Of a DNA stretch of 64,000 nt, positions 1 to 64,000 are shown in pieces. Each line of letters opens with the position of its first letter. Position 1 is the first letter of the stretch. A program made the position numbers and the translations under genes. The DNA is taken from contig NC_087251.1 in NCBI RefSeq assembly GCF_037042905.1, forward strand, positions 2,358,001-2,422,000. Reading direction: 5' to 3'. This DNA is from Lytechinus pictus. Taxonomy: Eukaryota. The notes beneath the pieces were generated by a model that saw only the letters and a program-made list of their open reading frames with translations, was not told the origin of the DNA and searched no databases.

Positions 1-81
1 AAATATTGAAAAATAACAGAACTTCTACACTTTAAATATGGTTATTTTCTACTGGGGTTCACTAACTTTTGAGCACCACTG
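1..81. mobile_element. Right end of a Tc1/mariner-like element
   Basis: Ends ggggttcactaacttttgagcaccactg (reverse complement CAGTGGTGCTCAAAAGTT, Tc1-like TIR); other end is outside the window. Confidence 0.45.
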
Positions 82-128
82 TGTATAATACATGTGATCT
101 AATAGAATGTATTATTGTGTATCTTCAG

Positions 129-244
129 TATTGGTTGCCCACCTGGACATTGTTGTACTGTGGCCAAACAGTTCTTACGCTGTACCCTTCATCAACTTGC
201 ACCTAATGGGGTTTTCCCTCAACTCTTCCTCAGCAAGATTGAAG
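129..244 (+). CDS. UNC79: UNC79 coding exon
   Basis: cttcag|...|gttagt; IGCPPGHCCTVAKQFLRCTLHQLAPNGVFPQLFLSKIE. Confidence 0.88.
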
Positions 245-3200
245 GTTAGTTCATCAGTCCACATCTCATGATGGTTTCATCAGTTTGGGTCATTATCAAC
301 ATTTGGGACCTTTCGCAAACCTTAGGGTCCCCTAGCACAAAAGTTAACGCTTAATCATACACTTGATTTTTTTTAATTTTTTTTTTTTAATTAATTTATT
401 TCCAATTCATTAAAAATACAAGTTGACATCATGATCATGTACAAACAAAGAGACAATAAAAATTAAAACATATCATTGAAACATAAATAAATACAGACGA
501 AAGTGATAATCAAAGTATTATTGCCAAATCATTGAAACAATATAAAAACAAGACGAGAGATAAATGAATGGGAAACAGGAGTGTACTAAAAAGCCAGGAG
601 AAGGCTTGTTAAAACGCACACACCCAAAATAAATAAATTCTTAAAATAATTGTAATATATGGATGCGGCAAGTAGCAAAAGAACAAAAACAAATAAAACA
701 AAAACATCAACATAAAAACATCAACAACAAGACATATAAAGCAAGTCTAATGGAAATTATAGTACGATGAGGATCTTAGTAACTTTGGATCAGTTTATTT
801 TTATATTGCTTTTTAAAAATATTATGAAAGGTAATATTAAATTGTTCAAGATTCAGACTATTCCATATTGTGGGACCAGTGTGACGCAGTGAAAATTTAG
901 ATAAGTCATTCTTGTAATTCCATCTGTGAAGTTTTCGTGAAGACCTTGTATAGTGATTATGTATATTACAATTGAAAGAAAACATATTCATTAATTGAGG
1001 AGAAAGGGTTCCAGTATGATACCGCTGCATTAAAGAAGCAATCTGTAGTTTATTAATATCTTGTAATTTAAGGGTTCTTAACAACTTAAATAGTTTCGAA
1101 GTAGGTGCTCTATAATCTGATCCCATACAAATACGTATAGCTTTTTTCTGTAATAAAAACAGTTTGTGTAGATGGCAAGAATATGTATTTCCCCATATTG
1201 AGTTACAATAGGTCAAATGTGATAAAATGAAAGCGTTAAAAAGAGTAAATAAAATGTTTTTTGGCAAGTCATATTTGAGTCGATTTAGAACTCCAATAAA
1301 ACGAGAAACCTTATTACAAATAAAATTAATGTGAACATCCCAACAGAGTGTGTTACTCAATATAACACCTAGAAATTGCACAGAGTCATAGAATTGGAGA
1401 CGGGTTCCGTCTATCTTTAAAACAATGTTGGAAGTATTATATTCACTTCGTGAATTGAAGTGTATCAGACTGAATTTTTTAGCCATCAAATTACCTACTA
1501 ATTCATTAAATTTTGAAGATAAATAGTATTTAGATGGTTCAGATGTATAGAGACCATCATCTTATTCGATATTTTCTAATATGTTGTCTTCAGAAATCGT
1601 AGATTTATGAACGTTTGTAATTTCATCTTGAGAGTGAAAGGTAGATAAAAACAAGGCCTCGAAATCAGTGTCGTCTAATTCGTAGAAGGGTAGAAAATGA
1701 GAAAAATTTGGTTCTTCGTTCGAATCTGAACAAGAGATATAGTTTAAGTCCTCAGTAGGAGTCAGATCAGTAATTACAGTGTTATTTTTTGACATTACGA
1801 ATACAACAAAAACAAAACAGGGCAAAACAAAAATCAAATTGAACAACAACAAAAAATCGAATCAAATATCAAATATTGTAAAATTGAAATGAGAATATGA
1901 GGGGAAAATCTTTCATTGGAATGCATCAGGAATGTCTAGTATTTATTGCACATCATACTAGTTTGCGTAGTTGTTCGAAGTGTTCATATACTTTCAAGGT
2001 CCTTTGTATTTCGTATGGATTTTTTGATCAACTTTCCTTGCGTAGCCGGTACAAGTGCAATTATTCTACCGTCGAAAGACCACGCATCCTTGACTTTCTT
2101 ATGACTTTTTGCCGCCCTCAGAAGTTCTTGATTGGTCTGAGTAAGTGCTTCATCAATGGCCATACCAGTTCCTTTCAGCCTTCGTCGAGCTCTGATCACT
2201 GCGTTGCGTGCCCGATACGTGCAGAATTTGACGATGATAGCGCGAGGCTTCTTATTCTTAGCGCCCTCTGTAGTTTCCTTCCTGTTAACGCTGGTGTTCC
2301 TTGGAGCCAAACGATGAGATCGGTCGAGGTCTGCTTTTGAAAGTGGCACACCGAGTTGCTCGCTCGCAATCCTACATACAACGTCATCTGTATTTTCGGA
2401 CTCACTCTCTCTGACTCCAAAAAACTTCAAACAATTGCGACGAGAATATTGTTCAGCTTCATTCATCGCTATTTTCATGTTGTTAATCGACGTTGATTGG
2501 TTGTCGAGAATGCCATTCAAACGATTAATCTCCTCCTCTCGAACTTTTAATGAGGCTTCAAGCTCCAGCAGCTTTCCTTCACTTTGCTCAATCCGTTCTA
2601 TTGTATCTGAATTAGTTTTCTCGAGATGGTCAAGGCGTGAAATGAGGGCGGAGATTTTTAAGATTGATTGTACATTATAGTCAATAGAATCTAACATAGA
2701 AAACTGCTCTACAATCAATGCTAAGCTTTGTGTTACAGGGGGTTACAGGCCCTACAGATCTGCTTTTCGTGTGCAAAATTCTTTCCAGCGACACCCGCAC
2801 CATACATGCATGTACATTACGACTGATGGCTGGAGATATTCGAAATGCAGGACCTACAATAGATTATGACATGGATAAGAAAGTGGTTATTCAAACAAAT
2901 CGAGTACATATTGAGTGAGGAAAAAGTTACTGAATTAAGGCTTAGGTATAGATCATTACAGTCCATTAAATCGATATTGCATTTAATGTGGATTATTGGT
3001 GGATCTCTGGCAATTGATTCCATGGGTCAAATCACCTCTCCAGCAGAAACCATTTCGCATGCGTTGATTATGTACACAGCATGTATACGTCTGAACAAGG
3101 AGTTACCTTGGTCTGAACACGTACCAGCCGAAGTTGCGGGGTTTTTTCTTTTGTTTACTCCTACACAAGCGATATGCCTCTAGCACACAATGTAATGGGC

Positions 3201-6200
3201 ATTATGTTTTACTTTCCCCAGAAATGGGGGATTAGATTCGAATTCCCGGGGGGACCACTTCCATTGATGAGTGGATACCAGGCACGACCATGCGGTTTCG
3301 AAAAGCACCCTAAACAAGGGAAGCAAGGCTTTTCCAGATTATGAAAATGCATCTCTTAACAAGTATTTAGCTTGTGAAACCCTACAAGTATTGAAAACAT
3401 ATCCTCCTTCCTTTTCAGTATTTAAAACATCGTTTTTGACACCCTTATAACGTTACATAGGCCTATACGTAACGTACTTGCCCACTCTTTCCCTTTTTAC
3501 GCGTGGTCGCGCCTGGTATCCACTCTTCAATGGAAGTGGGCCCCCCAGGCGGCCTCTCGAGCTCTGGGAGGAACCAAATGTGGCTTTGGAAAGTCGTCCT
3601 AAATCGGATATATCGCTGTTACCATAGTAGCAACCAGAATTTTGCACACGAAACGCAGATTGAATGTTTCCGTTCCAGATGCGAAACGAAAAAAAATCTC
3701 ATGTCACACAATTTGCATTGCAGGACAGAGTTTTACAACCATGATGATGAAACCAATGTCTCTTCCAGAATAAACTACCGTCGCAAATAAGCGTTCGCAT
3801 TCTCCAACGAAAGGTCGGGATTGTTTGATTAATACTTGTGATAAAACCATGTGGAAGACATGAGAAGACCTTTTGTCCTTGCATTTACTGTTCTTTTTTT
3901 TTAAACTAAACTTTATATCAGATCTTCCTTTCTCAATATTCAAACCTGATTTTGTCTCTTCAAATGTATACCATTATCTAGACGAAGATTTAAAAAAAAA
4001 CAGATTCTTTAGAAGGAATCTATTGACTGTAGTATATTATATCCTTTTTTCCTTTACATACAATTGTATTCTTTTTTTTTTTTGCTTGATTTCATCATTT
4101 ATTATATTTTAGATCAAAGCTTCCTACCTACAATGGCATCATCTCTTCAAGATTTCAATGAACTCAACCCAACTGAAGCTATCATTCATCTTCTTGAGGT
4201 TTGTCCTTACACTATCTTACATTCTCTTACAGTGTCATAATTTAGTATGATTATACTTGTTATATATTAAACCATATATGAGTTCTGCTATGAGAAAGAG
4301 TATAAAGGAATGTTCAAAGTAAGTTGGCATGACTCAAGAAAGGTAATCTAAAAGAAAATCATTGCTCTAACCAAAAGCAGCAAACTGAGAGTGGATACAA
4401 CAGGATTTTTTTTTTTGCTAACAAAGGGCATGTATATATGGATTTCCAAAAATAGAAGAAAAAAAATTTAAAAATATTTTAAGTCCAAAATTGCCTTTTT
4501 TCCCTTCAAAGTTAGTTCAGCAGGCAAAGCTTCATTGTGTGTTAATCAATGACATTTAAATGTATTCCTTTCTCACTTGCATTTGAGCAGGGACTGAATG
4601 ATAGACGTAACCTACCACCGCTACGTACCATGTTAGTATTAATGAACATGGCAAACTACATGGATTCATTACCCATTGAAGGCTCTACAGCTTGGGGTAA
4701 CCTTGTACCTCTCTTTGATACCTTCTTCAGAAAACTACTTACATCCATGCCTGAAAATGTAAGTTAGACATACCAATTGACAATTACTATCAAGATACTA
4801 TATGCATATAAACCTTTGTAGATCAATTCTTCATTTGCCCATAAAACACATGTGCATAAAACTGTATAGTCCATAGAAATGATGGGATATATTCAGGAAA
4901 TAAATGTAATTGTTAGACCCGATAGTCCATTTTATAATACATAGGGCAATAATATTGCTTCCAAGTGAGCAAAAAAATGCATTCATTAAATACTTCTGGC
5001 ATGTTTATCATGAACTCCAGAAATTAGACATTTAAAAAAAAATCTTTTGTTATTCATGCTAATGAAGAGATGAAGTTACCACAAGCATCAAACTTAGAAA
5101 ATATATTTGGCATACGTTTCAAAACAAAAAAATATTTACTCTGAATTACAAAGAATGGGATCAATTTACCCCTTCATATATCTTAATGATAAATAATGTG
5201 ATTAAAAAATTGTACTTACCTTTCTGTAATACATATTTTCTCTCTTCGTCACAGTGTGATGTTAATGATCTGTTCCGAATCTTTGAGGTCCTTCTGCGTA
5301 GTCCAGCCACAAAGAGTCTACCAACCTTGTTGGACCCTATGGGCAAACTGATTAGCTTTGCCATAGTGAGAGCTCGGTTTAAGCTCACTCATCTATTAGA
5401 GATCTGTACCCTCTGTAATAGGATCTTTGCAAAGGTAACAGCAGCTTTATTAGTCATCCTTTTGAATTCATCTACTATTTTATTCCATATTCTCATTATT
5501 CATGCTCTTCCTTTAATTTGACATTCATTAAAGATGTACTTTTTCATCTTTTTTTTCCTTCATGATTGGTTTAGCTCTGCATCCCTCTCTGAATTTATTT
5601 CTCATTCTTATTATTCTTCTCTCTATCCACTCATTCCATTTTGTCACAACTTCTCCACATCTATCTCTCTTTGTTTCTCTTGTGCATTATTGCAAGTTAG
5701 GTTGTGAATTACCCTGTTTGTTTGTAACAATACTTTGGGAGATATTAAACCAACCTCCTTTCCAGCACTATTAAAATATGACTTTCTGAAGAGAATGTAA
5801 AGGTAACCTAGAAACATTCATGCAAAGTTTCCCATCTTTCATATGATATAGGAGAGGGAGAAGCAGTCATTTGCACGGGTAGTGTCTCTAGAACTGGTCC
5901 AGGCTTTGAAGTTTAAGACCAATCTTCCTGATATCAACCTGATTCAATTAGTTCAGTTTGTTGTGATGGATGCAGGAGGAAAGATGAGTGACTTTGGTCA
6001 TATGGAGGCTGATATAGAGGTGGAGATGGCTATGGTAAGCACACAATTAAATCAATGCAGGTGATAATAAACCTCCTGGGAAACACATTTTAAAATGGTA
6101 ATGGTAAGCTAAGTTGCAATAGTTTGTATTCAACCTAGTAAGCATTGTGGAGAACAGTAGATGAGATGATAACCCTCACTGAGAATCAGAAAAATCAGAA

Positions 6201-9200
6201 GGAAGGTGATTAAATTATAATCCCATAGTAATGAGAGCAAAAGCTCATTTAATTTGGTCAACAACAAAAATAAATTAATAAAAAAATAAAATAAAAGCAC
6301 TTGCCCATATGGCACACTGGACATGGTGTGATTTTATTGATTTTATAAAGTGACAACCATATAACAAACGAAAAATGTTTGACAGATCAACTTATGCACA
6401 TGGTGTGACTATTCAATTAGGAATTACATAGTAATTTTCTATGTAATTTCTTTGTAATATATTCTCAGTCTGACTAAGGCAGAGACATTAATATCAATTG
6501 TGTGTAGTTGAGAATCCATCTAGTTTTTGTTTGATTTTACAGAACTCAACAGGAGCCACAGACTGTATGAGACAATATATCAGTGATGCTACCGAATACA
6601 TAGGAGATCTTCATACACTCACTAAAGTAAAGGTAGGAAATTATTTTACTTAAAGTATCTCTACAATTAACATATTTAGTAATTCATTAAGTTCTTAAAA
6701 ACAATAATGTTTTAGAAAATGTTACTGAGCTTTTGATACATAAATCATGATGATGTTGCATGAAACAGTCTACATTAAAAATTGAAAACTTAAGTTGGAA
6801 TAATTCTGCTATTGACTTAAAAACTCTGGTAAAAAGTAGCCTGAGTTTTCTCTGTTAAATAGTTTTATGTGACAGTACCCAGATCATGAATATCTGTTTG
6901 ATTTCTTTTGTAGAATAATCTTCGAGGAGGATCTCAGAATTTGAATGAGGATACTTTGGGTAGTCAACTGAAAGCTGGAGTAGCTCAGATAGTTGCTTTA
7001 GAGTTCACCAAGGCTAACGGTCGAGAAGGACCAAAGGCTATACAAAGATATCTACCATGGCTCTATCATCCACCATCCGCTGTTCAACAAGGGTAAGAAG
7101 AGAGTAAAGTCATTGATTGATTTTATTATGTCTTTAGATAGTGATCACCAACTTTGCATTGCCTAAAGAAAGTTCTACCAGATAGCATTTTTGGTTACCC
7201 CCTACTCCATCGTTATCAACCCTTAACTCTCTCTGTCTTTCTCTAATTCACTTTTTCTTGTAAATCCTTTTGTGATTTATTTCTTGTTTCACATGAGAGA
7301 TCTCTTTTTTTCCTGAATATTAGAATAATGTAAATGAATATTTTAGTATGCCTGCCGTATGGTCCCCTCAAGCATGAAGATTCAATTGGCGCATTATAGC
7401 TCATCATTTTTACTTTGTAGTAGAGTGATAGTAAGCAACATAAGGAAATATCACTATTTATGAATTTTATGAAGATTATCAATGAACTTTATTTATACAT
7501 CCCAGTTATGAATAATAAGTGCTTCTGCAAGACAAAAATTCCAACCCAATATCTAACCTCATGATTATTATTTTCTTTTTGCAGACCCAAGGAATTCATA
7601 GACTGCATTGCCCATGTTCGTCTGTTGTCTTGGTTATTACTTGGTTCCTTGACCCATGCAGCCCTCTGCCCACCATCCTTCACTAATAGTGGTTTGATCA
7701 GTCAGCCTATACCATTAGATGCTGGTAACCATATTGCTGATCACATACAGGTTATATTAGCAGGGTTTGCTGAGCAGTCTAAGGCTTCAGTTCTTCATAT
7801 GTCATCTTTATTCCATGCATTCATCCTCTGTCAGGTATGGAGGGTCATCAGAAGGCCACTATTGTTCACATATTCTGTTATTGGTTCAAATCAATCTTAA
7901 CTATGAACATATTCACTTGTTATTGGTTAAAATCAATCTTAACTATAGAATACCATTCATATAAGTTGCACTGTCAATAGGTAGTGTGTACCTGGGTAAG
8001 CACCTACTATTAGAACAATCATTGCCGTAGTCTGCTCAATTTGTGAAAAGGAATCTCTTGTCAGTTTGTATATATAAAAAAAGTGTATCTGCTTGTTTGC
8101 TTGATAATCCTAACCTTGTTTTGTATTTCATACTTTTACTGAATATTGCAATTTAAAAGTATGCCTGATAATAACAATAATAGTTGGATTTATGAAGTGA
8201 TTTTTGCCTGAGGATACAAAGCACTGCTATTATTACCCCGGCTTTAGCTGTGCTGCCATATAGCCGCTTAAGCATTCAAGGAATTTCTTCCTACTGGGGA
8301 CCCATTGATTCACCTCACCAGGGTTGAGTGCAGCACAATGTGGGTAAATTTCTTGCTGAAAGAAAATACGCCATGTCTGGGAATCGAACCCACGTTTCTC
8401 AGATTGAAAGAGGAGAGTCATAATCACTAGACCACAACGCACACAAGTAGTTGCTATAATCAATTTTTAAATTGCTTTACAGTACCTTCCCCCATGTTTA
8501 TATCAGTGTTGATTACATAATCATTTTTTCTATCAATATTAAACAGCTTTGGACAATGTACTGTGAGCAGATGGCATGTATGAATACTCCAAACTCTGAT
8601 GCTCATACATCAGCTACATTCAGTATTATGGATTTCTGGAGTAGAGTAACTCCTGGTGTACTACAGCTTCTCTCACACTCTAAAGTGGTAAGAATACACC
8701 TCATCATAGTCATCCATCATATTACTTCATTTATCTTACTTAAAATTAAGATTATAAAAATCTGGCTCCTTATTTGATATCAGTTATTTATGTCTTTATC
8801 AACATAAGTTTGTTTTATTATACAAAGTGGTCCCTGCACATTGTCTATTAGAATTATAGAATTGTTTATCTAACAGGTTAAGCTTGACTGCTCCATTGCC
8901 CTATAGATGTCAGCTTGTCATATATGTTCATGTTGGTCATTTGTCACATAACTAGGTTAAAGGAGCTTTGTTTTGTTTCAAATCCTATTTCTATTATTTT
9001 ATTATATTTTAAACCTTTTTTTCTTTACTATAATATTGTGATTTTATTCATGATAGTTGGCTGATATGGTGAACCTTCACTTCTTGAGCTTGATGGAAGC
9101 TCTCCAAGAATGCAACTCTTCTGTTTTAGCCAAGGTAAACTTATGAAGTCTGGTTTTATTTCAAACATAACATGACTCTGAGACATACAATATCTGTGTG

Positions 9201-12174
9201 TTTTTTTCCTCTTTTGAATAAAAAGGTCGATGTCTGTTGGACACATTGTATTAAAAACTTAAAGAGTAATATTGGAAAAGAGAGGTCCACAAAAAGCAAA
9301 ACTTGAAATAAAGAGAAAGGGACAAATGAAGAGAGAAAGAACAAAATCAACAAGAAAAAAAGGGGGGATATTATAGAGCTTACAAATATAACTATAGTTT
9401 TAAGTATGGTTACAGGTTTAGACATAGCCTGAGGACTCTGATATGTGAAGGATTGATGTGTTGTGCTTTAGATACAAGGCTATGCTATGGTAGAGAAGGA
9501 AAAAAATGGATGATGATAATCTTGGATTGAAGCAAGATGAGGTCATACCAAGCTGATGGATTACTCCTGAAACGCCAATTTAGAAGCTTTTGCCTGATTC
9601 AAGTTTATTCATATATGATAGTTATGCCTTTTTTTCATTAATCTACTGATCATATATGATTTTTATAAAGTTGCCTAGGAATGCAATAATTGTGGTTCAT
9701 CAGAATTAAACAAAATTGACTTCACTTTAATGGATGCTGCCATATTTTGCTGCTTAACCCTATCTAGGCCGGGGGGGCTTGGAGCCCCCCCCCCTCAACG
9801 ATTCACGCAATATTTTCGCTGCACAAATTTTTTGTTACCGCGCCGCTCACTGTCTTTTTACTTTCAAGTCTTGCGCAACTTTTGAGACCAATTTTGCGTC
9901 ACCCGGGTACGTGGTTCGGAAATTACGCAACATATCTAAGTGCATGTCAGACCAAAAATTGCTCCAAAACATGATTTTGTGTACAAAGTCAATGCAAATT
10001 GTGTTTTCAACCAAAAATCATAAATGTATGATTATTTTTAGTTTTGCTGGTCTAAATGTATTTATTTTATGCTTTTTATGATCTCAGAAGAGTCCCCAAC
10101 AAATTTCATTGAAAAAACAATGAAAAACAAAAGGTAAAAAAAAAGAAATGCATAAGAAATTGCAAAAAACAATAGAATACATAATTTTGTTCATGTACAC
10201 TTGCTAAGAACACCACAAAGAGTTTCTATACCAAAAATTAGAACATTTGGAGCTTTATTTAGGGAGTAAGAGGAAAAAGTATGATTTTGCATACTAATTA
10301 CGCATAAATTAGCATAATCACTTAATAGCAATTCGCATGAAATAAATCACTATACAATTTTGTAGATTATGTCCCAGACAACCCGCGTGCCAATTTTTGG
10401 CGCGGTCGACGGCCATATGAACTCCCAAAATAGGGTTAAGAATATAGTTTAAAATTGAATGTTATGAACCCTAGATAGGGTTAAGAATATAGTTTAAAAT
10501 TGAATGTTATGAACAATTGAAATAGGTACCTTTTGCTCTTTTTATTTATTAATACTGTTTCCCATTACCTTTTATACATTTTTTTTCACTTTTTTCCAAT
10601 TAAATCATAATTATACATTATGTCATGGCACTTTCATTACTCATTTGTATACACATGTTTTATATAATTATCATTACTGTTAAAATTGTATTTCTCACAC
10701 TACAAAATGATTATGATTCTTTGAAGAAAAAAAAACATGAAAAACCCTTACCTGTCTGATTTTATGTTAATTGGAGTGATCTGACATCTTGATAGGCTCA
10801 AGTGGTTGCCATATAGCATTGTAAGGCCATGTGTTTTCATGCTTAACACACTCTCATCTTAGTTTCTGGAGGATAGATCATTTCTAAATATAGGCACATA
10901 GACAAGGAATGAATGATTTAAACAGGAAGATATGTGATTTATACTCTCAGGATCTCTACATGTATGCTAACTTCTCTTATACCATTCTCATGCTCTATTA
11001 GTAAAACTGATTATCATCCATCATTAATCATGTATTTGTGCTTTTATGATGATTTGGGATATATGTAGTATATACATATATATATAATCTGTTTTAGAAA
11101 CATTTACTTATTTTTCATGAGCTTCAGACTTTAAGTTTGACCTGTAGATCTTGTGCATAGACAGTTAATGTATTTCAAATAATCAAGAGGGGTGCAATGG
11201 CTCAGGTTATCTTAATTTTATTTTTCATATCTTTTTTATAGCTTTTCCCTATGTGGGCTCCAATCTTGTTTAGCTATCCTTCCAAGGTAAGTTTGATATT
11301 TTCATTCATTTTTTTTCAATTGACTTTATTAATTTGATGTCTTCAATATGCAAGGGTTACGGTAGCCTGAAATCTTATATGATTAAAAGAAAAGTCCAAT
11401 CGTATTATAAATTGTAGCAAGTTAATTGAGTATTTAAATTTTTTTTAAACTCTTTGCACGTTTTGTTCAACTACAGTCCACATACAGCAGACTGCCAAGT
11501 TCGACTCAAGTCACATTCTATTCACAATACACACAGAGTGCATTAAGTCTATAGTTCATCCACTCATACACAATAGTGATGTGCGCATCGCATTGTACTG
11601 TGTACACAAAGTTTTTCTTTACAATGAACCAATCAAAAGCTATTGTGAGCTGAATAAGAACAGCCCATGCAAAACCCTTCTTAAGGTAGCACTCTGAAAT
11701 CAATGTGGCACAAGAGTAATTCTGTCTGTGGCAAAGAAGCATAAGAGTGAACTTTCATTAATTTTACATTTACATGTAAAATAAAATATGATAATGAAAT
11801 ATGTTTTTGGTATATGATTATTCATCTTGTTAAGGTTTGATGAAACATAAAACAGCAATAAAATTTAATCTGAACATCATTTGTGTGGATTGTATGATTA
11901 AACATAGATGGTTGTATTTTAATTACTTTTATTTCTAATATTTGTAATGTTTAATACAATGATTAATTTCTTCCCCATTTTGTAATGGTAGCTCCCTGGA
12001 AGCCTACAGGTGAGACTGCAGAATTGTGAGAACTTTCCACCTCCAAGTCTGATGAAAGGAGAGGTCACATCTTACCATTCTACCACACTACTCAAATGGC
12101 TGAAGAGATTGCAATTCAAAATGGGACAGATTGAGATCCAATCTTCTGCTGCCACTCAATTTTATACAGTATAG
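129..12174 (+). CDS. UNC79: UNC79 (NALCN channel complex subunit), 3' part: join(129-244,4113-4198,4591-4758,5255-5434,5852-6034,6543-6632,6914-7092,7585-7834,8547-8687,9057-9134,11242-11286,11992-12174)
   Basis: Twelve AG/GT-bounded exons splice into one open frame ending ...KWLKRLQFKMGQIEIQSSAATQFYTV*. Motifs LHQLAPNGVFPQLF, QDFNEL, RYLPWLYHPPS, PKEFIDCIAHVRLLSWLLLGSLTH and MVNLHFLSLMEALQECNS match my recollection of the UNC-79 C-terminus. The 5' part lies upstream of the window. Confidence 0.93.
776..1795 (-). pseudogene. LINE ORF2 remnant: N-terminal leader and first endonuclease motif fused in frame to the post-RT C-terminus
   Basis: ATG at 1795, one TAA at 1562-1564, then SKYYLSSKFNE...FSLIHFNSRS|EYNTSNIVLKIDG...FLGVILSNTLCWDVHI...YCNSIWG...HYTRS...GPTIWNSL; no YADD/RT core. 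Confidence 0.85.
1984..2652 (-). CDS. LINE ORF1p (coiled coil + L1-type RRM/CTD), 5'-truncated but open
   Basis: Heptad-like region, then EQYSRRNCLKFFGVRE, DRSHRL, PRAIIVKF, RRRLKGTGMAIDEALT and AWSFDGRI, typical L1/Transposase_22-type ORF1 motifs. Confidence 0.85.
   Translation of the reverse strand, partial: SALISRLDHLEKTNSDTIERIEQSEGKLLELEASLKVREEEINRLNGILDNQSTSINNMKIAMNEAEQYSRRNCLKFFGVRESESENTDDVVCRIASEQLGVPLSKADLDRSHRLAPRNTSVNRKETTEGAKNKKPRAIIVKFCTYRARNAVIRARRRLKGTGMAIDEALTQTNQELLRAAKSHKKVKDAWSFDGRIIALVPATQGKLIKKSIRNTKDLESI
3245..3549. mobile_element. ~305-bp MITE with ~50-bp TIRs
   Basis: ccggggggaccacttccattgatgagtggataccaggcacgacca / tggtcgcgcctggtatccactcttcaatggaagtgggccccccagg. 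Confidence 0.8.
4113..4198 (+). CDS. UNC79: UNC79 coding exon
   Basis: ttttag|...|gtttgt; (D)QSFLPTMASSLQDFNELNPTEAIIHLLE; phase matches previous exon. Confidence 0.88.
4591..4758 (+). CDS. UNC79: UNC79 coding exon
   Basis: gagcag|...|gtaagt; GLNDRRNLPP...FDTFFRKLLTSMPEN. Confidence 0.9.
5255..5434 (+). CDS. UNC79: UNC79 coding exon
   Basis: tcacag|...|gtaaca; CDVNDLFRIF...LCNRIFAK. Confidence 0.9.
5852..6034 (+). CDS. UNC79: UNC79 coding exon
   Basis: atatag|...|gtaagc; EREKQSFARVVSLELVQALKFKTNLPD...EVEMAM. Confidence 0.9.
6543..6632 (+). CDS. UNC79: UNC79 coding exon
   Basis: ttacag|...|gtagga; NSTGATDCMRQYISDATEYIGDLHTLTKVK. Confidence 0.9.
6914..7092 (+). CDS. UNC79: UNC79 coding exon
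   Basis: ttgtag|...|gtaaga; NNLRGGSQNLNEDTLGSQLKAGVAQ...RYLPWLYHPPSAVQQG. Confidence 0.92.
7585..7834 (+). CDS. UNC79: UNC79 coding exon
   Basis: ttgcag|...|gtatgg; PKEFIDCIAHVRLLSWLLLGSLTH...SSLFHAFILCQ. Confidence 0.93.
8169..8444 (-). mobile_element. tRNA-derived SINE, family 1
   Basis: A box TGGTCTAGTG, B box GGTTCGATTCC, core cactcaaccc.ggtgaggtgaatgggt.cc, (TAT)n tail; five copies in window. Confidence 0.88.
8547..8687 (+). CDS. UNC79: UNC79 coding exon
   Basis: aaacag|...|gtaaga; LWTMYCEQ...MDFWSRVTPGVLQLLSHSKV. Confidence 0.92.
9057..9134 (+). CDS. UNC79: UNC79 coding exon
   Basis: tgatag|...|gtaaac; LADMVNLHFLSLMEALQECNSSVLAK. Confidence 0.92.
9758..10480. mobile_element. piggyBac-type non-autonomous element
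   Basis: TTAA|CCCTATCTAGG ... CCTAGATAGGG|TTAA; homologous inverted copy at 28733-29448. Confidence 0.85.
11242..11286 (+). CDS. UNC79: UNC79 coding exon (45 nt)
   Basis: ttatag|...|gtaagt; LFPMWAPILFSYPSK. Confidence 0.88.
11992..12174 (+). CDS. UNC79: UNC79 terminal coding exon
   Basis: tggtag|; LPGSLQVRLQNCENFPPP...LQFKMGQIEIQSSAATQFYTV, TAG at 12172-12174. Confidence 0.9.
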   Translation, partial: LPGSLQVRLQNCENFPPPSLMKGEVTSYHSTTLLKWLKRLQFKMGQIEIQSSAATQFYTV

Positions 12175-14155
12175 GCAGCTTGTCAGAGAAATGTTACCAT
12201 TTTTGGGGGCAGAGATTAAAGAAATTTACAGCCAAAATTAGACAGATTGTGATCTGATCTTCAGCAGCTGTTCAGTTCTACACTGTTTAGTTATCTAGAT
12301 TGAGAAGGTATTAAAGTCAGTTCAAAATATGCTTACTAATGTTTTGTGTATAGCACATTTTATTTGCAGATTAGATGATTTTTCAACATGTCAGTGACTT
12401 TTACCTGGATGTAATACAAATGGAACATATACATATATATGTCTGATGATGATCACACTGTTTGATTGAAAGTATATTTATTGATCCCTAGTAATTGTTT
12501 GTATGTACCTTGATGATATACCTTACAGGCTGTCAAGATAATGTTTAATTATGGAAACATTACAGCTGTATGTAGATTATTATTATTATGGAAAGTCATA
12601 TTAAATACATGTGGCATGTATATAAATTCACACAGTGGAGTTATATTCCATTGAATAAGTTATTCATAGAAGATTCTGGTAAATGTTACTTAAAAATTAT
12701 ACTGCTATGTATGTGATGTGATTATGATTTTAAGAAAAGGTATTCATTCATTAATAAACACAGTATTTATTATGCGCCATCTATCAAGTAAATTGAGGCG
12801 CATTCATTTATTATAAATCAAAATATTTGATGGTGCACGATGTATGTACAATAATTCATTTTAAGACAAAAAAATGTACTTTTTCTTTTACCACAGTATT
12901 AAATTATTTTAGTATTCATATCAGTGATATGACTAGTCATATTCATTTTATCATTGGTATGAATTATATTGTAATACATAGAGCTCAGTATCGCAGAAAT
13001 TTCTATTTATTGTATAATTATGTGATTTATCTAGTTAAAAAAAATTTTATGTAAATTATTACATTGATATTTGTGATGAGTAGAATTTACTTATATGTAC
13101 ATGAAAAGGGCAAAAAATTATTCACAAACATGATCATTTGTTAGATTTTGTATTTAATGCATGATTTATGTGGCATGGTTTGATAAAATAGAAATATTCA
13201 CAAAGAAATATTGACATATTTCTTGCTCTGATGTAATGTCATATTCCTTTTGCTAACCTAGGAGTTGTTTTACAAAAATATAAGTGCCCCCCTCCCCCCT
13301 TAAAAAAAACCAAAAAAACACTTAAATTCCCAATTAGATATGGTAAGAAGCATATCACTGTATCGGTTGGATCACTCCCATGGGACCCACTTGCATTTGT
13401 CAATGAGATTACTCCTTACATATCATACACAGCATGTATTGTTACCTTAAACATGAATTTTAGTCTGACTTCATTCTGTGAAACACCCCCCCCCCCTCCC
13501 CAGATGATGTTGGATATTGTTGAATATGGACAATAAATTACATTGAACCATTACTAATATCATTAATACATGTGTATAGATATGTTGTACAGTAAATAAA
13601 AAAATCACATGATGAGGTCTCTGTTAACATAGCTCATAATTTTTATGTCAGTTACATCTTTGTAAATTGCATCTTTATATCTTGAGGAAAATGCTCTGTT
13701 ACCAGTATATGTGATGTTGAATATTGTAAATGTCATATGAGTATTGTAATTTGTGGTTTGTGCACCAAGGCTAACCTCATCCCAGTCCTTGATACAGCTC
13801 ATTACCCCCTAAAATTAACTACGTTTTTGTAATTATGTGTGAGGACATTTGGTTTGTTTTTAATGAGGCATTTTAGCCAATTTATTGGTCTACTGCACTT
13901 TATGGCATTGTAAAAGAAGTAGATAGTTAGTCTCTAAAGAATCAAAGCTATGATTGATGTAAACTCACAAACAGGTCTTTATAAGGTGCTATTCCAGTCT
14001 CTCTTTGGATTATTCATATTTAAAAAATAAAAAAAGTGGAAGAAGAAATTTGAAAAATGTATATTAAGTTTAAGCCATGTTTGGATTTGAAACCGTGTGA
14101 ACCACTTCACTTTTACCTGTCGGACAATGAATTTGACTTTTCCATTTGTACACCA

Positions 14156-15198
14156 TTTTATGTCTCGCCAGCATAGCAGAGCGAGACTATAGGCGCCGCT
14201 TTTCCGATGACGGCGGCGGCGTCAACATTGAAATCTTAACCAAGGTTAAGTTTTTTAAATGTCATCATAACTTAGAAAGTATATGGACCTAGTTCATGAG
14301 ACATGGACATAAGGGTAATCAAGTTTTACTGAACATCCTGCCTGAGTTTCAGGTCACATGACCAAGGTCAAAGGTCATTTAGGGTCAATGAACTTTGCCA
14401 TGTTGGGGGAATCAATATCGAAATCTTAACCAAGGTTAAGTTAATGAAATGTTGTCATAACTTCGAAAGTATATGGACCTAGTTCATGAAACATAGACAC
14501 AATGGTAATAGTGTATCACTGAATATCCTGCCTGAGTTTCACGTCACATGATTACGGTTAAAGGTCACTTGGGGTCAACAAACTTTGGCCATGTTGGGGT
14601 TATTTGAGGAATCGTCATCATAACTTTAAAATTTTATGGATCTAGTTCGTGAAACTTGGACATAAGAGCAACCAAGTATCCCTAAATATCATGTGTGAGT
14701 TTCAGGTCACATAAATAAGGTCAAAGGTCATTTAGGGTCAACAAACTTTGGTAATGTTGGGGTTATTTGAGGAATCGTCATCATAACTTTAAAATTTTAT
14801 GGATCTAGTTCATGAAACTTGGACATAAGAGCAGCAATGTATCCCTGAATACCCTGTGTGCGTTTCAGGAACATGGCCAAGATCAAAGGTCATTTAAAGG
14901 TCAATGAACTCTGGCCGTGTTGGGAGTATGTGTTGAATTGGAATCATAACTTGAGAAGTTTATGGATCTAGCTCATGAAACATTGACATAAGGGTAATCA
15001 AGTATGAATGGTTGTTTTGCCCATGTCTTAGGTCACATGATCATGGTCAAAGGTCATTTTGGGTCAATGGACATATTTTATTATTATATTAGTGTTTTCT
15101 TCTGTAAATAATTATTCATTAGCTGTTTTCAAAGGAAGCACTACTGCTATATCGAATTGCGTAATGCAGGCGAGACTGTCAGAGGCGTTCCACTTGTT
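14156..15198 (+). mobile_element. Helentron-associated (HINE/DINE-like) element with five ~160-190-bp internal tandem monomers
   Basis: Subterminal inverted repeats gtctcgccagcat (14162) / atgcaggcgagac (15164), T-rich flanks, no TSD, tandem monomers; second copy at 38153. Confidence 0.75.
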
Positions 15199-17923
15199 TC
15201 TTATTTGTATAGACATTATCTTTTGGTTTTTCTGTTATGAGTTCAAAATGAAGTAGAATATTATATTGTTTTTAAGAATATGTGATGACCCTTTTGCTTG
15301 GGGTGTATATAATTTGCATGTATACACCATTTATATGTTATTCATTTATATCATTATGTTATCGATAGATAAGTGTACTGTGCCAAAAAATTGCATTGTA
15401 ATAATAGAATTTCAAATTAAAGACCAAGTCCACCTGAGATACAAGTTCAGTTCAATCAATCAATGAATAGCAGCCCAAACTAAAAATTCTATCAAATAGT
15501 TACCTCATTTTTAAGTTTTGCATGTCTTATGCACAGTACCCCCCTTAAAAGAGGGGGCACACCTCTGTTTCAATGGCACTTTTACATTACAAATTTTAAT
15601 TTTGCTTGTCAAAAAAGGGGCATGTGCCCCCTGTAGCCCCCCCCCCCCCCCCACACTCCCGGAGGTGCCAGTGGCTATGGCAGCTTTCCAGTTTGTCATG
15701 TCTTACAACTCTCATGGTACACTGGTCAGAAACGGCCCATATACTAATGATACTAGATGTACATGTCATGAGTAAGATAGTGGGTGGAACGGATGGCTGT
15801 GAGGAGAGGTAAAGGCCATCATAACGTGTCTGATTTTGAAAACCATGCCCGAGTGGAAGTAATTTTGTCATGGAAAAGTCATGGAATTCAATTTTCAAAT
15901 TTATGTGGGAACCCTTTTAGAGCATTTACAAATATGTGGCTTTTCTGAATAAAGAATATCGAATGGGATTTACAAACGTTAATGTGTAAAATTATTTGAT
16001 CTATATTACAAATTAGCAGTGGATATTGTAGCATATTGCTTATGATGAGACTGTATTAGATGATGAACGATATTGACCATACTATAGTGGTTATGGTGTC
16101 ATTAAGATGAGCAGATGAAAAATAAAATGTCACTGAACATGAAGAGCCTGCTTGGTCAGCCTTGCATAAAATTGCCTAATGTATCAGACTGGATAGCAAA
16201 TTTTACACTTTTCTATAAACATTTTATCTGGTCAGTTGTCTTGAATAAGGTATTTTCTTGATTAAGATATCCTTCTATCTTAAAGTACATGGCCCTTTCC
16301 CTGATGGTACAATATATGCATATAAATTGTGATTTCCATCAATTCCTCTCTCTTGTCCCATCCCTACTCTCCCATCTCTTCCCCTCTCTCCCCCTCTCTC
16401 CCCCTCTCTCCCCCTCTCTCTCCATCTCCCTCACCTGCCCTCTTAGTTCTTTTTTTTTCTTTTCTTTATCATTTTATATCTCTATCTTCACGGGGTATCA
16501 ACATCCTTGTTTTCTGATAGAATATATTTCTTTTGTTTTGATAGAGACAATGAACATATCTCTTTATCAATGGAAAGTGATTATTTATCAAAATGGAGCC
16601 TGTTTGAGGATTTAAGGAACATAGAACAATTATTTCACTGTGTTAACAGGTTATAGATAACTTTTTTTTCAAAATCTGACCTACATTCTATGAATTATTT
16701 TACCATTGATCTGAATGCTGTTCTTGTTAGTGTTGTCAAATTTCTTAATAACTTGTCTCTTGTCTGGCTATAATGGTTCCACTTGTGCAATCAAGTATTT
16801 CATGGTTTCACAGTCCAGTTAAACGAGATGTGCAATTAGGTATCTCTGAGTCATCACAAAGACTAATATACAAGCAGTGGATGCAAATGGTAACTCTCTA
16901 TTTTGATTCTCAGCTCTAACAGGGTTAATTTCCATCCATCAATAGATTTGTTAAATAATCGGTGCACTGTTAAAATACAAACTGCAGTAAGCATCATTAT
17001 ACTTAATAAACTCTCAACTTATTCCTTGTATATGAAAGATCGTCTGAAATTTCACTCCTGATTTCAGGTGAACTTTAGTCTATTTCTGAAATAAATTTCT
17101 AAAGACCATTTTGGACTTGGCAAGGGATATTGACCACTATCTAGGTTGAAGCCTTGGTAAGTTTAGATGATTATGGTAGGATTGGTCATTTTTTTACTTC
17201 ATTTTTATTTATTATGATGAGCATCAAAGTCAACATGATATTTTTTTGGGGGGGTGCTTTTCCTGCTTCTCATCAACTAAAATGAGAATCTATGCTTATT
17301 TTTTCTTAAATTTTAACCAAACTGAAATTGCTATTTAACCCTTCCAAATAATTTCACTTGTATCTGATATTATTTGCTCAATTGTTTTACTTTCTGTATT
17401 CATTAACAACAATCCCAGAATGAAACCTTTCAAAATATGATTTTATTATTATTTTAATTTGATAATACATTTCCACTCAGTTCATATTCTCTCTCTCTCT
17501 CTCTTTCTCATCACTTTTGTCATTTTAATATCATTTACCTAGTTGATGGATACATTTGTAAAAATATTATGACATTAAAAAATTACACCTTGTTGAAATG
17601 GTACCCTAAGTAACCATGTTATGTTTGATATTGGTTATTAAGCCTACTTTATATCTATACCAAATTGTAGATTTTTTGCTATTTGTATCAGTCTTGTTTT
17701 TTAATTCTATATTCTACACATTTTTCACCTTGTGTACAATTTGCTATTAGATGTGTCCACATTGATTTGTATAATAGTTTTTGTCATTCCTTTCTAGCCA
17801 ATTTGCTGATTAAATGCTATATCTTCCCATAAATTATTGGCTTAATTTCTATTGCTTTTTGTCTCTCTTGCTTAATGTAAAATTTGAGTTTAAATAATGC
17901 AGTATTCCATCTAACAATGTTAA

Positions 17924-19394
17924 CAGTGGCGTAACAGGCGGGGGGGCAGGGGGGGCAAGCTGCCCCCCCTGGCTGATTTTACCGGGAAAATAAAAGAAAA
18001 ACGGGAAAAAGAAAAAAGGAGAGAGAAAGAAAGGGAAAGGGGAAGGAAAGGGGAAAAGGAAAGGAGGAAAAGGAAAGGGAAAAGTGAAAAGAAAACGAAG
18101 AAACAAATATTTTTTTCATGGAAAAGGAAGGAAAGCGGGAAAATCTACGAAAGAAGAACATTTGAGAAAGAACAAATCATTCCGAAATAGGCCTATGTAA
18201 TGCAATAACACGGTGGGAAATAAATTAAAAGACGACAAAATGGCAAATAATAGCGGGAAACGAAGGTAGAATGTAATTAATCAAAAGCTAAATTGGAAAA
18301 CAAAGAAAAGGGACAAGAAAAAAAAACATAACACGACCGGGCTGCCGATGATTGAAATTAAAGAGCGGAAAGAAAGATGAACTGCGTACAACATTGTGCT
18401 ATAAGCTTGCTATATTTTATGCAAATAAGCTACCTGGGCTTTGCCCCAGACCCTACGCAGTAGGGGCTCTTCATATATAACCTTCAATTGGCTCTATAAC
18501 GCCCCCCCCCCCTGTTCAATAAATTTCAATCACTGGCATACAGGCGCGCGGGGGGGGGGGGGGGGCTTGGTTCCACACCCAAGAGGAAATATAAGAAATT
18601 ATAGGAGACAATGAAATGTGTTATTTGCTGAATATAATGGAAAATCTATCACATAATTAGAATTTAATTTCAATAGTCAATTTTTTTCCAGCTCGCTTTG
18701 CACGCTGGCGACTTTAGCGCAATTGGGTTGAATAAATTTGTTGTGTAAAAGCTATATTCTGTATATGCCCGCGATTTGATTAAAATAGCGGCAATCTGCG
18801 AGGTTTAAATGGCTTTGATGTCAAGAAGTTCCGGGGGCTCCGCCCCGGACCCCAACCGCACAGCACTGCGTATGGAATGGTTGGGTCATGGCCCCAAAAA
18901 GTTCTACAAACAAGAACAAAAAAAGGAGGAAAGAAAAGCAAAGGAAAAGTGTAGGATGTGATTTTATTTACTGAATATAATGTCAAAAAATAGCTCAGAG
19001 TTAGATTATCATGAAAATGTGATTTTTTCTCGCTCGCTCGGGACTTATATAAAGCAGCTTTTTAGCACATGTGCTCTACTGCGCCCACAGTTCAGAGTGG
19101 GGTTCAGACCACAAAAAAGGAATCTAAAGAGAGAAGAGTTAAATATATTATTCATTGGATATCATGTCAAAATCTATCACAAAATTTGATTTTTGTATTA
19201 AAAAGGTCAAAATTTTTGCTCGCTCGCTTCGCTCGCTCGCATTTTTTTTAAAAGATAAATTCTGCCCGATACGCAATATCTGGCCTTCTCAAAATAGTCG
19301 CCTCATTACACAATTACGCCTGTTCATACCATGATGTGACCGGGAAATTTTTGGCTCTTGCCCCCCCTGGCCACCGACCCCTGTTACGCCGCTG
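17924..19394 (+). mobile_element. Non-autonomous hAT element (~1.47 kb)
   Basis: TIRs CAGTGGCGTAACAGG / CCTGTTACGCCGCTG; perfect 8-bp TSD AATGTTAA (17916-17923, 19395-19402). Confidence 0.92.
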
Positions 19395-21459
19395 AATGTT
19401 AATTGATACTTTCAGTTCATCTGTATTCAAATAATCAAGACCACACCTCTAGGGGGCATTGATGCCATGTTCTCGATGGGGGCGGGGGCAAAAGAGATAA
19501 ATGCTTCAAATTTTTGGCCTGCTCTGCACACCAAATTATAATACAGAATTTTGTGCCAAACAAAATTATTACGTTATAAGTTATAAGTATTTAAGTGTTA
19601 TGATTAACTTTCTGATGATTTTTAAAACATTCATTTGCATTGCATATTAAAATTTGTTCCAGTTGTCAAAATTAGTGGTGGCAAATCAATGTCTCGATCC
19701 CCCCCCCCCCCCTAATTACTTGACACCTCTTCTTTTTTTTAACATGGTTACCTGAAAATTTGTCTATTTTCTAGTACTTCTCCCTTTGTTTTATTCCTTT
19801 CCTCTTATTTGATTTCTGCTCCTTTTTTCCTATTTTCCCTGCCTTTATATTTTTGGGGGCCTTGGAAGGGGAAGGTGCTTGCTTCAGCCATAAAATTATT
19901 TGAAAATCATGACAGCCATTGCAGAAAGGTCGATCAGCAACTGAAGACAAGGCATGAACATAGTAAAAAGATAATTGTTTAGAGAAAAGGGTTTAGAGGA
20001 TCATAATCTATCACACCTATGGGCACCTATGTAAGAGAATGAATGGGTATTTCATTCATCAGAATCTTATGCTGCTACAAGAGTGATAATACATTTGCAG
20101 ATTATGGAACTTACACTTCCTACACTCTGAACAATGTACTCAAATATTTAAGAGATATTACCTTGTCAGAGGTGCGCAATGAAGGCGTTTTACGGGGCGC
20201 CTCATTCTCTTCAAATTTTAAGGTGTGCCTTCTGCTCCCCTCCCCCCCCCCCCCATCAGCCCCTGGAAATGTTCTCATTGAAATTTGTAATAACAATTAC
20301 AATATTTTTGTGATTTTTTAACAAGAAAATGTTTTTCAATAGAAATTCTAATGAGTGTCCCTCTGCATGACAAGGCATCTATTCCAATTTCAGTAGACTG
20401 TTGATGTGCTTTAAAAACTTATCACAGATTCTAAATGAAGTTACTTGCAATAAGAACATGAATTTGGAATTTCTCCTTTACTTCCGATACGGCTTTCATG
20501 AAAGTTCCGATCAGTATGTAGCAAAAATCCCAAATCTTTTAGATTCAAAATTATTGGATCGGATGTATATAGCTTATTTTATTATTATCATGATTTACAA
20601 AATTCAGATGAGCTAGCTCCTATTAAAGTTTTGGATGAGCCGAGCCCCTTTTTTTGGGGCAACAAAAAGAATGCTGAGGATATTCAAATGAGTATTTAGG
20701 TAAATATTGTATTAATAATGATTATTGAAGCTTATGTCATATATAGGGCTGCCCATGTGTATCATATAGCCCTGTCCATGATGGGTGTCTAGACAGGTTG
20801 AATAGCACTTTGGAAAAATACTGAATAATTTCATTGTTTGACAGCTATATTAATACACTATCTATATCTATTTTGGGAAATCTTTAGGGTTAAATTATTC
20901 GGCAGCCAGCAGTACCGTCCAAAGTTTACAACGCCCTCATCGCTAAAAATTCAACATCCAGCAACAGGTCCGAAATTGAAAACAAAAAGATATTTGGTAA
21001 GTGATTTAAATAAGATAATCAAATTTTAAAATGCAGATATAATGTTATATGGAAAGAACGTGGCTCATGTGACATTGAAGTAAAGGTTAATTGGCAAATT
21101 CGACATTTATTTATGAAAAAGTGTGAACGAGTTGTGTGATGTGTGCTTTGCAGACGACTCGCTTCTTGTTATCAATTTTCACGAGAAAGTGCCCCCAGAG
21201 TTTCGGCGACCACACAGTGTAGGATACCGTCTGAATCTCACACGTGTGTATGTAAAGCCAAAAAGTTAGAGGAAAAAACAGGCTTGTCACGATACCATTT
21301 CAGACGCTCTATGACACAACCAATAATTGACCAATTCTACTTTCCTTGTTTTTAACTTTTAAAGTTGATTCTAATCTTAGCCTTAACTTAAATTTATTTG
21401 TATGAAGAAATGAGCAACTGATCAGATCAGGACATACGGTACGGTATTTCTCTAATTAA

Positions 21460-22043
21460 AGGAGAATGAAACCCTTGAAACCAGCTGAATCCATATCAAA
21501 GAGAAAAATCAAAGAAACATATTGTTGAAAGTTTGAGGAAGATTGATTGAATAATAAGAAAGTTATGAGCATTCGAATATTGAGATCACTAGTGCCATGT
21601 AGATCCTCCCAACGGCAATGCGACCAAGATCTGTGATATCACACACGTACAACTCCCTCATTACTTTAGTACTTATTTCACTTATATTCTCACTTTTATA
21701 GAGTCTATCACAAGGTGAGGTGTTCTCTTTATGAGATGACAAGTACAGAGGTTCGTACAACATTATATCATTGATGAATCGTTTGTCATATGATTAGAAT
21801 GAGCAAAAAGAGATGTTTTGGGGTATATTTTCAGTGTCCAAATGGGAGAGTTGTACGTGTGTGACATCACAGATCTTGGTCGCATTGCCAATGGGAGGAT
21901 CTCCATAGCATTAGTGATCTCGACATTCAAATGCTCATAACTCTTTTATTGCTAGTCCTATTTTACTCAAAGTTTTGTTGATCTTATTCTTTGATTTTTC
22001 TGCTTTCACAAAAGCTAACTTGCTCCAAGAGTTTCATTCTCCT
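21460..22043. mobile_element. Foldback MITE with TTAA TSD (Kolobok-like termini)
   Basis: TTAA|AGGAGAATGAAAC ... GTTTCATTCTCCT|TTAA; ~200-bp inverted arms. Confidence 0.85.
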
Positions 22044-22739
22044 TTAAAGTTAGGCCTAGATCTAACGTGAAATGCAAAGTTAGATCTAACGTTAGACCAG
22101 AAGTTTCAGTCTCTGTTAAATTGGTTGTTCTGCTGAACTCTGTTGGCTCCACTCATCAAATACAGAGACAGAAGTTCTAACTCGATCTGTACAGGGGACT
22201 CAATGGCATATGTTTATGTCACTCTAGGCGACACCCCAATACTTACCCGTGTTAATAAACTGGGACTCCACTCACGCACATTTGGGCCGCCCTAGCTTGG
22301 AACTAAGCATCAATATCAATTTAAAATATATATCTACAAGTTATGTATAACCTATTTACTACTTTGATAATGTTTAATCGGTACTCACCAGTTCTTTTGA
22401 TGTATTTTTTCAAGAATTCCCACGGATTTGTCCCAAATCTTGCGACAAACCACGTCGCGGTAGACAGCTGTACATTCTTTTTTATTTATAAATAGAGCGC
22501 CCCTTACGATAGTTGTTAAGAACGCGGCCAAATTGTTAGGTTTTTTGCACTGTGTCCAAGGCGTTTTTATTTTGTTCGATTTTTTATTTTTTAATAAATA
22601 TTTTGTTAAATAGCGATTTTTACGTCAAATATTAAATTCATATCACAAAATATTTTTAATTGTAGAAATATATATAATATCATGCAATTATTTATTCTAT
22701 ATATATTTTATAATAAAATTTATAATTGTTGCGGTCTTT

Positions 22740-22871
22740 AAAAAAGGATAGTCGATCGATCAGGTGATGACTACTCGTATCACGTGATCTGAAAATCAGC
22801 TTCGTACCGCTTTGATCGCACTCGACGGGACCGGACTGACTGCCAAGAAAAGATCGAAAAAGGACTCAAAT
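22740..22871 (+). promoter_or_regulatory. Probable RAD51B promoter and non-coding first exon
   Basis: CpG-rich stretch, E-box TCACGTGA at 22780-22787, strong donor GTAAGT at 22872-22877; the ATG-bearing exon at 25582 has an acceptor and so needs an upstream UTR exon. Confidence 0.6.
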
Positions 22872-24687
22872 GTAAGTTTCCCATTATTTTATAACATTTA
22901 AAGTATGAGTAGAATTATAGTTAATGGGCAATTTTTTAATAAATGCTAAACAAATGAGGACAAAGCTTGCATTTTTCGAGTAATAATCACTAATATCATA
23001 AAAATACTTGGGTGCAGGACTTCTAACCTGTTTTTAACGCATTGTCGCCTATGAGGTCCATACATGTTAATGTTTGGACCTCATTGGTACTAGGAGTGGT
23101 TTATGTATTAAGTTCGGATAAACCAAGGTCAGGAAGTGAAGTTGCGCGACAGCCGAAGTAAATCACTGTTTTTGTCCTTTTAAGTTTATTTTTTTCCCGT
23201 TTTGGTGCATTTCAGGCCAAAACGGAATAATCTTTATTTTGGTCCAGTTCTTTTTCTATATTTTTATGAAATAAAGACAAAAATCGATGAGCCCTGTCGG
23301 GGGGGACTTTGCATTGTTAATCCCCTAATGGCGGCTGCACGATCGCGAGCCGTCTGTCTACGAGGAGAAAAATAAAAATGAAATAAAAATGTTAATAAAA
23401 AAACTTCTCGAAACAGACGGCTGCCAGCTGTCTAAGTTAGATCTAACTGTTGGACCTAACTTTGTTAATCATGTTTAAGACTAACAATTTTTTAGTGTTG
23501 GCTGAGTGCGCTCATTCAATAAACAAGGTTATGATATAACCTTGTTCTCTGTTTCTACTACCTGTGTAGTGAAATAAGGTTGGCAATTTTTGCCAGTTTC
23601 CATTATCTACATCTATTCATCATAAAACTCGGCTCTTAAGTAAATTAAGAATTAAGAATAAAAAATAGAGATTGAAAAATTAATATTTTCGTGCAATTTT
23701 ACTTCCTGCCAATAGAGGGCATTCACAAAAATATGCCCAAAATTCAATTGTTTGAGCGCTCTGGTGAATAAAAAAAGATCCCCAGGTTACTAATGAAAAA
23801 TAAATTGCAACTATATGGAATTTGTATTTTTTGTTACAAAAGGGATATTTTAATGAACCTTTTTAAGTGTGTGCTCTGTACTGCATTGGCATACCATAGA
23901 TCGACTACATGTAGATTCCCCACAGACAGGGTCGTTGCAGTGAACAAGTGGCTGAGTGTTGAACTAAAGTCCAACATGTTTCAATTCCAATACATAGCCC
24001 ATGGCATACACTTGCACTGTCTGCAACCATCTTGTCTGTGTTGGGTGTAGGCAACATACCACACACATTCAAAAAGTCTTCAAAACATTGTTATGAAAGA
24101 AAAAACTTTATGATCTGTCATTGGCATTAATATCATGAAAATGTTACCTCTGGTGTGTCTGTGTTATCAGGAAGAATGTGTGTGTGTGTGCTCGCAGTGT
24201 ACAAAGTCAGTTGATGGAAGTGGAATGCCCTGGTGGAAAGATGTGAAAAGCACTGACAAAATAAATGTCAGTGAATGGACTGGTGACTTATATCACGTTA
24301 AAGTCCCATCTTTCATTAAAATCTTGGTATTTTTTTTCATTCACCAGAGCATTCCAAAGAAAGATCTTTAATATTGATAATTCTCTTGTCAAGCCCTCTA
24401 TTGGTGAAAAGTCACAAGGGAAGTTCACAATTTTGTTGTTGATTAAAATGATAATTTTAAAGAAACTAATCTAGTTTTTTGCCAAGGCATATGATGAATG
24501 CCTGTAAAGAGAAACGGACTTACACCCACACAAAAAATAAGAAAATAGAAATAAACATTTATCCACTATGATATATATGCCTATATGAAAAGAAAATAAG
24601 CCAAAAAATGTGTCCAAACAGTGCCAAATTTATTTCACCTCACAGGGGTTTCTAACTGAGGATAAGGATCATAACCTTGCATATTGG

Positions 24688-24945
24688 AACTGTCTTACAA
24701 AGAGTTGCGATGGATCTGATCAAACTCAACTATGGAAAGCCAGCAACGCCCACATCTAAAATGCATGTTTATTAAAAAAACATTCTAAATATGATGTACA
24801 TTCATTGTTTTCTTGACAATGTATTCGCCTTTGTTTACAAAGGACATTTTGCAAATTTCCTGTTGAAAAAATTATGACACCGATGGATTTCCATAGGGTT
24901 ACGATTAATTGGATCAATCATAAATCTTTGTAAAACGGGGCCCCA
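24688..24945. mobile_element. ~255-bp MITE
   Basis: TIRs gtcttacaaagagttgcgat.gatc / gatcaatcataaatctttgtaaaac; decayed second copy at ~29692-29945. Confidence 0.65.
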
Positions 24946-25214
24946 GGTATTGATTGAGCCCTATGACCTAGAATATTATTGTGACAATTACGATTACGAA
25001 TGAACTCCATATCCAATGTCAATGATAATACAAACTTGTAGTTTTATCATTTTTCAGCTTATGTGCATAACATTGCCATGATATTCTCTTAAAACTCAGG
25101 TAAACTTATTGATCAAGCAAATGGAGCATTCATCTATGGGTTTGCATCAGGGATTTGGTTGGACAAACTTCAATGAATGACATAATTTCTGTTTATTAGC
25201 TGACCAGAAATTAT

Positions 25215-25375
25215 CACATTCAAAGATGGTAGTTGCTGCTACCCTGTTTGGCTTTAGTGCAATGTCGGTCTGGTGCTGCTCAGTGGCTACAGGTCCACGA
25301 TTAATTGGGCAAAATTAATTCTTGGATGATCTCTATTTGTGATTTATGTTTCAAACATTGAAATATGGATTTTAA
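25215..25375 (+). mobile_element. SINE family 2 fragment (core and tail)
   Basis: agttgctgctaccctgtttgg...tctggtgctgctcagtggctacagg matches ~53720-53870. Confidence 0.7.
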
Positions 25376-25597
25376 TTTTTTTTTTCTTATTCCAGGAGTA
25401 TGAAAAGCTGGATTCCCTTATATTTAAAATCCCAATAATAAGATGATTTTAATTTCAATATTCAGCTGGCAGCCTGGCACCATGGATATGTCAAGTAAAG
25501 AAAATACTTTCTGTGCTTCAAACCTTTCATATCATAAACACTGAATGATTTCTACTTTATCATATCACCTTTCCTTATCAGATATTCAATTGGAAAC

Positions 25598-25681
25598 ATG
25601 GCCAACAGAAAAGTTCATCGTCTTGGTCTTGATGAAGATATCGTAACCCGGCTCACTCGGCATAAGATATTCACATGTCAG
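25598..25681 (+). CDS. RAD51B: RAD51B first coding exon (exon begins 25582)
   Basis: acceptor tatcag 25576-25581, aaacATGg start, MANRKVHRLGLDEDIVTRLTRHKIFTCQ|gtatgg. Confidence 0.9.
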
Positions 25682-28600
25682 GTATGGTTTCTAAGCTCTC
25701 TTAGTTCTATATTGACTAGATGGCACACATATGTTGTCATTAAGGGCATCATCAAGGATGAGGAGGATGCAGTCTTAAAATCTTGTACCAATATCTCAAG
25801 GTTTGTTTGAGATTTGATGACAAGCATAACTCATTATGGCTCAAATTTATTGTCTACTTTGCAGCATTGATTATTGCATCAAAAAGTAGCATTTCCCTCG
25901 CAGTTGAGATTCAATAGTAATCTATACCTAAAAAATAAATCTAAGAAATTATTCACTAAATATTACATTAAAATTAAAGGTCCAATTACTTCACTTGCTG
26001 CACATTCAATCAATTCAAAATGTTTAAAGATTATACTGTTTTTCCTAAAAGTTACAAATGGTTTATTCGATCTAGTGAAGTTTTATATTCACCAAGGATT
26101 ATTGAATAATTTGAATTCCAGTATTAATTATGCCTACAACTTTTAAATTGCCAAAACAAATACTGTTTCTAAATAGGCAAGACAATAAAGTCAGTTAATT
26201 GTTTTATTGATTATTGAATGTTGTGAAGGATCTGCTGACGAAAAACCGACTAGAACTGCTGAGGATATTCAATACCACTGAACCAAGAATTAAAGAAGCC
26301 ATGATGAAAGCAAGCAAAGTCTGTGCTCCTACTAGTAAAAAGGTAAGGACTGTTAGCAAACTCTTTGGTTGTTAGTATTTACAAATCAAATACCAGGATT
26401 ACTAAGTAAATAAGGAAGAAAAACTGAAGGAAAGTTAATATAAATTGAAGAAAAAATAATCAAAAAAAATATACAAATGAAATTGACAACTTTATCAATT
26501 GAATTATTTAAAACTATCTGTGATCATGAATTTTAACCAGCTTATATGATGTACTAGTGATATGAATTAATGATAATGAAATGAAGGATATAAAAATGAA
26601 GAATGAGTTGATCTATCGCTGTCTTTTAATCACAGTGAAGATTTGTGCAGCTGTTAAAGATAAATTGTCAGATATTTTTGTTTTATTGTGGGGCTACAAG
26701 ATCATTCTCATCACATCATAGTAGAGTACAATCCTGTAGATGCTGGGCATTCCAATCGTAAGTTCTGTAATTATGTGAAATACATAGTGTGTTTATTGCT
26801 GATATTTGTCATGGGTTCATTTTTTCCCTCTTTGGATAATAATAATAATAGGCATTTGTATAGCGCCATCTATCTAGAAATAATCTATTCCGAGGCGCAT
26901 TGTTTATTATTATCATTACCCCGGCTTAAGCTCGATCTGCCTTTCAGCGCTCAGTGCATTCAAGGAATTCATCCTGCTGGGTACCCATTCACCTCACCTG
27001 GGTTGAGTGCAGCACAATGTGGATAAATTTCTTGCTGAAGGAAATTACGCCATGGCTGGGATTCAAACCCACGACCCTCTTTTTCAAAGTCAGAAGACTA
27101 ATCCACTGGGCCACAATGCTCCACAGGTTTGTATTTATTTTTAATTACCCATTTTATAGGAAGCCATTCTTAGGCATTTATTTATTATTCATATCATGTA
27201 TTTTTTATGAATTATTTATTTATTTAGGCACTGCAGCTATGTGAGAGAGGTCCTGATTCTTGTCCTGGTATTCTTCCAACATCTCTTAGAATACTAGACC
27301 AACTATTACATGGAGGATTACTATCAGGCACTATTACAGAGGTGAGACATCCTTACTAACATTTTCATTTTATCTGCCTCCATGTCCGTCTGTCTATTTC
27401 AACCACTACCAGTTTTAAAATTGTAGATTTTCTTTTAGAGTCTTTTTTGTCTCTTTGGGGATTCAAGATTTTTAAATATGTTATTGAATGATTTAATATA
27501 ATAAGGGTGGATACATTTTTCTTTGGTATGAATTTCCCAAACCAAGCATTGTATGGTCAAGAGGGATTTGGCAATACAAGCAAAGAAATGTTGTTCTTTT
27601 CTGATATCAAATATTGAAAGAAACATTAAGCTCTGTATACGCCCTTACCTGAATTCATATGATTTGATTGTGTACATCAGATAGCTGGACCTCCTGGGTG
27701 CGGGAAGACTCAATTGTGTATGATGCTGAGCGTCTTGGCTACTCTACCAGTCAGTATGGGAGGATTGAATGGAAGTGTTATGTATATTGATACCGAATCA
27801 GCATTCAGCGCAGAAAGGTGGGTAATTTTAAGATTGAAGTATTAACATTGTAATAATTGTAAAACATCATTTTCAATGATACTGTTATTTCCCTATCATT
27901 AGTAAAAGCTGAGGTGGGTGTTACTAACATCATCATTATCATCATGACCATTGTCATGACTGTTTTCATTATCCCCACTACCACCACTATCACCATTAAT
28001 ATTGACTCCACATCACCACCCCCACCCCCATCACAACCACCACTACCAGTATCTCCATCACCGCAAAACACATTAACCCAATACCAGCTTCATCATTATC
28101 ATCATCATCTTCATTATCATCGCCATCATCATCTTCATTATCATCGTCATCATCATCATTATCATCATCATCATCTTCATCATCATCATCTTCATCGTCA
28201 TCATCATCTTCATCATCTTCATCATACCAACACCACTATGACCCAAAAAGCAGCAGCACCAGCACTTTCACCATTATCTCCTATATTTTTATTAAAAAGT
28301 TGAGGTGAGTGTTACCAACGTCATCATCATTAACAAAACCATCATCATCAACATCTTTGTGGAGCGTTGTGGCCCAGTGGATTAGTATTCTGACTTTGAA
28401 ACAGAGGGTCATGGGTTCAAATCCCAGCCATGGCGTTATTTCCTTTGGCAAGAAATTCATCCACATTTTGCTGCACTCAACCCAGGAGAGGTAAATGGGT
28501 ACCTGGCAGGAATTTATTCCTTGAAATGCCACAGCTTTAAAAGGCTGCGGGGCTAAAGCCAAGGTAATAATATAAAATTGAGCACATAGGGACGCATTTG

Positions 28601-31470
28601 GCAGTGATTTGCGCTATATAAGCATGTTGGTATTATTGTTATCTAGTTACCTATCTTTGAATATCTTTTTCTATGCTCAAGAACATCTCATTATATGAGG
28701 ATGATCGAAGATTATAGTAGAAAAGGGGTTAACCCTAACCAGACCAGGCTTTTTGGTGTGTTATATGACTAACCCCCCCCCCCCCTTGAGATCAATCCTG
28801 GCCGCCGATTGTGTGAACGCCATGAAAATTGGCATGATAATAGTGTGGAATGCAATCTACAAGGCTGAATGGTTAATTTTTCTGAAATCAGATTTTTAAT
28901 AATTTGAATTAATTATGCTAATTTATGGGTAAATCAAATTTTTTTGCGCTAATTCACTATAAAAACTCAAAGAGTGCTAATTTTTGGTGTAAATATTCTT
29001 TATACCATTGCTAATAATTTCAAACGAAAAGATCCTGGTTTGAAAATTAATTTCTTATGTATTTTATTGTTTTATGAAATTCTTATGTATTTCATTTTTT
29101 CTGACCTTTTTTTTCTTTGTTTTTTTCACCAAATTTATAGCAGAACCTTTTTGAAGCATAATTATGCTAAAATCAATTAATTTCAGCTGATGAAAATAGA
29201 AATAATCATATCTTTTTGAATAAGATGAGGAAATTCAATTTACATTGACTTTGTACACAAAATCATGTTTTAGAGTAATTTTAGGTCTGACATGCATTTA
29301 TGTATTGTTACGTAATTTTCGAACCACATACCCGGACATTGTGAATTTGGTCTCAAAAGATCTGCAAGTGAAAAGGTAACGTTTGGTGCGGTCCATAAAT
29401 TTCGCGCAGTGGAATGGTCAGGAAAATGTCGAAGGAGGGGGGTTAGGGTTGAAAGAAAATGTTTCGTTATTAACCCAGAATGATTCATCAGTCAGATTAA
29501 TGTACTGGCTATCATAATTTCAAAGTATTCATGTACCTCTCTTCCCAGTCCCAATCTCTCCAAGAGTAAAGAGGTTAATAAGTGTCTAAGCAGAAGAGGA
29601 TGAGGAGGAGAAAGTAAATCTTTGAGATTCCTGAGATTGCCATCCCACTGTCATGCTTGATATATATCCCAGATACACATCCATATCTTAACCCTGTATT
29701 ACATGGAATTGTGATTGATCTGATTAATTGCAACTATGGAAAGCCAGCAATGCCAACGTTTAGAATGCATGTTGGTTCACAGTAATTTCTGAATATAATG
29801 TATACTCATGCATGCATCATAGTTATAAACAATCAGTGTCTTCTTTGTTTCTAAAGGGACATAATGTTTATTTGCTATAATTATGAAGAATTATGATAAT
29901 GATAGATTTCCATAGCGATCAATCACAGCTCTTTGTTAGACAGTACCTTTATATCTCAACTTCATTGATGTATACATGTGCAAGTCATTATTCATTATTT
30001 GATATAAATTAAGTGTAATAAAGTTTGTTTCTAGTATTTAGTATTAATATTTTTCTTGTAGTAAATAAATGATTTCCAAAGTAAAGTAAAACTCAATGGG
30101 ATATTCATAATTCATTTAAGGATATCATTATTGTAATCATTGATTTTTCATGGCACTTTACCATAATCTTTTGTATTCTTTCTTTATGATTTATTTTAGA
30201 TATTGAAAACAGTAATTAACTACTTAAGGATTGATCTTTCTCTGACCTTTCTTAAAGATTTTTATTTTGTTTCAATAATTTTCTTTGAAGACTTGTTGAG
30301 ATTGCTCGATGTCGTTTTCCAGAATATTTTTCATCTGAAGAGACCTTGATGAACCTAGTGCAGAAGGTTCATATATCTATGGAATCTACATGCTTTGACT
30401 TATTACACAGGTGATCAGCTCATTGCATCTCATATTTATTTATTTGACATAATAATCTGAAATCATGACGGATTCACAAATTAAATTCATTTTTATTCTC
30501 TTTATAATGAAAAGTAGTGAAACCGCAGAACAGTACACAATACAAAATTCATAGAATAAAAACCACAATATAAACAGCAAAGCAAAAATTAATACATTGT
30601 AAAGAAGATTGAGTCAGGCCAGGAGGCTATTGTCCTAATCACCGACTGACCTAGAAAATCATAATAGATAAAGAATGTGAATTACAAACACATGAAATAT
30701 AAACAGATTGGAAAATTGACAAAATAATTTAACAACAAAAACACACACAAGAAATTAATGTGCCCAAGTTATGATTTGATACCAAGAATTTTTTTTTCAA
30801 TTTCAAATTGTCTTACATAATTTGTTGGGTACTTAGGAAATTATTGAACAATTCATGTCAGAGCAAAGAAATCTCAGGAAATCATAATAACTTTGATCAT
30901 ATATAATGGTTAGACTGACTTGACTCTTGGTACTTGATGCATACAAGTATTTACTTATTTTGTTGCTGTTTACCTTCAATTCAATCACTATTATAATTGT
31001 GGGTATAGAAATGAACATGACACATAGTGAATAAACTTTCAATAATAAAGGCAAACTTCTGCATGTGTAAATGCCATCATAATATTCACTTACTCTTTTT
31101 GGGGGATGGGGGGTTAGAATAAAAGGATTAAGAAAAAAAATTAACTTTTGTCTATATGAAATGGAATAGAACTGTAGTATTGAAAATTTGTTTCGTAGTT
31201 ATGTCGGGAGGTACGAGAACTGAATATCACATAGGTTGTTTTAACTTAGTTTTAACTTTTCCCAATGTTTTCTTTTGTCTGTGAAGGTTAGAAACATTAG
31301 AAGAAGATCTTATAGAGAAAGGGATACGTCTTGTGATTTTAGACTCAGTTGCCTCATTGGTCAGGAAAGAATTTGATGGAAGAGTCGGCCGAAACATGGT
31401 GGAGAGGACAAATTTATTATCCAAACAGGCAGCCATCTTGAAGTACCTGGCTGAGGAGTTTTCTATACCA
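25598..31470 (+). CDS. RAD51B: DNA repair protein RAD51 homolog 2 (RAD51B), 5' part: join(25598-25681,26229-26342,27228-27341,27681-27817,30291-30410,31287-31470); 3' exons not found in window
   Basis: Six exons splice in frame. Walker A GPPGCGKTQ, LATLPVSMGGLNGSVMYIDTESAFSAERLVEIA and Walker B LVILDSVASLVRKEF match my recollection of RAD51B specifically. Confidence 0.94.
26229..26342 (+). CDS. RAD51B: RAD51B coding exon 2
   Basis: gtgaag|DLLTKNRLELLRIFNTTEPRIKEAMMKASKVCAPTSKK|gtaagg. Confidence 0.88.
26836..27124 (-). mobile_element. tRNA-derived SINE, family 1
   Basis: Same head and core as 8169-8444, (TAT)n tail. Confidence 0.9.
27228..27341 (+). CDS. RAD51B: RAD51B coding exon 3
   Basis: atttag|ALQLCERGPDSCPGILPTSLRILDQLLHGGLLSGTITE|gtgaga. 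Confidence 0.9.
27681..27817 (+). CDS. RAD51B: RAD51B coding exon 4 (Walker A)
   Basis: catcag|IAGPPGCGKTQLCMMLSVLATLPVSMGGLNGSVMYIDTESAFSAE(R)|gtgggt. Confidence 0.95.
28089..28225. repeat. (CAT)n microsatellite
   Basis: Imperfect CAT run; source of the spurious poly-His ORF. Confidence 0.9.
28359..28641 (+). mobile_element. tRNA-derived SINE, family 1
   Basis: gtggagcgttgtggcccagtgg...ggttcaaatccc head, shared core, gcgctatataa and tattatt tail. Confidence 0.9.
28733..29448. mobile_element. piggyBac-type non-autonomous element, inverted relative to 9758-10480
   Basis: TTAA|CCCTAAC ... GTTAGGG|TTGA; internal sequence (cattgactttgtacacaaaatcatgtttt, ggtctgacatgca) is the reverse complement of the first copy. 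Confidence 0.8.
29692..29945. mobile_element. Decayed copy of the 24688-24945 MITE
   Basis: Shares caactatggaaagccagcaa, aatgcatgtt and gatttccatag. Confidence 0.6.
30291..30410 (+). CDS. RAD51B: RAD51B coding exon 5
   Basis: ttgaag|LVEIARCRFPEYFSSEETLMNLVQKVHISMESTCFDLLH(R)|gtgatc. Confidence 0.92.
31287..31470 (+). CDS. RAD51B: RAD51B coding exon 6 (Walker B)
   Basis: gtgaag|LETLEEDLIEKGIRLVILDSVASLVRKEFDG...LKYLAEEFSIP|gtaagt. Confidence 0.94.
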
Positions 31471-33199
31471 GTAAGTCATATTTTTATTTTCTCAGATTAA
31501 AGAAAAAATTGATAATTAGTTAGGTGGAGGTAGTTATTTTACCTAACTGCTAAGACACTTGACAGCTTAACATTCTCTATGAGGGACTTGTTTATGAGAA
31601 TGAATGCCTTACCAAATGGTACTGATAAACCACCTTACCTTTGATAAAGGTACTGTGATGACAAGACGATTACCTTGTCAAATGAGCTTTTATGCCTCTA
31701 TAATTCATATTTTCCACATGTAGATAATCATGGTAAATAGACTATTTTTAACTTAAGTGGTATTACTTAACATCAGTATTTTTGAGGTCCAAGTAATACT
31801 TTTTAATTTCTATTCTGCACTAGTATACCTCGTACTAGAGTACCTAATAGTATACTACCTCTGCAGGTTTGGAAATTAAGTACTGATTATTTTTTTCAGG
31901 GAATTTGGACTTCTTATCATAATGCTCAATATTCATAAGGATCGCTAGCTGTATAATAATCAAGACTTAAAAAGGGAGTGGTTACTATTCATAAATAAAA
32001 TACATAGTAAAAAAAATTGATAATGCCCACTGATGTGGAATGAAGGTTGTTATTCATAATTCTCCAGGAGGGTCATGGATACTATTCATGAACCAAATTT
32101 TGGGTTGTTATTCATAATAATGAATAACGGTCACTTAACATAAGTTCCACTGTTCATAATGCAGAGCAAGAGTTGCTAATCATCACGGGAGAAGAGGGTT
32201 GTTATTCGTCACCAAATAAGAGGTCCGTAGTCATAATCAATGAGAAGGCTAAATTCCTGTGCTACATTACCAAGTGCATCTATAATTCATGCTACAGTAC
32301 TGCATACTACCTTATCTTGTTTTATTGAAAGAATACAGGTATTGAAATCAACTGAATGCATGAAATTTCATGCAGCTATTTTTGTTGTTGAACCATTTCT
32401 AATGGTTAGCTGTTCAAGATTTTTTTAAGAGAAGAGTGATGGTGATTGTATGAGGTGATTATAGTATTATGGTGGTGACTATTATGATAACTGATGATAA
32501 TGATGATTTTATCATTCATACCTTGATACAAAAAACAATTACTGACTCAATTTGATTTGATCTAAAAAGAGTAGATTTGGCAGTGAAAACAAATTTTCTT
32601 GTTTTTTCCCTGTATTGCATTATTACAAATTTAGTAACTGAATGTCTGTGTACCAAAGGAGATACAAAGTGTCTGATAATGCCTTTATCTCTGCAGTAGT
32701 TAAATAAAAACAAAAGATTTAACATTCATTTGAGATTATGTTTTTCTAAGAAATCTTTATTGATTCCTTCATGTAACATCGCTGCAAATCGTTGAAGAGC
32801 AATCAGACTGCAGAAAGAGGTATTGTAAGTAAACCATCTCATTGCATGACCATAGTCTTTGTCCCAATATGTTTACCAGATGTGGAATGCTCTGTATGTT
32901 GCTTTCTATGTGGCTCAATAAGATTGCAAATGCATAGTTTTGAAGTGGATCAACACTGTATTAGGATCCTAATATGAATTTCATCCATATGTTCATTGGG
33001 ATTTTCTAACACAGTATTGAACTTTGAACCTTCTTCATGTAATTCCTGATATTGTTTTTGTGTTGGGATGGTGATAGTAATTGTGTGAATTAAATAAAGC
33101 CCTTATTTAAAAAAAAATATATAGATAACTAGAAATGTGAATTGTATGATAGATACATGTAGGTAGATGAATATGGGGAATAGAAAGGATCATCTGCCT

Positions 33200-33455
33200 A
33201 GAAGGGCAGAAATATAAAAAAAAAAAGGAAAAGACTTGCAAAAAGAGAAAGAGATAAATAAAAAAGGAAGGGAGACAGTGATATAGGGACAGAGAGTGGA
33301 GGGAGAGATAAGGAAGTGAGAAAGAGTGGAAAATAGAGATAGATTGATAGGATTGAGCTAGATAGAGATAGGGAGAAAGACAGAGGGAGAGAGATATCAA
33401 GAGAGACAGACAGGTAGATATAGAGAGGAGTGAGAGAAAGCAAGATGAAGAGATG
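33200..33455. repeat. (AG)-rich low-complexity tract
   Basis: Degenerate GA/GATA repeats. Confidence 0.75.
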
Positions 33456-34359
33456 AGTCTCCTGATCAGTTTCCCATTAGCCTTAGGATAGCTAACCTCA
33501 ACATCCCATCACAATACACCTGCATGTTGTCTATGCCACACCATGTCAGGCCATGCAAAGCTTAACAAATTTCTTTCTAACTTTGACATTTTCAAATGCT
33601 ACCGTGATGTAAAGCAAAGAAAATATAAAAATAGAATCATGTACTTTCACCATTCTCTCTAATGCTCTTAATAATATGTTCACACGTGTTGTTGAAATAT
33701 CAAAAATCGCCTTTTAAATTGTGGAAAATACTTCTTCATATTGCCATTTTTTATATCGGATAATGTAAAGGAAATACAACTGCACATTTCAAAATAATGT
33801 TATGAAAATATTGATATTAAAGTTAATACCTTATGGTACCTTGCTTTTCTTGAACAGGATTTATGAAATCTTGGCTTACTCAAATACGTGTAAAAATGCT
33901 TTTCTAGTTCTGGTTTTGCTTGTCATTGTACTGTTATAATACAAAATTTTGTATATGCTTTTATGTTTGCAGATTAATAAATTCCAGAGCCATTTTCTAT
34001 GGTATACTAGTAGATAATCTACGAGGAAATATACTGGGGATAAATTTCTGTCACTTATCCAGCGTGGTAATAACCACAATTTACATTCTAAAAAAATAAA
34101 CAAATTAATGAGCATTGTTATAGAATGCAATGCTGGATTATTTGATGCATTAGTATACTTATTACTATAGGTACTTTTGAAATATTTTTCTTATTTTTAT
34201 AGTTATTGTTATGTTAGTGCCAGCTACATGTATCATTCAATGAACTTGAAAGAATTGAGGTCTTGAAATTTTTGTTATTTATTATTTTTCTTGTGGGGAC
34301 AGTGCATCTTGATAAATGAAATCCATCAAACTCTTAGCTAATTTTTATAGAAATTTATG

Positions 34360-34595
34360 CCAGCCATGGTGTTATTTCCTTCAGCAAGAAATTTATCCAC
34401 ATTGTGCTGCACTCAACCCAGGTGAGGTGAATGGGTACCCGGTAGGAAGAAATTCCTTGAATGCTTGAGTGCCTAGGCAGCCTGGCTAAAGCCGGGGTAA
34501 TAAAAGCAGGGCCTTTTGAGAGAACAGTTTTCAGAACTGAAGTGGCTTCCCAGGGTAAATATACCTATATTATTATTGTTATTATTATTATTATT
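34360..34595 (+). mobile_element. tRNA-derived SINE, family 1, 5'-truncated
   Basis: Begins at ccagccatgg, shared core, (TAT)n tail. Confidence 0.85.
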
Positions 34596-37494
34596 AATGG
34601 ATGAGTAAAACATTTAGATGTACATGAGAAACAAAGTTAGTTATTGATTTTTTTTAATTGATCATACATATTTATATTTCAAGAGATGAATATGGTGCTC
34701 ATGAAAAATTCTGCATTTTTATTGAAGTAATGTTTGTCATGTTGAATGCATATGTTTTCATAGTAAATGATTTATGAATATAAATAGAAAAGAAGGGGAA
34801 TAATAAATAGGATTGGGAGATATCAATAACGAGTGGGGCAGGAGGAATGCTAAAATACAAAAGAAACTTATTTCAACTGTGTTGTCTCAAAATGCTATAA
34901 AAGCAGTGCTAAGCACAATCCAAACTGTTGCAGAGTAGACATTGTAATCTGTATTGAGTAGATCAGCGACGTGCATTAACTTACCAGGGGAGAAGAGACA
35001 AGCTTGTTCTAGTAAACCTAGACACTGGGCTGAAAAGGTCATTTCTTTAAAATTATTTGCATTTAAGATGCTTGGTTTGCAGAGAAGCGATATGTATGAA
35101 AAGCACAGGCTAGATCAATCATATCTGTGGTGTCTTGCTGCAAAGAAATAAAGTTGACGTCATCTTCTTGACATTCTTTCTCATGCTCTCTCTCACTGTT
35201 CTCATTCTGTCATTGCTCTTCATACTCTATTATCTTTTTCCTTGTCTCATTCCTTCTTTTTATACTTTTTTTTTAATTCTACCTCCTTTCTATGAGTCCC
35301 CCCCCCCCTTCTTTGTGCTTTTACTCTCTCTATTTCTTACTTTCTCATTGGCTGTTCTCTTTTGTTTTTCTAATTTTCCTTCTTAAAAAAATTGTCCTGT
35401 TATTTCTACCTCATTGTCTCTCTTTCCCTTTCTCTTCCTGCTTCCCTCTCTCCATTATCGCTTTCCCCTTTATTATCAACATTAACTATTTTCACTCTAT
35501 AAGTATCTTGTCATACCCTTAGAATGTTCTTCAATCATTTGGGAAACCCATCCTGATATTACATTCTTCTACCAAAAATAAACAAAACGAACAAACATGA
35601 AAATGAGAGAAACTTATCCAGCAGGGTTTGACAAAATTCAAACAAATGATAAAGAAGTGGATGAAATTTAAAGTTTGTACTTAATTTTCCAGGTATTCTC
35701 TTCTCATGTGCCTCTTGTGCATGGTATGAACTATATTCTTGAAGAATAATCTCTATTTTTCTTGAAGTTACTTTTTTTTAAATCCATTAATTTCACTTGT
35801 TTATAAAATATAATATAAATTGATATTTTCTTAGCAGTCAGGAACATCTAACTCAAACCATAGATGTAAACTATCCGATAGCCAATTATCTTTCTTTCAT
35901 GTTCCTTTCATTTCTTTGTCAGTTCTTATGATATAGCTTGTTAGAATTATTCAGGGCCTCGGGCTTTCAGCCATGTCACATTAAAGATTTAAGTACTAGG
36001 ACAAGAAGAGAAGACAAGGTGGGGTGGGGTGAGGTTTAGATTTGGGTTGTGGAGCAGGGGAAGGGGTAGAATTTAGAATATGGAGAAGTGGTGTTGATTG
36101 ATATTGAGGCTTGGGAAGGAGGGAGGGGGGGATAGAGAAGAAAAGTGGTATAGATTAGAGTTGACAAGCCTAAAATTATTTCAATTGAAAAAAAAGTCAA
36201 ACAACAATTAACTGTATATTAAGTTTTCAATGATTAAATTTAATAGAGATATAGACGTCACTATATACAAGTCATTGGAATAGTGAAATCAAAAGTTCAT
36301 CTTTCCCTTTTCATGTTATTATTTATCTTTATTTGATTCTATTATTGTAAGATACAATGAGAATATCTTTCAAATCACAAGAAAATTCATACAGTAATTA
36401 TCTTCATGAACTTATTATAATTTTCATCACCACTACCACCACCACTATCATCATCATCACATCACCATTCCCATCATTGTCATCATCATTATCACAATCA
36501 TCACCATTGTCATCACAATCACTGTCCTCATATATTTGAGCTTATCATGTTTGAGTATTATGCATATTACAAATGGAAGGTGTAATTCCACATGTTGTCA
36601 TGGCAAAGTGTAAGCTCCTAGAATCATGAATCATTTTGATGACTCATTTCATGTTCAGCCCCTGGACCTATCTCCTGTTCCCCCTATTTCTTTCTTTCCT
36701 CAATGTGGTTAAATTCAACTCTGACATTCAGGTGTTTCTATTGCAACACACAAATAGAAGAACCATATGACCAAGTCATATGATATGATGAATGGATCTA
36801 GAGTACTGTGATATAAAGAACTTGGCCTGAATGACTCATATTTAACATAGTGGTTATTCCACTAATATATTTGTCTTGCATCAATTAAACTGATCTTGAT
36901 TCACATAAGACATTGAATGCAAAATTTATTTAAGAAATCAAGGTAGAAATATTCCGGAAATTACCATTTTATTAACGTAGCTTACATGTGTGAGAGTACT
37001 CATGCTCAACTTTGAAGATATTTTGTGATTAAATATTTTCACCTTGTTCTAAATGTATTAAAAAAATATGAATATGTATTCCATATTCGTTGATAGAAAT
37101 CAATATTGAAAAGTAGATTTTATGGACATTGAAATATTACAACTATTGGAACCATTTCATATTATATTTTATTACATAACACGCTTTGCAACTTTTAATA
37201 TTCTGAATACCCCAAATCATTTGTTTGTGCAAGCTTATAATGTGTCAATTTTTTGTGTTTTTTGTTTAAAACTCTGAACGATCCTGTCTTCATTAGAATC
37301 TATGCATTCATTGGGTAGCATAGGGGTTAATGATACTTGTGGTATTTAGGTCAATATCCTTTCCACTTCAAACTAAGTGGTGCGAATCAACATAGGAATT
37401 TAACATTGACTATTGAGGGCATGCCATATACTAGTAGGACATGATGGAGATGGCTGGGTTTATTCTGACTCTGGTTTAGAAGAAGATGGGGTCA

Positions 37495-37780
37495 CACAGA
37501 GAGAAAAGACAAATAGAGAAGAGAAGGAAAGAAAAATGAAGAGAAGAGAAAAAAATAGAAGAGAAGAGAAGAAAATAGAAGACAAGAGAAAGAGAATATA
37601 AGAAGATAGAAGACAAGAGAGGAAAGGGAAAGAGAAGAGAGAAAATGGAAAGAGAAGAGAGAAAAAGAGGCAAGAGAGGAGAGAGGAAGGTAAGAGAATA
37701 AAATAAAAGAGAAGAGAGGAGAAGAAAAGAAAATAGAAGACAAGAGAAAGAGAATATAAGAAGATAGAAGACAAGAGAGT
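37495..37780. repeat. Polypurine (AG-rich) tract with a ~50-bp direct repeat
   Basis: aaatagaagacaagagaaagagaatataagaagatagaagacaagagag at ~37573 and ~37731. Confidence 0.8.
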
Positions 37781-38152
37781 ATCATTAACATACTGGGTTC
37801 ACATCTAACCAAGATGTGACTCATTATATACATGTTGATTATTATTAGTATTTCCAATTTTTAATTTTATGTGTTTAAATGTTTCATTGTAAATACTTTT
37901 TCCTATATGTAATGTGCTTTGTACCTTTTTAAGAAAGGCCCTATAGAAGTATTAATATTATTGTTATTATTGATATTTATATTATTATTATTGTTGTTAT
38001 TATTATTATTATTATTATCATTATACAGATAAGTAAGTAATATTGTACTGATATTGGTTTTGATAGATTTTTATAATGGTCCTTGTCATTAGCAAATCAT
38101 TGATTTTTTTTTTTTAGATTTGTGACCTTAATGTAAAGACTTCATGAAGTAA

Positions 38153-38987
38153 TTTTTGTCTCACCTGCATAGCAGAGTGAAACTATAGGTGCCGCTTTTC
38201 CGATGCGTCGTTGGCAGCGGTGTCAACGTCAAATCTTGACCGAAGATTAAGTTTTTGAAATGACAGCATAACTTAGAAAGTATATGGACCTAGTTCATGA
38301 AACTTGGTCATAAGGTTAATCAAGTATTACTGAACATCCTGTTTTAGTTTCAGGTCACATGACCAAGATCAAAGGTCATTTAGGGTCAATGATCTTAGAC
38401 CATGTTGGGGGAGTCAATATCGAAATCTTAACCTAAGGTTAAGTTATTAAAATATCATAACTTTGAAAGTGTATGGACCTACTTCTTGAAACATCCTGCC
38501 CGAGTTGCAAGTCACATGACCAAGGTCAAAGGTCATTTGGTGTCAATGATCTTTGGCCAAGTTGGGGGTATTTGTTGAATTACCATGATAACTTTGAAAG
38601 TTTATGTATCTGATTCATAAAACTTGGACATAAGAGTAATCAAGTATCACTGAACATCCTGTGTGAGTTCAGGTCACATTACCGAGGTCAAGGCTTATTA
38701 ATGTCAATGAACTTTGTTGGAGGTAATTATTAAATTGCTGAAACAACTTTTAAAGTTTATGGATATAGTTTATGATTTGCAGACATAGGGGTAATCAAGT
38801 ATCACTGACAAGTCTTGGGTCACATGATCAAGGTCAAATGTCATTTAGGGTCAATGAACGTAGTATTGTATCATCATATGAATGGTGTTTTTGTGAATAA
38901 TTATTTTATAGTAATTTTCAAAGTCAGCACTGCTGCTGTATTGAATCGCATAATGCAGGCGAGACTGCCAGAGGCGCTCCACTGGTT
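38153..38987 (+). mobile_element. Helentron-associated element, four monomers
   Basis: Same ends (gtctcacctgcatagcagag... / atgcaggcgagactgccagaggcgctccact) and monomers as 14156-15198. Confidence 0.75.
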
Positions 38988-40350
38988 ATTTATAAAATTA
39001 TGAGTGCAACAACTACATGTATATAATATTGAATTAAGCTCTTTTACATTCACTCATCTTACTTGGCTTTAATCAATACTATGTGGTACATGGTGTAATT
39101 TCATTACATTAAATTTTTAAGAAATGCAAGAAGTTTTTTAAAGGAATGAAGTCATCGCTATAAAAATCGCTATAAAAAAAAAGAGAAAAGAAGAAGTTAA
39201 GAAAAGGACTCTCAATATAAATCATTTCTGATGCATACTTTGGCATTCTAAAGAGGTTTCAGGAGTTTGAAGTCTGAGGCATAGGTGCGAATGGAAAGGC
39301 ATGCATGCTCCTCGGAGTGATATTACATTGACGGCAGATATGACAAATGACTGTGTGAAACCTGTTAGGATACGCAGATAAACAGGACATAAATATGAGT
39401 GTGTGGGACATGCATGATAGCGTACCTCTAGATTGTATGCCGTTACTGCAGATAGGTGATTGTCATTATGGGTTGGGACATCATTAAAGGTATTGTAGAA
39501 TATTGGTAGATGCATCCCATCCTAAGAAAGATTTTATTTTCTAAAATATGAAATTCAGATGTTCATAAGTACTAGTACCTCAATTTTTGGGTGTCATAAA
39601 TTTATGATATTTCTTTTCAAAATATGCCCATTTCATTAATATAAAGATTAAAGAGAAATACAGTTACTTGTTTGAAGTGAAAATATGATACATTACTCTT
39701 GCATGTATCGTTTTTTTTTACATTTGTATACTTCAAACATCTTGAGGATTTGTAATTTTAATGTTTAAAATCATCCAATTTGTCATAGACAGAGTAACAT
39801 CAATGTCTCATTTTAATTATTTTACATTGTTGTAGTTAAAATGAACTTAATCCAAGAAATTATTTTTTTTGCTTTTTGCCATAGGAGTGACAATTGACAA
39901 GATGTTTAATATACTCCCATTGATGAATATGTGATAGATGTGACCAGTGTATTGTAACTTTTATACCACACACAACTGGGAATTTAAGTGTGATTTTTAG
40001 TCAGACTTAAATCCTCTATTTTATTTTAGTTAGATTTAAATCTTTGTGAAACACCCCCAGACTACGAAGAGCTATGAGTGTGATATGGAGTTGAATCTCC
40101 TATCAACATTCGTCTTGAGAACTCTCATTTAATATGAGTCTGGGGGCTAGTTTGTACCCTCCTCCAACCCATTGCACAGGCCCTAAACCTTCCATAATAT
40201 ACAGAGAAGTGGCTCACAAATCATATTCTCTCCTCTGATGCATGTCTTTATGTACCTTCTTCAGTTTTGTAATTGTTGTACTCTGTGTCTTATTGTCTAG
40301 CAAAGTTCTTAATATCCTTGCTTTTGTTTGTCCTATCTTATAGTTTCTTA

Positions 40351-40712
40351 AGGCCACTCCACACCTTACGACTGTTCGCGATCCGATTTTGGAACAAATC
40401 GCATTTTGCTCATTTTCTGAAAATGTAATATAACCATTTTGAAAGATTGCAAGCCTTTATTTTGGAGTAAAGGCCAAATTAGTTTCAAATCGTAGCAAAT
40501 CGTACGACTGCTATGACGTCATTACGACTAGATATAAAATTTGCTTTTATTCTAAGAAGGATAATAGCATAGTCACAGATTTGAACAGAGGTATTTGTAC
40601 GATGATGTCGAACATTACGCAGTAAGATATTCCAAGTCTCAATATTAGCATCAAATTCTACGTTTTATTCCAAAAGTGAGTCGCAGACCAATGGTAAGGT
40701 GTGCGGTCGCCT
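40351..40712. mobile_element. PIF/Harbinger-like MITE
   Basis: TTA|AGGCCACTCCACACCTTAC ... GTAAGGTGTGCGGTCGCCT|TTA (3-bp TTA TSD). Confidence 0.8.
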
Positions 40713-43700
40713 TTATGTGTTTCTTTTATATTTTTTGTTTTCATTTTTAACACCAAGGTGATGTAGGTTTTAAAATTTTAACAAATCTAGCATTTTGATT
40801 TGTAATCTCTCATAAATAAGGTTTCATTCTGAATTGTCTTTAAAATATTCAAACAATTTTTCTATATGTAAATTTATATTTGTTAGCATGTTTGTACAAA
40901 TATATGTATGTAACAATAGTTTAGCCTATTCAAATGCCCAGAGGGTGTGCTTTTTCAGCATTATCTGATTTAAAATTATGATTTTCTGGTTAAATTGTAG
41001 GACACAGTGTGCTTATACTGATCCTGTACATGCATTGGCATACCCTTTGAATTAAATTTTTGTCAACTTTCTTGTTCCAGTTGGTCAAGGTACCAAGTTT
41101 TGTGTGCAAGCAATACCGAGCATTTATTCTGAGAAATTTTCCTGTTTTGTAGTAAATAAATTTGGGAATTTTCAAATTCTCTTTTTTTTTTGCAGTGTGA
41201 ATGGAGCTAAGAGAGCATTCCCTGCAATTTGTTTTCATATGGTTCTGATTAAATTCCTTTCTCTGATAAATGGAGTTGAAGAGAAACAGGACAATTCTCT
41301 CTTTCTCTTTCCTGCGATTGTCTTACAAAAGGTAAACTAATATTGCATGTCTGCGATAAATATGAGTTAAGAAATGAAATGAATTGGGGAAGAAAGACAT
41401 GATCAAAGACAGTCATAATGGTATCTATAGCAGTGATAATATTGAATGCATCCTAAGCTAAACTTGTTAGAGCGTCTTTTGATTTCAGCCTCCCACCCAC
41501 CCACACACATTTTTCTCTGTCACTTTGCCACGACACCATCTCTCCCTCTTATATTGGTCTGATGAGCCTGCTTGATCACAGACAAGAACCCTGGTAATGC
41601 AAGAGAGAAACTCCCAATTTTTCATGCAATTATGAGTTTGTCATCGTCGGGATCAGCTGGCCGTCGCGGCCCCTCGCCGCTCAAACCACCTGTTTTATTT
41701 CGCCAACACAAGAAGAGGGTGCTGCCAGCTAGGGCTAGGGAGCTGGGCATAGTTTCTACCACAAACACGGAGGGGGAATGACGTTTTTCGGCACAATCTA
41801 ATTGGATCGAGTTTCTTTAATATGATCGGAGCGATGATGGAGATCACGAATGGGACTGTAGGAGAGGATTGGGATCTTGACAGTCAAGCAAGGGAGGCAT
41901 TTAATGTAATCAAGGAACGCTTCCAATTCAAGGGGCTTTTCCTCTCAACGCCTTAGCAAGAGAGGTTCTTGGTATCTAGGGAGGGAGCGTTCACGTTTTC
42001 TTCTCAATCATTATCTAAGTTGATTTACATAATCAAATGTGAAAGCAGCCTTTCATGACAGAATATTCATTAGTGAAAAACAATATTTAGTTTCATGAGA
42101 TATCAAGTAATCCAAACTGATTTAGGCCGTGTTCCTACTTTACACATGTATATCTTCATATAAGATTTGATTTTACTTTTCATCCTGGCAGTGATTCGCT
42201 ATATAGTTCTTTGGATTTATTTAGCAATCAAAGATATGAGAAGAAAATAATGAATTTCTGTTTTATGTCTATCAGCTGATGATAATTAATCTATGTGAGA
42301 TGCTTATATTGTTGTGAATAGTTCATGTCCACTTTAATTTGGTTTTGATATTATTTCTGACAAAAATTCTTGATATTAAGCTACCTCTTTAATAATCCTG
42401 AGATATTGAAACAGTTTGTGATTTGTAGATTATTTGGTGTCAAGGGCAAGTTTGACATATTAGATATTATAATTCACACAAGAAGTATCAGTATTTTCTT
42501 ATCAATCAAATGAAATGATTTGACAAAGCAAGTTAAACAAAAACAATACACAGTATAATACACAGTTTGATGATCAAATCATCAATTTTGAAATATCACT
42601 TTACATGTTGCAGATCAAATCAGTAAGATGCTACTGTTTTGTGAATATCACGTGAATATTATAGATGTTGGAGAATGAGCATGAGTAAATGTGAACAGAT
42701 GATAAAACCTTGTACTCTCTACAGACATCTTTATGCACTAAACTGGCTAGCCCCGACCTTAAACAAGCTCGTTCTCTTGATCCAATTGTCTTGCCCTTAT
42801 CCCCTCTTCTCTCTCAATTCCAATCTTAACTTTCATTTTAAAGGACTTAAGAGTTCCTTTTCTGGAGCTTTCTGATCAACAGGACAGTCTCTCCTACAAC
42901 ATATATATTTTTTGTTTATCATTTGCTGGGTGCCATTTGGTCTAATTCCCATATTGTGTAACATCAGTATGGCTGAACACTCTTATTGTTTTTTATTTTT
43001 TACATTGATGAATTTCATGGCATAAAACAATGATTTACAAAGTATAGTTTACAAACTCTTGCACAAAAATAAATAATAATGTTGTTATAAAAAGTTTACA
43101 ATCATGTGTTTTCATTTTCTCGTCAAAAAATGAGTGTATTGGACTATTGGTCTTTGTGATAGTGTACATAATTCTTTAAAGAAGCTTTATAGAATTAGTT
43201 TTAGTGTTTCAGCGATTTACAGAGTACTGTTATGTTTGTCATTTACTTACCACCATCCCCCATATAAATATCATTTTATGCAAATTGTTACAACTTTGTT
43301 AGGACAGTGATTTCATTCAGTAACAGTTGTTTATGAAAAGGCAAGATGGTATTAAAGATGTGTTAGTGGTATATTAGCGTATTCTTCAGGGTCTAAACAC
43401 TCATTATTTCCATTCTTGATAAGCCCTTATATGGACTTGGGACACAAATATAAATTTTGTATAACTTGTACATGCTCATTGGAGTGGATACCTCCAAGGA
43501 GCGTGTCCAGTCTTTCTTTGCATATATAGATACATAGTAGGGCTATTTACAAGGATGTACCCATATGGAGTTATTGGAAGGAAATGCATAATGCATACAC
43601 CCGATTATCAAAGCTCATGTGAAGCTTTGGTAAACAGTCATTAACATGAATTAGATTTGAGCATTACCGAACGTCCCTATCTTACAAAAGTGTACTGGTC

Positions 43701-46700
43701 ATCAAATATTTTATTTAGCTGTTCTTTATGAAATTAGAATTTTTAATATCCAAATATCTACTATATAGCACCCATCCCCACTCTGTATTTTAAAGAAATT
43801 TTCTTTGAAAACGGTCTATTGATCACTTATCTTACAAATTAAGTGATTGTATTTGATCAGAAAGCTAGAAATAGGTAATTTCATTCTGTTCAAAGTATGA
43901 GAAGAAGTTTTCTGTCAACAAGAATAAGCAATACCCAGGTACATGAGCAAAATACATTTTCATGTAAAACACATTTATCCCCTGTGTCCCACTCCCTGTC
44001 TGCTAGGTACAGTTGTATATGAGAAATCACTTGGGAATAGACAAATATTTTGTAAGGTTTATTGAAATGTTAGTATTTTGCTGAGTGCTCCATATTGCTC
44101 CATGGATTTAAACACAATCTACCATAAACCAGACAGCAAAACTACACTTATTTTGTAAAAAAAAAAAATCAGGCGATAAAACTAGGCACAATTTATTCCA
44201 ACTCAAGCTTTTGGAGGGGAGGTATTAAAAAAAAAAACTCATCAATATACAGCTCGGGCTTCATGGAATGCAATAAGGTTTGTTGTCGTTAATCATTCAT
44301 TTCCCTGGAATGAATTAGTGATTTAGCTCTACATGCATGTTATGTCCTACTTCACAAACTCATGAATGATCATGTACAACCTTTCTGTCTGTTTCATTTG
44401 TAAAGGAGGTAAAATGTTTTACTTCTGACCTTTGAAGTACTCCTGTAACAAGTTCGTTGTACTTTGGGAAGTCTTTGTGTTTAATGTTCACTTAATAACA
44501 TCAATGTATGTTGCTTTGGAATTCTGTTCTAAATTTTATTCCTAAAAATTATTAAGTCAGCAGCAGACAAGTTTATCAAGGATGTTTGATTCAAAGAAAT
44601 ATTTTGGGACGGACAAGGGCGAATTCTGAAAGATGACTAGTATGTCAATGAAGGGTAATGATATAATTTATGAGACATTTTCTGTGAGACAATGTTCTTG
44701 TATTAAGCTTTAAAGATATTCACCCTGCCCAGTAGGTGTGCCTCATCCACCTATGTTATAGTCTGTAGGAAAGCATGCTTTGGAGTCAGAGTGCCTAGAG
44801 TCCTGTAATTTGGTCGTGCATGTAGCACCTTATTGCTTTGTAGCCAGGGGTTCTCTGCATGTAACAATTGCTACAGTGATCTCGCAGTGTCCCGGAAAAT
44901 ATCATGTGACAGCAAGAACCAGCAAAATAATTTGCTCGAATCAAATTCATACTTTGGAGTAGAAAGAAAGAGGGAGGAGAACTATACCGAGGTCCAGGCA
45001 AGGAGAAAATATGATAGATAGAGAGTGAGGGAGAGAGAGGGGTGGGGGAATGGGAGGGGGGGGGGTAATATAAAGGTGAAAGGTTTGATTTGGTTATGTG
45101 TGTATGTCAGAGAAAGAGAGAGCTGTCAAAAGATAGAAAAGTAACTATCAATGAATAAAGAATGAATGAATGAAAGAAATAAAGAAGAGCAGGATGAAAA
45201 TGAGTAAATAGCAGGAGAATGCAGGATATGAAAAAAAAATGTGACTGCATGGGGAATATGTTCTACAAATGAAAAGAAATGGAAAGCTTGCATTCATGAA
45301 GATTTGTTATGTGAGTAGTTATATAAAAAATGTTTTGTGATAAATCACTTCATGTTTTTAAAATTAATTTTTAAATTGCTTCCCTTTTCCGTGTATTGTA
45401 TAAAAACAGACACTTTGAGGATTTGATAATTGAATAGATTTGGAGTAAAACATAGTTTGGTGTGTAATAGTAAACTGTGCTCTAGATATGATTAATGTTA
45501 TTATGCTTAGCAAGCTTTCTGAGGGAACTGATGGCAGACATTAACGTTAACGGCTGAGTGCTGCTTTTCTTTTTTCTTTTGCATCTCCATCACTTGTCTA
45601 CCCTTGTCTTTTTTTTATAAAGTAGTTTTTTGTGTGTGCGGGGTGCAGAGGCATGCAAAATGCCTTGAACCCGGTATGGTATCACACCAGGCGTACAAAT
45701 GTATGACGTCAATGGGACACAGCCTGTCAGGCATCGTGCCACACGGGCAAGGGAAGAGGGAATGAAGAGTAGAGAGTGAGAGATAGAGAAAGAGAGGGGG
45801 AGGAGGGAGGAAGAGAAGATGCCTCTGGGGCTGATAGACCTTCTATGCTGACATTTAAAGGGGCTCAGACTGTGTGTGTTTAGCAATGGCTGTCAGAGTC
45901 ATCATGTAAATGCCTGGTTTGCTTCAAGCCTGAAACAATTTCATTCCTCTTGGCTCACTCCCCCTCCCAGCATCTCTCCCTCCCTCCCTGTCTGAATCCC
46001 TCATCTATCTTTATCTCAACAAATCCCCTTTTTCACTATTTACTGATATTTTTTGTTAGTTCAATACATTTCTTCCATCTTATACATATAATATTTATAA
46101 AAAGAATATTTGAGATTTATTTTTTACGCAGTTCACTTTGACATTCTTTTCATTTTTTTTAGATGGAACCTCAGTCTTCTGCATTGGTGTATGCTTTCCC
46201 CATTTTCTTTTTTTTTTCTCCCTCTCTGTCACCCTTAATACATTCTCTTTTCTTTTTCTATCTCTCCTTCCATCACATCATTTAATCTATCTTTCCCTTA
46301 TCCAATTTTACTTTCTCCCCCCCTCGCTTTATCTTGCTTTTTCTCTATCCTCTATATCTTTCTCTCTCTCCTTTCCTTCATATATCTTTCTCATATGGTA
46401 TCTGCCAACATACCTAATCTTCAACTATTGTTCAGTATTGCTCTTCTTCTCTCTCTTTCTCTCCTATACTTTTTTTTATCTCTCATTCTCATACACTTAT
46501 TATCTATCAATATGTTGTTGTTTTTTTCAAACAAAATAAGTAATAACACAATTTCAAAGTGATTTTACATGAAATATAGATTCACACTAATTCACACAAT
46601 ATTTTTTTAATTGTATGTATTTTATGAATTTTCACTTGAAATTATGAAAATCTAAGTATAATTATTAGAGTAGGTAGAATAATGATTCAAATTCCTTCTT

Positions 46701-46767
46701 TAATTTTCTTTGTATAGTAATAAAGAATCAGAATGACTAAAGTATCATGATGATAATATGCTCCCAT

Positions 46768-48332
46768 CAGCGGCGTAACAGGGGTCGGTGGCCAGGGGGG
46801 CAAGAGCAAAAATTTTCCCGGTCATATGGTATGAACAGGCGTAATAGTGTAATGAGGCGACGATTTTGAGAGGGCCAGATATTGCGTATCGGGCAGAATT
46901 TATCTTTAATAAAAAAAGTTGCGAGCGAGCGAGTAAAAATTTTGACATTTTTAATACAAAAATCCAATTTTGTGATAGATTTTGACATGATTTCCAGAGA
47001 ATAATAACTCTCTTTCCATTCCTTTTTTTGCTGTTTGAACTCCACTGTGGACAGGGTTTTTTGCAGTAGTAACGTGAAGAGTACAAAAAACGAGGTGCAC
47101 AGTATGGCACATGTGCTAAAAAGCTGCTTAATATAAGTCCTGAGCGAGCGAAGCGAGCGAGAAAAAAATCACCTTTTCATGAGAAGCTAACTTTTAGATA
47201 TTTTTTGACATTATATTCAGTAAATAAAATCATATCCTTCACTTTCCTTTGCTTTTCTTTCCTCCTTTTTTTTTTGCTATTGGTTGTAGAACTTTTTGGG
47301 CCATGGCCCAACCCTTCCATACTCATATACGGCAGTGCAATGCGGTTGGGGTCTTGATATCAAAGCCATTTAAACCTTGCAGATTGCCGCTATTTTTAAT
47401 CAATCGCGGGTATATACAGAATATAGCTTTTACACAACACATTTATTCAACCCAGTTGCGTAACGAATCACATAGTTTGAGGGGGCAAAACAAAGCAATG
47501 TGGTAAAATTTGTAACAAGTCGCCAGCGAGCAAAGCGAGCTGCAAAAAGTGCCTATTGAAATTGAATTCTAATTATGTGATAGATTTTTCCATTATATTC
47601 AGCAAATAACACATTTCATTGTTTCCATTAATATCATTATACTTTGTCCTATTATTTCCTCTTGGATGTGGAACCCAGACCCCCAGCGCCATTATGCCAG
47701 TGATTGAACGTAAAGCTTAATGTAGGAAGGGTCCCTATAGGGGGGTTGCGTTATAGAGCCATTTTAATGTTATAGATGAAGAGCCCCTCCTGCGTGGGGT
47801 CTGGGGCAAAGCCCCGGTAGCTTATTTACATGAAATTTAGCAAGATTATAGCACAATGTTGTATACTGTCCATCTTTCTTCCCGCTCTTTACGTTCAATC
47901 CTCGGCAGCCTGGTCGTGTTATTAAGTTGTGTTTTTTTTTGGTCCCATTTCTTTGTTTTCCAATTTAGCTTTCGACTAATTCCATTCTACCTTCGTTTCC
48001 CGCTATTGTTTGCCACTTTGCCATCTTTTGATTTATTTCCCATCATGCTATTGCATTACATAGGCCTATTTCGGAAGGATTTGTTCTTTCTAAAAAAATG
48101 TTATTCTTTGTTACTTTTCCCACTTAATTCCTTCCTTTTTCATAAAAAAAAAATTATTTCTTTGTTTTCTTTTCACTTTTCCCTTTTCCTTTACTTTTCC
48201 TCCTTTCCTTTCCCCCTTTCTCTTTTTTTCTCCCTCCCTTTTCTCTTTTCCCCGTGTTTTTTAATTTTCCCGGTGAAATCCGCCAGGGGGGGGCAGCTTG
48301 CCCCCCCCCCCCCCCCGCCTGTTACGCCACTG
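46768..48332 (-). mobile_element. Non-autonomous hAT element, same family, opposite orientation
   Basis: Same TIRs; perfect 8-bp TSD GCTCCCAT (46760-46767, 48333-48340); colinear reverse complement of 17924-19394. Confidence 0.92.
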
Positions 48333-49678
48333 GCTCCCATTAGACTTTTTGAAAATATGTTTATTTTAGACTCTCATAACACTTTCACATAACTTGAATT
48401 AAATCTAAAGTAGAGATGGTTTTTTTTTCCTATTTTCCCAAATGTTTGAACTCATTTACATTGAAATCCATGCTATGATTCCAGAATGGTTGCGGCAGTT
48501 TCTTGATATGTTGATTGGACAACCCTTAACTAAATGTAAACTTGCTCTTGGTAGTTGTTTTTATTCAGTTAGGGGTTGTGCTTTTATAGTTGCATATTTT
48601 GACATTCTTGTTTTAGGAGAGAAATTCTGGGATTTAGTGAATTGTATAATGCTTTGGAGAGTGTAAACCAATCATGATCAAGTATGATGAAAGATTTTCA
48701 TCTTTGATCTTGCGCAAGCGTTGAAGCGGGCCAAATAGCGATATCATCCCAAGGGGGTTTAAGACCGATGTCTGTAGGCTGAAGGAGGACTAAAAGCTTT
48801 CTCATCTGTGTAACTTGGACATCATTATTTTAGAAAGCACTGTCTGTGTCTTACATTGCTCGGGGATGACGCATTTTCTAAACATAAAGCCAAAACAGAA
48901 AATTCATGTCATTGCTCTTCCATTTATTCATTAGTTTCAGTATTAGCCTTTTCAAATCAGGTCATACACAACATTAATGATTGTATAGCTTATTGGATTT
49001 ACTCTATGTAACATGAAATGTACAACAAATTGTGCAATTGATTCTAACTAAGTCCATTGCAAGCATTTACAAAAGATTACAATCGATTATAACTATTGAT
49101 TATATATCTTTATTTCACAGGCACAATCATACAAAACAATGTAATTCATTGTTCATGGCAAAATGAATTACAGTATGTGGCTTCACAGGAATGCTGTTAT
49201 CATTGTAACCATTTCATAAAGACATAATTTAATACAAATTTTTCAAAGTAATACAAAGTAATAAATAGATTACTTCTCATAATGAATCATGTATTTAAAG
49301 AATGAGAATTGAAAATTTGATTTAAACTGACAAGAACACAAGAACACAATCACAAAATCATTTTCCGTAATAGTGGAAATTGAAGTTCATTGTTCCTTCA
49401 AATATAATACAGTCCTGAAAATAATCATCAGGCTTCTGATCTGATTTCAAACTCTTGTAATAAAAAATGTTCACATTTTCCTTCACATTTGGAATGTAGA
49501 TTGACAATACTGACAATAAGCATATCCTCTGTGACAAATTCATGCTTTCATTGTATTTTTCACATTATACTAGCTAAGTTTGAATACATTAAATCTGCAT
49601 AGACCATAGTTACAAACCACTTTTTTTGAATTCTTGCCATTGTTATAGTGTGCTCCATTCTGTGGCAGCTATCCTATA

Positions 49679-50377
49679 ATATCATCAGTGATTTTTTTTA
49701 ACTGGCTCAAACCTCAGCTGGCCTCCAAAACATTATTTCTAGGTAATCGCATTCAAAGTTGGATGTTTTTCATACGCTCATAACTTCGCGCTTTGAAAGA
49801 AACCAGATCAATTATTTATACCAATTTAAAGGATATATTCTATTCTTTTGTAATATACAAAATTTTGTCTGCAATTGGTATTTATTCTTTTGAATATTTG
49901 AAATGAAGCGCTTGTGTGCATTTCAGAAGCTGCTAATTTTTACCCAAAACCGGGGGTTTGAGCCAGTTCATAAAATCATGCGCACCATGCATCCTGTTTT
50001 TTAGCGGCACAAACCACGGTTTGAGAAAGTTTGTAAAATCATTCATGCCATGCACATGTTTTTCTTTAGATGTACAAACCCTGCGCAAACCAAATACGCA
50101 CCACATACGTGCAGCGTCTAGGACCTGTGCATGCCATTCTAGAGACTTTATAGTACACAAAGCATGGTTTGAGCCAGTTCGTAAAATCAAAGGAGGGGGT
50201 TGAGCCGGTTCGTAAAAATATTAAATTTGCCCTTATTTTTTAAATAATTCAAATTTTTATCTGAAATTTGGCAAATCAATAGAGTAAATCACAGGCTTTC
50301 AGAATATGCAAGAAATAAATTTCGAAAATTTGACCAAATATTAGGTATGAGCCGGTTCGTAAAATCACTGACGATAT
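49679..50377. mobile_element. ~700-bp MITE, superfamily unassigned
   Basis: ~35-bp TIRs atatcatcagtgatttt...ggctcaaacct / aggtatgagccggttcgtaaaatcactgacgatat; motif tgagccrgttcrtaaaa repeated internally. Confidence 0.75.
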
Positions 50378-51839
50378 ATCTGGCTGCTTTCTGCTCAGGA
50401 CTGTGAAATCCGAGGCAGTACAAGGCAGTTGTGTTCAGAGAGATAGAGATTGAACTACATTGGTTTTTCCATTACTGGAAATATTGTCACGCCATCTCTC
50501 TTAAAGAGATTGACCTGGAGAACAGTTTCACAAAGCTTTTTGCCAGTGACTTTTAATTCACAGCTGATATCATTGCCTTCTGATTGGCTAAGAGAACATT
50601 TATCAGTGAAAACTGCTGACAAGAAACTGGATGAAACACTCCCTGATGCCTGTTTCATTAAATTTTGTACACTTTCCAAGAAACACTTATATTTTTAAAA
50701 ACATGATTTAAGGTGACATTTTGAGATCACCCATACTACTCATACAAATTCTTACATTCATTTAAAGAATAGGCTTCTATTATATATTTTGTCAACATGT
50801 GGATAATCTTAAAAGGAACTTCTGTCTGCACATATCACAAAACAGGAGTGAAATCAAATATGTTTTAACCCTGGTGAGAGAATTCAATGAAACCATTCTT
50901 TACTCCTATCATGGTTATAGGGGCTCAAATACATTTCTTTGTTATCTTTTACAAGTTTATTTTGTTTGTTAAATGGGCCAGAAGTAAAGTGATTGCTGAA
51001 TTGTTAAATACTATGAATTTCCAATATTTACTTTTTTTTAACTTTCATATACCACATGACTATTTCTGAAATTGAAAACAAAAATGAATTGTAAAATGTG
51101 CATGTATACCTTTAAGCAATGAAAAGAAATGCAATCATAATTGTGAAATATAAAAATACTATTATCAATATTTGAAAATTGACATTTGTAGAATGTTATA
51201 TGAATTGTAGAATTATATATATTTTCCTCTTTTTGTTTGAAAAAAAATGTTGAAAAGTCCTTTAACAAGCACCAGCTGACCTTTTATCAGAAATTTAAAA
51301 TGAAAGGAAAGAGCTTGTATGAGATAAGAGGAGTAAAACAAGGCATGACATACACCATGTATAGGACTGCATGGTGCATATTACACAAGGCGCATGTGGC
51401 TTGAGTTATACATGCAATGAATAATAGATATGTGCCATTAACAAGACACACGCATCATTAATGGGTGGTAGGGGAGATGACTTGACAAACGCTCTGCATA
51501 CGCTAACAGCTAAACTCAATAAGATATTATGAAAGTTATTTCAGATACTCTTACATACCTTGCCTTTCAATATCAAAATGACTTACTGTTTTTTTTTTAT
51601 TGGACCTCATTTGTTCAGTTAATTTAATTTAAGAAATGATATAAAACCATCTAATAGACATGAATAGATACGTTTTACATTAATGCAATATTTTACTACT
51701 TCATACCAAAAGAATGGCATGTCAATAACTCAAAAAACAAACAAAGAATAAACTACATAGGATTTAAATAAGGGAACATATTTATTGTTTAAATTGAATC
51801 ATTTTCTTGGGCTACCAGTGGTGAATATATATCCCCTAT

Positions 51840-51983
51840 CAGTGGTGGATCCAGGATTTTGAAAGAAAGGGAAGTAGATGATAATTTTATTAGACTTAGC
51901 TGTGTATCAATTTGTATGTTCAATGGGGGTATATTCTCCAAACATATAAGGGGGGCTGGCATTCCCGCCTGGATCCGCCACTG
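51840..51983. mobile_element. Small hAT-like MITE
   Basis: TIRs CAGTGGTGGATCCAGG / CCTGGATCCGCCACTG; TSD not preserved. Confidence 0.6.
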
Positions 51984-52249
51984 CCGAACATGTGAAGAGC
52001 AATGTGAAATATCATTTAATAGATTAAACACACACACTAAAGAAAAAAAACCATTGGCTACTCAGAAACAAACTATAGACTTTTAGAGTTTCCATTGGTA
52101 AACTAATGCTCCTGTTTAATTCTTAATTTGTATTCTGCCTAGAATATGAAGAAACTTCCAACCAAAGGTGCTTTCACATCCACTCAATCACAAAAAACCT
52201 GTAAATTATGAAAACTTATTCAGGCCTAGAAATACATGATAATTTAAGA

Positions 52250-52466
52250 ATGAAATGAAATGAAAATCTATATTTTATTGTTGCCCAACTGACCGTGGTC
52301 CCAGCAGCCGCTGTGCAGCGTCAGATCGACGAGGCTCTATCTCTATACCCGTTGAACATCTAGCAGGGTAGCATCAACTCCTATCTTTTAACGTCTTTGG
52401 TCTGACGTGGCCGGGGTTTGAACTCCCGACCTCCCGGTTGTGAGACGGACGCTCTACCAACTGAGC
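52250..52466 (-). mobile_element. tRNA-derived SINE, family 2
   Basis: Reverse complement matches the head and core of 53625-53891; (TTTCA)n tail. Confidence 0.82.
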
Positions 52467-53624
52467 GGTGTTAATTATATTGTGTGTCCACATCCACCTG
52501 AGCAAGATAAAATTTCATACCGGTAAAATACCAAACATTTTCTTTGTTTGAGTAGGTATATAGAAATATTTAAGTCTATTATCACATGCTTTTTTTTGTT
52601 TTAACATTTTAAGCCATACTTCATTTTGCTATTTTTGAAAATCAACTTGCTAAAAACAAAAATTGTTTTGTGTTGTTGAGGTCTTACCAATCTGTTTTAA
52701 CATTTTAGTAAAATGAAAAAAAAAAGGCAACACTGACACATCATTCTTGATAATAAAAGAATCATGTATGGTGACAGATGTTAGAATTTGATTTAAAAAT
52801 AGTTTATTAGGCAGTAAATATTTTTTTTGCTTTGGGAGATATTTTTTTTTTCTTTGATATGACTCAGTGTGATAAAGTTCTAAGAAGAAACCTTTCCTCC
52901 AGCATGATCTAATTATGAGGTAATGTGATCTGTTTTTCCAGTCATTCTAATCAATTATCAGCAATGATTTATCAGATTGAGGCATTCATATTTAGAAAAT
53001 TACAGAATTTAATTATCATTGGCATGAATGTTGTCAGTGAAAAGAAAATGGAATAAGAAACGAGCTCCCACTCATAGAAATTAAAGCAGGCCATTTTCAA
53101 CCGGGCTAGTCAGGTAATGGTCCCTAAAGTGTAAAGAGATATACTTTTTTTCCTTCTAAACCATGGCCCTCTGAACTATTTTAGATTCTTTATATAGTGC
53201 CCCCAAAAGTGTTCCTCTTAGTGGCTTCTTATTCTTGTATGGAAAGCATTTCACACCTATTAGCTTGCAACCCATTGGGAGTTTCTATTCCCTCTTGGAT
53301 ATCGGTGTCTTCTGCATGGCAACCTCAATATGTTGGGCTCACATTCACCTTATTTCATACTATATCACCCCTTTGTGTTCCCCTAAACTTGGTGATATCA
53401 CTGGCATGAACTGGTTTCCCTGCCTCTTATGTTTTATGAATTCAAATCTTATTTGATTGCTGTTTGTTTTAAGATCTAAGGTGGATATGAAACTAGATAA
53501 AAGAAATTTGCCAACACAAAATTTGTAGCGTCATTGTATCTATTTCTTTTTACTTTTCTCTAAATGAATGTATGAATGAATAAATGAATAATTAAATGAA
53601 TAATTAAATAAATAAATAAATAAA

Positions 53625-53891
53625 CGGTGTGTTGGCTCAGTTGGTAGAGCATCCGTCTCACAACCGGGAGGTTGGGGGTTCAAACCCAGCCGCGTCAGAC
53701 CAACAGAGGTTAAAAAATGCGAGTTGCTGCTACCCTGTTTGACGTTGCAGGATTTAAGGAATAGAGCAATGTTGATCTGGTGCTGCACAGTGGCTGCAGG
53801 GCCCACTATCAATTGGCAAAACAAATTTTTGGAGTATTCATTTCTGATGTCTATTTCAAACAATATGGATTAAAAAAATAAATAAATAAAT
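53625..53891 (+). mobile_element. tRNA-derived SINE, family 2 (MetaSINE-like core)
   Basis: TGGCTCAGTTGGTAGAGC A box, GGTTCAAACCC B box, core gtcagaccaa.aga.gttaaaa...gagttgctgctaccctgtttg; flanked by (AAAT)n. Confidence 0.85.
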
Positions 53892-56819
53892 GATTGCAAA
53901 TAAGCCAAATTAATTCTGAGATTTTTCATTACCTTTAGTCTCTAATTGTGAAAGGATGTGTGCCATATTAAACTATTATCTAAACAAACAAAGTTTGATA
54001 CAAATGTTTTAAACACGAGTGTATCGTAAGGTTGGTTTATTAAGTTCTTCATGATAAGAAAACATTGATACTACTTACGAGCTCTGACATTTAAACTTTT
54101 TTCTAAGAAGCTAAAGGATTAAGCCAATTTCTCTTGAAATTAACTTAAAATCTAGAGTCTTTAAGAGTTACTTTATTTTATTGCCTATTGGTATAGGATG
54201 ATCATTGTACAAAGCTTATTGGAATCACAGAATTCAGCAGTGGATGGGTTTAGGAGTAAATGTCAAGAGATACACTTAATACAGTTGTAAAGATGAAGAA
54301 ATAGAACTTGGACAAAGAATACTAAATTCTGGCATCAGACTCTAAATGTCATTCCTTTCTGCTATTTGTATTCAAGCGAGGGTTTTGTTAGATGGGCAAA
54401 TATCATTTGTATGGGATTCTAATCTAGTCACAGGTGCTGATTAATAACTAATTTCAAAGCTAAACATGTTAGTCACATCCTGACTATTCACTGCTCACTA
54501 CACCTTCTGCGTATGACCTTTTTACAATACTACATTTAGATTCTTTGAAGAAATTAGATATTGGAATGCTGGAAATTCTTTGGGTCTTGCTTTATTTTTC
54601 ATCCTTGTTCTGTCATTCTAGAAATAATGACTTAGAAGATTATTTTTAGGTTATCTTTGAACCTTTATATAACAAAAAAACGAATTCTCTTTAGATAGGA
54701 ATTGTGTAACTTATTAACTAAAAGGTTTTTAACACAATCGCTTTTATAGAAAAGTGCCAACACTTATTGACTTGGAGTACAGGCAATGAGATTAACGACA
54801 AGAAATCCTCTAATAATTTCTTCTCTGAACTTTGACAGTGACAATTTTCCAATTCCAATATGAATTCAAATCTTTTTGAGCTTTAAAAACTAATCTGTAA
54901 TATCTAAGAAGAAATCTAGCATTCAGCTGGTCACGATTCACAGACAATCTGGATTTATTTAAAATCTTTAAAATTTAGAATGTACATCCTATTTTATTTC
55001 TGTTTGCTTTACTTGGGGATTGTCAACTCAAAATTGTAGAGATTTGCTAATTTCAATGCTTTTCGAGTTCATTAACACTTAGCAAAATGTTTTTACAGCA
55101 TTAACATTTAATTCCAGTTTGTTTTTTAATCATAGCATGTATAGATCTGCATATTCTTTATGTAGTATATGTTCATGATGTGCAGATTACTTTTTCACAC
55201 TGTACCTGTTTTTGTGTAAACAAGACTATATATTTATCATATCACAATTACTCAAACAGTACTTGTGATGACAAATAGCAAGGTCTCCTCAAGTGTTCTT
55301 ATCTGGCATATATCTGAATCCAGACCAGTCTACCTTAGAGGATACTTGGCATTTAAAAAGGGAGCTTAGGTGAAAAAAATCATCTTGAGTTCATCTTGAA
55401 GTTCTTTTCGTGTTATTTAGGAAGAATACTATCGTAAAAAGTTCCAGAGTGAAGGATTGCTAGTCTGATGCACTACATGTCATTAAATATGAAAAGACAG
55501 CCAAGTGTTTGCATGTAGTCCTGTATCTTAATTTCTTTGTGCAGTACATATGACAAACAACAAATTCTAATTTAAATTCTGATAATTTTGATGATTCCAC
55601 GATATTACAACAATACCATAAATCTTTGAAGCAATATAACAAACTTTTCTCCATCTTTTTGAGCAGATCCATTTACAATTCAATCTCTTGAATAAAAATT
55701 ATTTTCATCTTTAAAAGTGCTACAATTTTCAGTGTATGTTAGGTACCAAAACAAAATGTGAGTGACAAGTACAAAGAGAGTCATGATTACTATAACATGC
55801 CTGAGATCATATCATTTGCATTCATCTGAACCATTATATCAATTAGTTTGGGGATAATCAACATGTTTTGAAGAAAATTAAATTGGAGTTCCTATTCTAT
55901 ATGTTGTGAAATTTCTAGTGAAATTTTGTCAGATTCTAAGATGACAGATTTTCCATGCAAGATTGCATGTTTTGGTTGAAAATGTGCACCATACATTTAA
56001 TAGGCAAATTTATGTTCACCAAAATGTCTTATCTGACTGCTTTGATAAAAGTGTGATTTGATAGTTTGTATATAATATATTTTTAAAGTGGGGTCAGAAT
56101 TATTAGCCTGCAAAGACTGAACATACTAAGCATTTTATAACCCTTGCAAGTTTTCTTTCACTTCTTAAGTTTGAGTAAAATAAAGATACAAAATTTAAGA
56201 AGAGATTTTCTTAGGCATTCCTGACATGTACTAAAGAAATCTTCTGATAGTGTTTTACAAAAAGTTGCTGTATATGGTAAAGTTTAGACTTGATTTTTGT
56301 ATTTGCATTTACACTTTATGTATGACAATTCCAATGACTGACGACATGGGTTTCACTGCTTGATGTAAACACAAACTTTCCCTCTAAGGAGCCTAGAATT
56401 AGTTTGCCTTTTTTTACAACACAATTAGGTTGAAAATTACTCTTAAATATAGACTTCTATTTTTGCAAAGTACTATTTTATTTTTTTTTAAATACTTTTC
56501 AATGGTATTGCTCATAATTAGGAAAGGCTTGTTGATGTTAAATCTTTTGCTATTTTTACCCAAACAAACATCCTTCATTGCAGTATGCAGTATAAAAACA
56601 TGGTGAGTGTATTTCTGCAAGCAAATAAGCACAGGTGTTGTAAATGAGGTTACACCACATGTGACCAAAGGATATGGAAAGGACATGCTCATTAGGGACT
56701 TGCTAGTAATCACCATTGTTTAATAAACACATGCACTCTGTTGTTTTGACATTCTAAAAAGCTATTTCTGTCATTTGCTTAAAATAAGTTAATGGATATA
56801 TAGAAATAAGGAATATTTT

Positions 56820-57362
56820 TATCTTATACTTTTTCATATTATATTTAGCCATTTGGGTAGTCCATATATAGAAAGAAAAAAAAATAATAAATTGTAGAAT
56901 ACATTCAATATTTTATCTCCATCTAGTGGGATCAGATGTTATTTACGTGTCTACTTTTACAAAAATAAAAAAATAAAATTATTATCTATTACAAATAAAT
57001 ATATAATTATTATGTTACATCTTTTCCCAATTATACTTAGCTATTTGGATACCTCATAAATAGAAGGAAAACAAAAAAGAAATAGATTGCAGAATTCATT
57101 CAATATTTTTATCTCCATCTAGTGGGATCAGATGTTAGTTTCTCTTCTACTTTTACCCCCCAAAAATAGATAAAAATTATTATGTTATATCTTTTCCCAA
57201 TTATAGTTAGCCATTTGAGTACTCCATAGATATAACATAAATAGAAGGAAAACAAAATAATAGATTGTAGAATTCATTCAATATTTTAATCTCTATTTAG
57301 TGGGATCAGATGTTATTTGCTTGTCTACTTTTACTTAAATAAAAAATAAAAGTATTATCTAT
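56820..57362. repeat. Tandem repeat, three copies of ~180-195 bp
   Basis: cattcaatatttt...tagtgggatcagatgtta...ctacttttac recurs at ~56925, ~57121 and ~57299. Confidence 0.85.
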
Positions 57363-57490
57363 GTAGAGTATTTTATCGATGCATAAAAATGCATATTTTG
57401 GTCTGCATATTTGCCTGTTCAATATGATAATGTATCCCTTAAAAGGACTGAAATCCAACAAATATCTCATAGGCTCACTTGCTATTCAAT

Positions 57491-57872
57491 ATTATACAAA
57501 TAATGCACATGAGCGCGTGCATGCAGGGCCAAATAATGAACGATGTGCGAGAAGAGCCAATGGATATACTGCACCGAGGTCCACAGTGCAGTATATCCAT
57601 TTGGGAGTCGAGCACAGAGTTCATTATTTAGGTCCTCCATGCACAAGAATGCATGCATTGTTTGTTTTATTCACCTCCCCCCGTTACTGAGTTGCCCCGA
57701 ATGCTATATTTGATCTAAATTCTTGATAATTCTACAGAGTGCAGGATAGTGCACTTGGTATGACGTCAGAGTGTAGGATAGTACATTTTGAATGCCATAG
57801 TGCAATTTGCTGAATATCATGTGATCCGATTTGGACCAATCAGATTACAGAACATTCATGGGAGTTGTATAA
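57491..57872. mobile_element. Palindromic, Crypton-like non-autonomous element (tentative)
   Basis: ~170-bp imperfect palindrome centred at 57580 plus a second inverted pair ttattcacctccc / gggagttgtataa. Confidence 0.4.
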
Positions 57873-60800
57873 GATATCATATTCAACCGTTTAGTGCGCA
57901 TGCGTGGATGCCTGAAATGTACAACGCGTATAATAATGAATGCAATGCGATGCTTAGCATAGAGCACAATGATATTTAATGACATCACAATGAACTACAT
58001 GTATTGTAAGTCACATTTCTATGATCAAATTTCATCTTGTGAAGTGAGGCCATATTAACTGATTGCATTAAGTTACATGAATTTGATCAATCATATTTTT
58101 CTCTCTTCTTTTTGGGGGGGGGGAGGTGTGATAGTGATAATTATATTGGACAAATTTATTTTATGGAATACAAGAATTTGATCTACTCTTGGAATATTCT
58201 GGTATTCCAGTCTGAGTTATCCAATTTAATATAAATATTTCACATTGATAATATGTAATAATTATAAGTAATGATGAAGTATTAAAATGATCATTTCAAG
58301 AACCATCTTCATCAATGTCTGGAGGGACAGGTTTCACAAGGACGCATACTCTCTGGTAAGAATTATCCAACGTTCTTATGAGTTTTGATAAATTTTTTTT
58401 TCAATTGGAAAACACAATAAGAGAGGTACATACCTTTTGATGATGTGAGATGTAGAATTACCAATGATGTAGTCTGCTCTCTCTGACTTGCTTCTTAGTG
58501 ACTGTATTTTGTTGTCATGTCACCTGACCAGTCTCTGCATCCCAGCCTCCAATGTACAATATTCAATTCAATTACGTTCGCATTTATTTTACTCTCGATT
58601 GTAAAAAGTATTTAACACAAAACATATTTACATTATATTTATAAGGAACATTGAAAATGAACTGGAAATTGGTAGCTGCATAAATCAAGTCACAAGTATA
58701 TCTATTGCTGGCATGTATTCATCCAGCTCATAATCGTAGGGATTGGATTGAAATAAGGATCATTCAGATTGTTTAGTCACCAGGCCATTACAGGGTCCAT
58801 CTAGCTCCTATTTCTATAGTCACTGCGATAGTTTCATATCTAACCCTGTAAGCAAGTAGTGGAACTTTTGAACAGTATATCATTTCCATAAGGAAATCCA
58901 TCCAAAATAGAATATAATAAACAGAAATGAAATAGTTTGTCTTTTAATATGCATTTAATTGATCAATATTCTTCAGCAGGAAATACTGATATCAATACCA
59001 CTCTTACTGGAACCAAAGTGTGATAATTAAATTCCAAATTTCTTTTGTTAATAAACATTGTTGACATACTGAACATATGTTCAGGGGAGGATGTTATGTG
59101 ATGGCATGTTTAGATTGCTTATTTTCTCAAACATATATTGTCAATAAGTAGGTGACAAGAATTTGATTATATGTCATATTACTGTTGTAAAGGGAAATGT
59201 TTAAGCATTTTTTTTACACAGAAATAATTACATTGAAAATGGAGAGAGAGAGAGAGAGGGGGGGGGGGTAGATTTGATGAAGGGAGGGGTAGACAGAGTA
59301 AAAACTAAAAAACAAAGTCTAAACTTATTATCACCCTTTTTCTTAATCATCCCTCATAGTAATAGCTAGTCCATTCAAAAGATGTTTCTTGTGTGGGTAT
59401 TTTTTTTACATACATGTGCAAATTCTATTTATTTATCTTAAAAAGACCCAGATACTTCCATGAATTGTGCAAAAGATAGAATGAGGTGACATATTAAGAA
59501 GCTTGCTCAAGCAAGGTGCTTCCTCAGACAAACAAACCCCACCCCCTAAAAAAAAACACCCCAAAAATACAAAAAAAGTAATCTTTGACAACTTAAAACA
59601 CATGGGACGAATTAAAACAATTTACAAATCTTTACAACACACAACATAAATATGATGGTTCTATGAAACTTTCATAGAACATTCATACCATTTATAAGAT
59701 CATACAACATATTTTACTATATTTCAAGCTGAAGATATTTTATGATAAATGATATTTCCTTTTTATTGACCCTAATTCTATTAAAATAAAGATAGCTTTT
59801 GCACTATAGCATAACTGAATCTAATTCATATTTCTTCTCATCTATTTTGTTATCAATATTTCTATTATTTATTTTGTTGTCAATATTTCTATTATTTATT
59901 TATTCATTTTTAATCATTATGTTTTAAGGGGGTTGTTCTCAATTTCAAAACTAATCTATATAAGTTGCCCCAAAAATATAAAAGAGCACCTTCCCCCACC
60001 CCCTTGCAAAATCAAACAAACAATAATATCATATAATAAAATGATGAATGTCCACATGCAATACCATATTTGACATTGACTTATCTTACCTTTTCTTGAA
60101 TGATCAGGCTCATCATGGTGGAATAGAACAATGGCTGATTTGAAACAAACATTCCATTAAATAATGCAAGAAGCTTAATGGAAACCCTTCATTCAATCCT
60201 CCTGCTAATGATGATAAGAGTCCTCACATAACTTGTATTATCATTAAATCACAAGACTCTCAATTGAGGTCTATGGTTCCAGTTGAAATTGAAGATCATA
60301 TTAGGCTGGGGATCAGAATCATTCACACTCTAAAAACTGACATGTTAAATCAGCAATTGAAATGTTGGATGCGTGGAAACCTTTTCTAAATGTTGTATTT
60401 ACCACTGTAAATGGTTTGACACAACACTTGAATTGTTGGATTTAGCTTTATGCAAGTTTGGATAAAACATTATTTTGAAAAAGGTTGTCACTTCTCCAAA
60501 CTTCCTGTTGCTCTGATGTAACATTTCACAATAAGTTAGGTTTAGACTTTTAGATTATAATGAATTGTATGCTGTGTTAAGGGTTAGGGATGCAGGTGAA
60601 TGCCATGTTGGCTTCAGAATTAGGATAAAATGGGTTTCATATTAGATTTTATGTTTTAGGATGAGGATGGATTCCATATTCCGTTCAAATCTTTAGATGG
60701 AAAGGGATTTCATGTTATGTGTGGATTAGGTTATATATTTTGATACTAACCACAGAACATTATATCCCCAACCTCCAATACTTTCTTTTGTCCTTGCTTT

Positions 60801-62262
60801 CCTCTTGTCTCTCATCAATTTATTCTGTCTATCTATCATTACATAGCCTTGTCTACCATGCCCTCCACTCATTCCACTCTCACATCCTTCTCATTCCATT
60901 CTATGGTTAAATAACATCTACTTAAAGGGGACAATCACATTTAGAAATTAAAAAACTAACTATATACCATGAAATCAATTAAAACATATTATTTTTATGT
61001 ATTTTTATGTGGTTAGTATGGACATTAATTAAAGTGTACTTAGAAAATCATTGATTTATATAACCTTCTGTGGAAAAGAGTAGTTTGACTCAAAAAGAAT
61101 TAAAAGGCAAATAAAATATTCAATATAATTAAATATAATAATATAAAAATATATATAAATGAATAATATATAAAGTAATATAAAATGATACACAAAATAT
61201 AATTAACTATTTGATATTGCTTATTTTTGGTTCTTTCAGCTGTCTGCATACAATCAACAGTTTATTTTTCTTTATTATCAATGAATGTATTATCATTAAA
61301 TTCTTATGTAAAAATAAATACATTTTCCTTTAAATTTTGAGTAGATATCTTTCTTGACCGAACTTTATACCCATTATATTTATTGGACTCACCTTGCGTA
61401 GAATCATAAAACCCCTATCCTGACCTCTAACTGTGAATAGGATCTAAGTTGGGGAGAAGAAAAATACTTGGGAAGAAAAAGTCTATTAGTGGGGAAAAAA
61501 TATAAACTTCACATATTATGTGTTAGAGTACATTTCCATTCAAGAGACTTCTTCATACATTCAAATGAATATATTTTCCTCAAGTCGTGGTGCAGTTCAA
61601 TCTTAATTAGTTCAAATTCCTATTGGTGGTTGTTGAATCTCTTGTGCTTCAAGTTGATCCATCTTGTGGGTCACTTGACCTACATGTGCAGATCACAAAG
61701 ACTGTATCATAAAGCTTAGCGATTGATTGTAGGAGATATTTCTATGATTGATCATGCATAACAATCAATACAATCAACTATAGAATTCAGCCTTGTTTAT
61801 TTGCTGGACTCTGGTGGGTGTTTGATAAAGCTGTTTGTTAGTCATTAATGATTTCATGCATGACTGGTTAACCTTTTTTGTTCTATTTGACATATATACC
61901 TGTGTAGCTGCTTCACAATCAAAGAACGTGTCCCAGTCAAGCGTAAAGTCATCTGCAACTTTAAGAACCGCTTTATGAAACAAACAACTGGTAAGAATAA
62001 AGAAAATTGAAATGGGATTTCTCATGAGGTATATCTTGCATCTGCTCTGCTAAAATAAATTTGATCATAAAGCCTTGCTGTAGAGATGATGGTGTTTGGT
62101 GTTAAATAACAAAATGTTATATTTTACTTTGGGGTTTGGTGTTGTGGATGATATCTGTTCTGCTCCTGGTCATTCCATTTCATTTGTTTCCTGAGCTTTC
62201 ATACACATGCCAATGACCTGTCTTTAGAAAAGTCATGCATGAGTTAGTATAAAATCCTTTAT

Positions 62263-62439
62263 GAAAAAAAAAATCATTATTCGAAATAGAAATCTGACAT
62301 AGAAATACTCCAGTTGGACATAGCTCTGTCCATTTAATTGTTGAACGCCAAACAGGGTAGCAGCAACTCCCATCTTTTAACGTCTTTGGTCTGATGCGAA
62401 CCTCCCAATGACATCTAACTTCTACTGAGCCAACACACC
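62263..62439 (-). mobile_element. tRNA-derived SINE, family 2, internally deleted
   Basis: ctgagccaacacacc head, cagggtagcagcaactc core. Confidence 0.75.
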
Positions 62440-62633
62440 AAAGATGTGGCATGTCCTGTGAAATTCAATTCAATATATTCTATTCCACGTAATCAACACA
62501 ATAATAGTAATATGTTTAGTAATACTTCAATTAGATGAATCATAGAAGAATGATCAGCTAATAAACAAAGTGATAATACCAGCAGTTTAGTGGTAGCTCC
62601 CATGCACATGACTCCCCATGTCATCTTAATTCC

Positions 62634-62948
62634 ATAATAATAATAATAATAATAAACAGTTCTTGTATAGCGCATATCACGATTATGAATAATGTCTCTA
62701 TGCGCTTCCAAAGGACTTGGATATTATTACCCCAGCTGTAGCTTGGCAGCCGTAATTACTAAGATTACAGCGCACACGCATTTCAAGGAATAAATTCCTG
62801 CCAGGTACCCATTCACCTCACCTGGGTTGAGTGCAGCACAATGTGGATAAATTTCTTGCCGAAGGAAATTACGCCATGGCTGGGATTCGAACCCACAACC
62901 CTCTGTTTCAAAGTCCGGAGACTAATCCACTGGGCCACAACGCTCCAC
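62634..62948 (-). mobile_element. tRNA-derived SINE, family 1 (best-preserved copy)
   Basis: Intact A/B boxes (GGTTCGAATCCC), shared core, (TAT)n tail. Confidence 0.9.
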
Positions 62949-64000
62949 ATAAGTTCTATTTCGTAGAAAGTTGAATATAATTAAGTAATCAATACTGAAG
63001 TATTTAGACATAATCATCCGTGAAGTCATTATGAACTATTAAACAAATGACAGTTCATGGAATGTATATAATATGACATATTTGGAGCTGCATGCATGTG
63101 GCAGAACCAAAAATTAAACAAAAAATAAAGAAACAAAGCACTCATGACTGTAATTCTTCTATATCTTTGTTAATAATCCATTAATATATTCCTCTCATTC
63201 TGTGTTTTTATAAAGCAAAGTTGACTTTGGGATGGACATACCCTTTAACTGAGCTATCCTATCAAAGACTTAATAGAATGAAGTATATGGGGGCTTTGGC
63301 AATTTGGCATTTCTATTTGTTTTGTTTGGCTCTTGTGACCTATCTAGCCACCCACCTTTAACCACCCACAATCGTCAAATGGAATGCAGAAAAAGAATAA
63401 GGTGAGAGACGGACAGAGAAATAGACAGAGAAAACAGACAATCAAACAGTCTGATAGACAGAGAGTTATTGGAAAGAGAGAAGAAAGATGGGAGAGAGAG
63501 AATGGTGAATACTGTATAAGCTCAATATTGTGGTAGTTTATATTCCATATTTCAAATAACAAAAAAATCAAATGAATTGAATAATTTTCTTAATAAACAT
63601 GTATTTACACATAAGTATAAGCTATCAATTCATTTTCATTACTTATACATGAATAACAACTTGAATTTCACTTTGTTATATGGCCATTGCTGCAAATGAA
63701 AACAAAACAAATTATGAAAATAAAGGATTCCAGTGTACTTCCTAAAATTATTAATTCACTTTCATATCAATATAAAGGATAATAATGTAATGACATGTAT
63801 ATCATCAAAAGAGGGTGACCATTAATAATATAAAGGAAAAAAATGGGGAAAATGCCTCCCACTGAAAAAACAATATAGAAAAGGGAAGAGAGTCACAAAA
63901 ATAGATGAAGATATGTGTGGGGAGTAAAGTATGATGACATGAAAGAGAGTGATTGGAATGAAAGATAAGACATCTTTAAGTGTTTGTGATCAATGTTAAT

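Follow-up and report, generated by a model that had tools for sequence, protein, structure and literature searches.

Does a LINE copy that keeps an open ORF1 frame and both ends of ORF2, and has lost the endonuclease (EN) plus reverse transcriptase (RT) core between them, belong to a non-autonomous family, or is it a single defective copy? The question is raised by a minus-strand element near the start of a 64-kb stretch of Lytechinus pictus DNA, here called the window. An earlier note on this DNA had proposed an ORF1-retaining parasite of its parent LINE, possibly encoding a catalytically dead mini-ORF2. Most of the anatomy described there was borne out by our analysis, and the step from anatomy to family was not. 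The element is probably one young CR1-group LINE copy, dead on arrival, with an internal deletion that came from a one-off event.

The copy lies on the minus strand at 372-2652, with its 5′ end at 2652. Read from that end, it consists of an ORF1 of 222 codons (2652-1987), a 188-nt spacer, the ORF2 remnant, a 3′ UTR of ~385 nt and an A-rich tail (Table 1). A tblastn search of the window with two full-length ORF2 relatives returned this locus only.

Table 1. Features of the LINE copy and of the host repeat around it, in window coordinates.
Feature	Position	Strand	Remarks
Host repeat, left part	315-364		Inverted likeness of 315-355 to 2714-2763; X5 joint 349-2653; loose ends
Target-site duplication, 3′-end copy	365-371		GATTTTT on +; once in empty host-repeat reads
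A-rich tail	372-390	-	12 A at 377-388; sequence
3′ UTR	391-775	-	Terminal motif 395-416 common to relative L001
ORF2 C-terminal part	776-1444	-	222 codons + stop; FLG motif after RT core, helical C-terminal region
Deletion junction	1444-1445	-	CGA AGT / GAA TAT; 716-721 codons gone
ORF2 start, acidic leader, endonuclease motif I (HFNSRS)	1445-1795	-	117 codons, TAA at 1562-1564
ORF1-ORF2 spacer	1796-1983	-	Sequence; X4 record 2 covers spacer
ORF1, L1-type (coiled coil, RRM, CTD)	1984-2652	-	222 codons + stop, 5′-truncated, no start codon
Target-site duplication, copy at truncated 5′ end	2653-2659		GATTTTT, same 7 letters as 365-371
Host repeat, right part	2660-2763		Summed depth in bin 2641-2760: 186,063 (X4), 229,153 (X5)

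Four public sequencing runs were matched to positions 1-3600 of the window at 85% likeness. X4 and X5 are DNA runs of organism A, X8 comes from organism B and is RNA only by guess, so that it may be DNA, and X23 is raw RNA labelled as organism A. The flanks of the element proved to be one very high-copy, MITE-like repeat with inverted ends, with a summed depth of ~186,000-229,000 at 2641-2760 (summed contig depth is, here and below, a rough guide and not a copy number). In all four runs there are records whose fit breaks off at 2653 and whose remaining letters match window 335-364; in X4, 28 of the 30 letters beyond 2653 match this stretch when compared by eye. As GATTTTT occurs once in the empty repeat and twice in the window, it is a 7-bp target-site duplication, which may instead measure 9 bp if the T run slipped. 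The hallmarks of insertion are all present, namely an A-rich 3′ tail, the target-site duplication and 5′ truncation, and the empty host repeat is known from the reads. Insertion by an APE-type LINE is thus demonstrated: the element has a tail, its ends carry a duplication of 7 bp, and it is truncated within ORF1 on the 5′ side. The earlier note had likewise described the poly(A) and the duplication as intact. In the RNA run X23, the right half of the host repeat has a summed depth of ~840, and 721 reads carry the empty-site letters.

Downstream of the LINE, two exons on the plus strand at 4546-4764 (E 1.4e-4) and 7583-7840 (E 4e-32) match the last fifth of UNC79. The LINE therefore probably sits antisense in an intron of unc-79, a placement that rests on the downstream exons; further likely exons of this gene were noted near 4150-4240 and 8520-8640. 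The surroundings hold several other repeats. A second high-copy repeat with inverted ends occupies ~3230-3550 (summed depth up to 372,000 in X4), where a 3207/3539 joint between opposite strands occurs in both X4 and X5. Positions 1-82 are the end of a multi-copy element with a depth of ~9,000-15,000 and with loose ends behind 82 in X8 and X23; we take it to resemble a Tc1/mariner terminal repeat. Further into the window, 17924-19395 and 48332-46767 form an inverted pair of a 1.5-kb repeat with 77% identity, and 14157-15204 and 38153-38993 hold a pair of elements related to each other, each built internally of tandem units that measure 163-190 nt. Finally, a short plus-strand frame at ~25598-25690 starts MANRKVHRLG and has no match in Pfam; it resembles the first coding exon of RAD51B.

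On the minus strand, the ORF2 remnant is covered by two frames running from stop to stop, 1562-1861 and 776-1561, which are one frame split by the single TAA that the earlier note had seen. Translation starting with the ATG at 1795 and ending before the stop at 776-778, with X at the TAA, gave 339 residues. It passes, in the order described before, from the leader LPFYELDDTDF...SKYY to FSLIHFNSRS and then to the C-terminal FLG part, EYNTSNIVLKIDG...FLGVILSNTLCWDVHI. Full-length relatives bear out the assignment of EN motif I and of the post-RT FLG motif to the two sides of the junction. Remnant residues 14-117 align to residues 8-116 of these relatives with 35-38% identity (E ~1e-15 to 1e-17), while residues 118-339 align to residues 832/833 to the end of P0002-P0004 with 66-69% identity, the best relatives of this C-terminal part being proteins of 1,053-1,054 residues. 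Measured against them, ORF2 has lost 716-721 codons (2148-2163 nt, where roughly 2 kb had been estimated), and the ends are joined in frame at 1444/1445. The lost stretch runs from just past EN motif I to beyond the RT YADD motif: in P0002, the EN motifs after motif I as well as YRPIS, FMDLSKAFD, GVPQGSILGP and YADD fall within the gap, and HFNARS and FLGV lie outside it and are kept. Base 1444 lies outside the best fit of either junction side: the A lineage fits as far as 1445 from one direction, and X8 as far as 1443 from the other. The join was thus probably blunt, with no more than a single base added or altered.

Pfam returned no family for either ORF2 piece. The model of the 222-residue C-terminal part has a pLDDT of 95, and the best structural match of this predicted structure is human L1 ORF2p 745-1061 (Z 10.9, rmsd 3.8, 182 residues), a segment that we take to be the end of the palm, the thumb and the wrist. 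For a helical model, this Z score stands moderately above background, the next unrelated row having 6.0. A Foldseek search with the same model gave no match at E 0.001, with L1 ORF2p reaching an E value of only 0.75. In the protein sets searched, nothing was closer than 71% to the C-terminal part, so that the host's own LINE family is absent from these sets.

ORF1 was compared with 11 close relatives of 263-277 aa, to which it is 48-60% identical, and its first residues in the window align to their residues 41-60. The frame is open, as the earlier note had stated, but it is not a coding unit: 40-54 codons are gone from its start together with the ATG, and no Met occurs before residue 59. A stretch of 30 codons that stays open 5′ of 2652 was ruled out as part of ORF1 because it sits in the host repeat. 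Among the named relatives, those nearest in rank come from Diadema antillarum. A profile search matched ORF1 to the L1 ORF1p structure 2YKO (E 9e-6), and its predicted structure matched the L1 ORF1p fold in Foldseek (E 2.7e-7, TM 0.59); Pfam gave coiled-coil noise only.

The nearest sequences to the copy are those of X8, in which four coding pieces, 980 nt in all, differ from it at 11 places. X4 and X5 represent a more distant lineage, with a divergence of ~2% for ORF1 and ~6% for the leader. The copy is thus young, and it ends inside ORF1, both as described before. In the 3′ UTR, the X8 piece over 405-661 carries 23 differences. The depth over 481-720 is 3,100-4,700 in X5 and 1,100-1,400 in X4, exceeding that of the 3′ part of ORF2, and the pieces are ~90% alike; this high depth reflects either many short truncated copies or a second element with the same tail.

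ORF1 (1987-2652) and the ORF2 C-terminal part (779-1444) run for 222 codons each without a stop or frameshift, again as the earlier note had it. At 1.1% divergence, ORF1 would stay free of stops with a probability of 0.73, and the C-terminal part with a probability of 0.67. Open frames of 222 codons are therefore no more than chance for a copy diverged by ~1%, and one stop per ~560 codons is what decay gives. At position 1564, X4 and X5 read GAA in all of their depth (146.8/146.8 and 325.2/325.2), so that the TAA is private to the copy when set against the A lineage, the scope of this comparison, the coverage of X8 lying elsewhere. A tool-chosen 40 of 427 difference rows were listed; 27 of the 40 fall in the frames, and 13 of these lie within X8 coverage. 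Among these listed sites, 10/13 are shared with X8, 7 of the 10 being synonymous, and the remaining 3/13 are private to the window against all three runs and change an amino acid in every case (Fisher p 0.07); one of them hits a Tyr kept in P0002-P0005. Small as the numbers are, this is the pattern that a master under selection and a copy free of it would give. Private non-synonymous changes are, at the same time, expected in any single copy, a family member included.

The copy marks a recently active CR1-group family with an L1-type ORF1 in the host. Because it lacks both the promoter end and the start of ORF1, and codon 78, before the junction, is a stop, we infer from its sequence that it makes neither ORF1p nor the mini-ORF2 that had been suggested as a possibility, and that it would decay neutrally.

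Whether other copies share the junction bears directly on the idea of a deleted master elsewhere in the genome. Such a master would have a 5′ UTR and a full ORF1, lack EN-RT and be transcribed, and the present copy would be one 5′-truncated offspring of an Ag-Sponge/HAL1-like, possibly small family; the parent's ORF2p would copy the master in trans via the shared 3′ end. Elements of this kind exist, the CR1 group included, according to the accessible text of PMC5786205, and the part of PMC3442997 available reports for Anopheles CR1-2 that 12/20 copies share three blocks, 8 of them with a full ORF1. The youth of the copy also leaves little time for a later 2-kb loss, and ORF1 is within easier reach of a cDNA of 2.3 kb than of one of 4.4 kb. 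Moreover, the in-frame join together with GAA at the site of the stop in other copies would make one open 339-codon ORF2 possible, and the C-terminal part that was kept forms a compact unit in its model. On the other hand, the left break falls just past EN motif I, so that this piece of the endonuclease is still there.

The X8 run speaks against such a master, as it has only the other form at the junction. Its record 19 is 336 letters long; one part matches 1260-1443 with 4 differences, and the 152 letters that follow are unlike the window. The X8 depth in bin 1441-1560 is 0.13, where 0.134 is expected if the fit ends at 1443 and 1.56 if it crosses by 31 letters; X8 is shallow, at a depth of 3-5, and 1445-1560 lies outside its coverage. 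A deleted form of equal abundance would usually make the assembler break the X8 contig at the junction. X4 and X5 hold at least one contig with a fit that starts exactly at 1445 (row 1488, from_end 44). For the X4 contig at 1488, with a depth of 118.9, the depth sums fit a start at 1445 somewhat better than a crossing, both being compatible.

The depth of ORF1 in the two DNA runs is also low, at 2.0x (X4) and 1.4x (X5) the flank contig, against 9.3x and 18.5x for the 3′ part of ORF2. This profile is the usual 5′-truncation gradient with few ORF1-bearing copies. An amplified family with ORF1 is thus hard to accommodate in organism A, itself another lineage. In the raw RNA of X23, of which ~25 in 100 of the run was read, the depth was 0 in all 15 bins across 841-2640. 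A search for sequencing runs containing the element listed none recorded as RNA.

Searches for the junction itself, each of little weight, gave a similar picture. The junction pattern matched once in the window, at the locus itself. It had 0 matches in metagenome_contigs, where the host is unlikely to be represented and the only relative of the C-terminal part is L001 (69%). EN motif I joined to the FLG motif without an RT core was found in 0/216 related proteins. With the query included, 177 of the 217 proteins have the FLG motif and 37 have an EN-motif-I-like word before it; the spacing between the two is 29 residues in the query, 622-775 in 34 proteins and 60-62 in P0087 and P0195. The latter two were ruled out as deleted forms, since both hold YADD/FADD. 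A second copy of the junction was thus seen neither in the listed records of X4, X5, X8 and X23 nor in metagenome_contigs or the related proteins, all of them sources other than the window's own genome. As the X8 contig, the depth ratios, X23 and the junction searches give it no support, the run, database and protein evidence together lowers the deleted family, and we regard both the master and its copying in trans as unlikely. A narrower form of the idea, a family in which, in contrast to the descriptions of HAL1 and Ag-Sponge, a catalytically dead 339-codon mini-ORF2 (acidic leader plus C-terminal region) is under selection and the master keeps a full ORF1, is very improbable; its protein could bind its own RNA or the parent's ORF2p, helping capture or damping the parent's RT.

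The junction is spanned by none of the reads or contigs seen, as would be the case if an assembly collapse had made the deletion. However, the 64-kb window contains no N and no second copy of the element, and the sequences that meet at the join are not repeat copies of each other. We consider a collapse the least probable of the explanations weighed here.

How, then, did a single copy come to lack ~2.15 kb of ORF2? An intact master with ORF1 and an EN-RT ORF2 of ~1,050 residues would have been the source of the insertion. Reverse transcription took place at an A/T-rich site (TT/AAAAATC on the element's strand) within a small repeat and left the element antisense to the downstream unc-79 exons. 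The loss of ~2.15 kb is plain from the alignments, and that it happened at this locus in a single event is what we infer. A skip of the RT forward on the RNA during insertion has, given the youth of the copy, somewhat less than an even chance of being the route; removal of the 2.15-kb stretch by later DNA repair is possible, and less probable than the skip. Either would give the anatomy from which the earlier note had argued that the deleted RNA was mobilised in trans. That argument is not supported, because 5′ truncation is silent on the timing of the internal loss and a join falls in frame with a 1 in 3 chance. In the text available from PMC3414825 and PMC6740152, internally deleted non-LTR families are called rare, and two origins are proposed for them: a template jump, in which non-templated bases are possible, or non-homologous recombination. 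The accessible part of a bioRxiv paper on L1 insertions in tumours reports short deletions at inversion points and gives no rate for a same-strand skip of 2 kb.

A third route would be removal of the 2.15 kb from a full-length RNA by the host spliceosome before reverse transcription, as in SpIREs, by which the junction could recur without a deleted master. Spliced L1 RNAs do retrotranspose, mostly as dead ends, as stated in the available text of PMC5860796. At the present junction, the three closest relatives read RSMF after motif I, and coding of this stretch as AGT ATG TT would give a GTATGT donor. This donor requires the acceptor side to supply 1444-1446, whereas the X8 fit ends at 1443. 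In addition, the right break corresponds in L001 to GGA ATG CAA TAT, where the letters needed are not preceded by an AG acceptor; the DNA identity to L001 is only 71%. Splicing is accordingly most improbable, marginally more so than the selected mini-ORF2. For the preferred reading, a one-off deletion, the copy matters little, since LINE copies with truncations and internal deletions are a common sort of debris in genomes.

Both kept ORF2 parts match proteins with an APE endonuclease and an RT (Pfam PF03372 and PF00078), and the element is filed as a CR1-group LINE. The finer label is probably L2/Crack/Daphne-like, which we assume from motifs. A loose CCHC pattern was found in the last 250 residues of 0/33 full-length relatives and is absent from the query; the missing C-terminal CCHC knuckle is a difference from L1/Tx1. 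Crack and Daphne are not clean clades, as far as the accessible part of PMC13343379 goes. An L1-like Tnp22 ORF1 (types IIA-C) with 2YKO as its top match has been reported for CR1 and L2 subgroups in the portion of PMC4120745 available. The present element agrees with CR1-group LINEs carrying a Tnp22 ORF1, as partly documented there, in its L1 ORF1p fold, the 2YKO top match, APE and RT relatives, the lack of a CCHC and a strong 5′-truncation gradient. The same sections of PMC13343379 call a poly-A tail unique to Zenon among the CR1 group, whereas this copy has an A-rich tail. The terminal motif of its 3′ UTR matches L001 in 22/25 letters (blastn, E 0.006); in L001 (2612-2655), the shared motif TGAATTGGAAATAAA is followed by short TGAAT-type repeats, not poly(A), and the tail type thus appears to vary within the lineage of the copy and L001.

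Among internally deleted non-LTR elements, R2 SIDE (PMC3414825) and Persaeus, derived from CR1 Zenon (PMC6740152), resemble this copy in having an internal deletion and differ in being short elements with many copies, in the text available on both; in the parent of Persaeus, a direct repeat of 5 bp flanks the break points (PMC6740152, same sections). Human L1 SpIREs, as described in the accessible text of PMC5860796, are likewise retrotransposed copies with an internal gap and dead ends. Their splicing affects the 5′ UTR and ORF1, whereas here the gap lies in ORF2 and the X8 fit argues against splice ends.

The closest systems are HeT-A (Drosophila, Jockey-derived), HAL1 (mammals, L1-derived) and Ag-Sponge (Anopheles, CR1-derived), which the available part of PMC5786205 groups as ORF1-present bipartite non-autonomous LINEs. 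Like the present copy, as far as that part goes, they keep a 5′ part with ORF1 and the 3′ end of the parent and have lost EN-RT. They differ in being multi-copy with a complete ORF1, whereas here there is one copy, with an ORF1 that lacks its start and with 339 codons of ORF2 left. The complete, translatable ORF1 with a 5′ UTR that marks the HAL1, HeT-A and Ag-Sponge type is absent from this copy. In the literature searched, largely without subscription papers, we met no ORF1-keeping non-autonomous LINE family with an open mini-ORF2, and Repbase-type supplementary listings might hold such a family. Should the in-frame mini-ORF2 turn out to be selected, it would be a natural test of the post-RT region of ORF2p without the catalytic core. 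Should the junction turn out to be multi-copy, an echinoderm case would be added to the short list of ORF1-keeping non-autonomous LINEs, and the mini-LINE family would be a further member or variant of these known systems.
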